Shown piece after piece: positions 1 through 64,000 of a stretch of DNA of 64,000 nucleotides; within the stretch, counting starts at the first letter, position 1, and each line of letters starts with the position of its first letter. The position numbers were made by a program, and so were the translations under genes. The notes below the pieces were generated by a model. The model was not told where the DNA came from. It saw nothing but the letters and a program-made list of their open reading frames with translations, and did not search any database. This DNA comes from Desulfobacterales bacterium (lineage in GTDB: Bacteria > Desulfobacterota > Desulfobacteria > Desulfobacterales > UBA5852): assembly GCA_963674755.2 (NCBI GenBank), contig CAXXVS010000002.1, positions 96,001-160,000 on the forward strand, given 5' to 3'.

Positions 1-729
1 GCGGTGGCCGGCCAGGTCCTCCCGGTTCAGGGCGGCCCCGTGGGTCGCGGCATCGGCTGCGATGCGCTCGGCCAGGGCCCCGCGGTAGAAGGATTCCCCG
101 TGGGTGGCGGCAATCTCCTGAAGCGTGCGGGCCATGTCCGGGCAGCGGAAGATTTCCCCCGGACGGGGGGCGCGTCCTTCCGGCAAAAAGGCGGCCCCAA
201 AGGCCTCGAAATCCCGGTAGGTCTCGGCGGCTTCGGCCCAGCGCCGGGCGGTGAGGGGGGATACCGGATAGCCCCCGGCCGCATAGGCCAGGGCCGGGCC
301 AAAGAGCGCTTCGAAAGGCAGGTTCCCGAAGCGGGACGACAACTGAGCCCAGGTATCCACGGCACCGGGCACGGTGACGGCCTCCCAGCCGTGGACGGGC
401 ATGGTGTCAAGGTCGGCAAAGCGCGCCGGCGTCCACCCGGCGGGGGAGCGGCCGGAGCCGTTGATGCCGGTCAGGGCCTCACCGTCCCACACCAGGGCAA
501 AGGCGTCGCTGCCCAGCCCGTTGCTGGTGGGCTCCACCACGGTCAGGGCGATGGCCGTAGCCAGGGCGGCATCCACGGCGTTGCCGCCCTGCTGGAGCAT
601 ACGCAGTCCGGCCTGGGCCGCCAGCGGTTGGGAAGTGGCCACGGCGTTGGCGCCCATGACCGGCATGCGGCGGGAAGGGTAGGGGTATTGCCAGAGGGAT
701 TCTTCGTTGCGAGACTGGGATTCGTTCAA
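1..729 (-). CDS. gamma-glutamyltransferase (GGT/YwrD-like Ntn hydrolase) family protein, N-terminal part; runs off the window edge
   Basis: Not in the ORF track. Manual translation of the minus strand from TTG at 729 (GGAGG upstream) gives YPYPSRRMPVMGANAVATSQPLAAQAGLRMLQQGGNAVDAALATAIALTVVEPTSNGLGSDAF and later VTVPGAV, the typical GGT N-terminus. Confidence 0.9.
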   Translation of the reverse strand, partial: MNESQSRNEESLWQYPYPSRRMPVMGANAVATSQPLAAQAGLRMLQQGGNAVDAALATAIALTVVEPTSNGLGSDAFALVWDGEALTGINGSGRSPAGWTPARFADLDTMPVHGWEAVTVPGAVDTWAQLSSRFGNLPFEALFGPALAYAAGGYPVSPLTARRWAEAAETYRDFEAFGAAFLPEGRAPRPGEIFRCPDMARTLQEIAATHGESFYRGALAERIAADAATHGAALNREDLAGHR

Positions 730-760
730 CTATACCTCCATAATGGAATGCGGAAAGAAA

Positions 761-831
761 AAGCTGTTAAGCTCGTGAGCTGGTAAGCTGTTTAGCAAGA
801 GAAAGAAACCCATTCAACAGTTCACAAGCTT
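761..831. repeat. octamer tandem array with inverted partner arm
   Basis: AAGCTGTT AAGCTCGT GAGCTGGT AAGCTGTT (761-792), then inverted units AACAGTTC ACAAGCTT (816-831). Confidence 0.7.
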
Positions 832-832
832 A

Positions 833-3673
833 TTATCTGTTTTTCAATCGTTTCGCTACAATCTCCACCGGGTGGCGGATGGGCAAGTGGGAGAATTCTT
901 CCATCTGCATCCGGCAGGTGGGGCAGTCGGTAACCCCGTAGTGGGCCCCGGAACGGTCGAGCTGGCTGATCAGGTCTTCGCCGATGGTGCGGCTCAGTTC
1001 GAAGTGCGCGGCCGTCATGCCCCAGCTGCCGGCCATGCCGCAGCAGTGGGTCTTCAGGGGGTGGACACGGACCTTATCCAGAGCGGCCAGCATATCCACC
1101 GAAGCGCTGGGAGCCACCTGGATTTTGAGGTGGCAGGGAGCGTGGTAGGCCAGTTCCAACGGGGGGCCGGCGGTATGCAGGCGGTCCCCGAAGCGGTTGA
1201 CAAGCCGACTGATGTGGATGGTTTTCGCCCCCAGGTTGGCGATGGCGGCCGAATCCGCGAGGGTGGTCCATTCCTGTTGCAGGGCATAGCCGCAGGAGGA
1301 GCAGGTGACCACGATGGCATCGACCGCGGCCGCTTGTTGGCTCCACTGGCGCAGGTTGGCCTGAACCTTGGCGCGGGCTGCACGGGCCATACCCTTGGAC
1401 AGCAGGGGCAGGCCGCAGCAATGCTGTTTGGGCAGATGCACCGTGCAACCGAGGTGCTCCAGCACCCGGATGGCGGCGGTCCCGATTTCCGGGCGGATAT
1501 AGCCCGCATAGCAGCCGGCGAAGTAGAGCACCCGGAAGCCGGATGACGCGCTGCGCGGTTCGGCCCGGGCCGCCAGGGGGCGCGGATCGAAGGCCGGCAA
1601 ACGACGCCGGGCGGAGATTCCCGTGGTTTTTTCCATGAGACGGCGTACCGGCGCCAGGGCCATCAGGGGAGCCGTGAGGGGGCTGAAGGGATGCGTGAAA
1701 CGGGCCCCCAGCTCCACGTTGGCCAGCAGGTGGTCGGTCAGGGGCGATCCAAAGCGTTCGGCATAGCGGGCGCGTGCCTCGATGGCCATTTGGGGGATGT
1801 TGACGTTGGAGGGGCACTCGTAATGGCAGCTGCCGCAGCTGACGCAGTGGCGCATGACCTCCTGGAAGGCTTCCGTGTAAAGGGCCTGGTCATCAATGGC
1901 GCCACTGATCAAGGCCCGCAGGACATTGGCCTTGGCCTTGGGGGAAGCGGCCTCCTCCCGGGTGAATTTATAGACCGGGCACATGCGGGTGGCCGTGGTT
2001 ACCGTGGTGCACTGGGAGCAGCCGTGGCATTTTTCGACGGCCTCGCAAAACCCTTCCTCCTCCCAGTGAAGCCGGGGTTTTTCCGGATCCCGGCTGCGGT
2101 AGGCGGCGCCATAGCGCAGCGCGCGGGTCATCTGGTCAGGCTGGTGACGGGTGATGATGGCGGGGTTGAGGCGGCCGTCCGGGTCCAGCAGGGCCTTGGT
2201 CGTCAGGAAAAGGCCGTAGATGTCCGGGTAGCGCCGCTGGATGTAGGCGCTGCGCAGCCGTCCGTCGCCGTGTTCGCCGGAGACGGTGCCGTCCAGGTCG
2301 CGCACCATGGTGTAGTAGTCGTCCGCGATGGCCTGCAGCCGCCCCAGGTCGCGTTCATCCTTGAGATCCAGCAGGGGACGGGTGTGCAGGAGGCCCTTGG
2401 CGATATGGCCGTAGATCACGAACGGCACCTTGTGGCCTTCCAGCACCCGGTAGACGCCTTCGAAAAAGGGGACCAGGTTGCGGATGGGCACGGCGGCATC
2501 TTCCACCAGGGCCAGGATTTTGCGGCGGCCCCTCATCTTGTAGAGGATGGGCACGGCGGCCTTGCGCACCGCCCAGAAACGCTCCTTCTCCCGGGCCGTG
2601 ACGGCGGTGTAGGCGCGCTGGGTAAAGCCCCCGGAGCGCAAAAGGGCCTGCACGGCCTCGGCCTGCCGGGAGCACTCTTCGTTGGTGAAACCGTCGAATT
2701 CGATCAGCAGCACATTGTCCACGTCCTCGGGGACGGCCTGGCGAAGGGCGGGGTTGCTTTCGCAAGCCAGCCGGAGCAGGGAGCGGTCCATGATTTCGAT
2801 GCCCGAGGGGGCCATGGGCAGGATCTGCTGGACTGCCCGGGCGGATGCCACGATAGCGTCCATGAAGGCCACCACCAGGCTGTCATGGGGTGGCTTTTCC
2901 TTCAGGCGGAAGGTGAGCCGGGTGACGATGCCCAGGGTGCCTTCGGCCCCGGCCAGCAGGCGCCGCAGGTCCAGGCGTCCTTCCCGCACCAAGCCCCGCA
3001 GGTTGTAGCCCGCCGAATTGTAGGGCGTGTCCGGGTAGGCGGTCCGGATGCGTCCGGCATTCTCCTCGTAGAGGGCGGCCAGCCGCTGGAAATGGGCCGG
3101 CAGGGTGCGGGGTTCGCGGGTCATGATTTCCGAGAGCCGGATAACGCTTCCGTCGGCCAGCACCACTTCGGCATCTTCCAGGTAGTCGGCCGTGTTGCCG
3201 TACTTCACCGAATGGGCCCCGCTGGCGTTGGTCCCCAGCATGCCGCCAAAGGTGGCGTATTCCCCGCTGGAGGGATCGGGCGGGAAAAAGAGCCCCTGGT
3301 TCTTGAGAAGCGCCTGGAGTTCGCCGAAGCGGTAGCCCGGCTGGCAGGTGAATGTTTTAGCGGCTCTATCCAGCCCGATGAGACGGTTCATGTAGCGGGT
3401 GAAATCGATGACCAGGCCCCGGCCCAGGGCGCTGCCGCACAGCCCGCTGCCAGCCCCCCGGGGGTGCAGGGTCAGATTGTACCGGGCGGCGAAGCGCACC
3501 GTGCGCCGCACGTCTTCCGTATGACGGGGGTAGACCACCCCGGCCGGCCGCACGCTGAAAATACTGCCGTCCGTGGCCAGCATGACACGGCACAGGGCAT
3601 CGGTATGGACTTCGCCGGAAAGCGTTTTTTGTAAAAGGCTGAAATCGATGGGGGGTGAAGCGTTGGTTGTCAT
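833..3673 (-). CDS. FAD-linked oxidase fused to Fe-S/CCG domains (GlcD+GlcF / YdiJ-like D-2-hydroxyacid dehydrogenase)
   Basis: PRGAGSGLCG and PPDPSS FAD-binding region, SGEHGDGRLR motif, CxxCxxC ferredoxin motifs, C-terminal CCG repeats (CCGLP, CCGMAG, DCPTC). Confidence 0.85.
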   Translation of the reverse strand: MTTNASPPIDFSLLQKTLSGEVHTDALCRVMLATDGSIFSVRPAGVVYPRHTEDVRRTVRFAARYNLTLHPRGAGSGLCGSALGRGLVIDFTRYMNRLIGLDRAAKTFTCQPGYRFGELQALLKNQGLFFPPDPSSGEYATFGGMLGTNASGAHSVKYGNTADYLEDAEVVLADGSVIRLSEIMTREPRTLPAHFQRLAALYEENAGRIRTAYPDTPYNSAGYNLRGLVREGRLDLRRLLAGAEGTLGIVTRLTFRLKEKPPHDSLVVAFMDAIVASARAVQQILPMAPSGIEIMDRSLLRLACESNPALRQAVPEDVDNVLLIEFDGFTNEECSRQAEAVQALLRSGGFTQRAYTAVTAREKERFWAVRKAAVPILYKMRGRRKILALVEDAAVPIRNLVPFFEGVYRVLEGHKVPFVIYGHIAKGLLHTRPLLDLKDERDLGRLQAIADDYYTMVRDLDGTVSGEHGDGRLRSAYIQRRYPDIYGLFLTTKALLDPDGRLNPAIITRHQPDQMTRALRYGAAYRSRDPEKPRLHWEEEGFCEAVEKCHGCSQCTTVTTATRMCPVYKFTREEAASPKAKANVLRALISGAIDDQALYTEAFQEVMRHCVSCGSCHYECPSNVNIPQMAIEARARYAERFGSPLTDHLLANVELGARFTHPFSPLTAPLMALAPVRRLMEKTTGISARRRLPAFDPRPLAARAEPRSASSGFRVLYFAGCYAGYIRPEIGTAAIRVLEHLGCTVHLPKQHCCGLPLLSKGMARAARAKVQANLRQWSQQAAAVDAIVVTCSSCGYALQQEWTTLADSAAIANLGAKTIHISRLVNRFGDRLHTAGPPLELAYHAPCHLKIQVAPSASVDMLAALDKVRVHPLKTHCCGMAGSWGMTAAHFELSRTIGEDLISQLDRSGAHYGVTDCPTCRMQMEEFSHLPIRHPVEIVAKRLKNR

Positions 3674-3680
3674 GGAATCG

Positions 3681-3832
3681 AGGAATAAAGTAATAAAGTG
3701 GTTAAGTTTTAAGTGATTATGGTTTTAAAGATTTAGGGGTTTAAGAGAAAAAGGCGGGGATCGTCCGCTTCGAGGGTAAAGATGTTGACCTTAACCCTAA
3801 ACCTGTAAATCCCTAAGACGTTAAAACCCTAT
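3681..3832. repeat. degenerate 8-nt periodic array with inverted partner arm
   Basis: Left arm units such as GTTTTAAA GATTTAGG GGTTTAAG; right arm CCTAAACC TGTAAATC CCTAAGAC GTTAAAAC; TAA/TAG recurs mostly every 8 nt. Confidence 0.65.
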
Positions 3833-4578
3833 ATCTTTTTCCTTTTTCCGTTGCCATTGTTATCCGCGGCCAGTCCGGCTTCGCGGGCGTTGTCTTCGGC
3901 GTAGTGCAGGTGCTCCGCCATGGCCTGGTAGGCGGCCTGGCGGTCGCGCCGGGCAATGGCCTCCACGATGGCGGTATGCTGGGCAAGCAATGCATCGAAA
4001 GTTTTCCGATCGTCGTAGAGATCGGCGTAGACCTTGTGGGTCACCTGCTTGATCCAGTCGGAAATGCTGTTCATCATGTGCACCAGAAAACGGTTGCGCG
4101 AGGCCGTGGAGATGAGAAAGTGCAGGCGGACATTGAGTTCGTAGCTGATAGGGCCTTCCCGCCGCGCCCGGCGCATGTCGTCCAGGCAGGTCCGCATGGC
4201 TGTGATCTCTTCGTCCTGGACGCGTTCGGCCGCGGTGGCCGCGCCCCAGGTTTCCAGAACGGCCCGGATTTCCATCAGGTCGAAGATAAAATCGTCTTTC
4301 TTGATGAGCTCCTGCATCATGTCCGTCATAGGGCCGGCCGTGGCTGAACGCACGAAGGTGCCGTCCCCCTGGCGCTGATCGACAAAGCCCAGGCACTCCA
4401 GCTTGAGGATGGCCTCGCGCACCGAGGAACGGCTGACGTCCATCATGGTGGTCAGCTCCCGCTCCGGTGGCAGCTTGTCGCCCGGCAGCAGGCGGCCGCT
4501 GGTGATGAGATCGCGCACCTGGTCGAAAACCCGGTCGCTGACTTTTTTCTGGGGTATTTTTTTAAAAAGCGCTGTCAT
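3829..4578 (-). CDS. FadR/GntR-family transcriptional regulator
   Basis: LLPGDKLPPERELTTMMDVSRSSVREAI winged HTH and an FCD C-terminal domain. Confidence 0.92.
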   Translation of the reverse strand: MTALFKKIPQKKVSDRVFDQVRDLITSGRLLPGDKLPPERELTTMMDVSRSSVREAILKLECLGFVDQRQGDGTFVRSATAGPMTDMMQELIKKDDFIFDLMEIRAVLETWGAATAAERVQDEEITAMRTCLDDMRRARREGPISYELNVRLHFLISTASRNRFLVHMMNSISDWIKQVTHKVYADLYDDRKTFDALLAQHTAIVEAIARRDRQAAYQAMAEHLHYAEDNAREAGLAADNNGNGKRKKI

Positions 4579-4727
4579 GGTTATTTAGGTCAAACCCTGT
4601 GGATTGCGGCGGGATGCGTTATTCGCGATTCATCCCCGGGTCAGGGGAGGGGCCGTGCGCCTCCTCTGTCCATTTATTGGGGCTCCAAGCCGTTGGGATT
4701 AAGGTTTTGTGTCGATGTCCTGGCCGG

Positions 4728-6695
4728 TCAGGTCAAGGCCACCTCGGCCGCCCGGCGGCTGATCATTTTCTGCACCATGACCAGACCTGTGAACAGGGCC
4801 AATCCGCCCAGGTGCAGGACAAAAGACGGTATCACCAGCGGTGTTTCCCCGGCGGAAAGCGATACCTGCGGCCAGAGCAGGAGGGCGGCCGTAATCAGGT
4901 AGAGCAGCCGCAGGCCCCAGTTCAGCAGGATGACATGGAAGCCTTCAAACATGGCCGCCGCGCAGAACAGACCCAGCAGGGCGGCGATGGACGTTTCGAT
5001 GACCTGCCAGATCGGCCCTTCGAAGAGAATGGGCGTGTACACGAAAAGCAGTGGGATGATGTAGATGCCCTTGGCCAATTTCCATGATTCGAAGCCGGTT
5101 TCCAGCGGTTTGCTGCCGGAGATCCCGGCAGCCGAATAGGCGGCCAGGCAGACCGGCGGGGTGACGTTGGCGTCCTGGGAGTACCAGAAGATCAGCATGT
5201 GGGAGGCGATCAGGGAGGCCCCCAGCATCTCCATGGACGGCGCCGCCAGGACCGCCAGCACGATGTAGGAGGCGGTTACCGGCAACCCCATGCCCAGCAC
5301 GAGGGAGGCCAGGGCTACCAGGACGATGGTGATAAAAAGGTTACCGCCGGAAATGGTGGAAATCATGATGGAGAACTTGATGCCGGCGCCCACCATGAGG
5401 ACCACGCCCACCACGATCCCCGAGCACAGCAGGATGACGCCGGTGGAGACCATGTTGCGGGACCCATGGGCCATGGCATCGAGGATGTCCTGGAAGCCCA
5501 TACGGGTTTTCTTGTTGAGCCAGGAGGATACCACGATGGCCCCAATGCCGACGCAGGCCGCGAAAGTGGGGGTGAACCCGTAGACCAGCAGGCCCATCAG
5601 CACCCCGATGGGGATGAAGAAATGCCAGCCTTCTTTGAGGACCGCCCCGATGGACGGAATTTCGCTTTTGTCCAGAGCCTGCAGGCCCTGTTTTTTGGCG
5701 CGCAAGTGAACGAAGAAGGCCACGCTGATGAAATACAGCAGGGCCGGGATGATGGCCACCCCCACGATGGTCAGATAGGGGATCTGGGTCCACTGGCTCA
5801 TGATAAAGGCGCCCGCCCCCATGATGGGCGGCATGAGCTGGCCGCCGGTGGAGGCGGCCGCTTCCACGCCGCCGGCGAACTTGGGGGAGAACCCGACCCG
5901 TTTCATCAGGGGGATCGTGATGGAGCCGGTGCCCACCGTGTTGGCCACGGCGCTGCCGGAAATGGAGCCCATCAGGCCGCTGGCGAAGACCGCCATCTTG
6001 GCCGGCCCGCCGATCATGCGGCCCATGACAGCCACCGAGAGTTGGATGATAAAATCCCCTGCGCCGGATTTCAGCAGAAAGGCGGCAAAGAGTACAAATA
6101 GAAAGACAAACGTGGAGGAGATGGTGGCAATCGTCCCGAAGATGCCGTCCGGGGCGAAGTACATGCGGTAGAGCATGCGCTCTACGGTCACACCGGGAAA
6201 GTTCCACAGGCCGCCCATATACTTGCCGAACCAGAGGGCGTAGCCGAGAAAAACGGCCGCAATGGAAGGGATGATGTAGCCGGCCGTGCGTCGCGTGATC
6301 TCGATCATCAGCACAATGGCGATGGCCGCGAAGACCATATCCACGGCAATGGGAACTTCGTTGCGGGCATGCAGGGCGTCTTCGAAGAGCACCAGGTAGC
6401 AGCCGGTGGCCACGGCCAGGACGGCCAGCCCGTAGTCGATAAAGCGGGTCTGGCGTGCGAATCGGCTGCTGACGGGGTAGATGATAAACCCCATGAAAAG
6501 CACGAAGGCAAAGTGCAAGGCGTTGCGTTGGATTTCGGGCATGATGCCGATGGTGTTGACCCACAGGTGAAAGAGAGCCATCAGAACGCCGGCCCAGTAT
6601 ATGACGCGGGCCTGCAAGCCTTCCAGGCGGCGCTGGGTGGAACGGGACTCGCCGCTGACTTCGGTTGTGGTGGCGGAATCGTCGGGTGCGGGCAT
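4728..6695 (-). CDS. TRAP transporter fused 4TM/12TM permease (TAXI type)
   Basis: GGPAK, ISGSAVAN, AASTGGQLMPPIMGAGAF, LGMGLP and TPPVCLAAY motifs. Start moved to ATG 6695 because the longer ORF extends into non-homologous sequence. Confidence 0.9.
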   Translation of the reverse strand: MPAPDDSATTTEVSGESRSTQRRLEGLQARVIYWAGVLMALFHLWVNTIGIMPEIQRNALHFAFVLFMGFIIYPVSSRFARQTRFIDYGLAVLAVATGCYLVLFEDALHARNEVPIAVDMVFAAIAIVLMIEITRRTAGYIIPSIAAVFLGYALWFGKYMGGLWNFPGVTVERMLYRMYFAPDGIFGTIATISSTFVFLFVLFAAFLLKSGAGDFIIQLSVAVMGRMIGGPAKMAVFASGLMGSISGSAVANTVGTGSITIPLMKRVGFSPKFAGGVEAAASTGGQLMPPIMGAGAFIMSQWTQIPYLTIVGVAIIPALLYFISVAFFVHLRAKKQGLQALDKSEIPSIGAVLKEGWHFFIPIGVLMGLLVYGFTPTFAACVGIGAIVVSSWLNKKTRMGFQDILDAMAHGSRNMVSTGVILLCSGIVVGVVLMVGAGIKFSIMISTISGGNLFITIVLVALASLVLGMGLPVTASYIVLAVLAAPSMEMLGASLIASHMLIFWYSQDANVTPPVCLAAYSAAGISGSKPLETGFESWKLAKGIYIIPLLFVYTPILFEGPIWQVIETSIAALLGLFCAAAMFEGFHVILLNWGLRLLYLITAALLLWPQVSLSAGETPLVIPSFVLHLGGLALFTGLVMVQKMISRRAAEVALT

Positions 6696-6790
6696 GGGTG
6701 GATCGTCCTTCCGTGACGGCTGCTTGCCGATTTTAGCGCTTGTCGCTTCTGGCGGTGGCATTAGGAGAAGGCATCGGCCTTTCAAGGGCG

Positions 6791-6927
6791 GTTACGTTGC
6801 TTGCGTGTGAAAGAAACGTAAGCGTCGTGTCCCGCTTAATGCGGCCCGTCGTCCCATCCGCCGATCAAGTGGCGCCTCATGTCGCCGAAGCCCGGCGGAG
6901 GCAAAGGGGGGGTGATTTCACCCCCCC
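6791..6927. repeat. degenerate copy of dispersed repeat family 2, ending in a G7/C7 hairpin
   Basis: GTTACG..GAAAGAAACGTAAG..CGTGTCCCGCTT..GTCGCCGAAGCCCGGCGGAGGCAAAGGGG aligns by eye with 18037-18230; hairpin GGGGGGGTGA-TT-TCACCCCCCC at 6906-6927. Confidence 0.6.
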
Positions 6928-6967
6928 TCCTCATCCGTTATAAGAGAACGCGCTGCCATCTGTTGAG

Positions 6968-7969
6968 CTACATCAGGCTGGCCGGGATCTGGATGCCCTG
7001 CTCCTTGTAATATTTGATGGCACCGGGATGCAGCGGCACCGGGAGTCCGCTGATAGCGCGTTCCAGGCTCATGGCTTTGGTGGCTTTGTGAATGTTGGTG
7101 AGGAACGGCAGGTTTTCATAAATGGTCTTGGTGATCAGGTAGACGGTTTCTTCGGAGAGGTCCGGAGTGACCGCCAGGAAATTGGGCTGGGAGATGGTCC
7201 GGATGTCTTTCTCCTGCCCGGGATAGGTACCGGCCTTGACGACGTAGCGGTTCCAGATGGGGTATTTCTTCTGGATGGTGGCCAGTTGTTCGTCGCTGAA
7301 ATCCAGCACCTTGATTTTTTTGTTGCCCATCTGGGCGAAGAGCTGGGTGACGGCGGCCACCGGGGGGCCGGCCGGGGTGTTCATGCCGGCGATGCGTCCG
7401 TCCATCATGGCCTGGGCCGAAGGGGTATAGGCCAGGTATTCGAGAGTCATCTCTTTCTCAGGGTCGATGCCCAGAGCGGCCAGGATCGTGCGGCCGGAGC
7501 CCTCGGTGCCGCTGCCCCGCTTACCGATGGAGAATTTCTGGCCGAAATCCTTCAGGTCCCCGATGGTGCCGGTTTTTTGATATTTGCTCAGAATGGTGAA
7601 GTGTTCCACGTTTTCCCAGAGCATGGTGATGGAACGGAAATCTTTGATGGCCTTGCCCTTGTAAGGCCCTTCGCCGTTGTAAGCGTTAAGCCCAAAGAGG
7701 GATTGGAGGATGGCCATCTGGGCCTCTTTGTTCTTAAGCATCTGGACGTTTTCGCCCGAGCCGGCCGAGTTGATGGCCGTGGCGGTGATCTGATGCTTGC
7801 CGGCCAGTTTGATGCTGATCAGGGTGCCGATAGCCACACCCACCGGGTAGTAGGTGCCGCCGGTGGTGGCTGTTGCGATGATCAGGCTTTCGGCAGCCTT
7901 GGTTTGGTGTGCGCTGAAGCTCAGCACCAGACAGACGGCGACGATTGCGATGAGGAATTTTTTAGCCAC
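6968..7969 (-). CDS. TAXI-family TRAP solute-binding protein
   Basis: Signal peptide, then IATATTGGTYYPVG, SAGSGENV, GSGTE and PLHPGA motifs; GTG start at 7969 with AGGAGG RBS. Confidence 0.92.
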   Translation of the reverse strand: MAKKFLIAIVAVCLVLSFSAHQTKAAESLIIATATTGGTYYPVGVAIGTLISIKLAGKHQITATAINSAGSGENVQMLKNKEAQMAILQSLFGLNAYNGEGPYKGKAIKDFRSITMLWENVEHFTILSKYQKTGTIGDLKDFGQKFSIGKRGSGTEGSGRTILAALGIDPEKEMTLEYLAYTPSAQAMMDGRIAGMNTPAGPPVAAVTQLFAQMGNKKIKVLDFSDEQLATIQKKYPIWNRYVVKAGTYPGQEKDIRTISQPNFLAVTPDLSEETVYLITKTIYENLPFLTNIHKATKAMSLERAISGLPVPLHPGAIKYYKEQGIQIPASLM

Positions 7970-8120
7970 GGGACCCTCCTTGGAAAGTTTGGGGTTGAGA
8001 AGGTGCATCGGTTTATACGACCGGTTGCGGGCAGGCCGATCAAGCAGGCGGGCAGGTGGTTGCCGCAATCGGATCGATCCGGCTTTACAGGAACCAAGCT
8101 TTTCGTTATAGGATGTCCGA

Positions 8121-8140
8121 TGGTCAGTGGTCTGACCAAT
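8121..8140. promoter_or_regulatory. candidate FadR-subfamily (LldR/PdhR-like) operator
   Basis: TGGTCAGTGGTCTGACCAAT contains the TGGTC-N-GACCA palindrome, in the divergent promoter region of a unit encoding a FadR-type regulator. Confidence 0.65.
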
Positions 8141-8184
8141 CTATTGTGCTATAGATAACTTCGTTACACGATGTCAAGCATAAA

Positions 8185-8371
8185 TAGTGTCCATCCATAT
8201 ATGGCATCTTTTGACCCCTGGCCCGCCGCCGGTGGACCAAATCCACCTTTGGCGGACAAGCTGGCGTTCTCGCCTTCTGTCGGTCCTCGGCGTAGCCGGG
8301 CTACGCCTGTGGGCGCCAGTCGGCTGCGGCCTTGCCAGGAACCAAAATCTACCACCTTGGGATGGACACTA
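8185..8371 (+). repeat. palindromic MITE/REP-like element, family 1, copy A
   Basis: Perfect 12-bp terminal inverted repeat TAGTGTCCATCC...GGATGGACACTA; internal GGCGTT, central hairpin CGTAGCCGGGCTACG, GCCTTG. Confidence 0.85.
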
Positions 8372-8386
8372 AATAAGGCAAAGCCC

Positions 8387-9685
8387 ATGCGATACCCTCC
8401 CTTTATCGAGACGGACATCGATTTTCCGCCCTTTTGGCACATCCGAATGAACCCCGAAGCGCCGCGCATCGACGATGTAACGGCCGCCACGGCCCGCACC
8501 GTGGACCGGGCCGTATCCGAGAGCCCCATCCGTTCCGGGGATTCGGTGGCGCTGGCCGTGGGCAGCCGCGGCATGGCCAATCTCCCGCAGATGGTGCGCA
8601 CCTTTTGCCGGCGATTGCAGGCGGCCGGGGCGCACCCCTTTATCGTGCCGGCCATGGGCAGCCACGGCGGCGCCACGGCCGAGGGCCAGACGGCCCTGCT
8701 GGCACGCCTGGGGGTGACGGAGGACGTCTGTGGGGTTCCGCTGCGTGCCTCCATGGAGGCGGTCCGTATCGCCACCGTATTCGATGAGGTGCCGGTATTC
8801 CTGGCCCGGGAGATCCTGGCGGCGGACCATGCCGTCTGCCTCAACCGGGTCAAGCCCCACACCAAGTTCAAGGGGACCCTGGAAAGCGGGCTGGCCAAGA
8901 TGCTTTGTGTGGGCATGGGCAAGCACGCCGGGGCCCTGGCCTACCATCGTTGGGCCCTGCGTTACGGCTTCTTCCCCCTGTTGCAGGAAATGGCCAGGGC
9001 TATCTTGAGCCACAGTCCCTTCCGTTTCGGCCTGGCGGTGGTGGAAAGCGCGCGGGACGAAACCAGCCTGATCGAGGCGGTGGCAGCCGACGAACTGCTG
9101 GAACGGGAGCCGGTTCTGCTCGCCAAGGCCAAAGCGCAGTTTCCCCGCCTGCCGTTTACTGAAATGGATGTACTGGCGGTGGAGACCATCGGCAAGGAAA
9201 TCAGCGGTGCCGGTATGGATCCCAACGTGACCGGGCGGGCTTTCGATCTGATGGAAAGCGACTTCTCCGCAGCACTGAAGGCTACCCGGGTGGCCGTGTT
9301 GAACCTGTCTTCCCGAACAGGCGGCAATGCCATCGGCCTGGGCAACGCCGACATCATCACCGAGAAGGTCTTCCGGGCCATGGACTACGAGGCCACCCTG
9401 ATGAACGCCCTGACCAGTCTCTCCCTCCACAAGGCCTTTATCCCGGTGCGGCTGCCCAGCGACCGCAAAGCCCTCCAGGCCTGCTTCACCACCCTCGGCC
9501 CGACGCCCCTAGAGTTGATCCGCGCGGCCATCGTCCGCGACACCCGACATGTTCAGGAATTCCTGGCCACGGCGCCCCTGGGAGAGGAATTGGCCGGTCG
9601 CTCAGATGTCGAGGTGCTTTCCAGGGATGCCCTGATATTCAATGGGGAAGATAATTTGCGATGCCCCTGGGAGCGTGGAGCCTGA
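8387..9685 (+). CDS. LarA (nickel-pincer lactate racemase) superfamily protein, DUF362/DUF2088-type
   Basis: AVGSRG, PAMGSHGG, NRVKPHT..ESGLAKM, GKEISGAGMD motifs. The ORF-track N-terminal extension is the translated repeat element, so ATG 8387 is preferred. Confidence 0.75.
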   Translation: MRYPPFIETDIDFPPFWHIRMNPEAPRIDDVTAATARTVDRAVSESPIRSGDSVALAVGSRGMANLPQMVRTFCRRLQAAGAHPFIVPAMGSHGGATAEGQTALLARLGVTEDVCGVPLRASMEAVRIATVFDEVPVFLAREILAADHAVCLNRVKPHTKFKGTLESGLAKMLCVGMGKHAGALAYHRWALRYGFFPLLQEMARAILSHSPFRFGLAVVESARDETSLIEAVAADELLEREPVLLAKAKAQFPRLPFTEMDVLAVETIGKEISGAGMDPNVTGRAFDLMESDFSAALKATRVAVLNLSSRTGGNAIGLGNADIITEKVFRAMDYEATLMNALTSLSLHKAFIPVRLPSDRKALQACFTTLGPTPLELIRAAIVRDTRHVQEFLATAPLGEELAGRSDVEVLSRDALIFNGEDNLRCPWERGA

Positions 9686-9735
9686 TCCATTTTCCCTGGC
9701 GTCGGCTGTCTGATAGCTGCTCTGCAGCTCGCCTA

Positions 9736-10259
9736 TTACCTGAAAATGACGAACGGCATGTAGCGTACCGGCAGGGCGAAGAGAATGGGTTTCGCCCTCC
9801 GGATCCAGGGCGCGTTACGGCCGAAGACCGATCCCAATAGGGCGGCGACGGCCAGGAATTGGGCCACGAGCTGCATCAGCATGCCGGTGGAGGCGATCAG
9901 GCTGCGTAGGTCTGGAAGCCCGGGCCGAACCGGCGGCCCAGATACTGGGCCACGGTCACGGATCCGCTCTCCCGCAGGGCCCGGGAGAAGACCAGGGCCA
10001 GGACGAGACAGGCCAGGCCGCTGCCCAGGGTGAAGTGCCAGGCGGCGAAGCTGAAAAGATAGGCCATTTGAACGGTGCCCACGGTGGATGCCCCGCCCTC
10101 CAGGGTGCCGATGATGATCCAGGCCACATCGGTGGCCGTCGCCCGCCGCCCGGAAAGCGCAAAGTCGGCGCCCCTGGCCGGCGCCCCTCCGGAGCGCAGG
10201 GTAAAGACCGGAACCGCAATGAACGCCGCAAAGAAAACGAGATAGTAGATCGTCGCCAT
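9736..10259 (-). pseudogene. sodium:solute symporter (SSF) family remnant, frameshifted and truncated
   Basis: First 120 aa resemble an SSF N-terminus (DFALSGR, GGASTVGTVQMAY, TVAQYLGRRFG). After a 1-nt shift near 9900 the reading continues SLIASTGMLMQLVAQFLAVAALLGSVFG and stops at 9736, far short of a full symporter. Confidence 0.75.
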
Positions 10260-10639
10260 GATCTCCCCACTTGTAGTTTCACCCCTGTGTTTGTGCTGTA
10301 AAAACCGGAATCCTTGACCCCCCGCGTTTTCCCCAGGTGCCTATAGACGATTCTGTTCCGGAGGCCAACATTTTCATGCACCGGGCGGCCGTCCTCCTTT
10401 GATCAGGTCCGCCGCGGGGGCGGGGCGTGCGCCACGGCGCTTGTCCACGGGGCGGGAACGTCCTCCTCAGGCGGCGGACGGGCAGCGCGGGGCAGCCGCC
10501 GGCCTACCCGGCACTGGGGGAACCTGCGACGTGGGAGGGGTTGTCAACGTTCTTGTCAGGCGAGACTACCCGATAGGCATCCATCGGAGAGGGTGGCCGT
10601 GAACGTACTGAAACGACATCAACTTTTTTTGGCGATCAA

Positions 10640-10655
10640 CGGCATGACTATTGCT
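10640..10655 (+). promoter_or_regulatory. candidate sigma-54 (-24/-12) promoter
   Basis: CGGCATGACTATTGCT has GG-N10-GC with GGCA and TTGC context, about 55 nt upstream of ATG 10711. Confidence 0.55.
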
Positions 10656-10710
10656 CTTCCGCAGGGGGATTGCATTTCCACAAGGGATACCGATAACAAA
10701 AAGGGGTGTC

Positions 10711-11217
10711 ATGCTGCAAAAGGGGGTCATCGGATTGATCTGCATCTTGGCGGGGGTGATCGGGTATCTGGTCTTCGGCGGGATCGGTTTGGCGGTGGGG
10801 CCCCTTACAGGTCTTGTTACCGTGGCCGATTGCTATCTGAGGAAACGGCAGCATTGCTCCCGGTCCGCCGGCCCGGCCTGCTTTCGCCTATGGCGCAGGG
10901 AACCGCATCGGGCGGCAAGACGGAACAGGGCCCGCCTGGAGGCCCTTCTGGCAAAGGCCCATCGGCTGGCGGACACCTTCCACGATGCGTACGGGGCCCG
11001 CAACTGCTGCCTGGACATTATCCGCCAGACCGACAAGGAAGATCCGTTGTTTATCGCAGCTTACGAGCTCTTTATGAGTACAGTCATCCGACGGGCGGAC
11101 AAACCGGCGCCATCGACCGACCAGCCCGTTTCAAACCGGCGCCGGCTAGGGCCCCAAACCAACCACCGGAACGATGCCCAAGTGATTCGATTTCCCCATC
11201 ACGTTTCCCGCCAATGA
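10711..11217 (+). CDS. hypothetical protein with N-terminal hydrophobic segment(s)
   Basis: ATG after AAGGGG; Gly-rich hydrophobic N-terminus followed by a helical soluble part; no family recognised. Confidence 0.55.
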   Translation: MLQKGVIGLICILAGVIGYLVFGGIGLAVGPLTGLVTVADCYLRKRQHCSRSAGPACFRLWRREPHRAARRNRARLEALLAKAHRLADTFHDAYGARNCCLDIIRQTDKEDPLFIAAYELFMSTVIRRADKPAPSTDQPVSNRRRLGPQTNHRNDAQVIRFPHHVSRQ

Positions 11218-11266
11218 TTCCGATGGCGGCCGCCGGGCGCTCCCCCTGTCGCGGCCCAGCCCTCTT

Positions 11267-12055
11267 CTAATCGTCCTTTTTTATAAAGCGGTAGATGGCC
11301 TCGTCCTCGTGGGAGAGAGGTGCGCCGCGATCATAGAGTTTGTCCAGGAAATAGTGATAAAAATCGTGGCGCAGGCTGTCCCGGTTGGCGATGACGAACC
11401 AGCGGTTGCGGGTCCAGATAACGGGGGAGATCGCCTCCTGACCGGTTTCAAAATTACCCACCAGCGCTTCGGCACGGTCCACGATGATATCGATGGATTC
11501 CCCGCCCAGTTTGTCCCGCAGTGAGCCTGCTTCAGGATGGGTGACCTGGATGTCGCAAATGGCCGGTATGGCGCCCATGCCAATCAGCCGGATACCCACC
11601 CCCCGTTCGATGGCGTGGCGGATTTCCTTTTCCAGCCGTTTCCAGGTTCCCGGAAAGAGGCGCAGATAGATTTCCTGCCGGGCCGCATCGATAATATCGC
11701 GTGCCTTGTGGATGGCTTCCCGTCGTCCGCGGATGGTCAGCAGATAATCATAGTCCGTATCAGGATCGAGCTGTGCCACCTGTTTTTCGAGCAGGCTCAG
11801 GTTGGCTTCGAACTGGCCCTGCAGGCGCTTTTTGAGTTCTTCGAAGGGGAGGGGTACGAAAAGCCCTTTTTCGATTTCGAAGACTACGCCTTTGCGGGTC
11901 AGACCCCGCAGGACGTCGTAGATCCGGGAGCGCGCGATCCCGGATAATTTGCTGAGTTGGGAGCCGTTGCAGGGGTGTTGGCGCAGCAGGGCGAGGTAGC
12001 AGGAGGACTCGTATTTCGAGAACGCGAAATCCTGCAGTAGGCTGGTAATGTCCAT
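11267..12055 (-). CDS. TrmB-family transcriptional regulator
   Basis: FSKYESSCYLALL..GSQLSKLSGIARSRIYDVLRGL TrmB HTH with a C-terminal effector domain. Confidence 0.9.
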   Translation of the reverse strand: MDITSLLQDFAFSKYESSCYLALLRQHPCNGSQLSKLSGIARSRIYDVLRGLTRKGVVFEIEKGLFVPLPFEELKKRLQGQFEANLSLLEKQVAQLDPDTDYDYLLTIRGRREAIHKARDIIDAARQEIYLRLFPGTWKRLEKEIRHAIERGVGIRLIGMGAIPAICDIQVTHPEAGSLRDKLGGESIDIIVDRAEALVGNFETGQEAISPVIWTRNRWFVIANRDSLRHDFYHYFLDKLYDRGAPLSHEDEAIYRFIKKDD

Positions 12056-12067
12056 GGCGGATTCCTA

Positions 12068-12211
12068 ATAAGCTATCTCAAAAAAGTCTTTTCGCTCGAT
12101 ATCTGCGTTGATGCCTCGTTTCAAGCCCTCGCCATACTTGAGTATGCCTGCGGGTTGAATCTCTGCCTCGCCTTGATCTCAAGCGAAAATCCTAATTTTG
12201 AGATGGCTTAT
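12068..12211 (+). repeat. palindromic element family 1, copy B1
   Basis: TIR ATAAGCTATCTCAAAA...TTTTGAGATGGCTTAT (1 mismatch); GCGTT, hairpin CATACTTGAGTATG, GCCTTG. Confidence 0.8.
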
Positions 12212-12216
12212 AGTAA

Positions 12217-12430
12217 GTGTCCATCTATAAACGGCATCTTTTGGCCCCGGCCGGCGTTCTCACTCTTTGGGAATCCTCGCCGTAGCCGGGCTACGCAACG
12301 CTATCGCTCATACGGCTACGCCGTCGGTTTCCACCCACAACGGGGTTGGATCGGACGGGAAGTCCAGCAGCGCTGGACAAATCGCTGCGGCCTTGGCCGG
12401 AACCGAAATCTACCATTTATGGACGGACAC
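12217..12430 (+). repeat. palindromic element family 1, copy B2 with internal insertion
   Basis: TIR GTGTCCATCTATAAACGG...CCATTTATGGACGGACAC; GGCGTT, CGTAGCCGGGCTACG, GCCTTG. Confidence 0.8.
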
Positions 12431-12436
12431 CAATAT

Positions 12437-12580
12437 GGTTGCCCATCCATAAAAGGCCAATTTGCCCGATATCGGCATTACGCGTATCGCTCGTCCCAGC
12501 GGCTTACGGTAATCAGGCGTTCTTCAGGTCCCGTTTAAGCCGTATCCCTCAGGATTCGCCAGCCTTGATCTCAAGCATTG
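12437..12580 (+). repeat. degenerate family 1 element, copy B3
   Basis: Starts GCCCATCCATAAA and contains GATATCGGCATT and GCCTTGATCTCAAGC as in B1; no clear right TIR. Confidence 0.5.
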
Positions 12581-12714
12581 TACGAATACGTCTTAAATTT
12601 GAGGTGCTACGGACCCATCAAAAAATAAAGCCAGTAACGGCTTTCTTAGAAAATGGCGGCGGAAAGGTCAATCATGATCGTGGCGGGGGAAGAAAGTCGT
12701 GTTGCCAGAGCCGA

Positions 12715-12769
12715 TTGACAACCTCCGGGAAATGGTGATATTAATGTTGCTACAAAGATAGCAACATTA
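12715..12769 (+). promoter_or_regulatory. sigma-70-type promoter with overlapping perfect inverted repeat (candidate TrmB operator)
   Basis: TTGACA at 12715, an AT-rich -10 near 12737-12744, and TAATGTTGCTA-N6-TAGCAACATTA at 12742-12769. Confidence 0.65.
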
Positions 12770-12787
12770 TTGCCCAAGGAGGCCGCC

Positions 12788-14074
12788 ATGTTGTCCACCC
12801 TGCATGCCATAAACACACCGCCGGTTTTCGGTTTTTCCAATGTGCCCGATGATGCGATCCGCCGGCTGGAGACCCAATACGGGGCGCACCATTACGAACG
12901 CCTTGATGTGGTGGTGCGGCAGGCCCGCGGGAGCTGGATCACGGACGTCAACGGCAAGCGCTACCTGGACTGCCTGGCTGCTTACTCCGCGGCCAATCCC
13001 GGTCACCATCACCCCAAGATCGTCAATGCCCTGGTAAAGGCCCTGCTGGGGGATTATGCCGCGGTCATTTCAAACGTGGTCTATACCGATCCCCTGGGGC
13101 TGTTTCTGTCCCGTATGGCGGAATTCGTGCCGCCGCTGGGGCGGCGCTTCGGGGAAGCCGGCAACAAAGTCCTGCCCAAGAACGGCGGTGTCGAATCGGT
13201 GGAAACCGCCATCAAGATGGCCCGTTTCTACGGCTGGAAGGCCAAGGGAATTCCGGACGGCAAGCAGGAGATCATCGTTTTTAACAACAACTTCCACGGC
13301 CGCATGATCACGGTGGTGTCCTTTTCCACCACCGAGAAATACCGCCGCGGGTTCGGCCCGCTGACCCCGGGGTTCGTGTCGGTGCCCTTCGGCAACCTGG
13401 ATGCCGTGGCGGCGGCCGTCAACCAAAACACCTGCGGCATCCTGGTGGAGCCCATGCAGGGTGAAGGGGGCATGCAGGTACCGCCCCCCGGTTTCCTCAA
13501 GGGGCTGCGGGAGATTGCCGACCATCACGATCTATTGCTGCTGTGCGACGAGATTCAGGTGGGATTGGGACGCACCGGCAAACGCTTCTGCTTCGAGCAC
13601 GAAAACGTGGTCCCTGACGGTCTCGTCCTGGGCAAGGCCCTCTCCGGCGGCCTGGTGCCGCTTTCCGTGTTCGTTACCAATGCCAAGCTGATGGATATGG
13701 CTTTCAACGTGGGCTCTGACGGGTCCACCTTCGGCGGCTATCCCCTGGCCTGCGTGGCCGGCCTGGCGGGCCTGGAAGTGGTGGAAGAAGAGAAACTGGC
13801 GGAAGCTTCGGCGCGCCAGGGCGCCCGGCTCAAGGCGGCCCTTCAAGCGTTGGCTGAGCGCTCGCCCCACGTGAAAGAGGTGCGCGGCCAGGGCCTGTTC
13901 ATCGGCATCGAAGTCAAAGAACGCAACGCCATGGACTTCTGCCACAAACTGGTCGAGCTGGGCCTCATCATCAACGACAGCCACGGCCACACCATCCGCG
14001 TATCCCCGCCCCTCAACATCAGCGATGAAGATGCGGATCTGCTGGTGGACCGGCTGCGGCAGGTGCTGTGCTGA
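12788..14074 (+). CDS. rocD: class III PLP aminotransferase, ornithine aminotransferase-like
   Basis: YLDCLAAYSAANPGHHHP, NFHGR, VEPMQGEGG, DEIQVGLGRTG, LGKALSGG, GSTFGG; AAGGAGG RBS before ATG 12788. Substrate not certain. Confidence 0.75.
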   Translation: MLSTLHAINTPPVFGFSNVPDDAIRRLETQYGAHHYERLDVVVRQARGSWITDVNGKRYLDCLAAYSAANPGHHHPKIVNALVKALLGDYAAVISNVVYTDPLGLFLSRMAEFVPPLGRRFGEAGNKVLPKNGGVESVETAIKMARFYGWKAKGIPDGKQEIIVFNNNFHGRMITVVSFSTTEKYRRGFGPLTPGFVSVPFGNLDAVAAAVNQNTCGILVEPMQGEGGMQVPPPGFLKGLREIADHHDLLLLCDEIQVGLGRTGKRFCFEHENVVPDGLVLGKALSGGLVPLSVFVTNAKLMDMAFNVGSDGSTFGGYPLACVAGLAGLEVVEEEKLAEASARQGARLKAALQALAERSPHVKEVRGQGLFIGIEVKERNAMDFCHKLVELGLIINDSHGHTIRVSPPLNISDEDADLLVDRLRQVLC

Positions 14075-14149
14075 TGCCGGCGCATCTTTCCCCCAACCAA
14101 TAAGGACCGAACGGTCATATTATAAATGCTCCCGCGCCATCGGGAGCAT

Positions 14150-15883
14150 TTATCTTTTGATGATCCGCGGCAGGATCATCTGGTGCTGGGGGCAGATGGA
14201 TTTCGGGTTCTGGTAAGCGGCACCGGCGAAGGCCGTCAGGTAGCGGCGCAGATCCTTGAGGGCCACGATCTCATCCACCAGGCCGGTGCGGGCGCAGAAC
14301 AGGGGCCGCGATTTGTCGTGGTAATCCCGGGCCAGGGCGTTCATCTTTTCCACCACCGGCTCCAGGGGGCGTCCGGCTTCCTTTTCCTTCACCAAGCGGC
14401 GGGCGTAGGTGGCCACGGCTGCGGTTTCCCCGTGCATGACATAGATTTCCGTGGCCACGGTTCCCAGGGTGAAGGCGTTGTGGCGATTGGCCGTGGGACC
14501 GCCCAGGACATAGTGGGCCGCGGCCGTGCCCTTGCGCAGGACCACGAGCATCATGGGGATGTCGGTCTGCTGGATGGAGTAGATCAGGGACTGGCCCAAC
14601 CCTAATAGCTCGGCTTTTTCGGCGGCATCGCCCACATCGATCCCGGTGGTGTCCTGAAACCAGACGATGGGGATACGGTCCCGGCCACAGAGGGTGACAA
14701 ATTCGTTCATCTTGATGAGGCCCTGGCGGTAGAGCTTGCCGCCGAAGCCGGGAGTGTCGGCGTATTCCGGATAGTCTTTGCCGAGATAACCCTGGCGGTT
14801 GCCGATGCAGGCCACCAGGAAGCCGTCCAGCTTGCACAGCCCGGTGTACATTTCAGGGCCGTAGTCCGGCCGGAACTCCATGTGCTCGCCCCCGTCCACC
14901 AGGCGGGCCAGGATCTGCTCGAATTCGTAGACCCGCTTGGGCTCCAGGGGGAGCAAGCTGTAGAGATCTTCCTGGGGGAAGCCGGGCTCCCGGGGCGGGG
15001 CTACCCGGAAGAATTTGGGATGATAGGAGGGAATCGCCTTCATGTAGTCCTTGAGCCCATCGAGGACGCCCTGCTCCTCCTCGAAGACATAGCGGAAGAA
15101 GCCTGTCTCGTCGTAGTGGGTGGCCACCGTGCCGGGGGGCTGGGCCTTGAAGTGCTTGGCCTTTTCGATAAGGCCTTCGGCCATCTCCAGGTCGAAATGG
15201 CCCCTGGGGGCCATGCCGCTCACGATGCCGGCTCCGCCCACGGCGATATTGCAGTCCTTGTGGGCGAAGAGAATGGTGGGGCTGATGCTCTGGTAGCCGC
15301 CCCCGGCCGGATTGGTGCCGTAGATGCCCGCCAGCACGGGAATGCCCATCTGCTCCAGTTCGGCATGACGGAAAAAGGGCGTGCCGGCGCCCCGGCGGTT
15401 GGCGTAGAATTTCTCTTGCTCGGTGAGTTTGGCGCCGCTGCAGTTGACCAGCCAGACCAGGGGGATGTTCAGTCGTTTGGCCAGATCGGTGACCCGCAGG
15501 ATGTTTTCGGACTGGCCCGGCAGCCAGGCCCCGGCCATGACCTTGTTGTCGAAGCCGATGATGACTGCCCATTTGCCGGCGATGCAGCCCAGACCGTCGA
15601 TGACGTTGGTGGTGCCTTCCGTGTTGTCCAGGGGGTTGTAGAGGATGTGCAGCGGGCACCAGGACCCCGGATCCACCAGGTAGTCCAGGCGCTGCCAGAC
15701 GGTCATCTGCCCGCGGGCATTAATTTTTTCGGTGGGGAAACCGGCCGCTTTGACCGTTTCCACCTGGGCCTGAATTTCGGCCTCGGCCGCCTCCAGCGCG
15801 GCGCGGTTTTTAGCCGTCTGCTTGAGCTGGCCCGGTTTCAGGGCCTTGCCGATTTCCGTCATCTTTTCAAAATACGGTCGCAT
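14150..15883 (-). CDS. gcdA: glutaconyl-CoA decarboxylase alpha (carboxyltransferase) subunit
   Basis: Two carboxyltransferase domains with GcdA-type motifs (GTNPAGGGY, QDTTGIDVG, RKGTAAAHYVLGGP, YQNPKSICPQHQMILPR); operon context. Confidence 0.9.
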   Translation of the reverse strand: MRPYFEKMTEIGKALKPGQLKQTAKNRAALEAAEAEIQAQVETVKAAGFPTEKINARGQMTVWQRLDYLVDPGSWCPLHILYNPLDNTEGTTNVIDGLGCIAGKWAVIIGFDNKVMAGAWLPGQSENILRVTDLAKRLNIPLVWLVNCSGAKLTEQEKFYANRRGAGTPFFRHAELEQMGIPVLAGIYGTNPAGGGYQSISPTILFAHKDCNIAVGGAGIVSGMAPRGHFDLEMAEGLIEKAKHFKAQPPGTVATHYDETGFFRYVFEEEQGVLDGLKDYMKAIPSYHPKFFRVAPPREPGFPQEDLYSLLPLEPKRVYEFEQILARLVDGGEHMEFRPDYGPEMYTGLCKLDGFLVACIGNRQGYLGKDYPEYADTPGFGGKLYRQGLIKMNEFVTLCGRDRIPIVWFQDTTGIDVGDAAEKAELLGLGQSLIYSIQQTDIPMMLVVLRKGTAAAHYVLGGPTANRHNAFTLGTVATEIYVMHGETAAVATYARRLVKEKEAGRPLEPVVEKMNALARDYHDKSRPLFCARTGLVDEIVALKDLRRYLTAFAGAAYQNPKSICPQHQMILPRIIKR

Positions 15884-15956
15884 GAACTCCCCCCCTCTTG
15901 AATCCCCTAACAGGCAATCGGATGAAATACTGCTGGCATTGACAGGTGTGCGATGA

Positions 15957-16175
15957 TCAGGTGTCGATGAGGGCCAGAACGTCGTCCTCCTCCACCTCGT
16001 CGCCCTGCTTGACCCGGACTTCCGTAATCGTCCCGCTGACGGGCGCGAATACCGGGGTTTCCATCTTCATGGCCTCGATGACCAGAACCTCTTCGTCTTC
16101 CTCTACGCTTTGGCCAGCCGCCATATTGAGCTGGATGATCTTGCCCGCCAGGGGGGCCAGGATTTCTTCTGCCAT
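15957..16175 (-). CDS. gcdC: biotin carboxyl carrier subunit of the decarboxylase (72 aa)
   Basis: EAMKMET biotinylation motif; GGAGG RBS before ATG 16175. Confidence 0.9.
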   Translation of the reverse strand: MAEEILAPLAGKIIQLNMAAGQSVEEDEEVLVIEAMKMETPVFAPVSGTITEVRVKQGDEVEEDDVLALIDT

Positions 16176-16266
16176 TGTGCTACCTCCCGAAAATTGCTTG
16201 TGCCTATTGAATGTCAGTCGTTCGGAGAACACCAACCCAATTAAGGGCGAACGGCTTTGCCATTGT

Positions 16267-17385
16267 CTATCCAAGCAGCGTCAAAAATATCCCCGCCGCG
16301 ATCACCGTGCCGATAACGCCGGCCACGTTGGGGCCCATGGCAAACATGAGCAGGTAGTTTTTCTTATCATACTGGGAGCCGACTTTGTGCACCACCCGGG
16401 CGGACATGGGCACGGCCGATACGCCGGCCGCCCCCAGCAAGGGATTGATCTTCTCCCGGCGCGCCAGGTTCATCAGTTTGGCCAGCAGGATACCCGTGGC
16501 CGTGCTGACGATGAAGGCGAACAGCCCGAAGAAGAAGATAAAGAGCGAGCGGGGCTGCAAAAAGGTTTCCGCGTTCATGGTGGCCCCCACCGGCAGCCCC
16601 AGGAAAATCGTGACGATATTGAGCAGTTCGCTCTGGGCCGCCTGGGTCAGGCGCTCCACCACCTTGGCCTCCCGGAAGAGGTTGCCCAGCATGAACATGG
16701 CGATCAAGGGCGCGGCGGCTGGAACCAGCAGGATGATGACCAGGGTGGCCACGATAGGAAAGATGATTTTCTCCAGCTGACTCACCTTGCGGCCCTTTTT
16801 CATCCGGATGGTACGCTCTTTCGAAGTGGTCAGCAACCGCATGACCGGCGGCTGGATGATGGGCACCAGGGCCATGTAGGAATAGGCCGCCACGGCACAG
16901 CTGCCCAGCATGTGGGGCGCCAGTTTGGACGCCAGGAAGATGGTGGTGGGCCCGTCGGCGCCCCCGATAATCCCCATGGTGGCGGCTTCCCTGAGGTCGA
17001 ACCCCATGGCGCTGGCCGCAAAAAAGGTCAGGTAGACTCCGGCCTGGGCCCCGGCGCCCAAAAAGATTAAGACCGGTTTGGACAGCAGGGGGCCGAAGTC
17101 GGTCAGGGCCCCGAGACCCAAAAAGATCAGGGGCGGTATGATTTCCCATTGGATGCCGTAGTGGTAGAAGCGCCACAGGAGCCCCTCGCCAGGTTCCATC
17201 AGGCCGGCCAGGGGTAGATTCGCCAGGAGAATGCCGAAACCGATGGGCAACAGCAGGAGCGGTTCATATTGTTTGGCGATGGCCAGATAGATGAGGACGC
17301 TCGCGATCAGCCACATCAAAAGCATGCCCGGTGTGAGGTGGAACAAGCCTGCCGTTTGAAAGACGGCCAGCATGTCATTTCCCAT
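16267..17385 (-). CDS. gcdB: Na+-translocating decarboxylase beta subunit
   Basis: YEPLLLLPIGFG, GIIGGADGPT, GAAGVSAVPM and AMGPNVAGVIG OadB-family motifs. Confidence 0.95.
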   Translation of the reverse strand: MGNDMLAVFQTAGLFHLTPGMLLMWLIASVLIYLAIAKQYEPLLLLPIGFGILLANLPLAGLMEPGEGLLWRFYHYGIQWEIIPPLIFLGLGALTDFGPLLSKPVLIFLGAGAQAGVYLTFFAASAMGFDLREAATMGIIGGADGPTTIFLASKLAPHMLGSCAVAAYSYMALVPIIQPPVMRLLTTSKERTIRMKKGRKVSQLEKIIFPIVATLVIILLVPAAAPLIAMFMLGNLFREAKVVERLTQAAQSELLNIVTIFLGLPVGATMNAETFLQPRSLFIFFFGLFAFIVSTATGILLAKLMNLARREKINPLLGAAGVSAVPMSARVVHKVGSQYDKKNYLLMFAMGPNVAGVIGTVIAAGIFLTLLG

Positions 17386-17509
17386 GGGATTCGCCTTTCG
17401 CGAGAGCCTCAGCCGCCAGGCGGGTCAGGCGGATGGCGACATAGAGCAGGGTCATGCCGATGAAGACCCCTCCCAAACCGGAGGCGAAGATTTGCAGCGC
17501 CGTTTTCAT
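17375..17509 (-). CDS. gcdD: OadG-family single-TM small subunit (44 aa)
   Basis: MKTALQIFASGLGGVFIGMTLLYVAIRL, a G..VF..L TM helix, overlapping the gcdB start and the upstream stop. Confidence 0.8.
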   Translation of the reverse strand: MKTALQIFASGLGGVFIGMTLLYVAIRLTRLAAEALAKGESHGK

Positions 17510-17925
17510 TTTTTCTCTCCACCCACCGCCGTCTGTGAGTCCAGCGGCCAGGCCCTCTTTTCCTCCAGTACGGCGCGCAGCACCTTCAACGCCTGGTTGG
17601 TCGCCGGAACACCGCCGTAAATCGCCGTCTGGAAGATCGTTTCGGCAATGTCCCCCACGGCGCAGCCCACATTCAAAGCGGCCTGGATGTGGAGCTTCAG
17701 TTCCTCGGATTTCCCCAGCACTGTCAGGGCCGCCACCGTTACGAGCTGGCGGGTGGGGTGGGGCAGCTTCTCCCGGGCGTACATCTTGCCCGTGATAAAC
17801 AGGGACAGGTCTTTGGCCAAACCGGGGTCGAAGGCCTTCCACAACTCGAAGGGTTTTTCGTCCTCGACGCCCTCGAAATAAAGGGCTGCCGTGCGTTTGG
17901 TCTTCTCGACAAGGTCATCGCTCAT
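17506..17925 (-). CDS. carboxymuconolactone decarboxylase (CMD) family protein
   Basis: REKLPHPTRQLVTVAAL, ELKLHIQAALNVG, QTAIYGGVPA; no CxxC. Confidence 0.85.
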   Translation of the reverse strand: MSDDLVEKTKRTAALYFEGVEDEKPFELWKAFDPGLAKDLSLFITGKMYAREKLPHPTRQLVTVAALTVLGKSEELKLHIQAALNVGCAVGDIAETIFQTAIYGGVPATNQALKVLRAVLEEKRAWPLDSQTAVGGEKK

Positions 17926-18036
17926 GAGTCGATATCCTTTGCAGTGCTGTTTCTATAAAAGGGTGTATGAACCTGATGGTATTCCCATTGAAGTAAAGTC
18001 CTTGTTAAGACTTGTCACTGATGTGCTGAATGTATC

Positions 18037-18230
18037 GTTACTTTTCTTTCGCGTGAAAGAAAAGTAACCAAAAGAAAACGCCCGTGTCCCGCTTCAACCT
18101 GCGCGTCGTCGACACGGCCGGAGCGCGCGGAAACTCGCCCGCCTTCGCCAAGGCTACGGCGGACTCAAACAGTCCGCGCGCTTTTATCCGGCCGCGTCGC
18201 CGATGCTCGGCGCGGGACAAAGGGGAATTT
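18037..18230 (+). repeat. dispersed repeat family 2, most complete copy
   Basis: Perfect 14-bp hairpin GTTACTTTTCTTTC-GCGT-GAAAGAAAAGTAAC, then CAAAAGAAAACGCCCG and a long nested stem TGTCCCGC...GCGGGACA ending AAGGGGAATTT. Confidence 0.8.
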
Positions 18231-18328
18231 CCCCACCATATGCATGAACCTCATGGACCATCAGTTTCAACAGAGGATTGCCGTATTCGTTCAAGGTCAA
18301 CGCCGAGATTGGGCGAATGCTGCAACAC

Positions 18329-19492
18329 TCAGCGGTTGGCTTTGCGGTAGCCCAGCTGATCCAACGCAATAATCCACTTGCAGATGTTGGCCGAGCCTTC
18401 CACCATGGTATAGGTGGGGGCGTCCCGGTAGTAACGCGCCACCGGGTATTCGGTGGAATAGCCGTAGGCCCCCAGGATGCGCATGGCGTAGTTGGCGCAC
18501 TTGACGGCCGTCTCCCCGGCCAGGTACTTGGCCATGGCCACATCCAGGCCGTTGTTGAGCCGGCCCTGGTCCTTGGCCCAGGCCGCCTTGTAGACCAGCA
18601 ACCGGGAGGCTTCGATTTCGGTGGCCATCTGGGCGATCATGTCCTGGTTCATTTGGTACTCGCCGATGGGCTTGCCGAATTGTTTACGTTCGTTGCAATA
18701 TTTCAAAACCGTTTCCAGACAGGCCTGGGCCAGGCCCACGGCACCGGCGGCGGCCGACAGGCGGGTCTGGTTGAGGGAGCCGAAGACGATCTTGGCCCCG
18801 TCGCCCGGCTGGCCGATGATGTTTTCCTTGGGGACACGGGTGTCCGTTAGAAATACCTCCCCGGTGGGCGAGGAGTGGGATCCCATTTTTTCCAGGGTGG
18901 TCGTTTTGATGCCGTTGAAGTTTTTCAGCTCGACCACGAAGGCCGAAAGCCCCTTGGCACCCATGGACTTATCCGTATAGGCGTAATAAATGACCACATC
19001 GCCCACGGGGGCGTTGGAGATCCAGGTTTTGGAGCCGTTAAGCAGCCAGTGGTCGCCCTTGTCCTCGGCCGTGGAGCTCATGGCCATGACATCCGAGCCG
19101 GCATCCGGTTCGGTGATGCCGAAGCCGCCCACATATTCGGCCCGCACAAGTTTGGGGACATATTTGGCGGCCAGGTCCGCGCTGCCGTAGTGGTAAATCG
19201 TGTAGGCGCATCCCAGGGTCTGCATGTTGATCTGGACCCGCAGGGAGCTTGACGCCCGGGCGATTTCTTCGGTAACGATCATGGCCGAGAGCCAGCCCAT
19301 GTCCTCGCCGTCGTATTTTTCGGGGATCACGGTGCCGAACAGGCCCAGTTCGGCCATGGGCCGCATGGCCTCCTCGTAGGGGAAATGGTGGTCGGCGTCC
19401 CACTCGTCCGCATGGGGGGCAATCTGTTTGTTGGCAAATTCCCGGACGGCTTTCCTCAGCATCTCGAGCTCTTTGGGCAGTGCAAAATCCAC
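18329..19492 (-). CDS. acd: glutaryl-CoA dehydrogenase, non-decarboxylating (glutaconyl-CoA forming)
   Basis: Acyl-CoA dehydrogenase motifs (GITEPDAGSD, RKQFGKPIG, GAYGYSTEY); MVEGS with Val before the catalytic Glu; C-terminus ALDQLGYRKANR resembles the Desulfococcus enzyme as I recall it; adjacent to gcd genes. Confidence 0.9.
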   Translation of the reverse strand: MDFALPKELEMLRKAVREFANKQIAPHADEWDADHHFPYEEAMRPMAELGLFGTVIPEKYDGEDMGWLSAMIVTEEIARASSSLRVQINMQTLGCAYTIYHYGSADLAAKYVPKLVRAEYVGGFGITEPDAGSDVMAMSSTAEDKGDHWLLNGSKTWISNAPVGDVVIYYAYTDKSMGAKGLSAFVVELKNFNGIKTTTLEKMGSHSSPTGEVFLTDTRVPKENIIGQPGDGAKIVFGSLNQTRLSAAAGAVGLAQACLETVLKYCNERKQFGKPIGEYQMNQDMIAQMATEIEASRLLVYKAAWAKDQGRLNNGLDVAMAKYLAGETAVKCANYAMRILGAYGYSTEYPVARYYRDAPTYTMVEGSANICKWIIALDQLGYRKANR

Positions 19493-19526
19493 GGTTGGCT
19501 TCCTTTTCTTCCTTATAGTAAAACAT

Positions 19527-20828
19527 TTACGAACGGTTGATTATCTTCTCGACGACCGCCATGGCCAGTTCGTGGACTTTGCCTTTGAAGCGCAGGTCGA
19601 GGGCGGTCTGCAGCATGGCCGGGTTGGCGACGGTATTGCGGGCGGCTATCAGGGCCAGGGCGGCCAGGGCCCAGTCCGGTTCCCGGATGCCGGCGGCCTT
19701 GAAATCGATGGTTTCAATTTGGGCCCGGCACATTGGCAGGTCGATGCCGGCGGCGCAGATGACAAGGGTTTCTTCCTCAAGCCCGGCCAACATTTCCTTC
19801 CGGCGGGCCACGCCCTCTGGCGCCAGGGCAAGGACGACGGCCGGGCGGTCGATGCCGGTGAAGCCGATGTCGTTTTTGGAGAGAATCACTTCGCTGACGG
19901 AATGACCCCGCAGCACGGTGATGGGGTAGTCGTTTTTCTGGGAGGCCTGCAGCCCGGCCGAGGCTGCGGCCAGGCACAGCAGTTCCCCTGCCGTGACGAT
20001 GCGCTGCCCGGCGCTGCCCAGCAGCACTACCTCCTGGCGGGCTTCCGCCACCGGGGTATGACGGACCGGGATGGCCTGGGGCGCTGCGGCCGGCGGGAGC
20101 GCGGCGGCTTCCCGCCGATAGTGCCGTCCGTACTCCTCCCGGGCGTTTTCTTTCCGAAAACGGACCACCGACGGGAGGGAGGCCAGAGATCCCGCAATGG
20201 ATTGGGGGGAGAGTTTGTTGCGCTTGGTGTAGCGTCCCGGGCAGACGCCCCAGATGTCGAGCAGGGCAAAGCCCTCGAATCGGATGGCCGCCTCCATAAG
20301 CGCTGCCAGATCGGGGTCGTAGGCCGACACCCGCTCCAGATGGGGGGCGCCGGCTGCCCCGGCCACCTGGCAGACGTCCATGGGTTTTTCCAGGCGGTTT
20401 AAGAAGCCCGATCCCACTGCCGCTTCCGGAGGGGTGGTGGAGGAACACTGGCCACCGGTCATGCCGTAGTTGAAATTGTTGAGGACCAGCAGGGTCAGGT
20501 CGATGTTCCGGCGGCAGGTGCTTAGCAGGTGGGCCCCGCCGATGCCCAACCCGCCGTCGCCCATGGTGACCACCACGTGCAGGTCCGGGCGGGCCATCTT
20601 GATGCCGGTGGCATAGGTCAGGGCGCGGCCGTGGAGGCCGTGCAGGGCATGGGTGTGGAAGAAGGTATCGAAGAGGCCGGAACAGCCGATGTCCGATACG
20701 ATGGCGATCTCTTCGCCCTTGAGGCCCATGCCCTGGAAGGCCTTGTCCAGGGCCCCGACGACGCGTTCGTGGGCACACCCCGGACAGAAGACCGGCGGGC
20801 GCTCCTGATTGAGCAGGCTCGGCGTCAT
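19527..20828 (-). CDS. 2-oxoacid:ferredoxin oxidoreductase beta subunit (TPP-binding) fused to a gamma domain
   Basis: FCPGC, SDIGC, LHGRA, GDG..NN.NYGMTGGQ, then C-terminal LGSAGQRIVTAG..GHSVSEVILS gamma-type domain. Confidence 0.9.
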   Translation of the reverse strand: MTPSLLNQERPPVFCPGCAHERVVGALDKAFQGMGLKGEEIAIVSDIGCSGLFDTFFHTHALHGLHGRALTYATGIKMARPDLHVVVTMGDGGLGIGGAHLLSTCRRNIDLTLLVLNNFNYGMTGGQCSSTTPPEAAVGSGFLNRLEKPMDVCQVAGAAGAPHLERVSAYDPDLAALMEAAIRFEGFALLDIWGVCPGRYTKRNKLSPQSIAGSLASLPSVVRFRKENAREEYGRHYRREAAALPPAAAPQAIPVRHTPVAEARQEVVLLGSAGQRIVTAGELLCLAAASAGLQASQKNDYPITVLRGHSVSEVILSKNDIGFTGIDRPAVVLALAPEGVARRKEMLAGLEEETLVICAAGIDLPMCRAQIETIDFKAAGIREPDWALAALALIAARNTVANPAMLQTALDLRFKGKVHELAMAVVEKIINRS

Positions 20829-21943
20829 GGTTCGAGCACCTCCTGTATCTGGCGCGGCTTGATCAGCTCGCCGTTCATCTGACCCAGAAAGCGGACATCG
20901 CGTCCCGGCAGCGCGCGCTGGATCTCGCGCACATATTGACCCAGATTCATTTCCACGACCAGGATGCGGTCATAGCCGGCGGTCTTTTCCCTCAGAAGCG
21001 TTTCGGGGACCGGCCAGAGGGTCTTCAGGACGAGAAGGTCGACGGGCCGTCCGTCCGCCCGAAGCGCCTGAACAGCGGTTTGCGCGGCCCGGGCGGTGAC
21101 GCCGTAAGCGATGACCAGGGTTTGCGCTTCCGGCACGGTATCCGCTTCGAAATAGGTGAAGCGATGCGCCTCGGCGGTGATCTTGCGCTGCAGGCGGTCC
21201 TGGCTGCGTGCGATCAGGTCCGGGTCGGCGGTGATGTAGCCGTCCGGTCCGTGGGTGGACGACGTCTGGCGCACGGGTCGATCGGCGCCGATGGGCAGAA
21301 AATCAGGGACCAGGCGGTCTCCGGCAGTTCCGAAGGGCAGAAAAGGGGCCTGCGCATCAGCTGACCGGCGGTGGACGATCTCCGGCAGGGCAATCGCCTC
21401 AAGATCCACGGTTTCCCGGGTCATGGCGATTTCCTTGTTGGTGGCCAGAAACACCGGACAGCGGTAGCTCTCGGACAGGTTGAAGGCCTGCAGGGTGAGC
21501 ACAATGCAGTCCCGGATGTCAACCGGCGCCAGCACGATGACCGGCAGCCCGCCGCTGTTGCCCCACTGCAGGAACTGGATGTCCCCGTCGGCCCCCTTGG
21601 TGGCGGAGCCGGTGGACGGTCCCAGGCGCTGGACATCGACGATGACGAGCGGGATCTCGCTGCCCACCGCAAAGGAAATCTGCTCGCTATAGAGGCTGAT
21701 GCCGGGCCCGGAAGTGGCCGTCATGGCCTTCCAGCCGGCCATGGATGCCCCCAGGCAAAACCCGATGGAGGCGATTTCATCCTCTCCCTGCAAACAGACA
21801 CCGCCCTCCGGGGGCAGGTAGCGTAGCATGGCGTTGTAGATCGTCGTGGCCGGCGTAATGGGGTAACCGGCGAAGAAACGGCACCCGGCCGCCCGGGCGC
21901 CCCAGGCGATCGCTTCGTTACCTTCCATCAGTGTGAGCGCCAT
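20825..21943 (-). CDS. 2-oxoacid:ferredoxin oxidoreductase alpha subunit
   Basis: GNEAIAWGA, AGYPITP, EDEIAS, TATSGPG, QRLGPSTG, VVEMNLGQ. Confidence 0.92.
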   Translation of the reverse strand: MALTLMEGNEAIAWGARAAGCRFFAGYPITPATTIYNAMLRYLPPEGGVCLQGEDEIASIGFCLGASMAGWKAMTATSGPGISLYSEQISFAVGSEIPLVIVDVQRLGPSTGSATKGADGDIQFLQWGNSGGLPVIVLAPVDIRDCIVLTLQAFNLSESYRCPVFLATNKEIAMTRETVDLEAIALPEIVHRRSADAQAPFLPFGTAGDRLVPDFLPIGADRPVRQTSSTHGPDGYITADPDLIARSQDRLQRKITAEAHRFTYFEADTVPEAQTLVIAYGVTARAAQTAVQALRADGRPVDLLVLKTLWPVPETLLREKTAGYDRILVVEMNLGQYVREIQRALPGRDVRFLGQMNGELIKPRQIQEVLEP

Positions 21944-21966
21944 GGCGCGTTTCTCCCTATTGCCGG

Positions 21967-22674
21967 TTAGAGGCCGGCCGCCTGTTTGGCCGCGCTGATT
22001 TGCCGCAGCCCCTTCAGGACATGTTCCCGGACCCGCCGGATATGACCGGAGAGCACGCGGCGGGCGGTTTTGATATCGCGCGCCGCGATGCTGTCGAAGA
22101 GGGCCTGGTGGTCGGCGTCGGCCGAGTCCATGGCGTTGGAAAAGAGCAGGTTGCCGCTGTATTTAAGGTATAGGAGATCGAAGAGGTCCCGCAGGATCCG
22201 GCAGTGCACCTGACGACCCGAGAGTTCGGCCAGGGTAAGATGAAACTCCCGGTCCTGCTTGAGGCGTTCGGCTAGATAGACTTCCCGGGAGGCTTTGAGG
22301 TGGGCCTCCAGGGCCGTGCGCAGGGTTCCAAGGCCCCGGGCGTCGATGGTGCGCACCGTATCCGGCAGCAGACGCATCTCCAGGGTTTCGCGCACATCGT
22401 AGATTTCTTCCACTTCCCGGAGATCGACCGGAGCGGTGAAATAGCCCCGGTTGGGCTCGTGCCGCACCAATTGTTGGAACTCCAGCCACTTGAGGGCCTG
22501 GATGACAGGTGTCTGGCTCATCCCCAGCCGTTCGGCCAGATCGCGGTAGGCGATTTTGTGTCCGGGCGTTAGCTCGTTGTGGAGCATCATGCTGCGGATG
22601 CCGAGATAGGCCTTGCGGGTGTGGCCCATGGCGCCGTTGGCGGCTTCGGAAGTTTTAGGAGGGCGCTGTGCCAT
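21967..22674 (-). CDS. GntR-family regulator with FCD domain
   Basis: LAERLGMSQTPVIQALKWL HTH; start uncertain (22674 or 22629). Confidence 0.88.
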   Translation of the reverse strand: MAQRPPKTSEAANGAMGHTRKAYLGIRSMMLHNELTPGHKIAYRDLAERLGMSQTPVIQALKWLEFQQLVRHEPNRGYFTAPVDLREVEEIYDVRETLEMRLLPDTVRTIDARGLGTLRTALEAHLKASREVYLAERLKQDREFHLTLAELSGRQVHCRILRDLFDLLYLKYSGNLLFSNAMDSADADHQALFDSIAARDIKTARRVLSGHIRRVREHVLKGLRQISAAKQAAGL

Positions 22675-22697
22675 GTCATGTGATCCGTTATTCAATC

Positions 22698-22717
22698 AAA
22701 AATTTGATCAAATTTTT
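22698..22717. promoter_or_regulatory. perfect 20-bp palindrome, candidate GntR operator
   Basis: AAAAATTTGATCAAATTTTT immediately upstream of the GntR gene. Confidence 0.65.
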
Positions 22718-22747
22718 TATCTGACAATCCGCGCCGGTTGTCAAGCC

Positions 22748-22785
22748 CGATTTCGCGGCCGGCCGTGATGGCCGCCGCGAAATCG
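22748..22785 (-). terminator. GC-rich hairpin downstream of gnd
   Basis: CGATTTCGCGGC...GCCGCGAAATCG 12-bp stem; no clear U-tract. Confidence 0.35.
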
Positions 22786-22829
22786 AAACGGCAGGGACGG
22801 CTGGCGGATGGCATGGCGAGGCGGCCGGG

Positions 22830-24272
22830 TCAGGGATGCGGGGCGGTCCACTCGGTATGGAAGAAGGTTCCGCGGGGGCGGTCGACGCGTTCGTAGGTGT
22901 GGGCGCCGAAGAAATCCCGCTGGGCCTGCAGCAGGTTGGCCGGCAGGCGGGCGCAACGCAGGCCGTCGTAGTAAGTCAGGGCGCCGGCCAGGGCCGGTAT
23001 GGGGAGACCGTGCCGGAGAGCGGCGGCCGCGATCCGGCGCCAGCCCGTCTGGGCCTGGCGGAGCTTCTCCCGGAAGAAGGGGGCCAGAACGAGATGGGAA
23101 AGATCGGGAGCGGTCTGAAAGGCTTCGGCGATGGGATCCAGAAAACCCGAGCGGATGATGCAGCCGCTGCGCCAGACCTTGGCGATGTCACTGTAGTTCA
23201 AGGCCCAGTCATAGGTGGCGGAGCCCTCCCGCAGAAGCGTGAAGCCCTGGGCGTAGGAAATGATCTTGGCCGCCAGCAGGGCCTGTTCCAGGTCGGTCAC
23301 AAAGGTCTTGGCGTCCGGCACCGGCGGGCAATCGGCAGGTGGGGCTAAAATTTCGGCCGCAGCCACCCGTTCATCTTTGAGGGCCGAAAGGTAGCGGGCG
23401 AAGACCGATTCGCCGATGAGGGTCAGGGGTACTCCCAGGTCGAGGGCGGCCACCGCGGTCCAGCGGCCCGTGCCTTTTTGGCCGGCGGTGTCCAGAATGC
23501 GCTCCAGCAGAAGCTCGCCGTCCGGTTCCCGGTAGGCCAGGATGGCGGCCGTGATTTCGATCAGGTAGCTTTGCAGGTCCCCCCGGTTCCAGGTTTCGAA
23601 GATGGTGGACATGGCATCACCGGGAAGGCGCAGCAGATTCCGCATGAGGTGATAGGCCTCGGCGATGAGCTGCATGTCGCCGTATTCGATGCCGTTGTGG
23701 ATCATCTTGACAAAATGTCCGGCGCCTCCCGGCCCCATCCAGCGGCAGCAGGGCGCGCCGTCCGGCGCCCGGGCGGCGATGGCTTCGAACAAGGGGCGCA
23801 GGGTCTCCCAGGCGGCCGGCGATCCGCCCGGCATGATGGCGGGTCCCTTGAGGGCGCCTTCTTCCCCTCCGGACACGCCGGCGCCCACATAGAGCAGCCC
23901 CTGCCGCTCCACCTCGGCCATGCGCCGTTCGGTGTCGCCATAGTTGGAATTGCCGCCGTCCACGATGATATCGCCCCTGGACATCAGGGGGATCAGGGCT
24001 TCGATGGTGTCTTGGACGGGGGTGCCGGCCTTGACCATCAGCATGACCCGGCGGGGCGGTTTGAGGTTCTGGACCAGTTCTTCAAGGGACGCGGCGGCAA
24101 TGAAGCGTTTGCCGGCCGCGCGGCCGTCCATGAAGGCGCGGGTCTTCGCGGCGGTGCGGTTATAGACGGCCACCGTAAATCCCCGGCTTTCCATGTTCAG
24201 GGCCAGATTTTCGCCCATCACGGCCAGGCCGATGAGGCCGATGTCGGCTTGGGGTGGGTTGCGGTCGCTCAT
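22830..24272 (-). CDS. gnd: 6-phosphogluconate dehydrogenase, decarboxylating (NADP+)
   Basis: GLAVMGENL, GVSGGEEGA, KMIHNGIEY, QKGTG, QAQRDFFGAH. Confidence 0.97.
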   Translation of the reverse strand: MSDRNPPQADIGLIGLAVMGENLALNMESRGFTVAVYNRTAAKTRAFMDGRAAGKRFIAAASLEELVQNLKPPRRVMLMVKAGTPVQDTIEALIPLMSRGDIIVDGGNSNYGDTERRMAEVERQGLLYVGAGVSGGEEGALKGPAIMPGGSPAAWETLRPLFEAIAARAPDGAPCCRWMGPGGAGHFVKMIHNGIEYGDMQLIAEAYHLMRNLLRLPGDAMSTIFETWNRGDLQSYLIEITAAILAYREPDGELLLERILDTAGQKGTGRWTAVAALDLGVPLTLIGESVFARYLSALKDERVAAAEILAPPADCPPVPDAKTFVTDLEQALLAAKIISYAQGFTLLREGSATYDWALNYSDIAKVWRSGCIIRSGFLDPIAEAFQTAPDLSHLVLAPFFREKLRQAQTGWRRIAAAALRHGLPIPALAGALTYYDGLRCARLPANLLQAQRDFFGAHTYERVDRPRGTFFHTEWTAPHP

Positions 24273-24388
24273 TAGACAATTATTCCTTTGAAATAGGTGT
24301 TACGATGGCAATTTTAAATGCCAACCCATTGAGATTTTGTTCCGGTCGTGAAATTTCGTTCGAAATCTTCCACCTTTGGTGGAGGCCC

Positions 24389-24420
24389 CGACGATGCTCG
24401 GCACATGACAAAGGGAAATT
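24389..24420 (+). repeat. 3' remnant of repeat family 2
   Basis: CGACGATGCTCGGCACATGACAAAGGGAAATT matches the end of the 18037-18230 copy. Confidence 0.55.
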
Positions 24421-24483
24421 CAATTCCAAAACCTTGGAAACCGTCTATAGTCGGAGCGCTATGAAACTACCTGAAGCCACCGG

Positions 24484-24996
24484 CTATGCAGGAGGGGGCT
24501 CACTGGTAACTATGCCGGTCAAAGCCGCCACGATCCGGGTCACGATCGTCTCCGGATCGGCGTCGATATCCACACTCAGGCCGCCATCGGGTTTTTCCAG
24601 GGTATCGAGCTGGCTGCGCAGCAGCTCCGGCGGCATGAAGTGGCCCCGGCGGTCGGCCAGACGACGCTGCAAGAGGTCGAAGGTCCCCCGCAGATAGACG
24701 GTCCTGACAGTCTGCTGATCCACCCCGAGCAAGTCCCGGTAGGATTGCTTGAGGGCGGAACAGGCCAGAACGGCGGATTTCCCGGCCTGCATAAGGCGTT
24801 CCATTTCCCGGCGCAAAGCCAGCAGCCAGGGGCGGCGGTCGTCGTCGTTCAGGGGCTGTCCGCTGTGCATCTTGGCCACGTTGGCCGCCGGGTGGTAGTC
24901 GTCGCCGTCTATAAAGGCCCATCCCAGGTGCCGGGCCAGGCGGCGTCCGATGGTGGTCTTGCCGCAGCCCGTGGGGCCCATGAGAATAAGAATCAT
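24484..24996 (-). CDS. gntK: gluconokinase
   Basis: MGPTGCGKTT, DGDDYHP.ANVAKM, LACSALK, HFMP..LLRSQLDTLE. Confidence 0.95.
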   Translation of the reverse strand: MILILMGPTGCGKTTIGRRLARHLGWAFIDGDDYHPAANVAKMHSGQPLNDDDRRPWLLALRREMERLMQAGKSAVLACSALKQSYRDLLGVDQQTVRTVYLRGTFDLLQRRLADRRGHFMPPELLRSQLDTLEKPDGGLSVDIDADPETIVTRIVAALTGIVTSEPPPA

Positions 24997-24997
24997 G

Positions 24998-26413
24998 TCA
25001 GTCCGCGTCAATTCCGAAGTAGTTCACGGCATTGTGGTAGCAAATGTCTTGTACCATCCCGCCTATAAAGTCGAAGTCGTGAGGCAATTCGCCCTGTTCA
25101 ATATCGGTTCCCAGAAGATTGCACAACACACGACGGAAGTATTCGTGGCGTGGATAGGAGAGAAAGCTGCGGGAGTCGGTGAGCATGCCCACGAAACGGC
25201 TGAGCAGCCCCATGTTCGAAAGGGCGTTGAGCTGGCGCTGCATGCCGTCCTTCTGGTCGTTGAACCACCAGCCCGATCCGAACTGAATCTTGCCGGGTAC
25301 CGTGCCGTCCTGGAAGTTGCCGATCATGGTGGCCACGAGATCGTTGTCCCTGGGGTTGAGGACATAGAGGATGGTGCGGGCCAGGCGGTCTTCGCTTGCC
25401 AAACGGTCGAGGAAACATGCCAGGGGGGCGGCCAGCAGTTCGTCACCCATGGAATCGTATCCGGTATCGGGGCCTAATTCCCGGAAGGCGCGGGAATTGG
25501 TGTTGCGCAAGGCGCCGAAATGAAACTGCTGGGTCCAGTTCCGTTCGGCATCCATGCGGGCCAGCTCCAGCAGCAGGGCGCTTTTAAACTGCTCTGTCTC
25601 CAGCGCCGTCGGGAGTTCGTTGCGGCGCACCTTGGCGAAGATGCGCACGATGTCGTCCGGAGTGAAATGGGTGGCATAGGGACGCTCCAGGCCGTGGTCG
25701 GACAGGCGGCAGCCGGTCCGGTGGAAAAACGCGTGGCGGGCCTTCAAAGCGGCCAGCAGGGCATCGTAGTCGGCAATGGGAATGCCGGAGACGGCGGCGA
25801 GCCGGTCGAGATACGGGTTGTAGACCGCCGGATCTTCCACGGCCATGGCCTTGTCCGGCCGGAAGGCCGGCAAGACCTTGACCGTGAAATCCGGGTCGGC
25901 CGCCAGAGCCCGGTGGTGTTCGAGGTCGTCCGTGGGGTCGTCCGTGGTGCAGACCACCTTGACCTTCATGCGGGTCAGGATGGCCCGCGTGCTGAAATCC
26001 GGGCTCTGCAGGAGGGCGCCGGCACGGTCATAGATCTCCCGGGCACTATCCGGATCGAGGAGACGGTCCGTGATGCCGAAATAGCGTTTTAGTTCCAGGT
26101 GGGTCCAGTGGTAGAGCGGGTTGCGCAGGGTTTTGGGCACGGTGGCGGCCCAGGCCGCAAATTTCTCCCAGTCCTCCGCCGCTCCCGTAACAAAGCGCTC
26201 CGGAATGCCGTTGGCCCGCATGGCCCGCCACTTGTAGTGGTCGCCGTAGAGCCAGATTTGGGTCAGGTTGGGGAAGATGCGGTCGGCGGCGATGTCTTCC
26301 ACCGGCAAGTGGCAGTGGTAGTCGAAGATGGGCATGGCTTCGGCATAATCGTGGTAGAGGCGGCGTGCGGCCGCCGTCTGCAGGAGAAAATCTTCGGAGA
26401 GAAAGGGCGTCAC
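24998..26413 (-). CDS. uxaC: uronate (glucuronate/galacturonate) isomerase
   Basis: DYHCHL, DHYKWRAMR, CTTDDP, GSGWWFND, GMLTDSRSFLSYPRHEYFRR. Confidence 0.97.
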   Translation of the reverse strand: MTPFLSEDFLLQTAAARRLYHDYAEAMPIFDYHCHLPVEDIAADRIFPNLTQIWLYGDHYKWRAMRANGIPERFVTGAAEDWEKFAAWAATVPKTLRNPLYHWTHLELKRYFGITDRLLDPDSAREIYDRAGALLQSPDFSTRAILTRMKVKVVCTTDDPTDDLEHHRALAADPDFTVKVLPAFRPDKAMAVEDPAVYNPYLDRLAAVSGIPIADYDALLAALKARHAFFHRTGCRLSDHGLERPYATHFTPDDIVRIFAKVRRNELPTALETEQFKSALLLELARMDAERNWTQQFHFGALRNTNSRAFRELGPDTGYDSMGDELLAAPLACFLDRLASEDRLARTILYVLNPRDNDLVATMIGNFQDGTVPGKIQFGSGWWFNDQKDGMQRQLNALSNMGLLSRFVGMLTDSRSFLSYPRHEYFRRVLCNLLGTDIEQGELPHDFDFIGGMVQDICYHNAVNYFGIDAD

Positions 26414-26422
26414 AGGATCCTC

Positions 26423-27673
26423 CTAATTGAGTTTGTAAAGCATCTCACCGGCATGTTCGACCACAAGGATGCTTTCATCTTCCTTGTGACGGTAGTCTTC
26501 GATCCGAATACCGGCGGGGTCCATGTAGCCCAGATTGATCCGGCGGCAGACCGCCTCGGGGATGCCGGTGGCCAGGACGACGTCGATGCGTGGCCGCTCC
26601 ACCCCGTTTTCATAGGTGCCGGTGCCCCGCACATGGGTCGAGTGGGCCAGGATGCCGCGGGGGATGTCCCGGAAGCGGTCCATCTGTTCTAAGAAGTAAT
26701 CCCGCACGTGGTAGCCGACCTTTTCGATCAGCGGCCCCCAGGTGCGCGAGACATGGCGGATGTGGGGGCCGTAGATGATGAGTTGGCCTCCGTCCGCCAC
26801 CACCTGCTCCAGCTTGTACATGACCTTGCCGGCCACCCAGATCTCGTCGTACATGGCGGGCGCTTCGCCCAGAACCGTGGCAAACGGTGCCTGCCGGTAG
26901 GCAATGTGCACTTGGCCGGACAGATCGGCGGCCCGGGACCAGGATTCGATCACGTCGCCCACGTAAAGCCCGCAGAGCTGGTTGGCCGGGGTGACCACCA
27001 TGGCCATATTGTGAACCGGCACCTTGACCATTTCCAGGGCCCGATGGATGACGGCCCGCACGGGCGTGTCCCGGGTGCCGATGATGCCCGCGCAGGTGAT
27101 GACCGCCCCCAGCCAGTGGAAGAAATGCAGAAAGTCCCCGCCGGCAATGCCGGGGAAGAGGTATTTGGCTCCGCCCGAAAAGCCCACCACCTCATGGGGG
27201 AAGACCGGTCCCAGGATCAGAATCAGGTCGTAGTCGAAGATGGCGCGGTTGATGGTGACGGGCACGCGCTCTTGCAGGCGTCCCTGGGAGAAGGCGCCGA
27301 TTTCGTCGGCTTCGATGTGGCCGATGGGGGTCAGGGTATCGGGGAGATCCCAGCGGTGGTTGCGGAAGCGGCAGCCGGCGAAGCGCTCGGCCCGCATGGC
27401 GGGCGTGATGCCATAGAGGGCGAGAATGTCCTTTTCCGGCAGGGGCGGGTGGGTCCCCAGGGCTACCATGAAATCCAGGGCCCGGCAGTGGGGTGCGACG
27501 ATGTCCCGCACGGCCCGGATCATCATGGGCAGGGGGCAGGTGCGGGTGGCATCCGGGGTCAATACGAGTACCCGTTTGCCGGCGTAGAGCACGCGGGGCG
27601 TGCCGGCCTCGATGAGGTCGTGGACGTCTTCCGCGGAGAGGATCAGGTCGGGTCGGCCGGTTCCGGAAATCAT
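26423..27673 (-). CDS. LarA-family nickel-pincer epimerase, putative D-mannonate/D-gluconate 2-epimerase (GntE-like)
   Basis: PDATR, ALGTH, NH, FPHEVVGFSGGAK and GK motifs; position between uxuB and uxaC-gntK-gnd. Start 27673 gives better RBS spacing than 27682. Confidence 0.8.
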   Translation of the reverse strand: MISGTGRPDLILSAEDVHDLIEAGTPRVLYAGKRVLVLTPDATRTCPLPMMIRAVRDIVAPHCRALDFMVALGTHPPLPEKDILALYGITPAMRAERFAGCRFRNHRWDLPDTLTPIGHIEADEIGAFSQGRLQERVPVTINRAIFDYDLILILGPVFPHEVVGFSGGAKYLFPGIAGGDFLHFFHWLGAVITCAGIIGTRDTPVRAVIHRALEMVKVPVHNMAMVVTPANQLCGLYVGDVIESWSRAADLSGQVHIAYRQAPFATVLGEAPAMYDEIWVAGKVMYKLEQVVADGGQLIIYGPHIRHVSRTWGPLIEKVGYHVRDYFLEQMDRFRDIPRGILAHSTHVRGTGTYENGVERPRIDVVLATGIPEAVCRRINLGYMDPAGIRIEDYRHKEDESILVVEHAGEMLYKLN

Positions 27674-27694
27674 GACGGGCATTCCTTGTTACCT

Positions 27695-27838
27695 AGTGTT
27701 CATCCCGAGATGGTAGATTTTGGTTCCTGGTAAGGCCGCAGCCGACGGGCGCCCGCAGGCGTAGCCCGCTACGCCGAGGACCGACAGGAGGCGAGAACGC
27801 CGCCAGGGACCAAAAGATGCCATCTCGGGGTGGACACT
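27695..27838 (-). repeat. palindromic element family 1, copy C (reverse orientation)
   Basis: TIR AGTGTTCATCCCGAGATGG...CCATCTCGGGGTGGACACT; central CGTAGCCCGCTACG; reverse complement closely matches copy A. Confidence 0.85.
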
Positions 27839-27840
27839 CC

Positions 27841-28671
27841 CTAAATGTTGTGGATCAGGTAGCCGCCGTCCACCGGGATGGACACCCCTGTGACGAAACC
27901 GGAGGCTTTTTCGCTGGCCAGAAACAGGGTGGCCCCGGCCAGTTCCTCCGGGGCGCCGAAGCGCCCGAAAGGGGTGCGGGCGATGACCGCCTGCCCCCGG
28001 GGGGTGTAGTCCCCGGTCTCCTCGTCAACGAGCAGGGCCTTGTTCTGCTTACCCAGGAAAAAGCCCGGTGCGATAGCATTGACCCGGATCCCGTAGCGGG
28101 CAAATTCGTTGGCCGTGGCCTGGGTGAGGCTCAACACACCGGCCTTGGCCGCGTCGTAGCCCCAGACGCCCGACAAGGGGGTGTAGGACGTCATGGAGGT
28201 CAGATTGATGATGGATCCCCGGATGCCTTTGTCAATCCAAAAAGCCGCCACGACTTTGGTGGGGATCACCAGACCGGCCAGGAGATTGAGGCGCAGGATC
28301 TCCTCGAACTGGGCCGTGTCCGTGGCGATGAAGGGGCCTTTGCCGCGGTTGCCCCCCACGGCGTTGATCAGAATGCTGGGCGGCGTCCAGCGGGCGGCGG
28401 TGTCCCGCAAGGCCTGGGCAACCTTTTCTTCATCCCCCGTATCCACCTGGAAGCCCGCCAAGCGGTCGGCCCCACCGGTTTCAGCGGTCAATTGTTCCAG
28501 GGCCCGATCGAGGGATTCCCGGGTGCGGCTCCAAACGGCCACATTGGCACCGGCCTTCAACAGGGCGCCGGCCATGACCGTGCCGATAACGCCGGCCCCG
28601 CCGGCCACGATGGCCGTGCGTCCTTCCAGAAGGAAGAGCTGTTCTAACCAATTTGATGCAGGATTTGACAT
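27841..28671 (-). CDS. uxuB: SDR oxidoreductase, D-mannonate oxidoreductase (fructuronate reductase) type
   Basis: GGAGVIG, NAVGGN, YDAAK, IAPGFFLGKQNKALL, TPFGRFG..EEL.G, SGFVTG: the SDR-type UxuB pattern; adjacent to uxaE. Confidence 0.85.
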   Translation of the reverse strand: MSNPASNWLEQLFLLEGRTAIVAGGAGVIGTVMAGALLKAGANVAVWSRTRESLDRALEQLTAETGGADRLAGFQVDTGDEEKVAQALRDTAARWTPPSILINAVGGNRGKGPFIATDTAQFEEILRLNLLAGLVIPTKVVAAFWIDKGIRGSIINLTSMTSYTPLSGVWGYDAAKAGVLSLTQATANEFARYGIRVNAIAPGFFLGKQNKALLVDEETGDYTPRGQAVIARTPFGRFGAPEELAGATLFLASEKASGFVTGVSIPVDGGYLIHNI

Positions 28672-28687
28672 GAGGACCTCAATGGTT

Positions 28688-30244
28688 TCAGCGGCGTTTG
28701 AAAGGGGTCAAATGCCGGTCGAAATGCTTGGCGATAAGGGTTGTATAGAGAGACACGTTGGCGTCCAATACGGACCGCAAAGAGGGTCCCAGGTCCGGAT
28801 GGTTCAAGACCGATCCATAGGTGACATGCAGAATTTCCCGGGCATGAAAATTTTCCAACAGGTCGGGCAGGGCGGCCTCCGTCATGGCACTTGCCTGTGG
28901 CAGGGCGTCGATGCGGGCGGAGACATGGTAGCTGGCCCGGTCTTCCGGATAGCGCACCACCGCCAGGGCAAGGATGCGGCGGAAAAGATCGGGGTCGGTC
29001 ATGGCAACGGCCCGCAAGGCTTCCAGGTAGCTCGTACCGGCGGTTTTGAGATGCACCCGACCGCGGGTGTGTTCGGCTGCCAAGGGATAGATACGGAACT
29101 TGTCCGATCCGGAATGCAGGCTCAATTTGTAGGGTCCCAGGGCGCGCGCCACGGCGGCATGCTGCTTGAAAGAGGCTTCGAAGGCCGCCAGATCGCCGAT
29201 ATAGTCGACGCCCTTTTCGAACTCCCCCACATAGCGGGGCGCCAGGCTGACCCAGCGCACCCCCAGCCGTTGGAGTTCGGCGGCGATATAGATGTGCTCG
29301 GCCAGGCTGGTGACGGTATCGGTTTCATCCACGCTGACTTCGAGCTCGAAGGGTCTTGCCCCCATACGGGTTAGGAGATGGCGATACATACCTACGGTGT
29401 GGCCCACCACCCGGCCGTATTTGGCGGCGGCCCGCCATATCTGATGTTTCGTCAGTTGGCAAGGCGCACCGTCCAATTCCAGGGGCTTCCGGCAGAGGGC
29501 CTGCGCGAGATCGGCCGGCCGGCTTTCCAGGGCGTCCCAGGGCAGGGCCCGGACCAGGGCTTCGAGGTCGGTCTCGGCCGCAGTATCGGCCCGGGGGTCC
29601 ACGTGATCGCCGGGATCGATGGTGAAGAACGTGTAGCCGGCCTCCACAAAGGGGTCGAGAGCTTCGGGCGTCTTGAGGTGGTCCGCATCGGCCCCGAACC
29701 CTCTCCGCCAGCCGGTTTCGAACACCCCCCAGACGGCATCCGCCATCACGTCGGCCGGGGTGCGCCCGGTACGCTCATTTTCGCGCACCGACTGCTGGGC
29801 CAGAATGGGCGCCAGGCCGGCCCGGCGCACGGCCTGGATGTGGCCCGGCGTGGCCAGACCGAGGCGGTCGCCGCACCCGGCCGAGGTTTGCAGACCGAGC
29901 AGGGTCGGGTTGAGAAAGGCCAGGCGCTCCTGCAGGGCCGCAAGGTTGGCCGGGGACGTGGGCCCAACGGTGACGGTCAGGGACGGATCGCCGGCGGGGC
30001 GACGCTGCGCGCCCACGAAGTGTTCGGCGGCCCCCCCCGGTCGGCTGACCACCACGATCCGCCGGCCGGAATCCGTTGGGGCCAGGCCCACAAGGCCGTC
30101 GGGGGCGACGGCCAGGGAAGCGGGGTAGGGTGCCAAACCGCACAGCGCCGACAACGCTTCCTCCGCCAGCTGCTGGCGGGCCGCGCTGTTCAGATCGACA
30201 TCCGCATGGGGCTGGCTCAACAATTGCGCGATTCGGGATGTCAC
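28688..30244 (-). CDS. uxaE: tagaturonate/fructuronate epimerase
   Basis: GDRLGLATPGH, AQQSVRE, GADADHLK, EVSVDET, FEKGVDY, SLHSGSDKF, HLKTAGTSYLEALR, LHVTYGSVL. Confidence 0.95.
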   Translation of the reverse strand: MTSRIAQLLSQPHADVDLNSAARQQLAEEALSALCGLAPYPASLAVAPDGLVGLAPTDSGRRIVVVSRPGGAAEHFVGAQRRPAGDPSLTVTVGPTSPANLAALQERLAFLNPTLLGLQTSAGCGDRLGLATPGHIQAVRRAGLAPILAQQSVRENERTGRTPADVMADAVWGVFETGWRRGFGADADHLKTPEALDPFVEAGYTFFTIDPGDHVDPRADTAAETDLEALVRALPWDALESRPADLAQALCRKPLELDGAPCQLTKHQIWRAAAKYGRVVGHTVGMYRHLLTRMGARPFELEVSVDETDTVTSLAEHIYIAAELQRLGVRWVSLAPRYVGEFEKGVDYIGDLAAFEASFKQHAAVARALGPYKLSLHSGSDKFRIYPLAAEHTRGRVHLKTAGTSYLEALRAVAMTDPDLFRRILALAVVRYPEDRASYHVSARIDALPQASAMTEAALPDLLENFHAREILHVTYGSVLNHPDLGPSLRSVLDANVSLYTTLIAKHFDRHLTPFKRR

Positions 30245-30266
30245 GATCGATTCCTTTCAGCTATGG

Positions 30267-31601
30267 CTAGGGCATGAACATATTGGGCAGCCACATGGAT
30301 ATGGACGGGATATAGGTGATGGCCAGGAGTGTAATGAACATGAAAAGATAAAACGGCAGCAAGGGTTTTACCATGTCTTCGATGCGGATGCGCCCGATGG
30401 CGCAGCCCACGAAAAGGGTCGAACCCACCGGGGGCGTGAGCAGCCCCATGCCCAGGTTGAGCATCATGACGATGCCGAACTGGTGCGGGTCCATGCCGAA
30501 GTTGGCCACCACCGGCAGGAGAATCGGCGTGGTGATCAGGATCAGGGGGGCCATGTCCATGATCATGCCCAGCCCCAGCAGGATGACATTAATAATCAGG
30601 AAGACGATGTAGCGGTTGTCGGTCAGATTGATCAGGGCGTCGGTTACGAGCTGGGGGATGCTCAGACGGGTCATCATGTAGCCGTAGGCGCTGGAGGTGG
30701 TGATCAGGGCGGCCACGATGGCCAGGGTCTTGAGGGATTCGAAAAGCACCACCCTGAGGTTGCCCCAACCCAGTTCGCGGTAGACGAAGGCCGTGATGAT
30801 AAAGGCATAGGCTACCGCAATGGCGGCGGATTCGGTGGCCGTGAAGATACCCGAGACCACCCCCCCGATGATGATCACCGCTGTCAAGAGGCCCAGCAGG
30901 CCGTCCATGACACGGGCCACGCCTTCCCGGAAAGCCACCGGCTGACCTTTGGGGTAGTTGCGTCGCACCGCCAGAAAATAGGAGATGACCATCAGGGCCA
31001 GGCCCAGCAGGATACCCGGGGTGACGCCGGCCAGAAAAAGTTTGCCGATGGAAAGGGAAAACTGCTTGGAGATCCCGTCCACCGTTACGGTCACCCATCC
31101 GGCGGCCAGGGCGTAGATGATGACGTTGTGGCTGGGCGGGATGATGACGCCCTGGACCGAGGAGGAGATGGTGACGGCTACCGAGTAGTCATTGTCGTAG
31201 CCGGCCTTTTTCATCATGGGGATCATGATGGACCCGATGGAGGAGGTGTCGGCCACCGAGGAGCCGGAGATGCCGCCGAAGAGCATGGAGGCCATGATGT
31301 TCACCATGGCCAGCCCCCCCCGGATTTTACCCACCAGCACGTCGGCCATGGCGATCATCTTCTGGGAGATGCCCCCCACCCCCATGAGCTGGCCGGCCAG
31401 GATGAAGAAAGGGATGGCCATCAGCGAAAAGGAGTCCAGCCCCTTGGCCATCTGCTGCAGAACCACCATCAGGGGCAGATCCAGATACCAGCCCGTGAGC
31501 ACCGAGGCGGTCCCCAGGGCGAAGGCCACCGGCACCCGTACCGCCAGCAGGACGAAGAAAGTGCCCACCAGAAGGGTTATGCCCAGAACATCGGCTTCCA
31601 T
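30267..31601 (-). CDS. TRAP transporter large permease DctM
   Basis: AIPFFILAG, FGGISGSSVAD, IIPPS, TATES, TPPVG. Confidence 0.95.
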   Translation of the reverse strand: MEADVLGITLLVGTFFVLLAVRVPVAFALGTASVLTGWYLDLPLMVVLQQMAKGLDSFSLMAIPFFILAGQLMGVGGISQKMIAMADVLVGKIRGGLAMVNIMASMLFGGISGSSVADTSSIGSIMIPMMKKAGYDNDYSVAVTISSSVQGVIIPPSHNVIIYALAAGWVTVTVDGISKQFSLSIGKLFLAGVTPGILLGLALMVISYFLAVRRNYPKGQPVAFREGVARVMDGLLGLLTAVIIIGGVVSGIFTATESAAIAVAYAFIITAFVYRELGWGNLRVVLFESLKTLAIVAALITTSSAYGYMMTRLSIPQLVTDALINLTDNRYIVFLIINVILLGLGMIMDMAPLILITTPILLPVVANFGMDPHQFGIVMMLNLGMGLLTPPVGSTLFVGCAIGRIRIEDMVKPLLPFYLFMFITLLAITYIPSISMWLPNMFMP

Positions 31602-31610
31602 GACCGTCCT

Positions 31611-32129
31611 TTAGGTTTGGCCGCTGGGCGGCTGCTGTTCGAGAAAAGTGCCATAGGGCACCCAGAAAAGCTCCATGGCATTGAAGATCAGGAGGACACC
31701 GGAAATCGGGATGACGGCGTACTCCACGGCGCTGGGCAGCTTGGTGGCCGGCAGGGTGGACATGGACGTGAATTCCACCAGTTCCAGTCCGTTGACGATC
31801 ATCACCAATCCGAACCCGGCGATCAGCAGGTAGATCAGGCGGGAAACCACATACTGGCCCTTCAACGGAAACAGATTGAAAAGATATTCGATGCCGATGT
31901 GCAGGTGCAGCTTGACGCCGATGGGAATGCTGAGGATGCCGAACCAGATCATCAGCAAGATGGCGATCTCTTCGGTCCAGGAAGGGGAGTCGTTGAAGAC
32001 GAAGCGCATGACCACCTGGTAGCAGATGATGACCACCATGGCGAGCAGCATGCCCATGGAGAGCAACTCCAACGTCTTCTCCACGGCGGCAAATCCTTTT
32101 TTGACGACGGTCAGGATGGCGTGCAGCAT
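31611..32129 (-). CDS. TRAP transporter small permease DctQ
   Basis: QVVMRFVFN..SWTEE, four TM segments. Confidence 0.92.
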   Translation of the reverse strand: MLHAILTVVKKGFAAVEKTLELLSMGMLLAMVVIICYQVVMRFVFNDSPSWTEEIAILLMIWFGILSIPIGVKLHLHIGIEYLFNLFPLKGQYVVSRLIYLLIAGFGLVMIVNGLELVEFTSMSTLPATKLPSAVEYAVIPISGVLLIFNAMELFWVPYGTFLEQQPPSGQT

Positions 32130-32201
32130 GGCCGTTCCAGTGGCCGGCGGCGTCCGTGGGGCAGGCGGTCCGCCGCCGGCATTGTTGGATTGTGTGTTGG
32201 G

Positions 32202-33188
32202 TTACTGCTGGGAACGGATTTCGTCGATCAGGGCTTTGTGCTTCTTGCCGTAAGTGTCGTAAAGAGGCTGCACGGCCTGAACGAACCCTTCACGGGCCTC
32301 GGGCGTCAGTTCGGTGATGACATTGCCGTTGGCGATGACCTTCTTTTTGGAGGCCTCGACGCGTTCGAGCCACTTCTGGATGACGAACTCCTGGGAGTCC
32401 TTGGCGGCCTGCTGGACCAGGGCGATCTGCTCCGGGGTCAGCTTCTTGTCGAAGGCGATCTTGGAAGCCACCAAAATTTCCGGCACGCGGGTGTGCATGT
32501 CCAGGGTGTAGTATTTGGCGACCTCGTAGTGACCGGTGGACTCGTAGGAAGGCCAGTTGTTTTCGGCCCCGTCGATGACCCCCTTGCTGATGGCGTCGTA
32601 CACCTCGCCGAAGGCAATGGGCGTGGCGTTGGCGCCCATGGTGTTGACGAGATCGATCATCAGCTTGCTTTTCTGAACCCGGATTTTGAGCCCTTTGAGA
32701 TCGTCGACGGTTTTGATCTCGCGTTTGGAATTGTAAAAGGAGCGGGCCCCGGATTCGTAATAGGCCAGACCGTAGAATTTGTAGTTTTCAACATCCTTGA
32801 GCAGTTTCTGGCCGGTGGGGCCGTTGAGCACCTTCCACATGTGGTCCCGGCTGGCCCAGATGTAGGGCAGGCCGAAGGCTTCCAGCGAGGGAACGAATTC
32901 GGTCACGGGCGAGATGCTGATGCGGGCCATGTCCAATGCGCCGAACTGGACCTGCTCGACCACTTCCTTCTCTCCCTTGCCCAATTGTCCGCCGTACTTG
33001 ACATCGAGCACGATCTGTCCGCCGGAGCGCTCCTTGACGAGATCGGCGAGTTTGAACAGGCCCTGGGTGGTGGGATAGTCCTGGGGATGAATTTCGGCCA
33101 CCGTCAAGGTGACGGTTTTGGCATAGGCGCCGAACGGCACAAGCAGCAATAACGCTAAAACGAATGCAACAAACCCTCTTTTCTTCAT
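32202..33188 (-). CDS. TRAP solute-binding protein DctP (probably uronate)
   Basis: Signal peptide, GARSFYN, DLKGLKIRV, DGAENN; GGAGG RBS before ATG 33188. Confidence 0.93.
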   Translation of the reverse strand: MKKRGFVAFVLALLLLVPFGAYAKTVTLTVAEIHPQDYPTTQGLFKLADLVKERSGGQIVLDVKYGGQLGKGEKEVVEQVQFGALDMARISISPVTEFVPSLEAFGLPYIWASRDHMWKVLNGPTGQKLLKDVENYKFYGLAYYESGARSFYNSKREIKTVDDLKGLKIRVQKSKLMIDLVNTMGANATPIAFGEVYDAISKGVIDGAENNWPSYESTGHYEVAKYYTLDMHTRVPEILVASKIAFDKKLTPEQIALVQQAAKDSQEFVIQKWLERVEASKKKVIANGNVITELTPEAREGFVQAVQPLYDTYGKKHKALIDEIRSQQ

Positions 33189-33335
33189 GTCAACCTCCCC
33201 CACGTTTGAGTTGGTGCGGTGCAATGGGACACTTTCCCAAGCGTCCTTATGAATTGACATCAACAGGTGCGGCATCCCGTAGAATGCAGAGAATCGACAG
33301 GGTTGCGGCAAAATGGTGTGCGCCAGCTTTTCAAT

Positions 33336-33362
33336 GACTTAATTCAATGACTAAATAAAGTC
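33336..33362. promoter_or_regulatory. candidate ROK-family operator
   Basis: GACTTAATT-N9-AATAAAGTC imperfect inverted repeat in the AT-rich divergent promoter region next to a ROK gene. Confidence 0.55.
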
Positions 33363-33507
33363 GATGGAAATGCCATAATATACTGAATTCCGTTTGTCAA
33401 TTATTTTTAGAAATATCTTTGAATGAGAGTGAACGCTATATAACAAATTAAAATAAAAGAAAAATATCATTTTTAAGCGCGGTGGGATGGCGATCAAAAT
33501 ATTTAAG

Positions 33508-33557
33508 TTGACTTACAAATGGATGCTCTTTATATAATTTCAGTTACCGAAATAAGT
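33508..33557 (+). promoter_or_regulatory. promoter of the ROK gene with a second ROK-like box
   Basis: TTGACT at 33508, TATAAT at 33533, overlapping ATAATTTC-N7-GAAATAAG (NagC/Mlc-like). Confidence 0.5.
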
Positions 33558-33593
33558 TTGTTTTTTTATGCTGAAAACAAGGCTTTTGATATT

Positions 33594-34805
33594 ATGACAG
33601 CCGCCAATCGCGATTTAATTCGTGCCATCAATCGGTTCAACATCCTGAATGCAATCCGTTCCGACGGCCGTCTTTCCCGGACCGACATTGCCCGGCATAC
33701 CGGCCTGAGCCAGGCCTCGGTCACGGGCATCACCGCCGAATTGATCGAAGAGGGATTGTTAAAAGAAACCGCCATGGGGGCTTCCGAGGGGGGGCGGCGG
33801 CCGGTCCTGCTGGCCCTCGATCCCGCCGGCGCCGGTGCGTTGGGCGTCTATCTGTCCATATCCCAGATCAGCGTCGTCATTATTGATTTCGAGGCCACTG
33901 TCAAAGCCGCCTACCATATGCCGTTGGAAAAGCCGTATTACGCTCCGAAAGAACTGGTGGAAAAAACCGTCCAGGCCATCCAGGCCTGCATGTGGGAGGG
34001 CAATTTTTCCAAAGACCGCATTGCCGGAGTGGGGGTGGCCGTTCCGGGGTTGGTGGATTCCCAGACCGGCAAGGTGCGCTTCCTGCCCAATTATCAATGG
34101 TCGGAAGTCCATCTGCGGGATATGCTGCAGTCCGAAATCGACCATCCCACCTACATCGATAACAGCGCCAACACCCTGACCATTTCCGAACAATGGTTCG
34201 GCGAGGGGCGCGGCCTCGATAATTTCGCTCTGATCACCCTGGAGCATGGCATCGGCATGGGGCTGGTCATCAACGGTCAGCTTTTCAGGGGCGACAAGGG
34301 GATTGCCGGCGAAGTGGGACATTTGACCATCGACCCCCGGGGGCCTGTCTGCCGCTGCGGGCGTCGCGGCTGCCTGGAAGCGTTGGCGGGCAACTACGCC
34401 ATCCTGCGCGACGCCTGCCAGGCTGCGCAGGATGGGCTCTGGTCGCCGCCGGATCCTGACCATATCGCCATCGAAACGGTACTGGCCGCCGCCCAGGCCG
34501 GCGAGCCGGTCTTACGGCGAATTTATGCCGAAGCGGGCCGGGTACTGGGGACGGCGGTGGCCAACCTGGCCAAAATCCTGAACCCGGGTAAGATTTTCGT
34601 TTCCGGCCGCGGCACAGCGGCCGGCGCCATGCTGTTCGACTCGATGTTCGCCATAATGCCGGATACCATTTCCGACAAGCTGGAAAGCGATCCGGAGGTG
34701 ATCGTCAAGCCCTGGGGCGAGACCGATTATGCCCGGGGGGCCGGCGTGCTCGTTCTCCAGGAAATCTACAAACATCCGGTCAGCCGCATGATGCCGCTGA
34801 TCTAA
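33594..34805 (+). CDS. ROK-family transcriptional repressor
   Basis: N-terminal HTH (SRTDIARHTGLS), GGRRP linker, AGEVGH..CRCGRRGCLE. Confidence 0.94.
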   Translation: MTAANRDLIRAINRFNILNAIRSDGRLSRTDIARHTGLSQASVTGITAELIEEGLLKETAMGASEGGRRPVLLALDPAGAGALGVYLSISQISVVIIDFEATVKAAYHMPLEKPYYAPKELVEKTVQAIQACMWEGNFSKDRIAGVGVAVPGLVDSQTGKVRFLPNYQWSEVHLRDMLQSEIDHPTYIDNSANTLTISEQWFGEGRGLDNFALITLEHGIGMGLVINGQLFRGDKGIAGEVGHLTIDPRGPVCRCGRRGCLEALAGNYAILRDACQAAQDGLWSPPDPDHIAIETVLAAAQAGEPVLRRIYAEAGRVLGTAVANLAKILNPGKIFVSGRGTAAGAMLFDSMFAIMPDTISDKLESDPEVIVKPWGETDYARGAGVLVLQEIYKHPVSRMMPLI

Positions 34806-34860
34806 GGTCTGGCGCGCCGGCGGTCTCCCTGCCGGACCGTGTCGACCCAACAGGGAGGTT

Positions 34861-35199
34861 ATGATGGGTATCCTCAAAGAAGCCGAAGTCAGACCGCAAC
34901 CGATCGCACCGGGCCGCACGCGCTATCTGGCCCATACCGACCAGCTGATGATGGTGGTGATCGATTTTAGCGACGGACCGTCCGAAGCACCCGATCCCCC
35001 TCATTCCCATCCCCACGAGCAGATTTCCTATGTGGTGTCCGGTGAAGTCCTCTTCTTTCTGGACGGCGTTCCCACCCGGCTCGGCCCCGGCGACATCTAC
35101 ACCGTGCCGCCGGACGTGCCCCATTCAATCCAATTGCTGACGCCCACCGTCCGCCTGGTGGACACGTTTCATCCATTGCGTGAGGATTTCCTGGCCTAA
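34861..35199 (+). CDS. kdgF: cupin, KdgF-like (ring opening of unsaturated uronates)
   Basis: HSHPHEQ..VPH cupin ligands, C-terminal DTFHPLREDFL; kdu/kdg context. Confidence 0.8.
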   Translation: MMGILKEAEVRPQPIAPGRTRYLAHTDQLMMVVIDFSDGPSEAPDPPHSHPHEQISYVVSGEVLFFLDGVPTRLGPGDIYTVPPDVPHSIQLLTPTVRLVDTFHPLREDFLA

Positions 35200-35259
35200 C
35201 CCGTCCTATTCGCAATGTCCCCATTCATCTCGTCGGGCGATGTTGCGAACACACGGAAG

Positions 35260-35327
35260 CAAAAGAAGACGCCCGTGTCGCACGACCCATGCGGGGCATA
35301 GGCGTCGTCGCGGGACAAAGGGAAATT
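35260..35327 (+). repeat. internally deleted copy of repeat family 2
   Basis: CAAAAGAAGACGCCCGTGTC...GCGGGACAAAGGGAAATT. Confidence 0.6.
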
Positions 35328-35625
35328 AGAAAACCAACGGCTTGGAATCGTTTTCAAACCGCTTTCAACGGAGCTATTGGGGACTTCCCGCAAAACGCGA
35401 GGGGCTCACCTGTCGCACATGGCCGGTCTGCCGTGACGGCCTCACCCTGCCTTTATTTCTACAATCAGGACGGCAAAGCCGGTCCCTCTGCGAACCCCAT
35501 TCTATCGACGGCTTTTTCCTTTACATGGTCACTCCCTTGTGCCGGCAAGCGTGAGGCGCATCACGATTTACTGGCGCTATAATTTTCTTGACAAGGGGCC
35601 GGTCCATCCCTTATCAGAAACCATT

Positions 35626-35647
35626 ATACGAAACGCAGTTTCATAAT
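35626..35647. promoter_or_regulatory. KdgR-like operator
   Basis: GAAAC-GCA-GTTTC core (35630-35642) upstream of the IclR gene; TTGACA at 35588. Confidence 0.65.
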
Positions 35648-35664
35648 ATGGAATATACGACCTT

Positions 35665-36480
35665 ATGCCGCCAACCACAGCCCATCCTGCCCCACGGCCC
35701 AAAAATATGGTGCAGGCCATCGAACGGGCCGCAGAAATTCTGGAGATCCTGGGCCGCTCGCCCCAGGGATTGAGCATCGGCGAGATCGCCGCCCAGTCGG
35801 GTCTGGCCAAGGGTACGGCCCACCGCTTGCTGGCCTCTCTCGCGCATTTTGATTACGTCCGGCAGGACGGCCGTACGCGGCACTATCAATTGGGATTCAA
35901 GCTGGTGGAGTTGGGCAATCGCCTGCTGAACAAGATCGATCTGCGGGATGACGCCCGTCCATTTCTCATGGCCCTGGCCGAAGAGGTGCAGGAAACCGTT
36001 CATCTGGTGGTGCGCGACCGCGATGAGGCCCTCTATATCGACAAGGTGGCCCTGCATCCCAAACGCTCGGGGTTGCAGATGGTCTCCCACATCGGTTCGC
36101 GAACCGCCCTGCACAGCTCGGCGGTGGGAAAAGTCCTGCTATCGGCCCTGTCCGAAGAAGACGTCGCCGAAATCATTGCGCGGCGTGGATTGTCCCGCCA
36201 CACCGACAAAACCATCACGGACCGCACCAAGCTCAAGGAGCACTTGGGCGAGGTACGACGAAAGGGCTTCGCCATCGACGACGAGGAAAACGAAAAGGGG
36301 ATCCGCTGCGTGGGAGCCCCCATTCGTGATGCGGTGGGCAGGGTCGTGGCCGCCGTGAGCGTTTCCGGACCGACGGCGCGGGTGACCAAGGCCCGGGTTT
36401 CCAAATCGCTGCAGCGGCAGGTTTGTGCCGCCGCCTTGACTATTTCCAGACAGCTCGGGTTTAGCGGGGAGATGTCATGA
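35665..36480 (+). CDS. IclR-family regulator, KdgR-like
   Basis: AIERAAEILE..GLAKGTAHRLL HTH, HSSAVGKVLL, DDEENEKGIRCVGAPI. Confidence 0.93.
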   Translation: MPPTTAHPAPRPKNMVQAIERAAEILEILGRSPQGLSIGEIAAQSGLAKGTAHRLLASLAHFDYVRQDGRTRHYQLGFKLVELGNRLLNKIDLRDDARPFLMALAEEVQETVHLVVRDRDEALYIDKVALHPKRSGLQMVSHIGSRTALHSSAVGKVLLSALSEEDVAEIIARRGLSRHTDKTITDRTKLKEHLGEVRRKGFAIDDEENEKGIRCVGAPIRDAVGRVVAAVSVSGPTARVTKARVSKSLQRQVCAAALTISRQLGFSGEMS

Positions 36481-37127
36481 ACACGTCCCTCAACGCCATA
36501 TTGGCCAGGCGGTTGATCCCGGTTGTGACGCTGGAGGATGCGGCAGTCGCCGATCCCCTGGCGGAGGCACTGGTGGCGGGAGGTCTGCCCGTGGCGGAGA
36601 TTACCCTGCGATCGCCGGCGGCCATCGAGGCCATAGCGGCCATGGCCCGCCGGGGGGATGTGATCGTCGGGGCCGGGACCGTGCTTACGGTCAGGCAGGT
36701 GCAACAGGCCCTGGAGGCGGGGGCCCAATTCATGGTGTCCCCGGGATTCAACCCGGAGATGGTCCGGTATTGTCTCGATTGGCAAATACCGGTTCTGCCC
36801 GGCGTCAGTACGCCCACCGAGATTCAAGCGGCCTTGCGCCACGGTGTCGACACCCTGAAGTTCTTTCCGGCCGAAGCCTTCGGCGGTTGCCGGACCCTCA
36901 AGGCGCTGGGCGCACCTTACCCCACAGTGCGGTTCGTTCCCACGGGCGGGATCACGGCCGACAACCTGGCCGGTTATCTGCAGCTTCCCCAGGTGGCGGC
37001 CTGCGGTGCCAGTTGGGTGGCTTCAGGCGATCTGGTGGCAGCGGGGCAGTTTGAAGCCATACGCGAACGGGTGGTCGCGGCCCTGAAGATCGTCGACGAG
37101 GTCGGCGTGGGGGCGGCCCCCTCATGA
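36477..37127 (+). CDS. eda: KDPG/KHG aldolase
   Basis: EITLR, VGAGTVL, VSPG, LKFFPA, VPTGGI. Confidence 0.96.
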   Translation: MNTSLNAILARRLIPVVTLEDAAVADPLAEALVAGGLPVAEITLRSPAAIEAIAAMARRGDVIVGAGTVLTVRQVQQALEAGAQFMVSPGFNPEMVRYCLDWQIPVLPGVSTPTEIQAALRHGVDTLKFFPAEAFGGCRTLKALGAPYPTVRFVPTGGITADNLAGYLQLPQVAACGASWVASGDLVAAGQFEAIRERVVAALKIVDEVGVGAAPS

Positions 37128-37138
37128 GGCGGAGTGCT

Positions 37139-38140
37139 ATGCAGCCGGATATCGTTGCCCTGGGAGAACCGTTGATCGAATTCAGTGCGGCGGCATCGGG
37201 CGCTCTGGTGGACGGGGCGCCGTTTGTGGCCGGCTGCGGCGGCGATACGTGCAACTTCGTCGTGGCCGTGAGCCGTCTGGGCGGCCGGGCCGGCTACATT
37301 GCCCGGATCGGCGACGACCCGTTTACCGGCCTGCTGCGACACCGGTGGGAACAAGAGGGGGTGGATGCGACGTATGTCGGGGTCGATCCGTCGGCCCGCA
37401 CCGGGATCTACTTCATCACTCGGGAAAACAATGCGCATACCTTTACCTATTACCGCAAGGATTCCGCCGCCAGCCGCATCACCCCGGATGATCTGCCGCA
37501 AGACTATATTCGCAAGGCCCGCTGGCTGCATGTATCCGGCATCAGCCAGGCCATCAGCGAAACGGCTGCGGCGGCCGTGGACAAAGCCATCACCATTGCG
37601 CGCGAAGCCCGAACCATCGTCTCCTATGATCCGAATTTGCGCCTGAAATTGTGGGCCCTGTCCCAGGCCCGGGAGATCATCCACCGCACAGCCTCCCGTG
37701 TCGACGTCCTCCTGCCGAGCTACGAGGATGCCTGCCAGTTGACCGGTCTTCAGGATCCGGAGCAAATCGTGCGGACCTATCTGGCGATGGGGCCTGCGAC
37801 CGTGGTTTTGAAAATGGGGGCCGGGGGGGCTCTGCTTGGCGAGCAGAGCCCCCAGGGAGAGAACCCGGTCTTCACACGGGTGGCCGGTTGTCCGGTGGCG
37901 ACTGTCGATGCCTCGGGGGCCGGCGATTCTTTCGACGCGGCGTTTGCCGTCAGCTGCCTGGCCGGACAGCCGCCGGTGGCGTGTGTGCGGTTTGCCAACG
38001 CGGCCGGGGCCCTGGTGACGACCGGTATCGGAACCATTGCCCCCATACCGGACCGGGAGGCCGTGCAGGCGCTGATGGAGGGGCAGGGGCCGGCAACGAA
38101 TCAACCCCTAACGGGCGAAGCGGCCCGTGGCAAACCATAG
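37139..38140 (+). CDS. kdgK: PfkB sugar kinase, 2-keto-3-deoxygluconate kinase
   Basis: GGDTCN, TYYRKDSAAS, YDPNLR..LW, VDASGAGDSF; follows eda. Confidence 0.88.
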   Translation: MQPDIVALGEPLIEFSAAASGALVDGAPFVAGCGGDTCNFVVAVSRLGGRAGYIARIGDDPFTGLLRHRWEQEGVDATYVGVDPSARTGIYFITRENNAHTFTYYRKDSAASRITPDDLPQDYIRKARWLHVSGISQAISETAAAAVDKAITIAREARTIVSYDPNLRLKLWALSQAREIIHRTASRVDVLLPSYEDACQLTGLQDPEQIVRTYLAMGPATVVLKMGAGGALLGEQSPQGENPVFTRVAGCPVATVDASGAGDSFDAAFAVSCLAGQPPVACVRFANAAGALVTTGIGTIAPIPDREAVQALMEGQGPATNQPLTGEAARGKP

Positions 38141-38246
38141 AGCCGATCCCGGATACCGGCGGCATCCGACCGCTGTGTCAAGCGGTATGGGTAGACTTCC
38201 GGCGGACGGATCAAACACGCAACGTTAACTTCCGAGGAGGTGGACC

Positions 38247-39254
38247 ATGCAAAGGCGGACATTGACAATTTGGCTGATGGCAGTCGCGCTCATAACGGTT
38301 TTCGCAATGGGTGCGGACACCGTTCTGGCCCAAACCTATGTGTTCAAATACGCCAACACCCAATCCGAAAACCATCCCCGCAGCCAGTCGATGGTCTTTT
38401 TCAAAAACATGCTGGAAAAGGCTTCCGGCGGTCGGATCACGGTGGAACTCTATTTTTCAGGCGTGCTCGGAAAGGAGGCCGAGGTTTTGGACATGGTCAA
38501 GCTCGGCACCGTCCAGGGTTGCCGCGGCGGACTGTTCGAACGGGCCAACAAGAAATACCTCATGTACACTTTGCCCTTCTTATTCGAAAACGCCGACAAG
38601 GTCGTAGCGGTTATGCGCAGCGACCTGGGCCAGGCCATCAACAAAGGCGCTCTGGCCAACGGGTTTTACATTCCGGCCACCGGCGTGGCCGGCGGTATGC
38701 GCAACATTACCAACAGCAAGCGGCCCATTGCCACCGTCGCCGATCTGAAAGGCCTCAAGATGCGGACCCCGCCCATCGATGTCACCATCCGGACCTTTAA
38801 GGCCCTGGGCGCCAATCCCCAGCAAGTGGCCTATACCGAGACCTACATGGCCCTCAAGACGGGCGTCGTGGACGGGCAGGAAAACCCGTTCTCCAACGTG
38901 GTGGACATGAAATTCTACGAAGCCCAGAAATATCTCTCGGTCGTCAACTGGCAGGTGCACCCGGATCCCTTCTACGTCAATCCGGCCTGGTACAACGCCC
39001 TGCCGGATGATCTCAAGGCGCTTTTCGACGCCGTGGCCGAAGCCACCATGATCTACAGCGACACCATCTGGCTAAACAGCGAACAGAAGTATTTCAATAT
39101 TCTGAAGGAAAAGCTGGAAGTGAATTTCCTCGCACCCGAGGCGCGCAAGGGTTTTGTCAAAGGCGTCAAGGGCGTGTGGCAGTACTATGTGGACGAAGGC
39201 TACTTTACCATGGATGAAGTCAATCAGGCTCTGGCCATTGCGGCCAAGATGTAG
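38247..39254 (+). CDS. TRAP solute-binding protein DctP
   Basis: Signal peptide, GMRNITN, DLKGLKMR, DGQENP; GAGGAGG RBS. Confidence 0.93.
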   Translation: MQRRTLTIWLMAVALITVFAMGADTVLAQTYVFKYANTQSENHPRSQSMVFFKNMLEKASGGRITVELYFSGVLGKEAEVLDMVKLGTVQGCRGGLFERANKKYLMYTLPFLFENADKVVAVMRSDLGQAINKGALANGFYIPATGVAGGMRNITNSKRPIATVADLKGLKMRTPPIDVTIRTFKALGANPQQVAYTETYMALKTGVVDGQENPFSNVVDMKFYEAQKYLSVVNWQVHPDPFYVNPAWYNALPDDLKALFDAVAEATMIYSDTIWLNSEQKYFNILKEKLEVNFLAPEARKGFVKGVKGVWQYYVDEGYFTMDEVNQALAIAAKM

Positions 39255-39344
39255 TCCGCCTGACGGCTGGGCAGAGACCTGCCCGAGGACGTGACACCCG
39301 GCGCCGGACCTCCACCGGGAGGGCGGCGCCGGTCTCCCCTAACC

Positions 39345-39866
39345 ATGCCCATCGCCAGCGAGGTGCGCGTGCAACGGTTGACCGCTTGGGAAAAACAACT
39401 CGACCGCCTTCTCGAGACGGTCGTGACCCTGATGTTTTTCAGCATTCTGGTATTGACGATCCTGCTCGTGATCATGCGCTACGGGTTCAATTCGTCCATC
39501 ATCGGCGGCAACGAGGCCATGGAATACCTGTTTATCTACACCACGGCCCTGGGGGCCGCCGTGTCCGTGGGCAAAGGCACCCACATCCGCATATCCTTTC
39601 TGGTGGACCAGCTCAAGGGAACGCCGAAGCGTTGTGTGGATACGGTGGGTTATCTGCTGGTCGCATTTATCAATGTGATCATGATTTACTACAGCGCGCC
39701 CTGGATACGTTCGGCCGGCTATTTCGAATCGCCGGTGCTGCGCATCCCCAACTGGCTGGTCCAGATCAGCGTGCCCCTGGGTTGCAGCCTGGTGATTCTC
39801 TACTGTTTGAACCATGTCGTTCTCACGTGGACCGGACCTCCTGAGACAGCTACGGGTGAACGATGA
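39345..39866 (+). CDS. TRAP small permease DctQ
   Basis: VIMRYGFN, HIRI, four TM segments; start uncertain. Confidence 0.88.
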   Translation: MPIASEVRVQRLTAWEKQLDRLLETVVTLMFFSILVLTILLVIMRYGFNSSIIGGNEAMEYLFIYTTALGAAVSVGKGTHIRISFLVDQLKGTPKRCVDTVGYLLVAFINVIMIYYSAPWIRSAGYFESPVLRIPNWLVQISVPLGCSLVILYCLNHVVLTWTGPPETATGER

Positions 39867-41140
39867 TTATCCTGCTTGCCAGCCTCACGGTCTTCCTAAT
39901 TTTGGGCATCCCCATCGCCTATGCGCTGGGGTTGTCCGGCTTTTGTTATTTTTCCCTGGTGCACCCGGAACTGATCTCGATTCTGCCCCAGCGGTTCCTG
40001 GCCGGCATGGACTCCTATGCCATGATCGCCCTGCCGCTGTTTATCCTGATGGGGTTGTTGATGAACGCCGGCGGCATCACCACCCGTCTGATCGATTTCA
40101 GCCTGATCTTCGTGGGACGTCTGCGGGGCGGTTTAGGCGCGGTCAACGTTTTTGCCAGCATGGTGTTTGGCGGCATCTCCGGATCGTCGGTTTCCGACAC
40201 CGCTTCGGTAGGGGCCGTCCTCATTCCGGAAATGCAGAAGAAAGGCTACTCCCCCGAGTTTGCCGCCGGCATTACCGTGGCCTCCTCCACCATGGGGATG
40301 ATCATCCCGCCCAGCGTGCCCATGATCATTTACGCCCTGGTATCGGAGGAATCCGTCGGAAAATTGTTCTTAGGCAGCCTGATTCCGGGGCTTATGATCG
40401 GTGTGCTCATGCTGGGCATTACGATCTGCGTCTCATACTGGCGCAACTATCCCCGGGAAGAGGTGCGGCTTTCCACTCAACAGAAACTGGCCCGAACCCG
40501 TCAGTCGATCCTGGCGCTGATCATGCCGGTGTTCGTGGTGGGAGCCGTGGTCTTCGGGATCGCCACGGCCACCGAGTCGGCCGGAATCGGCGTGCTGTAT
40601 GCTTTTATCATCGGGGCCTTTGTCATTCGCGATCTCAAATTCAGGGCCATCCCGCCGCTGATGCGGGATGCCATCATGACCAGCGCCAATGTCATGATTA
40701 TTATCGCCTTGTCGAAGCTCTACATTTGGATCCTGGCCCTCGAGCGCATCCCCCAGCTGGTGGCCGTCTTTATTTCTGGTCTGGACCTGCCGGTGGTGGT
40801 CATCCTGTTTTTCATTGATATTATCATTCTGGCCACCGGTACCTTTGTGGATGTCAGCCCGGCCATTCTGCTGCTCACCCCCGTGTTTCTGCCGAGCATG
40901 GCGGCCCTGGGGGTCTCCCGCATTCAATTCGGGGTGATCCTCATTTCCGGTCTGGCCGTCGGTCTGGTAACGCCCCCTGTGGGGATGTGTCTGAATGTGG
41001 CTTCGGCCATTTCCAAGCTCGGCATCGGGAAAATTTTTCGCGGTGCCCTGCCGTTTCTGCTGGCCAACCTGACTACCCTGCTGGCGATCACCTATCTGCC
41101 CCAGTTGAGCATGTGGTTGCCGGCCTTGTTTTTTGAGTAG
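39863..41140 (+). CDS. TRAP large permease DctM
   Basis: ALPLFILMG, FGGISGSSVSD, IIPPS, TATES, TPPVG. Confidence 0.95.
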   Translation: MIILLASLTVFLILGIPIAYALGLSGFCYFSLVHPELISILPQRFLAGMDSYAMIALPLFILMGLLMNAGGITTRLIDFSLIFVGRLRGGLGAVNVFASMVFGGISGSSVSDTASVGAVLIPEMQKKGYSPEFAAGITVASSTMGMIIPPSVPMIIYALVSEESVGKLFLGSLIPGLMIGVLMLGITICVSYWRNYPREEVRLSTQQKLARTRQSILALIMPVFVVGAVVFGIATATESAGIGVLYAFIIGAFVIRDLKFRAIPPLMRDAIMTSANVMIIIALSKLYIWILALERIPQLVAVFISGLDLPVVVILFFIDIIILATGTFVDVSPAILLLTPVFLPSMAALGVSRIQFGVILISGLAVGLVTPPVGMCLNVASAISKLGIGKIFRGALPFLLANLTTLLAITYLPQLSMWLPALFFE

Positions 41141-41204
41141 CAATGATCTCCGCGTTTTGAGATAATGTCCAAACGTTAAAACGCCTTATGGAAAGAGGGA
41201 AAAA

Positions 41205-42038
41205 ATGATGGAAATTCGACAGGCCGTTCATCCTGAACATGCCGCCATGTTTGCAACCGAAGACTTGCGAGCCCACTTCCTCATCGAGGATCTCTTCCGG
41301 CCGGGAGAGACCCGGATGGTCTACAGCTATTACGATCGGTTGATTGTGGCGGGCGTCGTGCCCCAGGACAAGTTGGAGCTCGCTGTGGACGAGAAGATCA
41401 TCGGCGCCTCCCATCTTCTCGAGCGCCGCGAGATGGGCATCATCAACATCGGCGGCGAAGGGACCCTTACCGTGGACGGTACGGACTACCCCATGGCCCC
41501 GCGGGACGGGCTCTACGTCGGCATGGGCCGCCGGGAGATTATTTTCCGGAGTGCGGATGCCGCCCGTCCGGCCAAGTTTTATGTCAACTGCGCTCCGGCC
41601 CACAAGACCTACCCCACCGTCAAGGTCGCTTTTGCCGAAGCGGATCCCATCCATCTGGGAGAGATGGAGAACAGCAACAAACGCACGATCCGCAAATATT
41701 TTCACCCCGAGGGCGTGCGCAGCTGCCAGCTGGTGATGGGCATGACCACCCTGGAGAAGGGATGCGTCTGGAACACCATGCCGGTTCATACCCACCCCCG
41801 CCGCATGGAAGCCTACCTCTACTTCGACATGGCCGAAGACAATGTGGTGTTTCATTTCATGGGCGAGCCCGCGGAAACCCGGCATCTGGTGGTGCGCAAC
41901 GAACAGGCGGTGCTTTCCCCCAGCTGGTCGATCCACTCCGGTTCAGGCACGGGCAGTTACACCTTTATCTGGGGCATGGTGGGGGAGAACCAGACGTTTA
42001 CGGATATGGATGGGGTGGCGATGACCGACCTCCGGTGA
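41205..42038 (+). CDS. kduI: 4-deoxy-L-threo-5-hexosulose-uronate ketol-isomerase
   Basis: LERREMGIINIGG, WNTMPVHTHPRRMEAY, SPSWSIHSG, FIWGMVGENQ. Confidence 0.97.
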   Translation: MMEIRQAVHPEHAAMFATEDLRAHFLIEDLFRPGETRMVYSYYDRLIVAGVVPQDKLELAVDEKIIGASHLLERREMGIINIGGEGTLTVDGTDYPMAPRDGLYVGMGRREIIFRSADAARPAKFYVNCAPAHKTYPTVKVAFAEADPIHLGEMENSNKRTIRKYFHPEGVRSCQLVMGMTTLEKGCVWNTMPVHTHPRRMEAYLYFDMAEDNVVFHFMGEPAETRHLVVRNEQAVLSPSWSIHSGSGTGSYTFIWGMVGENQTFTDMDGVAMTDLR

Positions 42039-42453
42039 GCCGGCTGGGATGGCGTCTTTCGGCCCCCGGCGGCGTTCTCGCCCCTTTGCCGTCCTCGACG
42101 CAGCCGGGCTGCGCCTGCGGGGTCAAAAGGGGCTGCGGCCTTGCCGGAGACCGAAATCCACCACCCCAGCCGGCTCACGGGTGGTGGTAATGGCGGCGAC
42201 ATCTTTCGGTCCCCGGGGGCCTTTTCGCCCCTTTGCCGTCCTCGAGGCAGCCGGGCTGCGCCTGCGGGGTCAAAAGGGGCTGCGGCCTTGCCGGAGACCG
42301 AAATCCACCACCCCAGCCGGCTCACGGGTAGTGGTAATGGCGATGGCATCTTTCGGCCCCCGGGGGCCTTTTCGCCCCTTTGCTGTCCTCGAGGCAGCCG
42401 GGCTGCGCCTGCGGGGTCAAAGGGGGCTGCGGCCTTGTTGGAGAACAGAATCT
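42035..42453 (+). repeat. three tandem family 1 units (147-bp period), copies D1-D3
   Basis: D1 42035-42178 has a perfect 14-bp TIR GTGAGCCGGCTGGG; CCGAAATCCA recurs at 42151 and 42298; the third unit is truncated at copy E. Confidence 0.9.
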
Positions 42454-42599
42454 TTAGAACGTATCTCAAAATTAAGATCAGGGTTCCTGACAAGGCGTGG
42501 GACGGCGAAAAAGCGGAGCATACACGAAGTATGTGAGCATTTTGAGCCGGCTCACAACGCCGTCAGGGGCACTTAGATTATTTTTGAGATACGTTCTAA
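42454..42599 (-). repeat. palindromic element family 1, copy E (reverse orientation)
   Basis: Perfect 18-bp TIR TTAGAACGTATCTCAAAA...TTTTGAGATACGTTCTAA; CAAGGC, hairpin CATACACGAAGTATG, AACGCC. Confidence 0.85.
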
Positions 42600-42634
42600 C
42601 CGTGACAGCGGTTTCCCAGGGGGAAGGAGAAGCC

Positions 42635-43396
42635 ATGATTTTGAAGCAATTTGATCTTACCGGGAAGGTGGCCATCGTGACCGGGAGCAGCACCGGTCTG
42701 GGGGCCGGAATGGCGCTGGGTCTGGCCGAGGCCGGGGCGGATATCGTCGGGGTCTACAATCGGGACGCTCCGGAAAACGCGGGCCAGATCGAAGCATTGG
42801 GGCGCCGTTTCGTGGGGGTTCAGGCCGACCTGAGCACCACCGCCCCGCTGGCGAAGATCGTTGCGCAAGCCGTGGAAGCGCTTGGCCGCGTGGACATCCT
42901 GGTCAACAATGCCGGTATCATCAGGCGCAACAAGGCCCTCGATTTTTCCGAAGAGGACTGGGACGACGTGATGAACGTCAACCTGAAATCCCTGTTCTTT
43001 CTCTCCCAGGCAGCGGCCCGGCAGTTCGTCAAACAGGAATCCGGCGGCAAGATTATCAATATCGCTTCTATGCTGTCTTTCCAGGGGGGCATCCTGGTGC
43101 CCTCCTACACGGCCAGCAAAAGCGGCGTGATGGGGCTTACCCGTCTGCTGGCCTGCGAGTGGGCCCCCCACGGCATCAACGTCAATGCCATCGCCCCGGG
43201 CTACATGGCCACCCGCAACACCCGGCCCATCCAGGACGATCCGGTGCGCAACACGCAGATCCTGGCCCGCATCCCGGCCGGCCGCTGGGGAACGCCCGAA
43301 GATCTTCAAGGCACGGTGGTCTTTCTGGCTTCGGCCGCATCGGACTATATGCAGGGGTATACGATTGCGGTGGATGGGGGCTGGCTGGCACGCTAG
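42635..43396 (+). CDS. kduD: 2-dehydro-3-deoxy-D-gluconate 5-dehydrogenase
   Basis: NNAGIIRR, IASMLSFQGGILVPSYTASKS, RIPAGRWG, VDGGWLAR. Confidence 0.96.
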   Translation: MILKQFDLTGKVAIVTGSSTGLGAGMALGLAEAGADIVGVYNRDAPENAGQIEALGRRFVGVQADLSTTAPLAKIVAQAVEALGRVDILVNNAGIIRRNKALDFSEEDWDDVMNVNLKSLFFLSQAAARQFVKQESGGKIINIASMLSFQGGILVPSYTASKSGVMGLTRLLACEWAPHGINVNAIAPGYMATRNTRPIQDDPVRNTQILARIPAGRWGTPEDLQGTVVFLASAASDYMQGYTIAVDGGWLAR

Positions 43397-43398
43397 CC

Positions 43399-43542
43399 CG
43401 TGTCCGTCCAGAAATGGTCTTTTTTGCCTCGGTCGGCGTTTACTTCGGGTTTAGCGGCTGCAACGTACGAAAGTACGCTTCGCCGCAACCCCTCGTGTGG
43501 CCTTGACCAAAACAAAAAATCCTTATTTCTGAACCGGACACG
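43399..43542 (+). repeat. palindromic element family 1, copy F
   Basis: TIR CGTGTCCGTCCAGAAAT...ATTTCTGAACCGGACACG; GGCGTT, hairpin CGTACGAAAGTACG, GCCTTG; between convergent genes. Confidence 0.8.
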
Positions 43543-43571
43543 TTCGGTTTTGTTCGGAATCATATCCCTTT

Positions 43572-44723
43572 TTAGATGTCGAGATCTTCCAGAGCCACCC
43601 ATTTGCCGAGCTTTTCGGACAGCAGGGCGGCTTCGGCCAGTTGCACGCCTTTGGCGCCTTCCCGCAGATTCCAGGGAAAGGGCTCATCCAACACGACATG
43701 CCGCAGGAAATGCTCCCACTGGGCCCGGAAGGGATTTAAGTAGTCTTCCTGGTCAGGCACCCGGCCCCATTGGTCGCGGTAGGGCTCCGTGTTCGGGCGT
43801 TCGGGATCCCAGACCGGCCGGGGCGTTTGACCGTAATGCTGGAGCGCGCATTCCCGCAGGCCGGCCGAAGCCGATCCCTGGGTGCCGTCCACTTTGACGG
43901 TCAACAGGTCGTCGCGATGGACGCGTTCGGCCCAGGAGCAGGAGACACGGGCCACGATGTCTTCTTCCAGCCGCAGGAGAAGGTAGGCCGCATCTTCCAC
44001 GTCGCAGCGGTAGCGCCGGCCGTTTTCGTCGATTCGTTCCGGGATGTGGGTAGCCATGTGGCAGAACACCTGGCGGATGGGGGCGATAAGATTGTCCAGG
44101 ATGCAGCGGATGTGGGGCATCATGTCCAGGACGATGCCGCCCTGGGTTTCCTGGCGGTAGTTCCAACTGGGCCGCTGGGCCGGAACCGTGTGGCCCTCGA
44201 ATATCCAGTAGCCGAACTCGATCTGGACCGACAGGATCCGGCCGAAAAAGCCGTTTTCGACCAGGCGCCGGAGTTTGATCAGACCCGGGAGCCAGAGTTT
44301 GTCCTGCACTACTCCATGTTTGAGGCCCTTGTCCCGGCAGGCCCGGTAGAGGGCCATGGCGGTATCGGTGTCGGTGGCCGTGGGTTTTTCGCAATAGATG
44401 TGTTTGCCGGCCTGGATGGCCTGCTGGATGGCCTCGGCCCGCAGGCCGGTGACCTGGGCGTCGAAATAGACCGGGTAGGCGTCGTTGTCGAGGTAGGGGG
44501 CGAGCGCCGTGGCGACCGCGGTCACCCCGGACTGGCGGGCCAGGGCGGCCAGTTTTTCCGGGTTGCGCCCGATGAGGACCGGATCGGGCAGAATGACTTC
44601 GCCGGGCTGGAGCACCAACCCGCCTTCGTTGCGGATAGCGGCAATGGCACGCAGCAGGTGCTGGCGGGTCCCCATGCGGCCGGTAACGCCGTTCATGATG
44701 ATGCCCAGGCGGTGTTCTTTCAT
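43572..44723 (-). CDS. Gfo/Idh/MocA-family oxidoreductase
   Basis: IIMNGVTGRMG, HIYCEKP, VVQDKLWLPG, QRPSWNYR..GGIVLDM. Confidence 0.9.
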   Translation of the reverse strand: MKEHRLGIIMNGVTGRMGTRQHLLRAIAAIRNEGGLVLQPGEVILPDPVLIGRNPEKLAALARQSGVTAVATALAPYLDNDAYPVYFDAQVTGLRAEAIQQAIQAGKHIYCEKPTATDTDTAMALYRACRDKGLKHGVVQDKLWLPGLIKLRRLVENGFFGRILSVQIEFGYWIFEGHTVPAQRPSWNYRQETQGGIVLDMMPHIRCILDNLIAPIRQVFCHMATHIPERIDENGRRYRCDVEDAAYLLLRLEEDIVARVSCSWAERVHRDDLLTVKVDGTQGSASAGLRECALQHYGQTPRPVWDPERPNTEPYRDQWGRVPDQEDYLNPFRAQWEHFLRHVVLDEPFPWNLREGAKGVQLAEAALLSEKLGKWVALEDLDI

Positions 44724-44772
44724 GGCGTCTCGCTTCCTGAAGTGGGGGTCCGGGTTTCCTTCCTGGGCCATG

Positions 44773-45870
44773 CTATCGGAAGGGCCTGCGGGCCGGAGTC
44801 CGTTTCAAGGGAAGATGAACCGGGCGTCCGCCGGCCAGGGCCGAGCGGTAGATGGCCAGAATGATTTCGATGGACTTGCGGCCCTCGGGGCCGTCCACCA
44901 TGGGGGCGGATCCTTTTTTGAGCGCTTTCACCATATCCTCGAAGGCCCTCTGGTGGGGCACGAAATCGATGGCCGCCGGGTCGGCGGCACCGGCGCCGGG
45001 GTCGTCCGCTGGGGCAAACTTTGCCCGGATCTTGCGGTCCGCAGCGTGCTTGCGGCGGAATTCCCATACGGTAAAGCTGTTGTCCTGCATGAAGATCGAC
45101 CCGTCCGACCCGCACATGTGGACTTCGGCCGGGTTGCCCGCAGGCGCGTAGCAGGCCGTGGAACCCTCGATGACCCCCAGGGCACCGTTTTTGAATTTAA
45201 GGACGGCCACGGCATTGTCTTCGGTTTCGATGCGCACATGACTGCGGCGATCGGCAAAGCCGCAGACCCATTCGACGTCTCCGGCCAGGTAGTAAAGCAG
45301 GTCGATGGTGTGGATGGACTGATTGATGAGGGCGCCGCCCCCATCCAGCTTCCAGGTCCCGCGCCAGGCCCCGCTGTCATAGTAGTCCTGGGTGCGGTAC
45401 CATTTGATGTAGGCGTCCGCCAGGCTGATGCGCCCCAGCCGCCCGGCCGCCACGGCCTTTTTGAACTGCTGGGTGGCCTCCAGGAAACGGCGCTGGAAAA
45501 TGCCTGCCAGCATGACGCCGTTTTCACGACAGGCCCGGATCATGCGGTCCACCCGTTCGAGGGTGACTTCCAACGGTTTTTCGCAGATGACGTGCTTGCC
45601 GGCCCGGGCCGCCTGTTCGGCCGGTTCCAGGTGCGCCCCGCTGGGGGTGGCGATGGCCACGATGTCCAACGCCGGGTCGGCCAGGAAGGCCTGATAATCC
45701 GAATAGGCGCTGCAGCCATAACGATCGGCCAGGCGCTGGGCATTGGTCGGCTGGCGTGAAAACACGCCGACCAGGCGGCCGCCCCGCATGGCGCTGATGG
45801 CCTGGGCATGGAAATCGGCCACCATGCCGCAGCCGACGATCCCGATGCCGAAATTGTTTTTCTTCGCCAT
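44773..45870 (-). CDS. Gfo/Idh/MocA-family oxidoreductase
   Basis: GIVGCG, TPSGAH, HVICEKP, WRGTWKLDGGGALINQSIH. Confidence 0.92.
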   Translation of the reverse strand: MAKKNNFGIGIVGCGMVADFHAQAISAMRGGRLVGVFSRQPTNAQRLADRYGCSAYSDYQAFLADPALDIVAIATPSGAHLEPAEQAARAGKHVICEKPLEVTLERVDRMIRACRENGVMLAGIFQRRFLEATQQFKKAVAAGRLGRISLADAYIKWYRTQDYYDSGAWRGTWKLDGGGALINQSIHTIDLLYYLAGDVEWVCGFADRRSHVRIETEDNAVAVLKFKNGALGVIEGSTACYAPAGNPAEVHMCGSDGSIFMQDNSFTVWEFRRKHAADRKIRAKFAPADDPGAGAADPAAIDFVPHQRAFEDMVKALKKGSAPMVDGPEGRKSIEIILAIYRSALAGGRPVHLPLKRTPARRPFR

Positions 45871-46111
45871 GGGGGACCTCCTTTTCAGGGGATGCGAGGG
45901 GGGAAGCAGAATCGTGACGGCGCCTGTCAGTGCTGCCTGGAATTGTGAAACATGAATGGTTACTACTGTATCGCCGGGGGCGCTGTCAATACGACCTGAA
46001 AAGGGTTGTCAAGACCGAAAGCGTGTGCTTTTGGAGGTTATGGATGGATAGACCGGCGGGCATCGGATGATCCCGCCCGTGTTGGGAATGGGATCGAAAG
46101 GGGGAACGGCT

Positions 46112-47104
46112 ATGCACACGCTCAAATGGGGTATTATCGGATGCGGCGATATCGTCCGGCGCCGGGTGGCGCCGGCCCTGGCAACGCTGCCCGGCTGCGA
46201 AATCGCGGCCGTGGCCCGCCGCAATCCGGACGGCCTCGAGGATTGCTGCCGTGAACTGCAGGCCGGACGGGGGCATGCCGACTGGCGGGACCTGGTGCAG
46301 GACGCCGCCCTCGATGCGGTGTATATCGCCACACCGGTTAGCGTCCATTGCGAACAGGTCCTTGGGGCCCTGGCAAACGGCAAGCATGTGCTCTGCGAAA
46401 AGCCTTTGGGCATGGATGCGGCCGAGTGCCGGCAAATGCTGGCGGCCGGCCGGCAGGGCGCGGCCGCGCTCGGCGTGGCCTATTACCGCCACTACTATCC
46501 CGCGGTTCTCAGGCTGAAGGAGATCATGGCGTCGGGAGAGATCGGCGATGTTCTTTCCATGACCCTGACCGCCTGCGAGACATTTCTTCCGGAGGAGACC
46601 CATCCCCGCCGCTGGATTCTGGACAAATCCACGGCGGGCGGGGGCAGCCTGATGGATTTCGGCTGCCATCGCATCGAAATCCTGCTGCATCTTCTGGGCC
46701 GGGAAACCGCGGCCGGCGGGGTCTGGGGCAACGTTTACAACGATCACGACGTGGAGGATACCGCCACGCTGGCCGTTCGTTTCGAAACCGGCGCCACGGG
46801 CGTCGTGAGCGTCACACGGGGCGGCACCCTCGAACGGGATGTCGTCCAGGTTCAGGGAACCCGGGGCATGGCGCAGGTCGATCATCTGAACGGCGGTTGG
46901 CTGACCGTGACCGGTGATGCCGGGACCCGGCAGGAGACCCTGCCCTGCCACGCCAACCCCCACCTCCCTCTGATCGAGGCCTTCTGTCGTGCGATTGGGG
47001 AAAAGCGGCCGCCCGACGTCGGCGCCGAAACCGGCTGGCGGGTCCAGCGCATCATCGACGCCGTCTACCGGAATACCGCCTTCACCGACGGAGACATGTC
47101 ATGA
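46112..47104 (+). CDS. Gfo/Idh/MocA-family oxidoreductase
   Basis: WGIIGCG, YIATP, HVLCEKP, GGGSLMDFGCH. Confidence 0.92.
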   Translation: MHTLKWGIIGCGDIVRRRVAPALATLPGCEIAAVARRNPDGLEDCCRELQAGRGHADWRDLVQDAALDAVYIATPVSVHCEQVLGALANGKHVLCEKPLGMDAAECRQMLAAGRQGAAALGVAYYRHYYPAVLRLKEIMASGEIGDVLSMTLTACETFLPEETHPRRWILDKSTAGGGSLMDFGCHRIEILLHLLGRETAAGGVWGNVYNDHDVEDTATLAVRFETGATGVVSVTRGGTLERDVVQVQGTRGMAQVDHLNGGWLTVTGDAGTRQETLPCHANPHLPLIEAFCRAIGEKRPPDVGAETGWRVQRIIDAVYRNTAFTDGDMS

Positions 47105-48105
47105 TACGCATTCCCCTGGACGTCATGCAGGATGTTTTGGGCCGCACCCTGGCCCAGGTGGGTTTCGAAGAAGAGCGCGCTTTCCGCTGCGCATCGATTT
47201 TTGTCGAGAACAGTGCCGTGGGCGTGTCCTCCCACGGGTTGAACCGTTTCCCCCAATTTGTCGATTTCGTCCGTCGGGGCATCGTCGATCCCACGGCCGC
47301 AATATCCTGCGTGGTCCGCCTGGGCGCCTGGGAACAATGGGACGGACATCTGGGGCCCGGCCCCCTCAATGCGTTCGACGCCACCCAAAGGGCCATGGCC
47401 CTGGCCCGGCAATACGGCATCGGCTGTGTGGGGCTGAAGCAGACCAATCATTGGATGCGGGGCGGCTATTACGGCTGGATGGCGGCGGAAACGGGGCTGG
47501 CCCTGATGGCCTGGACCAACACCACCCCCAACATGCCCCCCTGGGGCGCCCGGGACTGCCGTCTGGGCAACAACCCCCTCGTGCTGGCCGTGCCGCGCAC
47601 AAGCGGCCCGGTGGTTCTGGACATGGCCATGAGCCAGTTTTCATACGGCCGGCTCGACAACACTCTGCGGGAGGGGAGGGCGCTGCCCGTGCCGGGCGGC
47701 TACGATGCGAACGGCCAACTGACCACGGACCCCGGGGACATCCTGCGCAGCCAGCGCGTCCTGCCCATCGGCTTCTGGAAGGGGGCCGGCCTGTCCCTGC
47801 TGCTGGACAGCTGGGCCGCCCTGGTCTCCGGGGGAGATGCCACCTGCCGCATCGGCCGCCGGGAGCCCGAATACGGCGTCTCCCAGGTATACATCGCGGT
47901 CGATGTCGCCCGTATCGGCGGCGAGGAAACCGTCGAGGGGGTGATGGCGGCGATTGTCGCCGATCTGCACGCGGCCCAGGCCGAGGAGGGTGAGGCCGGG
48001 GTGCGCTATCCCGGCGAACGGGTTAGCCGGCTGCGCCGGGAGAGCGTGGCGAAAGGGGTTCCGGTGGACGAGGCCATCTGGGAGCGGGTGCGGGCCGGAC
48101 TATAG
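47101..48105 (+). CDS. yiaK: 3-dehydro-L-gulonate 2-dehydrogenase (2,3-diketo-L-gulonate reductase), Ldh_2 family
   Basis: SHGLNRFP, NHWMRGG.YGW, WTN, MPPWG..LGNNP, DMAMSQFSYG, LPIGFWKG. Confidence 0.92.
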   Translation: MIRIPLDVMQDVLGRTLAQVGFEEERAFRCASIFVENSAVGVSSHGLNRFPQFVDFVRRGIVDPTAAISCVVRLGAWEQWDGHLGPGPLNAFDATQRAMALARQYGIGCVGLKQTNHWMRGGYYGWMAAETGLALMAWTNTTPNMPPWGARDCRLGNNPLVLAVPRTSGPVVLDMAMSQFSYGRLDNTLREGRALPVPGGYDANGQLTTDPGDILRSQRVLPIGFWKGAGLSLLLDSWAALVSGGDATCRIGRREPEYGVSQVYIAVDVARIGGEETVEGVMAAIVADLHAAQAEEGEAGVRYPGERVSRLRRESVAKGVPVDEAIWERVRAGL

Positions 48106-48137
48106 GATCGAAGACGGTCGGTCCTGCGCGCTGCAGA

Positions 48138-48659
48138 TCAGCTGCCCAGGTGGTCGATGAGCCTTCCGCTGGTTTGGCGCAGGTACTGGCTCATCTGCTT
48201 GGCGATCTTGAGGACCAGGGTGATGCCGATGCCCGGCAGGGCCTCATTGAGGCTTTGGAACTGCTCGGCCGTCATGACGAACAGGAGAGCGTCCGAACCG
48301 GTGACGGCCGACGCCGAACGCGGTTCCCCGTCGATGATTGACATCTCGCCGATGGTTTTACCCGGTCCCAGGGACGTGATTTTTTTGGGCGTGCGGTGGG
48401 AATCGAATTTGATCACATCCACCCGGCCCTTGACGATCAGGACCATATAGGCGTTTTTTTCGCCCTCGCAGAACAGGACGGTATCCTGGGAAACCCCGTA
48501 GACGCTCATGTAGCGGACGAGTTTTTTGATCCGCTCGAAACTGAATTCCATGGACCAGCGGGTGGCATCGAGCAGTTCGCTTTTTGCGATAATCGAAAGA
48601 TCTTGCCGCTCCAGGGCGAGCAACCCCGGTGCATTCTTCAACTCTTGGGCCGAGAGCAT
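48138..48659 (-). CDS. stand-alone cyclic-nucleotide-binding domain protein
   Basis: LFCEGE, G.V.V, GEMSIIDGEPRSAS phosphate-binding cassette; no C-terminal HTH. Confidence 0.88.
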   Translation of the reverse strand: MLSAQELKNAPGLLALERQDLSIIAKSELLDATRWSMEFSFERIKKLVRYMSVYGVSQDTVLFCEGEKNAYMVLIVKGRVDVIKFDSHRTPKKITSLGPGKTIGEMSIIDGEPRSASAVTGSDALLFVMTAEQFQSLNEALPGIGITLVLKIAKQMSQYLRQTSGRLIDHLGS

Positions 48660-48870
48660 GCTGGACCTCGCTTTTCTTGGACCGGGCCTGGGGGCGATTC
48701 TCCTCAGGACGCGCCGGTCGATCAAACAGGCCGCCTTTTGCCGCTATCGGCCATTTGCTGAAAAACCTTGAGCGCTTTGACCGGCGGTGCGGCGGGAGGG
48801 TGAAGCGGGCGCCGGGCGCGGTTTCCCCGTGGCGGCTTTCGGCGCCGGCGGCGGCATCCTGCGGATGGCC

Positions 48871-49464
48871 CTATGCTTTGGGGCGTGAAATGGATCGCAA
48901 GAAGCGATCCGTCAGGACTTGCTCCACTTCGGGCGTGATGTGCTCCGGCATTTCGGCCATGGCGTGGCGCACGGCGATGTCGATCATTTCGTCGCGCAGG
49001 TTGTGGCAGGCTTCCCGGTGGCGCGTTTCGACCAGCTGGCGGGCTTTGAGCAGGCGTCTTTCCGCTTCCTGCCGGGCCTCCGCGATAATCGTACGACGTT
49101 CTTCCTCGCCTTCGGCCACCATGCGCCGGTGCAGATCGGCGGCCCTTTGCTGGCGGTCCTCCAGCAGGGCGCGCAGGGATCGGATCTCTTCTTCGATACG
49201 GCCTTTCTGGCCTTCCAGTTTTTCCATCTTATCCTTGATCGCATCCCGCCGGGCGTTCAGGAAGTTTCCCAAGGGCTGGCGAAGCAGTTTGATGAGCACG
49301 GTCGTCAGGATAACAAAATTGACCCACATCATGACGGTGTCATAGGTTGGACGCCAGCCGCCGGCGGCCAATGCGGCCGGGGCCTGCAGCAGGTCCAACG
49401 CGGCCGCCGCCGTGGCCAGCCCCGCGGTCATGACGACCTTTTGGTTGACGGTCCGCACGGTCAA
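48871..49464 (-). CDS. atpF: ATP synthase Fo subunit b
   Basis: WVNFVIL..KLLRQPLGNFLNARRDAI TM plus coiled coil, with a hydrophobic N-terminal extension. Confidence 0.88.
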   Translation of the reverse strand: MTVRTVNQKVVMTAGLATAAAALDLLQAPAALAAGGWRPTYDTVMMWVNFVILTTVLIKLLRQPLGNFLNARRDAIKDKMEKLEGQKGRIEEEIRSLRALLEDRQQRAADLHRRMVAEGEEERRTIIAEARQEAERRLLKARQLVETRHREACHNLRDEMIDIAVRHAMAEMPEHITPEVEQVLTDRFLRSISRPKA

Positions 49465-49910
49465 GGCCTCCGATCGAGCAGGTGCTGGATGATGGCTGTG
49501 GTCAGCTGCGCCGCCTCGGCTTCGGTCTGCCGGCGCGCAACCATCAGCGAGGTCTTGAGTTGCTTTTCAGTCGCCAGATACTGATGCTTGATGTCGCTCA
49601 GGGCCTGGTCGACCAACCGGTCGGCTTCCTGCCGCCCCGTCTGCCGCAGTTCTTCGACGGTGCGGCGGGCCGTTGCCTGCAACCGTCGTTCTTCCGCCCG
49701 GGTCTCCCTGAGAAGGGTCCCCATCTCCTCCTTCAATCGAAGGATCGTCCGCCGGAGATCGGCGAAATGGTCTTCCCGCTCCGCCAGGTTGCGGCGCACC
49801 GGCCGGAACATGATCCGGTTGATCAGGAACAAAAAGACGAGAAAGATGATCATCTGAACCCAGAGGGTTTCATTGATCGTGATCAAGGCGTTGGTTTTGA
49901 TGATCTCCAT
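49461..49910 (-). CDS. ATP synthase Fo subunit b'
   Basis: INETLWVQMIIFLVFLFLINRIMFRPV...ERE, followed by coiled coil. Confidence 0.88.
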   Translation of the reverse strand: MEIIKTNALITINETLWVQMIIFLVFLFLINRIMFRPVRRNLAEREDHFADLRRTILRLKEEMGTLLRETRAEERRLQATARRTVEELRQTGRQEADRLVDQALSDIKHQYLATEKQLKTSLMVARRQTEAEAAQLTTAIIQHLLDRRP

Positions 49911-49961
49911 GGAGGTCTTGCGCTTCCTTGTCTCCCCTTACTCGGGGGGTGGGCCGCGATG

Positions 49962-50210
49962 CTACACGACGAACAGGAGCAGCAGCGCGATCACCAGGGA
50001 GTAGATCCCCGTGGATTCGGCCACCGCCTGCCCGACCAGCATGGTGCGGGTCAACAGCCCGGCTTCCTTGGGATTGCGGCCGATGGCTTCGCAGGCCTTC
50101 GCCGCTGTCATGCCTTCCCCGACACCGGGACCGATGGCACCCAGCCCCATGGAAATGCCGGCCCCCAAAAGCGCCGCCGCTTTGACCAGATCTGCTCCTT
50201 CAATCGCCAT
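49962..50210 (-). CDS. atpE: ATP synthase Fo subunit c, single hairpin, Na+-type two-carboxylate motif
   Basis: GLGAIGPGVGEG, RNP loop, GQAVAESTGIY. Confidence 0.96.
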   Translation of the reverse strand: MAIEGADLVKAAALLGAGISMGLGAIGPGVGEGMTAAKACEAIGRNPKEAGLLTRTMLVGQAVAESTGIYSLVIALLLLFVV

Positions 50211-50260
50211 TGGATGTCTCCTTTGCCGGTTCGATCAGGTTTTTTGTTGAGTGCCCTCCG

Positions 50261-51244
50261 TCAGACGACAAAAATCAGGGCCAGGCTGACCACCATGGCA
50301 TAGATGGCCGTGGACTGGGATACGGCCTGCCCCACCAGCATGATGCGCATCAGATCGCCGGCATATTCGATGCGCCGCGCCACCCAGCGCACCGCCCCTT
50401 CGGCGGTGGCCCCGTTGCCAATGCCGGGACCGATGCCGCCCAGCCCCATGCACAGGCCGGCGCTGAACAGCGCGACCGAAGCACTCAGGGTCGAGGATGC
50501 CGGGAAGGTGCGGAACATCAGGATGAAACTCACTAGAAGCCCGAACACGGACGGCGTCTGGGCCACGGCCTGGCCCACCAGCATGGTCGTTGTGACGGCC
50601 GTGGCGGTTTCCGGCTGGCGGGCGATCCCTTCACAGCTGGCGCCGGCGGCCAGGCCGCCGCCATAGCCGGAGCCGATGGCGGCCAGCCCCGTGCTCAATC
50701 CGGCCCCGATCAGGGCGGCGCCGGTGGGAAAGGCCGCCACCCCGGCCGTGGGTTTGAACAGCAGGATCAGGGATACCACCATGGCAAAGATGGCCGGGGT
50801 CTGGCAGACCGCCGTGCCGATCAGCATATTGGTGGTGATGCGCCCGGAAATGGCGGGTTGGCGTGCGATGGCCAGGCAGGACCGTCCGGCCGGCACACCG
50901 GCGCCGACCCCGGAGCCGATGGCCCCGAACCCCATGCACAGCCCGGCGGCCAGGAGGGAGGCGGCTTTGACGATCCCCGGATCCGGAATGTCCATGAACA
51001 GCAGAAGGATGGCGATGACCAGAGAAAAGATCGATGCCGACTCGGAGATGGCCTGCCCCACCAGCATGTTCTTGACGATGTCGCCGGCATGCTCCCGGTC
51101 GCGGGCCATGGCCTCGGAGGCCTGGCTGGCGGTATAGCCTTCGCCGGTGGCCGCCCCGATGGCCCCGAAGCCCATGGCGACGGCCCCGCCGATGTAGGCT
51201 GCGGTCTGTGTTAAGGACAGGTTGTCGAAGGCCGGCAGGCTCAT
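50261..51244 (-). CDS. atpE: quadruplicated ATP synthase c subunit (327 aa, four helical hairpins)
   Basis: Four tandem c repeats, each with a Gly-rich inner helix and AR-x loop; outer helices GQAISESASIF, GTAVCQTPAIF, GQAVAQTPSVF, GQAVSQSTAIY. ATG 51244 overlaps the atpB stop (ATGA). Confidence 0.93.
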   Translation of the reverse strand: MSLPAFDNLSLTQTAAYIGGAVAMGFGAIGAATGEGYTASQASEAMARDREHAGDIVKNMLVGQAISESASIFSLVIAILLLFMDIPDPGIVKAASLLAAGLCMGFGAIGSGVGAGVPAGRSCLAIARQPAISGRITTNMLIGTAVCQTPAIFAMVVSLILLFKPTAGVAAFPTGAALIGAGLSTGLAAIGSGYGGGLAAGASCEGIARQPETATAVTTTMLVGQAVAQTPSVFGLLVSFILMFRTFPASSTLSASVALFSAGLCMGLGGIGPGIGNGATAEGAVRWVARRIEYAGDLMRIMLVGQAVSQSTAIYAMVVSLALIFVV

Positions 51245-51915
51245 TTCAATTGTACCGAAATATAGACTACTGTGAGCATGGTAAAAACGAAGGCCTGGAT
51301 GGTTCCCACGAAAAGCCCGAAAAAGGCGTTCAGGAACGGCGGCAACAGGATGCTGAAGCACAGGTGGGAGACCACCAGAATAATGATGGCGCCGCCCATG
51401 ATGTTGCCAAAAAGACGGAAGGAGATGGAAACGATCTTGGCCAGTTCGCCGATGACATTCAAGGGCATCAGGAAAAAAACCGGTTCGAAATAGGATTTGA
51501 TATAGAGTTTAAAGCCTTTCTCTTTGATGCCCACGTAATGGGCGATGACAAATCCCAGAATTCCCAGGCTCAGGGGTGTGTTGAGATCCCGGGAGGGTTC
51601 TTCGAGGTGGGGCAGGATCCCCAGCCAGTTGGATAGCAGAAGGAAGATGAATAAAGCGCAGATCAGGGGGGCGTAGGTCTTGGCGTGGGTTTTCCCCAGG
51701 GCCTCTTCGGTCAGGCCGTAGAACTGGGTCAGCACCGCTTCGCCGATGATCTGAAACGGTCCGGGCAGAAGGCCCTTTTTGCGGCCGGCGGCAAAGCCCA
51801 AGGATAGGGCCAAAAGGACGACGATAGCGGTCATCACCAGCACTTCCAGGTTAATGGTGACCATGTAGCCGGGCAGCGGTATGATCAGCTGATGAATTTC
51901 ACCCAATCGATCCAA
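51241..51915 (-). CDS. atpB: ATP synthase Fo subunit a
   Basis: FIFLLLSNWLG, PLNVIGELAK, SISFRLFGNI (essential Arg), IQAFVFTML; TTG start at 51915. Confidence 0.95.
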   Translation of the reverse strand: MDRLGEIHQLIIPLPGYMVTINLEVLVMTAIVVLLALSLGFAAGRKKGLLPGPFQIIGEAVLTQFYGLTEEALGKTHAKTYAPLICALFIFLLLSNWLGILPHLEEPSRDLNTPLSLGILGFVIAHYVGIKEKGFKLYIKSYFEPVFFLMPLNVIGELAKIVSISFRLFGNIMGGAIIILVVSHLCFSILLPPFLNAFFGLFVGTIQAFVFTMLTVVYISVQLK

Positions 51916-51928
51916 AGCGCGTGCCTCT

Positions 51929-52315
51929 TCAGGTGAGGGGTGACTTGGTGCCGCGTACGAGGCTGAAGACAGAATCCAGGATGATGCAGACGGGCACCAT
52001 GAATAACCCGGCCACCGTTGACGGCAGATCAACCGCGGGCCACTTCACCGCGACAACCACCGGGGCGGCCCAGAGCAGATAGCGTCCCAATTGGGCGGCC
52101 AGAGTCAGCAGGGCTCCCCGTCGGTGGTTGCCCGTCAGCTTCCGGGTCAGGCTGTGGCCCATCAGAACGAAATTGAGGCAACTGAACAGGCTGCCCAGCA
52201 AAATTCCCCGGGTCGCCGTCGGCCAGCCGGCCATGTAGACGCCCAGGCCGACCAGGATCGCGGCCGTGAGGGCGCCACCGCAATAACGCCGCTGAAAGGG
52301 TTTAATCGCTTCCAT
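51929..52315 (-). CDS. atpI: ATP synthase protein I (four TM)
   Basis: GILLGSLFSCLNF, GRYLL, four hydrophobic segments, directly upstream of atpB. Confidence 0.82.
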   Translation of the reverse strand: MEAIKPFQRRYCGGALTAAILVGLGVYMAGWPTATRGILLGSLFSCLNFVLMGHSLTRKLTGNHRRGALLTLAAQLGRYLLWAAPVVVAVKWPAVDLPSTVAGLFMVPVCIILDSVFSLVRGTKSPLT

Positions 52316-52568
52316 GGTCGGTCCCTGAATCCGAATCTGATGCGTCTGCAAAGGTTTCCATGATTTGCCGATAGGACACCACGCCCCCGCCGATGATGCC
52401 GAACAGGGTCAGCAGAACCGTCAGGATGCCGCGGCTGCCGAACCAGCGATCCAGATAGCGTCCGGCGAAAAAGCAGGCGACGATGCAGCCGGCCATGGTG
52501 AGTCCGACTTGCAGGACGATGGCGAGGTTTTCGGCCCAGGGCCGTTGTTGCTTGTAGTCCAGAACCAT
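52302..52568 (-). CDS. AtpZ/AtpQ (ATPase gene1) family protein
   Basis: VGLTMAGCI..AGRYLDRWFG..LFGIIGG two-TM pattern; first gene of the Fo operon. Confidence 0.82.
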   Translation of the reverse strand: MVLDYKQQRPWAENLAIVLQVGLTMAGCIVACFFAGRYLDRWFGSRGILTVLLTLFGIIGGGVVSYRQIMETFADASDSDSGTDHGSD

Positions 52569-52884
52569 GGCGATCGGCAGCATCAGTTAAAAGATTTGAT
52601 GGATCGCGCGTGAGGTTCAGTTTGTACGTCAGGTCCGCGGGGTCCGCAGTGAACGGGAGAAGGGGGGGAATAGGCAATGTTCATTTTTTAGATAGCTTTT
52701 CGTCATTTGTCAAATGGTCACCATTATAGTATAGAAATTTCCAGGCACACCGCAGCCTGCGACACCGCTTTGCGAAACGTGCATGCCCATTAATTCCTCT
52801 TCCCGACAGATCCCTTCCTGTTCATGGCTCCGCTGCCGATATGCACACCCCCAAACATCACAACCACTACCACAGGAGGTTGCC

Positions 52885-53505
52885 ATGGCCGTTCTCACCA
52901 TTTCGCGCATGTTTGGGACCGGGGCCGAGGCTTTGGGAGAAACCATCGCGAAACGCCTGGGCTACACTTTTTATCACAACGAACTGATTCAGCTGGTAGC
53001 CAGGAAGGCCAAAGTATCTACGGATTGGGTCAAGTCCATGGAAAAGGAGGCGGGCGGTAAATTCCAGAAGCTCATGACGTCTCTGGTTCCCAAAAGCCTG
53101 GTGGACAGGGTCCTCGATTCGGAGCGCGGCTATCTGGATGAAGAGATCTACACGGACATGCTGCAGCACATCATCACCAAGATCGCAGAGACCGGCGATG
53201 CCGTCATCCTCGGCCGCGGCGGACAGTATATCCTGAAGGACCGCGCGGATACCTACCATATTCTTCTCGTGGCGGATCTCGACCACCGGGTGAAGTATGT
53301 ACAGGCGCAGTACGACCTGATCCCCAAGCAGGCCATGCTGCTGGTGGCTATGGAAGACAAGCGGCGCGTGCAGCTCTACCGGAAATTCGGCAGGGTCGAT
53401 TATGACCAGACGGATCACTACCACGTGGTGTTCAATATGGCGCGCATGGAAATGGAAAGGGCCTGCGATATGCTCTGCACCCTGCTGGGAAGCTGCCGAT
53501 TCTGA
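52885..53505 (+). CDS. cytidylate-kinase-like family protein
   Basis: LTISRMFGTGAE, VILGRGG, D..R..Y motifs; CAGGAGG RBS. Confidence 0.88.
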   Translation: MAVLTISRMFGTGAEALGETIAKRLGYTFYHNELIQLVARKAKVSTDWVKSMEKEAGGKFQKLMTSLVPKSLVDRVLDSERGYLDEEIYTDMLQHIITKIAETGDAVILGRGGQYILKDRADTYHILLVADLDHRVKYVQAQYDLIPKQAMLLVAMEDKRRVQLYRKFGRVDYDQTDHYHVVFNMARMEMERACDMLCTLLGSCRF

Positions 53506-53542
53506 TGCCCGTGCAACGGGGGCGGCGCAGCTTAAAAATGAT

Positions 53543-53572
53543 CCGGGGGCAGGCGCGACGCCTTGCCCCCGG
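53543..53572 (+). terminator. GC hairpin downstream of the kinase-like gene
   Basis: CCGGGGGCAGGCG-CGA-CGCCTTGCCCCCGG; no U-tract. Confidence 0.3.
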
Positions 53573-54182
53573 GACACATAAGGTGAGGTTTTGAAATCCG
53601 GCAACTGACGGCAACAGCCGTCTCATTCCCCAATGATCAGCCTGATACCATGTTTGTCAGCATATTGCCGGCGAATTTCGGAAAAACAAAAGCAAATAGC
53701 ATGCCTCCCGATTGCGTTCCCGCAAGCCCCTGACCACATTGATTCTCCTGGGATTACAGTATTTGCCGAGCGTTACGGCCCGTATTGTTTTGATAATGTG
53801 GGCCATGAAGATGTGTATTATTGTGTACGTGTGGAGCAGGGGCGCCGCCCCGGCCGGCGATCGGTCCGAACCACTGCTGTTTTACACTTGAAGGGACCGC
53901 CAGGCCCTTACGTGGCGGTTTGCCGTGCAGGCTGCATCCCTATCGGTTGCCGCATCGCGGCGTTTCAAAGAAGACCCTGGCGGATGACCTGTCACCGCTG
54001 GCCGAGCACCCGCAGCCTTTCCGGTTGCCTTTGCCGATGGCGACAGTTCCTTCAAGAGGGACCTTCGCCCATTGAAACCCATCGGAATTTTTAGTAGGCT
54101 CAAAACCGAGGTGTCGATTTCCGGGCGTACGGGTAGGGGAGGATTCCGGGAAGGGTGCCCGGGAGGAGTGGCGGTGGCTTCT

Positions 54183-55478
54183 ATGAAACAGCACTGGTTA
54201 AGATCCAATGGCCGGGCCGTGGTGGGCCTGATCGCGGTCGGCTTGTGCGTGCTGATCGGTCTGCCATCACTGTGCGCTGCCTTCCAGGGACGCCAAGCTT
54301 TCCAGAACGCCGTCATCGATTACCGCTCACGACTGAATCCCCACTATAAAAAGATCGCACGCTCTCAAACGAAGTATATCATTGTCCATACCTCCGAACT
54401 GGGATTGCAGAGCACGCTGCGGGTGGTTTCCCAGGGCAAGCGGTTTCCCAGTGGACGGCGGACCTATGGCGGCCACGCCAATTACGTCATCGCCCGCAAC
54501 GGGCGCTGCTACCGCATCCTGGACAAACACTATGTGGCCGATCACGCCGGACGGAGCATGTGGAACGGTGACACGGATATTAGCCGGCTATCCATCGGCA
54601 TCGAGCTGGTGGGATATCATTACGCCGCCATCACGGATGCGCAGTACCGATCGGTGGGCAGGCTGATCGAAATTCTCCAGGACGTTTACCATCTGGAGGA
54701 TCGGGCGGTATTGACCCACAGCCAGGTCGCCTACGGGAGGCCGAACCGCTGGTTTCATAAAGACCATCGCGGCCGCAAACGCTGTGCCAAGAATTTTATC
54801 CGCGCCAAGGCCGGATTGGGGCCCACCTGGCGCTATGATCCTGATGTGCGGGCCGGACGCCTCACCGCCGATACGCAACTGGCGGAAGTCTTCTATGGAC
54901 GGGATACGATGGATGTCCAGTTGGCGGAAGCCAATCTCATCTCCAAGCGCAATACCGCCTGGGCCATCGCGGGCGAGGATTTCGACAACGCGGCCACGGT
55001 CTATCAATTCCCGAACGGCTCTGTGTACACCGGGGATCAGATCGGAACCAAGGTGGGCTGGGACCGTATTCCCGCTCGCACCGTGGTTTTGCTCAACCAG
55101 GAAAGCGGTCTGGCACCGATTGAAGAAGAAAAGGGCCTGGTCAAAACCATTTCGGACGGTATCACCGCCTGGTCCCTGGCCGGACGGCTGTACAATCGCC
55201 ACACGACCATTTACTTTTTGCCCTCCGGTCATGTCAAAAACGGCAGCATGATCGACGACTGGGATGATCTGCCGGTGCGCACCCGGTTGATCATCGGCTA
55301 CCGGGGCCCTTACGAGCTCCGTAAAAACCGCTCCGCCTACCGCATTGCCGGCAAGGACTACAACGCCCAGGATACGATCTATTACCTCCCTTCCAACCAA
55401 CTGCTCAGCGGAAACGCCATCAAAGACTTCAGCCGGCTGCAGGCCGGCACCCTCGTTTTTCTACCCGCGCATCTATAA
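54183..55478 (+). CDS. secreted or anchored N-acetylmuramoyl-L-alanine amidase (Amidase_2) with three C-terminal repeats
   Basis: N-terminal hydrophobic helix, IIVHTS, HANYVI, ADHAG, SIGIELVG, LTH, RKRC. Confidence 0.82.
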   Translation: MKQHWLRSNGRAVVGLIAVGLCVLIGLPSLCAAFQGRQAFQNAVIDYRSRLNPHYKKIARSQTKYIIVHTSELGLQSTLRVVSQGKRFPSGRRTYGGHANYVIARNGRCYRILDKHYVADHAGRSMWNGDTDISRLSIGIELVGYHYAAITDAQYRSVGRLIEILQDVYHLEDRAVLTHSQVAYGRPNRWFHKDHRGRKRCAKNFIRAKAGLGPTWRYDPDVRAGRLTADTQLAEVFYGRDTMDVQLAEANLISKRNTAWAIAGEDFDNAATVYQFPNGSVYTGDQIGTKVGWDRIPARTVVLLNQESGLAPIEEEKGLVKTISDGITAWSLAGRLYNRHTTIYFLPSGHVKNGSMIDDWDDLPVRTRLIIGYRGPYELRKNRSAYRIAGKDYNAQDTIYYLPSNQLLSGNAIKDFSRLQAGTLVFLPAHL

Positions 55479-55616
55479 CGCCGCTTACAGGATGAATTTT
55501 TGTGACATACTAAAACCTAACCGTGCATATTAATAGACAAAACGCCCTAAGTCTGCCATAAGTGGTCTTGTATTCCATCGTGGTTTAACTCTTCCCTAAC
55601 ATAGGGATCATTCTTA

Positions 55617-56731
55617 TTAACCCGGCAATAATAGTTACCAATTATGCTGCGTAAGCAATCTTAGGATGTTTAAAGTATTTTGCAACGCGCCTTGGCAATT
55701 TTTGTAGCATGCGAAGGTGGCTTAGCGCCTTGCTCTTTAATTGGGATTTTGACCTGGCTGGCGCACCGGAATGAACCCCGGCCTTCAAATCACAGTTCAA
55801 ATATTCATCTGGATTCAATTCGGGCGAATACGAGGGCAAAAAGAACAGTTCGATTTTGTCTTTATGCTGATCGATCCAGTCTTTGACAATATGACTATGA
55901 TGAACTCGCAGATTGTCCAAAATCAAAAATACCTTTTTGTCGGCATCTTTTATCAATCGTTTGCAAAATTTGATAAAGGTCTGCGAGTTCATTGTCTGAT
56001 TGTAGATCATGAAACGGACTTTACCCTGATTGGTAATCGAAGAGATCAGGTTGACCCTTTCCTTTTTTGCATTGAGCCGTATGGCAGGCGTTTTTCCTCT
56101 TGGCGCATAGCTTCTGCCATGCTGACTGTCGCTGCAAAGCCCGGTCTCATCCCCCCAATTGATCTCAGCGTCTTCTTTCTTGGCCCTGACTGCAATGGCG
56201 GGATACTCTTCGTCAAGCCATTTTTGAACCAATTTTGGGTTCTGTTCATAGGCTCTGCGCAAAGGCTTTTGGGGGGTAAAGCCCCAGCGGTTGAGGTACT
56301 CACCTACGGTGCGAATCGGCATATTGATGGAAAAAAGCTGCGTGATCAACTGCTGGACAGCCCGACGGGTCCAAAGGGCAAATGGGAACTTGAGTTGATC
56401 AGGGGTTTTATCGGTAATTACCTTTTTCAGCTGCTTTTCCTGCTCTGGATCAAGCGTTCGGCAACTACCGGTTTTGCGCCCCCGTTTCTTTGCCTTAATC
56501 GCATTTTGACCGCCTTTTTCGTAGGCTTTAAATATCTTGCACGCATTAGTGTAGTGAATGCCAACAACCTCACCGATCTCTTTGTAAGTTTTGCCAGCTT
56601 TGCGAAGCCTTACAACTTGTCGGCGCAGTTGCTCTTGAACCTCTGGTTTAAGCTTTCTGGTGTCTGTTGTTTCCATGCGAAGTACTATACCATACTTCGC
56701 AGTATTTTGGTATGAATAATCGCCGGGTTAA
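55617..56731 (-). mobile_element. IS630-family insertion sequence, apparently intact
   Basis: Terminal IRs TTAACCCGGC(AATAAT)/(ATAATC)GCCGGGTTAA, TA on both flanks (55615-16, 56732-33), one uninterrupted transposase ORF, lower GC. Confidence 0.93.
55642..56676 (-). CDS. IS630 transposase
   Basis: HTH region, WGFTPQKP, WGDET, ILDNL, LPSYSPELNPDE (DDE triad). Confidence 0.96.
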   Translation of the reverse strand: METTDTRKLKPEVQEQLRRQVVRLRKAGKTYKEIGEVVGIHYTNACKIFKAYEKGGQNAIKAKKRGRKTGSCRTLDPEQEKQLKKVITDKTPDQLKFPFALWTRRAVQQLITQLFSINMPIRTVGEYLNRWGFTPQKPLRRAYEQNPKLVQKWLDEEYPAIAVRAKKEDAEINWGDETGLCSDSQHGRSYAPRGKTPAIRLNAKKERVNLISSITNQGKVRFMIYNQTMNSQTFIKFCKRLIKDADKKVFLILDNLRVHHSHIVKDWIDQHKDKIELFFLPSYSPELNPDEYLNCDLKAGVHSGAPARSKSQLKSKALSHLRMLQKLPRRVAKYFKHPKIAYAA

Positions 56732-56773
56732 TAGCTTTGCGATGACGAAAGATAGTGATGGAGAAGGAAGCGT

Positions 56774-57463
56774 ATGCCGCTAAAAATGAGCCGACGCCTT
56801 GAAATCAAGCCGGCTAGCCTGGCTTACCAAGTGAGCGATTTACTCACCCAGGCCATCCTTGAAGGCGATTTCAAAGGCGGCGATCAGTTGGTTGAATTGG
56901 AGCTTCAAAATCAGTTCGGCATCAGCCGCTCTCCGTTGCGTGAGGCGTTTCGCGAGCTTGAGAAGAAAGGACTTGTGGAAATTATCCCCAGGAGGGGGAC
57001 ATTTGTTAAGAGCATTACGCGCAAGGACGTCATGGATAATTTTCCAGTCCGCGCCGAATTGGAGGGATTAGCTGCCCGTTTGGCCGCCATGAATATGACT
57101 GAAACGGCGATAGGAGAAATGGAAGGCCTACTTGGAAAGATGGAAGAAGCCGTCATGAGGGAAGATACAAAGGCTTATTACGAACACCATTTGGCGTTCC
57201 ATGAGGCCTTTATCGAATGTTCAGGCAATGAGTTATTGATCAATCTACTCAAAAACCTGAGGATGCAAAGTCTTTGGCATCGTTTTTCTTTTCAATATTA
57301 TCAGGAAGATCTTAGAAACGCCTTTGAGATTCACAAAGAGATTTTTAGACTTTTCAAGCAGTCCCCGCCGAATCCGGAAGCATTGGACCAACTTGTAGCA
57401 AAGCATATTTACGTCGCACTTGATCGGTTTATGGCCTATTTAGAGAATTTCGATCATATATGA
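56774..57463 (+). CDS. GntR-family regulator (paralog 1)
   Basis: FGISRSPLREAFRELEK HTH and FCD domain. Confidence 0.92.
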   Translation: MPLKMSRRLEIKPASLAYQVSDLLTQAILEGDFKGGDQLVELELQNQFGISRSPLREAFRELEKKGLVEIIPRRGTFVKSITRKDVMDNFPVRAELEGLAARLAAMNMTETAIGEMEGLLGKMEEAVMREDTKAYYEHHLAFHEAFIECSGNELLINLLKNLRMQSLWHRFSFQYYQEDLRNAFEIHKEIFRLFKQSPPNPEALDQLVAKHIYVALDRFMAYLENFDHI

Positions 57464-57832
57464 TGCGGTTGTATTTTTTAAGAATTCTTGAGCCGGAGTT
57501 TGATGTTTAAAGCGCATACATTTCCGTGTTTATAGGCTGAATGGCCCGTTTTCCGGTCAGACCTTGGATAAACTGGCGTCCCAGGCTCCTTTGGGGCGTT
57601 TCTTGCCTGCGAGGCATTCCTTACCGGATCAAATGGACTATAGTGAGCCCCAGACTCCTGAAAATCTTCCATGGAAACGGATACCCTTTCTACTGCAGGT
57701 GGCACTTTATCTTGCGCCCCGTCGTATACGGCCTGCTGCACGTTCCCTATCGGTGTTGAGGTTGCCGCCTCAGGACGCTGAATCGCCATCGTCCATATAA
57801 CCCGATCTATCCCATTCCTTTCAATGCTTGTT

Positions 57833-58032
57833 AGCGCCTTTCCGGAAATGGCATCTTGCGGTCTCTGGCCCGCCGCCGGTGGACCGGATCCCCGAAAGGG
57901 GATCAATCCACCTTTGGCAGACAAGTCGGCGTTCGCGCCTTCTGTCGGTCCTCGGCGTAGCCGGGCTACGCCTGTGGGCACCAATCGGCGGCCTTGCCAG
58001 AAAGCAGAATCTACCACTTCTTGATGGGCACT
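57833..58032 (+). repeat. palindromic element family 1, copy G
   Basis: Body nearly identical to copy A (GCCTTCTGTCGGTCCTCGGCGTAGCCGGGCTACGCCTGTGGGC), degenerate TIR, extra hairpin GATCCCCGAAAGGGGATC. Confidence 0.85.
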
Positions 58033-58146
58033 TGTTAACCCCATGCAGTAGTTCCCTTCAGTCCGAAATAAGCATAATATCAATCTGTTAAAAAAAATTG
58101 AGCAGTTAGGCAAAGGGCCAAAAAAAGAATCAGACAAATTTAATGC

Positions 58147-58190
58147 TTGACATTCATTTGTCTACAATATAATTGTCGACAATCGACAAC
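58147..58190 (+). promoter_or_regulatory. promoter with repeated TTGTC(T/G)ACAA palindromes, candidate GntR operators
   Basis: TTGACA at 58147, TTGTCTACAA at 58158, TATAAT at 58168, TTGTCGACAA at 58173, further half-site TCGACAA. Confidence 0.6.
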
Positions 58191-58214
58191 AGGAAAATTT
58201 GTAAGGAGGACTCC

Positions 58215-59405
58215 GTGCGATTACTCGAATTTGAAGCCAAATCTGTCTTGAAGCGATTTGGCATCACAACGCCGGCAGGGTTTGTAATCTCAAAGGGTGA
58301 AACGCCTACTGATGAAATCTCAGGACCGGCAATGCTCAAGGCCCAAATTCCGATTGGCGGACGAGGCAAAACTGGCGGCGTGCTGGATGCCGAGGAAGGT
58401 TCCGGATTTCTCCGGCAAATTGACTCCCTTTTTAAGACCAAGATCAGGGGCTACCACCCCAAAAAATTGCTTGTCGAGGAAAAAGCCGAGGTGGCGCAAG
58501 AGTTTTTCATGGCGATCACCTACGACACGGTTTCCAAAGGTCCAATTGCCATTTTCTCGAGCGAGGGCGGGGTGGATATCGAAGAATTAGCCCAAAGCGA
58601 GCCGGAAAAAATTTGCAAGGAACATTTTTCCTTTCGGGACGGGTTGCCCGAATGCCTGGCCCGACAGATTGTTGCCGAAACCGGCATTTCCGGCAAATTG
58701 CTGCTGGGCGTCGGATCGGTGCTGGCCAAGCTGGCCCGAGCCTTTATCGAAACGGATGCCACGATCGCAGAGATAAACCCGCTTGCTGTGACGAATTCCG
58801 GGCAATTGATTGCCTTGGACTGTCATCTGGATATCGACGACGACGCATTGTTCAGACAACAGGAAATGACAGTGATTGAAAAAGACGATTCGCGGATCGA
58901 ATCGTCCCGGAGTCAGTCTGATTTCGAGCGCAAGGCAGCCGAAATTGACAATCTCGACCATCGCGGCGTAGCCGGTCGCGTGATCGAGTTCGACGGAAGT
59001 CTAGGGCTCATCATCGGTGGGGGAGGCGCTTCGTTGACGGCCTTTGACGCGGTTCGCGCCCATGGCGGCAAACCGGCTAACTATTGTGAAATCGGCGGCA
59101 ATCCTTCGGTGCGCAAGGTGCAGGAATTGACACGGCATATCCTCTCTAAACCCGGTGTTGATCAAGTGGCTGTCATTATGAATGTGGTCAGCAATACCCG
59201 GGTCGATCTGGTGGCACGTGGGATTGTTAAGGGAATTCTGGAATCCGGGAAAGATCCTTCGAAAACCGTGGCTGTGTTCAGGATACCCGGCGCCTGGGAG
59301 GACGAAGGGTTCAAAATTTTGGCGAAGTATGGCGTCCGCTACTGCGACCGCAAGGTTTCCATTGATGAAGCCGCAGGAATGGCCGTAGCGAACGTGGCAA
59401 GATAA
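58215..59405 (+). CDS. ADP-forming acyl-CoA ligase beta subunit (SucC-like ATP-grasp)
   Basis: LLEFEAK, KAQIPIGGRGKTGG, EGGVDIE, EINPL, DDDALFR; C-domain GGGGAS and ANYCEIGGNP; GTG start with AGGAGG. Confidence 0.88.
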   Translation: MRLLEFEAKSVLKRFGITTPAGFVISKGETPTDEISGPAMLKAQIPIGGRGKTGGVLDAEEGSGFLRQIDSLFKTKIRGYHPKKLLVEEKAEVAQEFFMAITYDTVSKGPIAIFSSEGGVDIEELAQSEPEKICKEHFSFRDGLPECLARQIVAETGISGKLLLGVGSVLAKLARAFIETDATIAEINPLAVTNSGQLIALDCHLDIDDDALFRQQEMTVIEKDDSRIESSRSQSDFERKAAEIDNLDHRGVAGRVIEFDGSLGLIIGGGGASLTAFDAVRAHGGKPANYCEIGGNPSVRKVQELTRHILSKPGVDQVAVIMNVVSNTRVDLVARGIVKGILESGKDPSKTVAVFRIPGAWEDEGFKILAKYGVRYCDRKVSIDEAAGMAVANVAR

Positions 59406-59426
59406 TCAGTCAAAAGGGGATGCACG

Positions 59427-60320
59427 ATGTCGATACTGGCCAACGCAAAAACACGGGTCATCGTCCAAGGCATCACAGGACGGGAGGCCTCTTCGTTTAC
59501 CAAGGACATGATGGATTACGGCACCAACGTGGTGGCCGGTGTAACGCCTGGTAAGAAAGGCCAGACGGTTTATGGGGTGCCGGTTTTCGATACGGTGCGC
59601 CAAGCCTTACAAGTGCATCCGGCCGATGCATCGGTTATTTCGGTGCCGCCGGGGCTTGTCAAGGGCGCAGCCTGGGAAGCGCTTTATAACGGTATCCAAT
59701 TGCTGGTGATTGTTTCCGAGCGGGTGCCGCGCAGAGACACCATCGAGATTCTTGAAATGGCGAAGGAAAAAGGCGCAAGGGTTATCGGTCCGAATACGCT
59801 TGGACTGATTTCGCCAGGCCTTATCAAGTTGGGAATGGCGGGAGGGCCTGTGGAAGACGTCAGCAAAGCCTATATGCCGGGGCCCGTAGGTGTGGCGTCT
59901 AGAAGCGGCGGAATGACGACCGAGGTGGCCAACCTGCTGACAACCAATGGGATCGGGCAGAGTACCTGCATCGGTATTGGCGGGGATCCGGTGGTGGGAT
60001 CGAATTTTCTGGATTTGATCCCTCTCTTCAACCAGGACCCTGAAACCAAAGCCGTGGTGCTGTTCAGCGAACCGGGCGGCGTTATCGAGGAGCATCTGGC
60101 CGACTACGTCACCCAAAACAAAATCGCACTTCCTATCATCGCCTTCATTGCAGGTCGGTTCGTGGACGACATGCCGGGGGTTCGCTTCGGACACGCAGCC
60201 ACCATCGTGGAGGGGGATCGGGGCAGCGCGCGGGGCAAAATCGCCCGGCTTCGGGAGGCCGGTATTCATGTGGCCGAATCCTTTTCGGAAATTGCTCGAA
60301 TTGCAGGGGAATACATTTAG
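59427..60320 (+). CDS. acyl-CoA ligase alpha subunit (SucD-like)
   Basis: VQGITG, GVTPGK, IGPNTLG, SRSGGM, GIGGD, RFGHA (phospho-His). Confidence 0.9.
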   Translation: MSILANAKTRVIVQGITGREASSFTKDMMDYGTNVVAGVTPGKKGQTVYGVPVFDTVRQALQVHPADASVISVPPGLVKGAAWEALYNGIQLLVIVSERVPRRDTIEILEMAKEKGARVIGPNTLGLISPGLIKLGMAGGPVEDVSKAYMPGPVGVASRSGGMTTEVANLLTTNGIGQSTCIGIGGDPVVGSNFLDLIPLFNQDPETKAVVLFSEPGGVIEEHLADYVTQNKIALPIIAFIAGRFVDDMPGVRFGHAATIVEGDRGSARGKIARLREAGIHVAESFSEIARIAGEYI

Positions 60321-60333
60321 GAAAGGGGGCATC

Positions 60334-60924
60334 ATGAATCTTAATGACATTGAGAAAAACATCTGGGAGCAGGTGTCCTCGGATCTGGCAGAGGAACGCG
60401 TGGCCAGCCCGGACCATGTGGAACGGATGACAACATGGTGCCAGACATTAGGCCTTGCGGAAGGAGCAGACATGGCAAGCCTGGTCGCCGGGGCACTGGT
60501 CCATGATATCGGCGTACTGTACGACCGCAAGAACCATTACATCGCTGGCAAGCCCGTGGCGGCAAGCATTTTAAAGGAAGCGGGATTGCAGGAAGATAAG
60601 ATCGAACCGGCTCTGCACGTGCTTGAATCGCACAGCCGCTATGGGGGGCCGGCCCCCGAGTCGGTGGAGGCGCGGGTGGGCCAGGACGCGGATGCGCTGG
60701 AGTACATCGGTGCCATCGGCATCATCAGGGCCGTCATCCGGGGGCTTACCGACGGATCCTACAATGCGCGTATCTGTGATTTTCCGGATTACCTGAGGAA
60801 TCTGCTCGGTAAAGTCGAGGGCACGTTTCATACTGAAGCAGCCCGCAAGCTTGGAACAGAGCGCATCGAATACATGCGTCAGTTTCTGAAACGCATCAAA
60901 ATGGAACTCGATGGCGAGGTTTGA
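60334..60924 (+). CDS. HD-domain protein
   Basis: DHVER, LVHDIG, SHS, QDADALE..GAIG. Confidence 0.85.
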   Translation: MNLNDIEKNIWEQVSSDLAEERVASPDHVERMTTWCQTLGLAEGADMASLVAGALVHDIGVLYDRKNHYIAGKPVAASILKEAGLQEDKIEPALHVLESHSRYGGPAPESVEARVGQDADALEYIGAIGIIRAVIRGLTDGSYNARICDFPDYLRNLLGKVEGTFHTEAARKLGTERIEYMRQFLKRIKMELDGEV

Positions 60925-61818
60925 ATGAAAGCATTCGGACTCAACAGATCGGCCTTGTTTGTGCCTGGCAACCGTCCTGAGCGTGTCGACAAGGCCGTAG
61001 CCACGGCTGCCGACCTAGTGATCATTGACCTGGAAGATGCCGTGCCGGTGTCGGAAAAAGTGACCGTGCGCCCAGTGGTTAAAGAAAAACTCGCCCGGCA
61101 TCGGAAGCGTCGATTGATGGTGCGTGTAAACGCTCTCGATACCGGCCTGACAGGAGACGATTTAGCCGGCGTTTTAGGGCCCGGACTGGACATGATTATG
61201 CTGCCCAAGGTGCAAAGTGCCGAGGACGTGAAACGCATGGCCGAGCTCATGCTCGCGGCCGAAAAGGCCGCCGGCTTGGAATCCGGGGCGGTGGGCCTGG
61301 TGGCGCTGATCGAAACGGCCCTGGGCGTGGAAAACGCTTTTGTGATTGCGGCTACGCAGACCGATCCGCCGCGGCTTTACACCCTGGCTTTCGGCGCTGC
61401 AGATTTCAGCCTGGACATGGGGCTTCGGATTTCGAAAACCGGCGAGGAACTGGCGTTTGCGCGCGCCCGGATCGCGTTGGGATGCCGGGCGGCCGGCATT
61501 GATCCGCCTTTGGACACGCCGTTTATGATCGATTTGAAGGACCGGGAGGCGTTTGAAGAAGACGTAAAGCGGGGCCAGCGTCTGGGCTTCGGCGGCAAAC
61601 TCTGCATCCATCCCAATCAAGTGGCGTTCTGCAATCAGCTATTTGTTCCCTCGGAGAAGGAGATTGCCTTTGCCGCCCAAGTGATCACAGCGTTTGAAGC
61701 TGCCGAAGCCAGCGGGCAGGCCGCCATCCAGGTGGACGGCAAATTCATCGACTATCCGGTGGTCGCCCAGTCAAGAAGAATTTTGGAAATCGCGGACCGG
61801 ATCGGCGCGGTGGCATAA
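60925..61818 (+). CDS. CitE/HpcH-family CoA-ester lyase (citryl/malyl/citramalyl-CoA lyase type)
   Basis: RSALFVPG, DLEDAV, VRVN, LPKV, LIETA, FGAADF, GKLCIHPNQ, DGKFID.PV. Confidence 0.92.
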   Translation: MKAFGLNRSALFVPGNRPERVDKAVATAADLVIIDLEDAVPVSEKVTVRPVVKEKLARHRKRRLMVRVNALDTGLTGDDLAGVLGPGLDMIMLPKVQSAEDVKRMAELMLAAEKAAGLESGAVGLVALIETALGVENAFVIAATQTDPPRLYTLAFGAADFSLDMGLRISKTGEELAFARARIALGCRAAGIDPPLDTPFMIDLKDREAFEEDVKRGQRLGFGGKLCIHPNQVAFCNQLFVPSEKEIAFAAQVITAFEAAEASGQAAIQVDGKFIDYPVVAQSRRILEIADRIGAVA

Positions 61819-61846
61819 ACCGAGAACAGATAGAGAGGCCATAACG

Positions 61847-62065
61847 ATGGGTGAATTCGTGCGGGTCGTCATCGACCAGGAGAAATGCGGCAACCCTGAT
61901 GAGGTCAAGGCATGGATCGGGGTTTGCCCGGTGGGGATCTTTGAGATGAAAGACAGGCGGCCTTCCGTAGTGGAGGAAAACGAAGACGAGTGCACGCTTT
62001 GCGGCCTTTGCCTGGAAGCCTGCCCGAAGGGGGCCGTGACCATCGAAAAACTTTACGAACCCTAA
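61847..62065 (+). CDS. ferredoxin (72 aa)
   Basis: CTLCGLCLEACP, plus a degenerate first motif C-x12-CP; GAGG RBS. Confidence 0.85.
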   Translation: MGEFVRVVIDQEKCGNPDEVKAWIGVCPVGIFEMKDRRPSVVEENEDECTLCGLCLEACPKGAVTIEKLYEP

Positions 62066-62078
62066 TGGGATGACCGGT

Positions 62079-62768
62079 ATGGCATTGCGAAACGATCGAA
62101 TTCTGGAATTGAAACCAGTGGGGTTGGCCTATCAGGTGGCCGCCGTCCTCTCCGATGCCATTCTGGAAGGTGATTTTAAAGGTGGCGACCAATTGGTCGA
62201 AATGGACCTCCAATCATGTTTCGGCATAAGCCGTTCACCCCTGCGCGAGGCTTTCCGGGAACTGGAAAAACAGGGGCTGGTTGTCATCGTTCCCCGCAAA
62301 GGAACCTATGTCAAGCGAATCACGCGCAAAGATATAGAAGACTATTTCCCGGTTCGTGCGGAACTCGAGGGGCTAGCCGCACGAATGGCAGCCGGGCGCA
62401 TGACCGCTGCCGTTCTGAATGAGATGGAAGAACTGCTCGGCATGATGCAGGTGGCGGTTAGAGAGGGCGACACAAAAGCCTACTACTCGCACCACCTCGG
62501 ATTCCATGAGGCGTTTCTTGAACTGGCCGGCAATGAACTGCTTTTGGGTCTGTTGAAAAATCTCCGGACTCAGAACATGTGGCATCGCTTTTCCTACCAG
62601 TATTACCAGGAAGATCTGGGAAAATCGTTCACGCCGCATCGTCGGGTTCTGGATTTGTTCAAGGCTTCGCCACCGCAGCCGGAAGCTGTAGGAAAAGAGG
62701 TGACCGCGCACATCAACGTGGCGCTGAACCGGTTTCTTGCATATCTCGACGATTTTGAACAGGGATAG
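62079..62768 (+). CDS. GntR-family regulator (paralog 2)
   Basis: Colinear with 56774-57463; identical FGISRSPLREAFRELEK. Confidence 0.92.
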   Translation: MALRNDRILELKPVGLAYQVAAVLSDAILEGDFKGGDQLVEMDLQSCFGISRSPLREAFRELEKQGLVVIVPRKGTYVKRITRKDIEDYFPVRAELEGLAARMAAGRMTAAVLNEMEELLGMMQVAVREGDTKAYYSHHLGFHEAFLELAGNELLLGLLKNLRTQNMWHRFSYQYYQEDLGKSFTPHRRVLDLFKASPPQPEAVGKEVTAHINVALNRFLAYLDDFEQG

Positions 62769-62839
62769 CGTTGCTTTCGGACGACCGGTGCCCTGAAACG
62801 ATCAACGTTCATTTTTTGCAACCAAGCAGGAGGAAATCC

Positions 62840-63661
62840 ATGACAACATCAGTTCCCGCCGCAAAAGGGGCGGGCGGCCGGATTCAACCGATAATTGCAT
62901 TTTTCCAGACCCAGTCGCAGATCCGGGGATGGCCGTTTCTGGCGGCCTGGGCGCACCGGATCAGCGGGGTACTTCTGGTTTTGTATGTCTGGTTTCACAT
63001 CGCTACCCTGTCGGCCCTGAGCGATCCGGCGCGTTTCGATGCCAAGATGAACGTCTTTGGGTTTGTACTGTTCGTTTTCCTTGAATGGCTTCTGGCCCTG
63101 CCCGTGGTCTACCATACTTTGAATGGCGGGCGTTTGATCCTCTATGAGATCTTCGGAAACCGGCGGGACGAAATCATGCTCCGATGGGTGATTGCCCTGG
63201 GCGTCCTTTATACGCTGTTGTTGGCCCTTTTCATGGTGATCGGTAACCAGGCCATCTCGGCTCCCTTCTTCTGGGTTTACACGGCGGCCGCATCCGGGTG
63301 TGTTGCATACATCGCCATCGCCAAGCTGCGTTTCTCCGGCGCCTCGTTGTTTTGGAAACTTCAGCGCATTTCCGGCGCCTTTCTTCTCCTGATGGTACCG
63401 GCCCACATGCTCTTCATGCATCTCAATCCGGCTGTGGGTCACGAAGCCCAGATCATTATCGCACGGATGGGCAATCTCTTCATCAAGCTGGTGGACGTGG
63501 CCCTGGTGATCGGCGTGCTTTACCACGGGGCTTACGGCCTTTACGCCATCGGTCAGGATTATCTCGCGTCGTCGAAAGCCAGGACCGGCCTGGTGGTGCT
63601 TTTGGGTAGCGTGACACTGGTATTCGCCTGGATAGGCCTGAAGCTGATTGTGTTGATCTAA
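62840..63661 (+). CDS. succinate dehydrogenase/fumarate reductase-like membrane anchor, SdhC-SdhD fusion
   Basis: HRISG..FH..YHTLNG.R (SdhC-like), then LQRISG..AH..YHG.YG...QDY (SdhD-like); AGGAGG RBS. Confidence 0.85.
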   Translation: MTTSVPAAKGAGGRIQPIIAFFQTQSQIRGWPFLAAWAHRISGVLLVLYVWFHIATLSALSDPARFDAKMNVFGFVLFVFLEWLLALPVVYHTLNGGRLILYEIFGNRRDEIMLRWVIALGVLYTLLLALFMVIGNQAISAPFFWVYTAAASGCVAYIAIAKLRFSGASLFWKLQRISGAFLLLMVPAHMLFMHLNPAVGHEAQIIIARMGNLFIKLVDVALVIGVLYHGAYGLYAIGQDYLASSKARTGLVVLLGSVTLVFAWIGLKLIVLI

Positions 63662-63673
63662 GAAGGAGCGGCC

Positions 63674-64000
63674 ATGGAAACAAATCTAAAAACCGTTGCG
63701 ACCATCAACTGCGATGCGCTGATCATCGGTGCCGGCGGTGCCGGGATGCGATGCGCCGCGGAGATTCTGGAGCAGAAGCCGGGAGCCCGGGTGATCGCTC
63801 TGACCAAGGTGTCTCATCCGCAGAAATCTCATACGTCTACGGCCCAGGGCGGTCTGGCGGCTGTGGATCCCCGCGATCCCAACGATGCCACCATATTTCA
63901 TATGTTCGATACCTGGAAAGGGTCGGACTGCACTGCCGATCAGAATGTGGTCAAACAAATCTGTGAGTCTGCCTGGGAACAGATTATGTGGCTCGAAAAT
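63674..64000 (+). CDS. SdhA/FrdA-family flavoprotein, N-terminal part; runs off the window edge
   Basis: Not in the ORF track. Manual translation: METNLKTVATINCDALIIGAGGAGMRCA..KSHTSTAQGG (covalent FAD His motif)..HMFDTWKGSD. Confidence 0.92.
   Translation, partial: METNLKTVATINCDALIIGAGGAGMRCAAEILEQKPGARVIALTKVSHPQKSHTSTAQGGLAAVDPRDPNDATIFHMFDTWKGSDCTADQNVVKQICESAWEQIMWLEN

Follow-up and report, generated by a model that had tools for sequence, protein, structure and literature searches.

A Putative 2-Oxoadipate:Ferredoxin Oxidoreductase Encoded Beside Glutaryl-CoA Genes in Desulfobacterales

A 2-oxoacid:ferredoxin oxidoreductase (OFOR) encoded beside genes of glutaryl-CoA metabolism in a Desulfobacterales genome is quite probably a 2-oxoadipate:ferredoxin oxidoreductase, a reading that draws on its linkage to acd/gcdA and to Pcd and on the absence of a basic residue from its beta subunit. 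We also lean, more guardedly, toward a larger proposition: that this protein belongs to a new subfamily of OFORs, the first to be dedicated to 2-oxoadipate, which half of a sulfate-reducer order carries and which has distant relatives elsewhere, and that it would complete in bacteria an oxygen-free, mammal-like route from lysine through 2-aminoadipate and 2-oxoadipate to glutaryl-CoA, yielding reduced ferredoxin and, at this locus, a Na+ gradient. We found no description in the literature of a ferredoxin-type enzyme that takes 2-oxoadipate to glutaryl-CoA in bacteria. The preliminary description of this DNA had proposed the same substrate, and the evidence below bears out its overall reading in part.

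The stretch analysed (the window, 64,000 nucleotides) holds nine genes that the preliminary description had placed on one strand in the order gntR–OFOR alpha–fused beta-gamma–acd–cmd–gcdD–gcdB–gcdC–gcdA, and that is how they lie, all on the minus strand (Table 1). The gaps, in that order, are 23, -4, 34, 403, -4, -11, 91, and 73 bp, a spacing that suggests co-transcription. The GntR/FCD protein is a probable local regulator of the cluster; in 9 of 116 clade loci, an orthologue of at least 50% identity precedes the OFOR. The 403-bp spacer between acd and cmd contains a repeat with 87 blastn matches in the genome, some 60–70 other copies extending over its core. A hairpin that matches the consensus is a candidate terminator shared by gcdA and the convergent aminotransferase gene, with which the trmB gene travels (near the OFOR in 7/116 clade loci). 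The cluster contains no ferredoxin partner.

Table 1. Features of the OFOR locus and its flank, in window coordinates
Feature	Position	Strand	Basis
GntR/FCD-family regulator	21967..22695	-	Pfam GntR + FCD
OFOR alpha (domains I-II), 372 aa	20825..21943	-	Pfam POR_N + PFOR_II; PDB 1YD7/8YS5/6N2N
OFOR beta fused to gamma (domain III), 433 aa	19527..20828	-	Pfam TPP_enzyme_C + POR
Acd, non-decarboxylating glutaryl-CoA dehydrogenase	18329..19492	-	NF045552; PDB 3MPI
Dispersed repeat, ~190 bp, acd-cmd spacer (bounds approximate)	18022..18215	.	genome blastn
CMD/PcaC-fold protein	17506..17925	-	Pfam CMD; PDB 2AF7
GcdD-like single-helix membrane subunit, 44 aa	17375..17509	-	ORF; weak Pfam OAD_gamma
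GcdB, Na+-translocating decarboxylase beta subunit	16267..17385	-	TIGR01109; Pfam OAD_beta
GcdC, biotin carrier, 72 aa	15957..16175	-	Pfam Biotin_lipoyl E 2e-18
GcdA, glutaconyl-CoA carboxyltransferase	14150..15883	-	PDB 1PIX, 3GF3
Hairpin, 13 pairs, between convergent aminotransferase and gcdA	14122..14153	+	pattern scan
Class III aminotransferase, ornithine-aminotransferase-like, convergent to gcdA	12770..14074	+	TIGR01885
TrmB-family regulator	11267..12055	-	Pfam TrmB

What kind of enzyme do the two OFOR genes encode? The alpha subunit has the YPITP motif and the carboxylate-binding Arg106 in 102/102 clade sequences (roles as assigned in PMC5020499), and its Arg225 is invariant across the clade; in the beta subunit, the TPP motif (G90-D91-G92, N117-N118) and the proximal [4Fe-4S] cysteines (C15, C18, C49, and C196) are invariant in 33 sequences. 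The gamma domain occupies residues 274–401 of the fusion (Pfam POR, 40.8 against a cut-off of 27.4), and an alignment-based model of the beta-gamma protein (pLDDT 88) matches in fold the beta chains 8YS5_C and 6N2N_B and the gamma chains 3ON3, 8YS5_B, and 3G2E. All of this points to a member of the OFOR superfamily with thiamine diphosphate and a single [4Fe-4S] cluster, and CoA/ferredoxin-dependent activity is predicted. Fold, YPITP, carboxylate Arg, TPP motif, and four-Cys proximal cluster are common to Helicobacter pylori OorDABC (8YS5), M. marinus OGOR (6N2N), and the broad-range S. tokodaii StOFOR1/2 (5B46-5B48). A built-in ferredoxin domain is absent, as in StOFOR (PMC5020499), whereas the gamma domain follows beta here, precedes alpha in StOFOR, and is separate in OorC.

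The OFOR falls below every substrate-specific NCBIfam cut-off. It scores too low for KOR/OGOR (PRK08659, 386.6 against 411; PRK09627, 292.8 against 579; PRK09628, 165.9 against 364; basic beta residue absent), VOR (VorB, 244.9 against 399), IOR (70.4 against 650.9), POR (PorA, 66.9 against 550), Pad (PadG, 47.1 against 700), and OOR (37.5 against 500). The protein also occurs in cultured species, and more distantly related sequences appear in Planctomycetota, Chloroflexota, and Bathyarchaeota records; its current annotation goes no further than “thiamine pyrophosphate-dependent enzyme” or “PorB2.”

Where StOFOR has Lys49 and MmOGOR has Arg63, a basic residue tied to the use of 2-oxoglutarate, PDB alignments place Leu52 of the clade’s beta subunit; Leu stands there in 115/115 clade sequences, and both KorB paralogues of the host genome have Arg. 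Leu52 would thus count against 2-oxoglutarate and not in favour of 2-oxoadipate, because the StOFOR K49I mutant lost 2-oxoglutarate activity but kept pyruvate activity, and Hydrogenobacter thermophilus KorAB is 2-oxoglutarate-specific without such a residue (PMC5020499 for both). A search of OFOR conservation for a residue that binds the distal carboxylate located none, alpha-Arg225 and beta-Arg199 being conserved candidates only. Two OFOR pairs of Aeropyrum pernix, Ape2126/2128 and Ape1473/1472, oxidise 2-oxoadipate in vitro, with rates 37% and 52% of those on pyruvate (PMC13768988, Table 1), so the chemistry is feasible; in these broad-range archaeal enzymes it is a secondary activity, and the table gives them no dedicated role.

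The context of the genes also bears on the substrate. Among 151 genomes drawn evenly from the order, 76 carry the OFOR, which forms a distinct clade, and since 74 of these 76 also have an ordinary KorB (the host genome has two), it is not the housekeeping KOR. In 23/76 genomes, from 14 of 43 families, Acd is encoded no more than 12 kb from the OFOR, the distance taken as linkage, against about 0.4 genomes expected; in 17 genomes from 11 families, it comes next downstream, with both on one strand. Canonical KorB is near Acd in 0/94. The linkage is beyond chance, with the proviso that the sampled genomes are related and Fisher P values for the linkage and co-occurrence comparisons overstate. Lack of linkage to acd/gcd elsewhere was part of what the preliminary description had said would undo its reading; the linkage recurs in many families. 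Three types of glutaryl-CoA dehydrogenase stand beside the OFOR: Acd, a sister group at 46–47% that lies next to gcdA, and the decarboxylating GCDH, convergently transcribed at one locus (L094; PDB 2EBA, E 2e-140). Acd or Oah is present in 74/76 OFOR genomes, and among the 95 Oah-negative genomes, Acd occurs in 27 of 29 carriers versus 24 of 66 noncarriers. Counting against the reading, the 12 kb around the OFOR hold none of Acd, Pcd, and the aminotransferase in 51/76 genomes (many assemblies are fragmented), and 36 of 53 well-flanked clade loci have no marker; the neighbour markers counted in the 116 clade loci were themselves drawn from those loci.

Might the OFOR then be an extra 2-oxoglutarate or broad-range enzyme for ornithine/glutamate or general amino-acid catabolism, with acd/gcd fed by glutarate through an unlinked CoA-transferase and the linkage a regulatory convenience? 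We regard this as unlikely. In its favour, the characterised enzymes closest to the OFOR act on 2-oxoglutarate or on a broad range of acids, the two-subunit OFORs of archaea have a broad range, most OFOR loci are orphans, the host genome has a GctAB-like pair, and the linked aminotransferase scores just above the ornithine aminotransferase cut-off; against it stand the retention of canonical KorB in nearly all carriers and never near Acd, the Leu in place of Lys/Arg, and a separate canonical OAT in an arginine cluster.

Downstream of the OFOR, Acd scores 774.5 bits against the NF045552 cut-off of 470 (nearest structure 3MPI, E 5e-208), and the glutaconyl-CoA decarboxylase parts GcdA (carboxyltransferase; 1PIX, E 6e-224; 3GF3, E 3e-222), GcdB (membrane subunit; TIGR01109, 491.5 against 190.6), and GcdC (biotin carrier) are all present, with a GcdD-like hydrophobic ORF of 44 aa in the expected position (weak OAD_gamma match, 19.7 below 27, E 0.0014). 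The OFOR would convert 2-oxoadipate and CoA to glutaryl-CoA, CO2, and reduced ferredoxin without oxygen; Acd and GcdABCD would carry glutaryl-CoA to crotonyl-CoA with predicted Na+ export, which we infer from likeness to the Acidaminococcus enzyme, and Acd electrons would pass to an ETF encoded elsewhere. The claimed Na+-gradient conservation is consistent with gcdA–D here and does not extend far: gcdB/C accompany gcdA in only 3 of 19 OFOR+gcdA loci, so the pump subunits are a minority add-on and the predicted Na+ coupling is local to the host lineage. The CMD gene between acd and gcdA is conserved in 11 of those 19.

The preliminary description had also leaned on the lack of a glutarate CoA-transferase or ligase, and the cluster indeed contains neither; a glutaconate-CoA-transferase-like (GctAB-like) pair lies elsewhere in the genome (C2:679948-681698). 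A transferase for glutarate is thus probably available in trans, and its absence from the operon is weaker evidence than had been stated. SucAB, too, is encoded elsewhere, and these other routes to glutaryl-CoA count against our reading of the OFOR.

Where would the 2-oxoadipate come from? Probably from lysine. OFOR neighbours at other loci include P6C dehydrogenase (Pcd), pipecolate-oxidase-like genes, aminotransferases, and cyclodeaminase-like genes, and these turn up on several different branches in the tree of OFORs. Pcd, the most frequent upstream partner, exceeds the NF050084 cut-off at 11/116 clade loci and 3/52 distant loci, in runs such as Pcd-alpha-betagamma-aminotransferase-acd-gcdA (L013), Pcd-amino-acid-dehydrogenase-alpha-betagamma-cyclodeaminase (L030), alpha-betagamma-AmaA-like-Pcd (L179), and Pcd/aminotransferase/trmB/gntR-alpha-betagamma-acd-gcdA (L027 and L181). 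Genome-wide, it occurs in 36/76 carriers versus 13/75 noncarriers; it was not found in 40/76 carriers, and entry from lysine is therefore no general feature. The host has Pcd above cut-off, unlinked, at C2:1761141. The convergent aminotransferase is harder to place: it scores 382.3 against the TIGR01885 cut-off of 378.4 but 420.9 against 656 for PRK04073, its orthologues straddle the former (391, 386, 368, and 355), the best 25 of 69 matches include no lysine 6-aminotransferase model, and a canonical OAT (547.6 bits) sits in a separate ArgF/ArcC cluster. Orthologues lie near the OFOR in 7/116 clade loci and near Pcd in 3/16 genomes, and on this gene context we slightly favour a lysine 6-aminotransferase feeding the route. 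It would convert lysine to 2-aminoadipate semialdehyde/P6C, the unlinked Pcd would give 2-aminoadipate, and a further aminotransferase would give 2-oxoadipate. Of the carbon sources proposed earlier, lysine gains backing, from genes outside the coordinates first described, and tryptophan gains none: no tryptophan-pathway gene is among the recurrent OFOR neighbours.

Acd and gcdA also form the lower benzoyl-CoA pathway, and for that reason the OFOR could be linked to them as a servant of anaerobic aromatic catabolism, decarboxylating phenylglyoxylate or phenylpyruvate or supplying reduced ferredoxin for benzoyl-CoA reduction. The clade is indeed commoner in Oah-positive genomes (47/56) than in Oah-negative ones (29/95), 27 carriers have Oah and no Pcd, Leu52-Phe53 of OFOR beta is hydrophobic, and the L195 module stands beside HGD-D/BcrAD genes, 7 kb from oah. 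We nevertheless hold this quite improbable: Oah is absent from 11 of the 23 genomes with OFOR-acd linkage, the genes that recur beside the OFOR are those for Pcd, AmaA-like and cyclodeaminase-like proteins, and aminotransferases, and PadG and IOR reach 47 and 70 bits against 700 and 651. No Oah was found in the host genome, which is 97% complete, so benzoate is not its source of glutaryl-CoA by the known route.

Very improbable, finally, is that the substrate is the lysine keto acid 6-amino-2-oxohexanoate, passing through 5-aminovaleryl-CoA, 5-aminovalerate, glutarate semialdehyde, and glutarate to glutaryl-CoA: a distal amine would fit the loss of the basic residue and the invariance of Asp54, acd-gcdA is followed in L011, L018, and L034 by genes for a GabT-like aminotransferase (scoring above the TIGR00700 cut-off) and for an aldehyde:ferredoxin oxidoreductase, with a DAO-family gene upstream, and L182 has GctAB-like genes between OFOR and acd, but 6-amino-2-oxohexanoate cyclises to P2C, the commonest upstream partner is Pcd, whose product, 2-aminoadipate, leads to 2-oxoadipate, and in 17 genomes acd comes straight after the OFOR without any transferase.

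If the 2-oxoadipate assignment is true, the OFOR family gains a new substrate class, anaerobes gain a lysine route besides the 2,3-aminomutase and Stickland-type ones, possible oxidation of lysine, pipecolate, or 2-aminoadipate by sediment sulfate reducers is explained, and a protein in 76 of 151 sampled genomes needs re-annotation. Run backwards, the enzyme would be a CO2-fixing carboxylase extending C5 to C6, and a reversible glutaryl-CoA carboxylase would be of interest for building C6 dicarboxylate pathways. Two genes suffice for a direct test of the substrate claim.

The mammalian lysine route shares the inferred intermediates 2-aminoadipate, 2-oxoadipate, glutaryl-CoA, and crotonyl-CoA; it uses a lipoate/NAD 2-oxoadipate dehydrogenase complex (DHTKD1) and a decarboxylating GCDH, whereas the host locus encodes a putative ferredoxin enzyme, a non-decarboxylating Acd, and a biotin-dependent Gcd. 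According to Thompson et al. (10.1101/450254), no bacterium had been seen to use the mammalian-type route via 2-oxoadipate dehydrogenase. The Pseudomonas putida D-lysine (AMA) pathway (AmaA, AmaB, PP_4108, HglS/YdcJ, and YdiJ) corresponds in its upstream half to OFOR neighbours in related genomes (Pcd/AmaB exceeding its cut-off, AmaA-like falling short of it); there, an Fe(II) enzyme takes 2-oxoadipate to D-2-hydroxyglutarate (10.1101/450254), whereas the exit here would be a CoA thioester plus reduced ferredoxin. Acd and GcdA are clear homologues of the Acd (3MPI) and glutaconyl-CoA decarboxylase module of strict anaerobes, and a similar acd-gcdA pair occurs in G. bemidjiensis (PMC2996986). 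That module is known from benzoate degradation; in the host genome, it is headed by the OFOR.

The nine genes that the preliminary description had read as one same-strand series (gntR, OFOR alpha, an OFOR beta-gamma fusion, acd, cmd and gcdD-B-C-A) lie on the minus strand of the window in that order, separated by gaps of 23, -4, 34, 403, -4, -11, 91 and 73 bp. Because the only long gap, that between acd and cmd, contains a dispersed repeat, which resembles a miniature mobile or REP-like element, co-transcription of all nine genes is plausible from the layout. On the model for the non-decarboxylating glutaryl-CoA dehydrogenase, Acd reaches 774.5 bits (cut-off 470), and it matches 3MPI; GcdA matches 1PIX and 3GF3, GcdB exceeds the TIGR01109 cut-off, GcdC belongs to the biotin carriers, and the match of GcdD to OAD_gamma is weak. 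We found no ferredoxin-like delta gene within the cluster and no plasmid match. A class III aminotransferase gene, convergent to the operon, and a gene for a TrmB regulator belong with the operon story.

By every feature tested, the enzyme encoded at the head of this operon belongs to the OFOR superfamily: its alpha chain carries YPITP and Arg106, and in its second chain the TPP motif and four cluster cysteines are followed by a C-terminal gamma domain, an alpha chain with a beta-gamma chain being a textbook pair. A single-sequence structure model (pLDDT 36) was set aside, and an alignment-based prediction from 33 sequences (pLDDT 88), which matches the beta chains and, separately, the gamma chains of solved OFORs, confirms the fold. 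The enzyme exceeds none of the cut-offs of the substrate-specific NCBIfam models, so that KOR, POR, VOR, IOR, Pad and OOR membership were all rejected; it shares about 38-42% identity with the two KorAB-type copies of its own genome, and public databases label the proteins of its clade generically. Clade proteins are on public record under the names of Desulfococcus multivorans (AOY58269.1), Desulfamplus magnetovallimortis (SLM29429.1) and Desulforhopalus sp. IMCC35007 (TKB05700.1). PMC13768988 lists PFOR, OGOR, VOR, IOR and OOR as OFOR classes, and its Table 1 shows 2-oxoadipate oxidation as a side activity of two OFORs from Aeropyrum. Thompson et al. 2019 (10.1101/450254) treat 2-oxoadipate routes of P. 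putida and mammals and state that the route from 2-oxoadipate to glutaryl-CoA had not been observed in bacteria. The full-text literature, whose coverage stops short of subscription journals (including Wischgoll 2009), yielded no dedicated 2-oxoadipate OFOR, and the main text and one supplementary file of the D. multivorans genome paper (PMC5109826) contain no mention of glutar-, oxoacid, lysine, gcd or 2-oxo. That the clade is real and conserved, a predicted new substrate variant in a known enzyme family, is well supported.

We think that the substrate is probably 2-oxoadipate. The OFOR would then catalyse 2-oxoadipate + CoA + 2 Fd(ox) -> glutaryl-CoA + CO2 + 2 Fd(red), using TPP, one [4Fe-4S] cluster and an external ferredoxin; Acd, whose family membership is shown, would convert glutaryl-CoA to glutaconyl-CoA with an ETF partner presumably encoded elsewhere; GcdABCD, likewise placed in its family (GcdD by its weak match), would release CO2 to give crotonyl-CoA with predicted Na+ export; and crotonyl-CoA would reach acetyl-CoA via beta-oxidation. 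Among 19 loci with both OFOR and gcdA (one duplicate genome counted), cmd is present in 11, and gcdB and gcdC accompany gcdA in only 3. This makes the predicted Na+ coupling of the locus a lineage-specific trait, and pumping was rejected as a general feature.

In 151 genomes of the window's order, evenly drawn and including its own, we counted the OFOR clade in 76, Acd in 100, Pcd (P6C dehydrogenase) in 49, the window's aminotransferase in 16, canonical KorB in 127 and Oah, the marker of benzoate degraders, in 56. The linkage to acd seen in this one operon does extend elsewhere: 23 of the 76 carriers, across 14 of 43 families, have Acd no more than 12 kb from the OFOR (in 17 genomes it follows immediately, in the same orientation), where position alone would give about 0.4 genomes. 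Of the 94 genomes having both KorB and Acd, 0 have the two close together, and it is this control, together with the spread across families, that carries the main weight. Acd occurs somewhere in the genome of 68/76 carriers vs 32/75 non-carriers, and Acd or Oah in 74/76 carriers, although the sampled genomes are kin and the P values of such genome-wide tests therefore overstate. No linkage to Acd, Pcd or the aminotransferase within 12 kb is seen in 51/76 carriers. At three loci (L011, L018 and L034), a sister group of Acd (46-47% identity, just below the cut-off) adjoins gcdA, about as distant from Acd as the G. bemidjiensis enzyme described in PMC2996986; at L094, a decarboxylating GCDH is near the OFOR, convergently transcribed. 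Phylum-wide profiling of 200 other genomes gave a weak signal: 9 carry the clade, and GcdA was found in 4 of these and Pcd in 2. Three of those with neither encode, at another place, an Acd just above the cut-off, and a decarboxylating GCDH is present in the distant G032.

Lysine genes add a second neighbourhood. Within 11.5 kb of the OFOR at 116 clade loci (at least 49% identity), with thresholds of our own setting and markers drawn from the same loci, we counted Pcd at 11, DAO-family at 9, the aminotransferase at 7, AspC-like at 6, cyclodeaminase-like and GabT-like genes at 4 each, AmaA-like at 2, and any glutaryl-CoA dehydrogenase at 15; a lysine-type or glutaryl-CoA marker is present at 32/116, and at 17 of the 53 loci flanked by 4 kb or more to either side. 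The Pcd copies exceed the NF050084 cut-off, and the AmaA-like copies fall below theirs (463-490 vs 600). Since duplicate genomes occur among these loci (L032 = L192 and probably L030 = L180), the order sample gives the cleaner figures: only 5/76 carriers have Pcd within 12 kb and 3/76 the aminotransferase, and in 40/76, Pcd was not found in the genome. Several loci (L013, L030, L179, L027 and L181) nevertheless read, by gene content, as whole pathways, and in a tree of concatenated alpha and beta sequences (147 rows, with 24 short ones omitted and low deep supports) such arrangements turn up on several branches. In established pathways, the sole 2-oxoacid between Pcd and a glutaryl-CoA dehydrogenase is 2-oxoadipate (P. 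putida and mammalian routes in 10.1101/450254). In a distant group (37-48% identity), Pcd is at 3/52 loci and GCDH at 1/52. A gene of the Glu/Leu/Phe/Val-dehydrogenase family, below all cut-offs, stands between Pcd and OFOR alpha at L030 and L116 and is a candidate 2-aminoadipate dehydrogenase. Other contexts for the clade are indicated by L015, with cysteate genes, and L095, whose setting may point to another substrate source.

Could the enzyme be simply an extra 2-oxoglutarate or broad-range OFOR? Beta position 52, which aligns with StOFOR Lys49 and MmOGOR Arg63, is Leu in 115/115 clade sequences and 50/52 more distant ones, and Arg at the aligned position in both local KorB copies; Arg63 is said, from work by Chen in 2019, to have a role in MmOGOR. 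According to PMC5020499, StOFOR1 carrying K49I loses its activity on 2-oxoglutarate and retains that on pyruvate, yet the H. thermophilus KorAB is 2-oxoglutarate-specific with no Lys49 equivalent, so Leu52 argues against 2-oxoglutarate without proof and names no substrate. A housekeeping KOR was rejected, as carriers keep KorB as well (74/76) and Leu52 replaces a basic residue; the wider alternative seems to us unlikely. Invariant alpha-Arg225 (111/111), beta-Asp54 (115/115) and beta-Arg199 (112/112) are candidates, from the alignment, for a remodelled pocket.

A role in aromatic metabolism, which we regard as quite unlikely, would account for a clade that tracks Oah as strongly as Acd (47/56 Oah genomes carry it, and 27 carriers have Oah without Pcd) and for a module embedded, at L195, near HGD-D/BcrAD genes and oah. 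The 95 Oah-negative genomes, however, still show the links to Acd (27/29 carriers vs 24/66) and to Pcd (16/29 vs 10/66), and versatile oxidisers retaining a glutaryl-CoA module for benzoate may explain the association. An amino-keto-acid substrate we consider very unlikely.

How would 2-oxoadipate, our preferred substrate, arise here? Pcd is present, and the window's aminotransferase has active-site motifs resembling those of OAT; it is 46% identical to the canonical OAT encoded elsewhere in the genome within an ArgF/ArcC cluster, and its orthologues are near Pcd in 3/16 genomes. The chance that it is a lysine 6-aminotransferase we put at about even. For AmaA, the cyclodeaminase and the AspC-like protein, this genome yielded no close orthologue. 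A KamA-like gene, below the cut-off (498 vs 525), adjoins an ATP-grasp gene, so classical lysine fermentation, with KamA the marker checked, is not indicated. Tryptophan, also suggested as a carbon source, gained no support from the recurrent neighbour genes and was dropped as a supported source. Benzoate was rejected as a local source of glutaryl-CoA, Oah not being found in this 97% complete genome. Possible other routes to glutaryl-CoA are SucAB and a pair resembling glutaconate CoA-transferase, which shares 63% and 71% identity with the L182 pair, whose A chain matches 1POI. The genome also has a second Acd, and its two KorAB copies are near-identical.

Features of the window, of contigs C1 to C3 of its genome (G000) and of compared loci (L numbers)
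Feature	Position	Remarks
Dispersed repeat, ~190 bp	window 18022-18215	internal inverted repeat; about 60-70 other genome copies
Class III aminotransferase	window 12770-14074
TrmB regulator	window 11267-12055
CMD/PcaC-fold protein	window 17506-17925	no CxxC; conserved member of acd-gcdA module
YdiJ-like FAD/Fe-S 2-hydroxyacid dehydrogenase (below cut-off) and neighbours	window 833-9685	GntR, TAXI-TRAP transporter, nickel-pincer isomerase (group 22, above cut-off)
Sodium:solute symporter gene	window 9897-10381	short, apparently broken; Pfam SSF E 4e-6, 120 aa
188-aa protein	window 10651-11217	hydrophobic N-terminal stretch, no Pfam match
Gluconate/hexuronate cluster	window 22830-30244	gnd, gluconokinase-like, uxaC, nickel-pincer protein, SDR
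Pcd	C2:1761141	783 vs cut-off 730; standing alone
Glutaconate-CoA-transferase-like pair	C2:679948-681698
SucA-SucB-Lpd	C1:268-273 kb (L197:6221-11720)	adjoins second 2-oxoacid dehydrogenase cluster
Second Acd	C3:1976442 (L084:10332-11606)	72% identical, exceeds cut-off; acyl-CoA dehydrogenase and ETF genes around it, no gcdA beside
L083	C2:904001-922000	two DoeA-like hydrolases, EutB-like dehydratase, PanB-like, class I aminotransferase, TRAP transporter; all below cut-off except PanB
L095	G038:C11:365000-384999	clade OFOR, two 2-hydroxyacid dehydrogenases, UxaA- and IlvD-like dehydratases, nickel-pincer isomerase, CaiB-type CoA-transferase, Kce-family cleavage enzyme
Dehydrogenase-family gene	L030:1923-3065
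L013		Pcd-alpha-betagamma-aminotransferase-acd-gcdA
L030		Pcd-amino-acid-dehydrogenase-alpha-betagamma-cyclodeaminase
L179		alpha-betagamma-AmaA-like-Pcd
L027, L181		Pcd, aminotransferase, trmB, gntR, alpha, betagamma, acd, gcdA

Around the operon, the broken symporter gene lies near the trmB/aminotransferase pair, and an ORF like that of the 188-aa protein adjoins trmB in L001 and L189. The genes at 833-9685 are possibly a unit for 2-hydroxyacid uptake, racemisation and oxidation, in principle able to supply a 2-oxoacid. Directly upstream of the OFOR operon, on the same strand, is the gluconate/hexuronate cluster; few sulfate reducers are known to use sugar acids. Elsewhere in the genome, L083 looks, from its gene families, like an ectoine-like catabolic unit.

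What the first reader, a model, noticed from the sequence alone, without database searches (positions are those of the whole stretch)
48871..52568. Complete Fo-only operon (atpZ/Q-I-a-c4x-c-b'-b) without any F1 gene
Seen: all membrane and stalk subunits are tightly coupled, with overlapping stops and starts, and the flanking genes are unrelated (no delta, alpha, gamma, beta or epsilon). Established: deltaproteobacterial atp genes are often split, but b'/b usually travel with the F1 genes, and N-ATPase operons include F1 genes. Inference: a swappable alternative Fo motor that borrows the housekeeping F1 to change the coupling ion (Na+) or gear ratio.
Basis: partly seen in the sequence, partly recalled or inferred. 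Interest (0 to 1): 0.75.

Follow-up and report, generated by a model that had tools for sequence, protein, structure and literature searches.

The report
Second sodium motor shares one F1
This bacterium has two different membrane motors for ATP synthase but only one catalytic head, and the extra motor looks sodium-driven with a rotor part in which three of four ion sites are blanked, so the cell may switch the ion and gear ratio of its ATP synthase by changing motors.

Summary
Confirmed. Window 48871-52568 is an intact atpZ-I-a-c4x-c-b'-b cluster with no F1 gene. The 97%-complete genome has one F1 operon (with its own b'/b), an ordinary a-c set and this one; no N- or V-type ATPase was found. 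The single c has the full Na+ motif (E32, E65-S-T, Y70); the ordinary c does not. In c4x only hairpin 1 keeps Glu and only hairpin 4 keeps Ser-Thr-Tyr: a spacer for a mixed ring, as in Acetobacterium woodii c1, but with three empty sites. 121 of 251 class genomes carry it; 112 of these have more a than gamma genes, against 7 of 130 without it. In deeper lineages the module runs straight into a standard F1 operon; five such genomes checked have one F1 and one b'/b pair for two a-c sets. Best reading: a Na+-coupled second Fo sharing the housekeeping F1 (0.7); assembly and direction are unproven. A 2014 paper noted an Fo-only duplicate in one species; its spread, F1 sharing and the spacer I did not find in print. 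This scan met the same rotor gene before in other genomes.

The parts
52302..52568 (-). atpZ/AtpQ-like small membrane protein (88 aa)
   Evidence: PF09527 54.7 bits over cut-off 26.6; 36% identical to the housekeeping copy
51929..52315 (-). atpI, c-ring assembly factor (128 aa)
   Evidence: PF03899
51241..51915 (-). subunit a (224 aa, TTG start); stator Arg167 in RLFGN kept; no acid or His at the position where all housekeeping a proteins have one
   Evidence: PF00119, TIGR01131 over cut-off; 31% identical to housekeeping a
50261..51244 (-). four-hairpin c subunit (327 aa): hairpin 1 E35/E68 with Phe for Tyr; hairpins 2 and 3 QTP..F; hairpin 4 Q-S311-T312..Y315; one predicted Na+ site
   Evidence: four PF00137 stretches; motifs; AlphaFold pLDDT 95.3, four helical hairpins; best PDB match 4BEM_J
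49962..50210 (-). single-hairpin c subunit (82 aa) with full Na+ motif E32, E65, S66, T67, Y70
   Evidence: closest solved chains are 4BEM, 1YCE (labelled sodium ion specific) and 3ZK1
49461..49910 (-). subunit b' (149 aa)
   Evidence: PF00430; 31% identical to housekeeping b'
48871..49464 (-). subunit b (197 aa, TTG start), full length, C-terminal end alike to housekeeping b
   Evidence: PF00430

Best explanation
The cluster encodes a complete second Fo: assembly factors Z and I, stator a, a mixed rotor of single c plus the four-hairpin c4x, and its own b'/b stalk. It docks on the cell's only F1 (delta-alpha-gamma-beta-epsilon), so one pool of catalytic heads serves an ordinary, probably H+-coupled motor and this Na+-coupled one. 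Each ion site forms between the Glu pair of one hairpin and the Ser/Thr/Tyr of the hairpin before it. c4x keeps the Glu half at its start and the Ser-Thr-Tyr half at its end, so it fits between normal c subunits and removes three sites in a row, lowering ions per turn (2.7 instead of 3.7 per ATP if the ring has 11 hairpins and one c4x). Shown: genes, counts, motifs, layouts in relatives. Inferred: Na+ selectivity, mixed ring, F1 sharing. Least certain is direction. I lean to an ATP-driven Na+ pump that is hard to run backwards (about 55:45 against a Na+-driven synthase), because the empty arc of 96-144 degrees is about one whole catalytic step.
For: One F1 and two a genes in the genome; no AtpR and no V/A subunit I found. 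Of 121 class genomes with the multi-c gene, 112 have more a than gamma genes; of 130 without it, 7 do. 94 of the 121 have exactly one gamma; of the 23 with two or more, 18 have a gamma over the N-ATPase cut-off. 0 of 80 related loci have an F1 gene in the fetched flanks. In 9 of 29 module-bearing genomes outside the order, b is followed directly by delta and, where the contig allows, alpha-gamma-beta-epsilon. In 5 of 5 of these checked there is one gamma and one b'/b pair for two a-c sets. That F1 looks native: its labelled neighbours are deltaproteobacterial and RpoB splits the same genomes off. Na+ motif EST..Y in 76 of 76 single c genes of the first 80 loci, against ESL..Y in the housekeeping c genes read. 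Half-site rule holds at 554 of 561 hairpins in 142 distinct multi-c proteins. Predicted b'/b plus housekeeping delta: weak support, score 0.60 against best control 0.01, runs agree in at least 96% of contacts, partner pLDDT at least 83; the mark was reached by 116 of 157 solved and 2 of 215 mismatched pairs, but at 0.60 or under by only 18 of 157 and by both mismatches, and b-delta complexes are solved, so it may show likeness only. Two RnfD/NqrB-family genes point to Na+ energetics.
Against: No biochemical or expression evidence. The module's b and b' diverge faster (28-40% identity) than housekeeping b/b' (46-55%) in four matched genome pairs. 9 of 121 module genomes show no surplus of a over gamma, and 7 hairpins break the half-site rule. 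Two genomes (G024, G169) have the module without the multi-c gene, so c4x is not required. Related genomes are not independent, and the module was found in none of the 50 genomes of one family. Three empty sites in a row have no solved precedent among the PDB hits. The ion assignment rests on a motif rule; a 2026 paper could not resolve ion specificity for related c subunits (PMC13343851).
Confidence: 0.7

Rival explanations
1. F1-independent membrane complex: the a/c/b set works alone as a Na+ channel or exchanger, or c4x has a role outside a rotating ring.
For: No F1 gene nearby in 80 of 80 loci; faster-diverging stalk; a long empty arc is awkward for a coupled rotor.
Against: In 9 of 29 more distant genomes the module is one operon with F1. 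Both stalk genes are kept full length with the conserved C-terminal end. R-[QN]-P-like loops are kept in c and in hairpins 1-3 of most c4x (that this loop binds gamma/epsilon is recalled).
Confidence: 0.12
2. It shares F1 but is H+-coupled or promiscuous, so only the gear ratio changes.
For: PMC7911925 states that Na+ ATP synthases examined can also move H+; PMC13343851 could not assign specificity.
Against: Full E..E[ST][ST]xxY motif as defined in bioRxiv 2026.10.01.756066, closest to solved Na+ rings. Subunit a lacks the acid/His that 23 of 23 housekeeping a proteins carry (65 of 66 module a proteins have S/A/T).
Confidence: 0.1
3. A dedicated F1 exists but is missing from the assembly.
For: The genome is in 3 contigs, 97.4% complete; 4 of 121 module genomes lack even one gamma hit, so gaps do occur.
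Against: 94 of 121 module genomes have exactly one gamma, single-contig ones included (G047; G267 outside the order); extra gammas are mostly N-type.
Confidence: 0.03
4. Decaying remnant of a horizontally acquired operon that lost its F1 half.
For: Its a and c are only 31% and 52% identical to the housekeeping copies; the D. oleovorans duplicate was proposed as a transfer from Thermotogae (PMC4154653).
Against: No stop inside any of the 121 best multi-c matches; single c 80-100% and a 59-97% identical across the first 80 loci; motifs strictly kept.
Confidence: 0.05

Closest known systems
Acetobacterium woodii / Clostridium aceticum Na+ F1Fo with hybrid rotor (c1 plus c2/3; PDB 4BEM)
   Same: Two kinds of c gene in one operon; the fused one keeps Glu in its first hairpin and Gln in its last, with Phe for Tyr in the first; best sequence and fold match (E 3e-24; rmsd 1.4 A over 155 columns).
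   Different: c1 has two hairpins and one missing site; here four hairpins and three missing sites (two to six hairpins in relatives). The acetogen operons encode the whole enzyme (10-11 genes); here no F1 gene is in the operon and a second Fo exists.
Ectopic duplicated Fo (a-c-b'-b) of Desulfococcus oleovorans (Koumandou and Kossida 2014, PMC4154653)
   Same: Fo-only duplicate in a deltaproteobacterial sulfate reducer, with divergent a/c and deltaproteobacterial b; very probably the same module (inference; I did not test a named copy).
   Different: Treated there as a one-species duplication or transfer; the passages read say nothing of a multi-hairpin c, Na+ or F1 sharing (supplements not opened).
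N-ATPase (Dibrova 2010, PMC2881411)
   Same: Second copy beside the ordinary enzyme; c with Glu in both helices and ESTxxY; atpQ-like gene.
   Different: No F1 genes, no atpR, b'/b pair without a delta-like extension; scores far below the N-type cut-offs.
Multiple atpE copies in Desulfatiglandales (PMC13343851, 2026)
   Same: Two to four atpE copies noted and suggested to modulate ion binding.
   Different: No operon, half-site or F1-count analysis in the passages read; ion left unresolved.

Membership tests
F-type Fo sector | subunit a with stator Arg, c with helix-2 carboxylate, b stalk | tested here: met
Na+-coupled F-type c subunit | E/Q in helix 1 and E[STQ][STQ]xxY in helix 2 | tested here: met
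   E32, E65-S66-T67, Y70; rule
Na+-coupled F-type c subunit | measured Na+ dependence or transport | not testable with these tools
   needs biochemistry
A. woodii-type hybrid rotor | fused c gene beside a single c gene, Glu in first hairpin, none in last | tested here: met
A. woodii-type hybrid rotor | fused subunit of two hairpins (one missing site) | tested here: not met
   four hairpins, three missing sites
A. woodii-type hybrid rotor | F1 genes in the same operon | tested here: not met
   absent here; present in 9 of 29 distant relatives
A. woodii-type hybrid rotor | both c types in one ring | not testable with these tools
   only inferred from the half-site rule
N-ATPase | atpDCQRBEFAG operon with own F1 genes | tested here: not met
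N-ATPase | atpR gene | tested here: not met
   PF12966 not found in the genome; control rings in M. acetivorans
N-ATPase | N-type a, b, c profiles (TIGR03306, 03321, 03322) | tested here: not met
   118.6 of 302.1, 34 of 224.7 and 66.3 of 130.85 bits
N-ATPase | Glu in both c helices with ESTxxY | tested here: met
V/A-type ATPase | subunit I (PF01496) and A/B head | tested here: not met

The most novel reading that the evidence does not exclude
Many Desulfobacterota run a two-motor, one-head ATP synthase: a single F1 is fitted either to an H+ motor or to a Na+ motor whose ring carries a spacer blanking one to five consecutive ion sites. The spacer length sets the gear and may make the Na+ form effectively one-way, giving a regulated H+/Na+ gearbox.
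Probability: 0.5. Interest if true: 0.85.

Novelty: new variant of a known kind. Interest (0 to 1): 0.64.

Why it matters
Ion type and ions per ATP are normally fixed properties of an organism's ATP synthase and enter every energy budget of sulfate reducers and syntrophs living near the thermodynamic limit. A second motor on the same F1 in about half of the sampled genomes of this class would make both switchable. The natural series of rings with one to five consecutive empty sites is also a ready test of how large a gap a rotary motor can cross, and in which direction.

Tried and rejected
1) Module as the only Fo: four genomes showed only the module's a. In G213 the housekeeping a-c falls in a contig break and in G218 the whole region is absent; G161 and G212 were not checked. 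The rate (4 of 121) matches a-less assemblies among the rest (6 of 130). Rejected as evidence. 2) Foreign F1 in the fused operons: their alpha, beta, gamma and delta fall outside the other housekeeping F1, but RpoB splits the same genomes off, so vertical descent explains it. The first RpoB tree took wrong frames for three rows and was redone. 3) Expression: one metatranscriptome gave short low-depth contigs on b, c4x, Z/I and on flanking genes alike; contigs cannot show transcription; inconclusive. 4) Promoter/terminator scan: nothing upstream of atpZ, terminators at chance level. 5) The helix-1 column was off by one and was redone. 6) A fixed functional neighbour: none; the commonest are cytidylate-kinase-like (65 of 146), a response regulator (26), a universal stress protein (26) and haem genes (about 20). 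7) Published proteomes: no mention in the main text of PMC5109826 or in the one supplement held for PMC11887813. 8) The b'+b tree has no outgroup and weak support at the key nodes; I draw no order of events from it.
Full report
Observation. The minus strand of 48871-52568 holds seven intact genes, atpZ-atpI-a-c4x-c-b'-b. Three junctions overlap and three have gaps of 13-51 nt. The flanks are a cNMP-binding gene and a cytidylate-kinase-like gene. DNA contigs from three studies match the stretch.

Genome inventory. G000 is 6.7 Mb in 3 contigs, 97.4% complete; its close relatives are labelled Desulfobacterales or deltaproteobacteria. It has one gamma, one delta, and one alpha and one beta; the other three PF00006 hits are FliI and two Rho. 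These F1 genes form b'-b-delta-alpha-gamma-beta-epsilon at C3:2782018-2788127. There are two a genes: this cluster and an ordinary Z-I-a-c at C2:248482-250282. There are four b-type genes. No V/A subunit I and no AtpR were found. So there are two Fo sets, each with a stalk available, and one F1.

Ion sites. The single c has E32, E65, S66, T67 and Y70; its closest solved chains are 4BEM, 1YCE and 3ZK1 (that 1YCE and 3ZK1 are from Ilyobacter and Fusobacterium is recalled). This meets the Na+ rule in bioRxiv 10.64898/2026.10.01.756066 (passages). The housekeeping c reads Q..ESL..Y, one ligand short. Module a proteins have Ser, Ala or Thr in 65 of 66 cases at the position where 23 of 23 housekeeping a proteins have Glu, Asp or His (its equivalence to E. 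coli E219 is recalled). c4x folds as four hairpins (pLDDT 95.3) and matches A. woodii c1 best by sequence and fold. Hairpin 1 keeps both Glu but has Phe for Tyr; hairpins 2 and 3 read QTP..F; hairpin 4 has Gln but keeps Ser-Thr..Tyr. Among 142 distinct multi-c proteins from 146 loci, the first hairpin has Glu in 142 and the last has Tyr in 142, and a hairpin has Tyr if and only if the next has Glu in 554 of 561 cases. Patterns (E = Glu, q = none): Eqqq 83, EqqE 23, Eqq 9 (one cut by a contig end), Eqqqq 6, EqEE 6, EqqqE 5, EqE 5, Eq 2, Eqqqqq 1, EqEq 1, EE 1. The set is biased to close relatives. This is what a spacer built to sit among normal c subunits should look like (inference). For rings of 10-15 hairpins, one c4x removes one ion per ATP and leaves an arc of 144-96 degrees between sites; the real ring size is unknown.

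Relatives. The multi-c gene (E below 1e-40) is in 121 of 251 class genomes, own included, and in 29 of 290 phylum genomes outside the order. None of the 80 best loci has an F1 gene in up to 8 kb of flank, though many contigs are shorter. a minus gamma count: with the gene, +1 in 104, +2 or more in 8, 0 in 9; without it, 0 in 113, negative in 10, +1 in 7. Two of those seven carry the module without multi-c and three lack a gamma hit. 94 of the 121 have one gamma. Of the 23 with more, 18 have an N-ATPase gamma over the cut-off, two are just under it, and three have none. In the 29 outside genomes a exceeds gamma in 27 and equals it in 2. Kin are not independent, so I give no p-value.

Reciprocal layouts. 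In 9 of the 29 the module's b runs directly into delta and, where the contig allows, alpha-gamma-beta-epsilon (L155, L157, L159, L160, L165, L167, L170, L171, L172); L161 ends right after b. In G528 (L151) the module is followed by a second b'-b and then delta-alpha-gamma. In these ten genomes the ordinary Z-I-a-c lies elsewhere with no b beside it (L177-L186). In the five checked (G267, G288, G369, G500, G427) there is one b'/b pair over the cut-off and one gamma. There two a-c motors have only one stalk and one head. That F1 appears native. The same motor is thus wired to a standard deltaproteobacterial F1 in cis in some lineages and stands alone with its own stalk in others, which is the best genomic argument for sharing. 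In this genome b keeps a C-terminal end alike to housekeeping b. A predicted b'/b-delta complex passed weakly (0.60, best control 0.01; at 0.60 or under only 18 of 157 solved pairs and both passing mismatches of 215; likeness to solved stalks may explain it). Against: module b/b' diverge faster than housekeeping b/b' in four matched pairs (28-40% against 46-55%).

Mechanism. Best reading (0.7): a Na+-coupled second Fo with a mixed ring that uses the housekeeping F1. Direction is open. For synthesis: A. woodii's hybrid enzyme makes ATP at about 90 mV, and fewer sites suit low phosphorylation potentials (PMC9171764, passages); a Na+-pumping Rnf is reported as constitutive in Desulfobacteraceae (PMC11887813, passages), and this genome has two RnfD/NqrB-family genes. 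For pumping: an empty arc close to a whole 120-degree catalytic step, and longer in five- and six-hairpin relatives, is hard to cross when ions drive the ring but easy when F1 does (my inference). I lean 55:45 to a pump. Rivals: F1-independent complex 0.12, H+ or promiscuous coupling 0.10, remnant 0.05, missed F1 0.03.

What is known. Koumandou and Kossida 2014 (PMC4154653, passages; supplements not opened) list a fully duplicated ectopic Fo in Desulfococcus oleovorans, with a and c grouping with Thermotogae and b within deltaproteobacteria, as a one-species case. PMC13343851 (passages) notes two to four atpE copies in Desulfatiglandales. Hybrid rotors are described for A. woodii and C. aceticum (PMC7911925, PMC7793690, passages). 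It is not an N-ATPase as defined in PMC2881411 (first third read). PMC2702500, PMC3543383 and PMC5109826 (passages) do not describe it. Ten searches found no description of F1 sharing or of a four-hairpin F-type spacer. Brandt and Muller 2015 and Matthies 2014 are not held (titles only, from reference lists); the former surveys hybrid rotors and may list such genes. Subscription journals are largely missing from the library. Eight earlier notes of this scan describe the same rotor gene in other genomes, one marked as partly fallen on later check; they are not independent support, and my reading was noted before opening them.

Verdict. Real, conserved and widespread; a new variant of the hybrid-rotor Na+ F-type enzyme, with an apparently undescribed two-motor, one-head arrangement that rests on genomics alone. 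Interest 0.64.

Noticed in passing
window 52885-53505 (+); L008-L176: Cytidylate-kinase-like genes (PF13189) lie near the module in 65 of 146 loci, often on both sides; possibly a regulator.
   Followed up: partly
window 48138-48659 (-): cNMP-binding protein 211 nt downstream on the same strand; linked to the module only in close relatives (L008, L009, L116).
   Followed up: partly
L109, L110: The module without any multi-hairpin c gene in G024 and G169.
   Followed up: partly
L099, L101, L102, L175: The multi-c gene has moved within or beside the operon in some genomes; L175 has a two-hairpin c with both sites intact.
   Followed up: no
L104, L105, L092, L093: G100 and G250 each carry two copies of the module; in G250 one has four and the other five hairpins.
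   Followed up: no
proteins P0052-P0103, P0013; L255: A wider set of about 320-aa four-hairpin c proteins at about 30% identity with an alternating E/Q/E/D pattern, and a relative labelled Candidatus Hydrogenedentota whose near match sits in an a-c4x-c-b' cluster.
   Followed up: partly
G000:C2:658618-659232 and 2190945-2191559: Two Rho-family genes in the genome.
   Followed up: no
window 55642-56676 (-): IS630 transposase at the start of a lower-GC stretch (48-49%) 3 kb upstream of the operon.
   Followed up: no
window 41205-48105: Cluster that looks like sugar-acid catabolism: KduI-like and KduD-like ORFs (by eye), three Gfo/Idh/MocA-like oxidoreductases (by eye) and a 3-dehydro-L-gulonate 2-dehydrogenase.
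   Followed up: no

What the first reader, a model, noticed from the sequence alone, without database searches (positions are those of the whole stretch)
50261..51244. Four-hairpin ATP synthase c subunit with only one ion-binding glutamate, encoded next to a normal c subunit
Seen: a 327-aa ORF of four fused c-subunit hairpins. Hairpin 1 keeps both acidic residues (G-E-G on the inner helix, AISES on the outer). Hairpins 2-4 have Gln at the catalytic position (VCQTP, VAQTP, VSQST). Established: Acetobacterium woodii builds a hybrid ring with a two-hairpin c1 lacking one Glu, V-type rings have one site per two hairpins, and some methanogens have multiplied c subunits. Three consecutive carboxylate-free hairpins in an F-type operon is beyond those cases as far as I know. 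Inference: a hetero-oligomeric ring with an ion-blind sector would carry three fewer ions per turn per copy, lowering the ion/ATP ratio. It might also stall ion-driven rotation, making a one-way ATP-driven pump or a brake.
Basis: partly seen in the sequence, partly recalled or inferred. Interest (0 to 1): 0.92.

Follow-up and report, generated by a model that had tools for sequence, protein, structure and literature searches.

The report
ATP synthase rotor with ion-blind sector
Many sulfate-reducing bacteria encode a second, sodium-type membrane motor for their ATP synthase whose rotor ring appears to include one fused subunit carrying a run of positions that cannot bind an ion, which would lower the ions moved per ATP and may make the enzyme a largely one-way sodium pump.

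Summary
Confirmed. The 327-aa ORF has four c hairpins with E/Q/Q/Q at the ion-binding position. It lies in a Na+-type F0 operon (atpZ-I-B-c4-c-b'-b) without F1 genes; the genome holds one F1 and a separate H+-type a/c pair. Relatives occur in 180 of 301 sampled genomes of the order, with 2-6 hairpins and up to five consecutive Q hairpins. The neighbour-side Na+ ligands (S/T-x-x-Y) are kept in 0 of 814 hairpins followed by a Q hairpin, 65 of 88 followed by an E hairpin and 269 of 269 last hairpins: the pattern expected of a subunit built into a ring beside normal c, and the same logic as Acetobacterium woodii c1. dN/dS is 0.09-0.15 per hairpin; the gene is translationally coupled to atpB. Best reading: a hybrid Na+ rotor with one blind sector and low Na+/ATP, working mainly as an ATP-driven Na+ exporter on a shared F1. 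Ring membership and direction are inferred, not shown. An extension of the A. woodii hybrid rotor; not found in ten literature searches, but the key 2015 survey could not be read.

The parts
52302..52583 (-). atpZ/atpQ-type small membrane protein (ATPase_gene1), first gene of the operon
   Evidence: PF09527 E 1.1e-14; same place in relatives
51929..52315 (-). atpI, c-ring assembly protein (start codon read from the sequence; the open frame reaches 52351)
   Evidence: PF03899 E 2.1e-8
51241..51915 (-). atpB, subunit a of the Na+-type F0, with the essential Arg motif; 32% identical to the genome's other subunit a (start at 51915 read from the sequence; the open frame reaches 52032)
   Evidence: PF00119 E 7.4e-48; tblastn; Arg column conserved in 136 of 136 rows
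50261..51244 (-). four-hairpin c subunit: H1 keeps E35/E68 but has lost T67 and Y70 equivalents; H2, H3 have Q-T-P-x-x-F; H4 has Q310 but keeps P28, S66, T67, Y70 equivalents. Start codon overlaps the atpB stop by 4 nt
50211..50260 (-). 50-nt spacer with a strong Shine-Dalgarno sequence for the single c
49962..50210 (-). single-hairpin c subunit with full Na+ motif P28, E32, E65, S66, T67, Y70 (two-carboxylate type)
   Evidence: PF00137 E 6.5e-19; motif: E65, S66, T67, Y70 in 77 of 77 rows, position 32 E in 72 and Q in 5
49461..49910 (-). b' peripheral stalk subunit
   Evidence: PF00430 E 9.4e-8, under NCBIfam cut-offs
48871..49464 (-). b peripheral stalk subunit (start uncertain); last ATP synthase gene, no delta or other F1 gene follows
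   Evidence: PF00430 E 8.7e-16; ORF list

Best explanation
The operon makes a second, Na+-coupled F0 (a, c-ring, b', b) that docks on the cell's only F1 as an alternative to the H+-coupled F0. One copy of the four-hairpin subunit is built into a ring of single c subunits in fixed orientation: its first hairpin (E35/E68) completes a Na+ site with the S/T/Y of the preceding c, its last hairpin lends S/T/Y to the next c, and the three interfaces in between bind nothing. In an 11-hairpin ring this gives 8 Na+ per 3 ATP (2.7 instead of 3.7). F1 can drive the rotor through the blind arc by hydrolysis, but Na+ flow cannot easily push it across under load, so the enzyme works mainly as a low-ratio ATP-driven Na+ exporter. 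With the H+ enzyme making ATP, the pair acts as a geared H+/Na+ exchanger that can hold the sodium-motive force above the proton-motive force, the number of blind hairpins setting the gear. Shown: sequences, motifs, gene order, single F1, selection. Inferred: ring membership (about 0.85), one copy per ring, ring size, F1 sharing, direction and purpose.
For: Ligand hand-over in 269 distinct complete proteins: S/T-x-x-Y complete in 0 of 814 hairpins before a Q hairpin, 65 of 88 before an E hairpin, 269 of 269 last hairpins; all 269 begin with an E hairpin (14 partial or misparsed rows dropped). E65 and Q/E32 come from one subunit and S66 from its neighbour (PMC2359735 and PMC3692424, passages); ProAD uses the same previous-hairpin rule (supplement). 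A. woodii c1 shows the same ends, E-T-S-G-I-F then Q-T-T-G-I-Y, at one copy per ring (PMC9171764, passage). Start within -4 to +6 nt of the atpB stop in 67 of 72 loci with SD match <= 3 nt in 69 of 72, against >= 5 nt for the single c in 70 of 72: fits about one copy per subunit a. dN/dS 0.15, 0.13, 0.09, 0.12 for H1-H4, 0.13 for subunit a, 0.04 for single c (13 independent pairs). One alpha and one beta, no V/A-type subunit I, and a separate H+-type a/c in this genome; 141 of 180 carrier genomes have one beta. In other families the same genes sit in a complete a-cN-c-b'-b-delta-alpha-gamma-beta-epsilon operon, including six-hairpin EQQQQQ forms, and 10 of 10 such genomes checked also hold a second, H+-type a/c pair. 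Toy model: five blind hairpins take 12 s to 1e7 s to cross under load.
Against: No protein-level evidence at all. A single E56Q in the PS3 c10 ring abolishes ATP-driven pumping as well as synthesis (PMC8809890, passage citing Mitome 2004). The A. woodii hybrid with one blind hairpin does synthesise ATP above 90 mV, and its authors read a low ion number as an aid to synthesis at low phosphorylation potential (PMC9171764, Discussion). For three blind hairpins the toy model spans 0.01 to 160 s, and 0.001-0.1 s if 6 kT is stored elastically, so synthesis is not excluded (diffusion constants are my assumptions). The hand-over pattern fits a homo-oligomer equally well. 23 of 88 hairpins before an E hairpin lack the triad. 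I saw no second arginine or other obvious stator adaptation among the conserved polar columns of subunit a. Rows are related, so the counts overstate independence.
Confidence: 0.5

Rival explanations
1. Same hybrid ring, but used for synthesis: a high-gear Na+ ATP synthase that makes one ATP from fewer Na+, fed by Rnf and other Na+ pumps, the blind arc being crossed with elastic and thermal energy.
For: A. woodii hybrid and the V-type-c enzyme of E. callanderi synthesise ATP at 90 mV (PMC9171764). The genome has two Rnf clusters and a membrane pyrophosphatase (their coupling ion was not tested). For three blind hairpins the threshold is 124-194 mV at N = 11 and crossing can be fast with elastic storage. 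In some families the hybrid F0 genes are the ones co-transcribed with F1.
Against: Four- and five-blind forms exist in the same operon type (59 EQQQQ, 21 EQQQQQ of 269) and are very slow in the toy model; an H+-type a/c pair was present in this genome and in 10 of 10 others checked.
Confidence: 0.25
2. The large subunit is mainly an assembly seed or curvature template, or a brake present in only some rings: it nucleates or sizes the ring, or parks F1 in a non-leaking state, while rings of single c do the work.
For: PS3 single E56Q blocks both directions. Translational coupling to atpB and low predicted expression. The number of blind hairpins changes often, at least about 20 times on a 146-row tree, which could mean loose constraint on the number. 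Recalled, not read: deleting A. woodii c1 destabilised the enzyme (Brandt et al. 2016).
Against: A seed need not keep a complete Na+ half-site at both ends in 269 of 269 proteins, nor lose ligands only where the next hairpin has lost its Glu; selection on blind hairpins is as strong as on subunit a.
Confidence: 0.15
3. The large subunit forms its own ring, for example three copies making 12 hairpins with one Na+ site per 120 degrees (1 Na+/ATP), a V-type-like extreme pump, while the single c forms a separate ring.
For: The last hairpin's S/T/Y would complete the first hairpin's site in the next copy just as well; 3 x 4 hairpins matches the three steps of F1.
Against: The family has 2, 3, 4, 5 and 6 hairpins and mixed E/Q patterns, with no common ring size; weak translation signal; the closest solved relative sits at one copy in a mixed ring.
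Confidence: 0.07
4. A decaying gene amplification without function.
For: Repeat number and E/Q pattern vary between related genomes; absent from 121 of 301 sampled genomes.
Against: dN/dS 0.09-0.15; Q encoded by both CAA and CAG and kept in 81 of 81 rows at hairpin 2; no stop inside any of the 150 listed matches.
Confidence: 0.03

Closest known systems
Acetobacterium woodii F/V-hybrid rotor, subunit c1 (PDB 4BEM chain J); also Clostridium aceticum c1
   Same: Fused c gene before a single-hairpin c in an F-type Na+ operon; first hairpin keeps Glu and loses Tyr70, last hairpin has Gln and keeps T-T-x-x-Y; best sequence and best natural structural match. One copy in nine single c, 10 Na+ sites (PMC9171764, PMC7793690, passages); C. 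aceticum has the same gene pair (PMC7911925, passages).
   Different: Four hairpins here (2-6 in the family) with up to five consecutive blind hairpins against one; blind hairpins also lose the inner-helix Q/E and gain a Pro two residues after the Gln (523 of 545 Q hairpins followed by Q); E32 rather than Q32 in the single c; here the operon has no F1 and coexists with an H+-type F0.
V/A-type c (K) subunits, e.g. Enterococcus hirae NtpK, eukaryotic c
   Same: Fused hairpins with fewer ion sites than hairpins; fold match at Z 12-14 over two hairpins.
   Different: V-type rings space sites evenly, one per two hairpins, with Glu in the second hairpin; here sites are bunched and Glu is in the first. 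No V/A-type subunit I found in the genome; F-type a, b, b' neighbours.
Methanogen multi-hairpin c subunits (M. jannaschii three, M. kandleri thirteen)
   Same: Multiplied hairpins in one chain (PMC2359735, passage).
   Different: A-type enzymes; all 13 M. kandleri hairpins keep their ligands according to that paper; no single-hairpin partner described there.
N-ATPase (alternate Na+ F-type ATPase) and Fusobacterium nucleatum c11
   Same: Two-carboxylate E32/E65 Na+ motif in the single c (PMC3692424, passages); presumed accessory Na+-export role beside an H+ synthase (PMC11738941).
   Different: N-ATPase has its own alpha, beta, gamma, epsilon, a fixed gene order and a b-delta fusion; none of this here. 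Subunit a, b and single c score far below the alternate-ATPase cut-offs.

Membership tests
F-type ATP synthase c subunit (PF00137) | Hairpin profile match over the curated cut-off, in an operon with F-type a and b | tested here: met
   4 stretches, 182.9 bits against 24; PF00119 and PF00430 neighbours
Na+-coupled F0 | Single c with [Q/E]32-E65-[S/T]-[S/T/Q]-x-x-Y | tested here: met
   E32, E65, S66, T67, Y70 in the window; 77 of 77 rows; rule from ProAD supplement
Na+-coupled F0 | Na+-dependent activity or transport | not testable with these tools
   needs biochemistry
A. woodii-type hybrid rotor c1 | Fused c gene beside a single-hairpin c in an F-type operon | tested here: met
   window; single c follows in 76 of 80 loci, the other 4 end at a contig end
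A. woodii-type hybrid rotor c1 | First hairpin keeps Glu; last hairpin has Gln but keeps the neighbour-side ligands | tested here: met
   in 79 of 269 relatives the last hairpin has Glu instead
A. woodii-type hybrid rotor c1 | Two hairpins, one blind position | tested here: not met
   four hairpins, three blind; only 2 of 269 relatives are EQ
A. woodii-type hybrid rotor c1 | Encoded in one operon with F1 | tested here: not met
   no F1 gene after atpF here and an F1 gene in only 1 of 80 loci, 59 of which hold >= 1.5 kb downstream; met in other families of the phylum
A. woodii-type hybrid rotor c1 | Present in the ring with single c at fixed copy number | not testable with these tools
   the complex predictor was not available; needs purification
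V/A-type subunit K | Cognate V/A-ATPase (subunit I) in the genome; K profile over cut-off | tested here: not met
   PF01496 not found in the 97% complete genome; K models 97.7 of 188, 80.1 of 211 bits and lower
N-ATPase | Gene order beta-epsilon-X-X-a-c-b(delta)-alpha-gamma with its own F1 | tested here: not met
N-ATPase | Alternate-ATPase profiles over cut-off | tested here: not met
   a 118 of 302, b 34 of 225, single c 66 of 131 bits; the four-hairpin protein passes TIGR03322 (151 of 131) only as a sum of four stretches

The most novel reading that the evidence does not exclude
Desulfobacterota run one F1 on two interchangeable F0 motors, and the Na+ motor's ring carries a single fused subunit whose run of one to five ion-blind hairpins is an evolvable gear and ratchet: it sets Na+/ATP between about 3.3 and 2, leaves up to half a turn unpowered, and turns an F-type synthase into a one-way high-voltage Na+ pump. 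This would be a natural F-type route to V-type behaviour, repeated many times in evolution, that contradicts the rule from engineered rings that one blind position stops the motor.
Probability: 0.4. Interest if true: 0.92.

Novelty: new variant of a known kind. Interest (0 to 1): 0.8.

Why it matters
How an F0 motor crosses positions without an ion, and how ion/ATP ratios are tuned, are open questions that so far rest on one natural hybrid ring with a single gap and on engineered rings that die with one E-to-Q. This family supplies a natural series with one to five consecutive gaps on the same scaffold, so gap length against rate, ratio and direction becomes directly measurable. It also changes the energy budget of a major group of sediment sulfate reducers: more than half of the sampled genomes of the order carry an overlooked Na+ F0 that must share F1 with the H+ F0. 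Surveys can miss it: one ring-size survey dropped c sequences over 250 aa (10.1101/2024.02.27.582367, passage).

Tried and rejected
Expression: one metatranscriptome (X1) has short contigs on the gene and on its neighbours; this does not show transcription. Forms with seven or more hairpins: the search of longer proteins found only 2 unrelated fusions, which is weak evidence; a 576-aa open frame in G553 proved to be six hairpins plus upstream frame. Promoter and terminator scan: nothing above chance (3 against 1.2 +/- 1.4; 5 against 4.7 +/- 1.8). First domain parse by HMM merged hairpins and gave false EQE and EEE patterns; redone by motif spacing. First subunit-a tree had one wrong ORF and no resolution; the second still mislabels 4 of 146 rows. 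Exclusion between this operon and a second beta gene: none seen (33 of 180 carriers against 28 of 121 non-carriers). Taxonomy of the distant multi-hairpin clusters: cluster look-ups gave almost no names. Desulfotignum, Desulfococcus biacutus, Pelobacter and Desulfobacteraceae genome or proteome papers: no mention of a multi-hairpin c in the passages found. VIA top hit 8ugc is a designed helical repeat and was set aside.

Full report
Observation. Window 50261-51244 (-) encodes 327 aa with four ATP-synt_C stretches. The residues at the E65 position are E68, Q148, Q229, Q310, and at the inner-helix position 32 E35, A115, G196, N277. AlphaFold with an 87-row alignment gives eight helices, pLDDT 95.5, with one-residue helix breaks at 148 and 229. 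The only Foldseek match at E <= 0.001 is A. woodii c1 (4bem_J, rmsd 1.4 A; Z 16.2 over 157 residues); it is also the best sequence match in the PDB (E 3.3e-24). The hairpins are 38-53% identical to each other and an independent assembly spans the locus in one piece, so this is no collapsed or duplicated assembly.

Surroundings. The gene lies in atpZ-atpI-atpB-c4-c-b'-b. No F1 gene follows. The genome (97% complete) has one alpha and one beta, in an operon b'-b-delta-alpha-gamma-beta-epsilon on another contig; the other three PF00006 matches lie outside ATP synthase operons (one is in a flagellar cluster, two are weak and were not examined). A separate atpB-atpE pair has an H+-type c (E-S-L-C-I-Y, no T67). 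No V/A-type subunit I was found. The single c in the window has P28, E32, E65, S66, T67, Y70, the two-carboxylate Na+ motif solved in Fusobacterium nucleatum (PMC3692424, abstract start and passages). So the cell encodes two F0 modules, one H+-type and one Na+-type, and one F1. It also has two Rnf clusters and a membrane pyrophosphatase.

Distribution. A scan of genome contigs found 252 related stretches; the best 80 are labelled mostly as Desulfobacterales or Deltaproteobacteria. A single c follows in 76 of 80 and atpB precedes in 76 of 80, the rest being cut by contig ends; an F1 gene lies in the held DNA of 1 of 80. In 301 genomes drawn from the order, 180 have a match at E <= 1e-30 (counted by hand from the table); 141 of these have one beta gene, 33 two or more, 6 none found. 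In 251 genomes drawn from the phylum, 27 match at E <= 1e-40. In some other families the same genes stand in a complete operon a-cN-c-b'-b-delta-alpha-gamma-beta-epsilon (4 complete of 18 loci, three more with delta or alpha where the contig ends; 6 complete with the whole cN of 10 loci), including five- and six-hairpin forms. Ten genomes from outside the order were checked for other F0 genes: all 10 hold a second a/c pair with an H+-type c, and 4 of 5 of the six-hairpin carriers also hold a second beta in N-ATPase-like gene order. These complete operons are the best evidence that this F0 works with an ordinary F1.

A series, not one oddity. Pooling 120 database hits, the query and all loci held at that point gave 269 distinct complete multi-hairpin proteins (14 partial or misparsed rows dropped): EE 1, EQ 2, EQE 5, EQQ 6, EQEE 8, EQEQ 1, EQQE 57, EQQQ 101, EQQQE 5, EQQQQ 59, EQQQQE 3, EQQQQQ 21. 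The pool is biased towards the query and towards long proteins, so these are not frequencies; among the more distant genomes of the order EQQE was 48 of 70. On a FastTree of a + c + first hairpin (146 rows, 4 mislabelled by the parser, deep branches weak) the longest Q run changes at least 22 times against 59 for shuffled labels, and several small well-supported clades mix patterns. A profile search of 50% representatives showed further multi-hairpin groups, among them many of about 320 aa with EQED or EQEE patterns; the Atlas places the nearest clusters in Thermodesulfobacteriota.

The key pattern. In Na+ rings E65 and Q/E32 come from one hairpin and S66 from the neighbour (PMC2359735, passages; PMC3692424); ProAD scores a hairpin as Na+-binding if it has Q/E...E and the previous hairpin has S/T-S/T/Q-x-x-Y (PMC11738941, supplement part 1). 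Here hairpin 1 keeps both Glu but has lost T67 and Y70; hairpin 4 has lost Glu but keeps P28, S66, T67, Y70 (81 of 81 rows each for F at 70 in hairpin 1 and S-T-x-x-Y in hairpin 4). Across the pool the triad is complete in 0 of 814 hairpins followed by a Q hairpin, 65 of 88 followed by an E hairpin and 269 of 269 last hairpins; none of 814 Q hairpins has Q or E at position 32. Ligands are kept exactly where a Glu stands next in the ring, including at both open ends of the chain, which only makes sense if the ends meet other c hairpins. A. woodii c1 has the same two ends. The rows are related, so I give no p-value weight; and the pattern does not tell a mixed ring from a homo-oligomer.

Selection and stoichiometry. 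Over 13 independent pairs dN/dS is 0.15, 0.13, 0.09, 0.12 for hairpins 1-4, 0.13 for subunit a and 0.04 for the single c. The large gene starts within -4 to +6 nt of the atpB stop in 67 of 72 loci and has an SD match of at most 3 nt in 69 of 72; the single c has a match of 5 nt or more in 70 of 72. Inference: about one large subunit per subunit a and many single c, as in the 1:9 ring of A. woodii (PMC9171764, passages and Discussion).

Mechanism. With one copy in a ring of 11 hairpins (size assumed), three blind positions give 2.67 Na+/ATP, five give 2.0. If an H+ enzyme and this Na+ enzyme share one ATP pool, equilibrium lies at a sodium-motive force 1.1-1.7 times the proton-motive force for three blind positions and ring sizes 10-12: the blind sector is what would let ATP made from protons push Na+ out against a larger gradient. 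A toy diffusion model puts the unpowered arc at 98 degrees and 11-17 kT for three blind positions (0.01-160 s; 0.001-0.1 s with 6 kT of elastic storage) and 164 degrees and 18-28 kT for five (12 s and longer; 0.7 s to an hour with storage). So synthesis is borderline here and unlikely for the longest forms, while F1-driven rotation pays no such cost. Against this, one E56Q in PS3 c10 stops pumping too (PMC8809890, passages), and the A. woodii hybrid synthesises ATP above 90 mV. The conserved Pro two residues after the Gln (523 of 545 Q hairpins followed by another Q), which coincides with the helix breaks in the model, is my candidate for the adaptation that lets the stator arginine pass; this is speculation. 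I put the pump reading at 0.5, high-gear synthesis at 0.25, seed or brake at 0.15, homo-ring at 0.07.

What is known. Ten full-text searches found no description of an F-type c subunit with more than two hairpins or of this operon. Seen as passages only: 10.64898/2026.10.01.756066 (no occurrence of 'Desulfo' or 'hybrid'; names A. woodii as the mixed ring; its supplements are closed and may bear on this), 10.1101/2024.02.27.582367, PMC11887813, PMC4103992, PMC4046663, PMC3543383, PMC7911925, PMC7793690. PMC11738941: parts 1 and 2 of 3 of the text and supplement part 1 of 2; it groups c subunits by hairpin number, so its GitHub tables, which I could not see, probably contain these proteins. Matthies 2014 and Brandt and Mueller 2015 are not held. 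From recall, the 2015 review surveyed genomes and listed about a dozen anaerobes with one F-type and one V-type c gene in an operon; it may include Desulfobacterota members and is the main risk to novelty. The library lacks most subscription journals.

Verdict. It works like the A. woodii hybrid rotor subunit c1 and shares its defining end pattern, but fails the two-hairpin, one-gap definition and, in this genome, the own-F1 definition; it is not a V/A-type K subunit and not an N-ATPase. New variant of a known kind, widespread, under selection, with a built-in natural series that makes an open mechanistic question testable. Interest 0.8; function untested.

Noticed in passing
L222, L225, L226, L228 and L279-L288 (G338, G317, G419, G477 and relatives of G338): Outside this order the hybrid Na+ F0 genes are the ones joined to the F1 operon, and the H+-type a/c pair stands apart with no b found next to it: the reverse of the window's arrangement.
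   Followed up: yes
P0198-P0273 (for example P0201, P0239): A second large group of about 320-aa four-hairpin c-like proteins with EQED, EQEE or EMED patterns and E-T-P-x-x-F motifs; nearest Atlas cluster is Thermodesulfobacteriota; gene context not examined.
   Followed up: partly
P0134, P0139, P0141, P0147, P0153: Other multi-hairpin c proteins: EQQQQ with inner-helix Gln kept (P0134), and forms with Ser, Gly, Ala or Thr at the catalytic position, some apparently with no Glu hairpin (P0153); origin unnamed.
   Followed up: no
P0146, P0149, P0226: Proteins of 968-1139 aa with many Glu-bearing hairpins (about 13 in P0146), resembling single-chain rotors of the M. kandleri kind (family recalled from PMC2359735).
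   Followed up: no
L172/L180 (G057), L174/L181 (G013), L150 (G228), L099, L102: Rearranged operons: the large c gene before atpZ or after b, b' between the two c genes, or two single c genes.
   Followed up: no
window 52885-53505 (+): Cytidylate-kinase-like gene (PF13189) divergent from the operon; a homologue lies in 41 of 80 related loci by my count, up- or downstream, some several kb away. Could be a regulator or just a large paralogous family.
   Followed up: partly
window 48138-48662 (-): Stand-alone cyclic-nucleotide-binding protein after atpF; found at this place in only 2 of 80 related loci.
   Followed up: partly
window 55642-56676 (-): 344-aa ORF in a lower-GC stretch that looks like an IS630-type transposase (from recall of the family; not scanned).
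   Followed up: no
window 54072-55478 (+): 468-aa protein with an Amidase_2 domain at 98-223 and an unexplained C-terminal half.
   Followed up: no
G056, G225: Two full-length multi-hairpin c matches in one genome.
   Followed up: no
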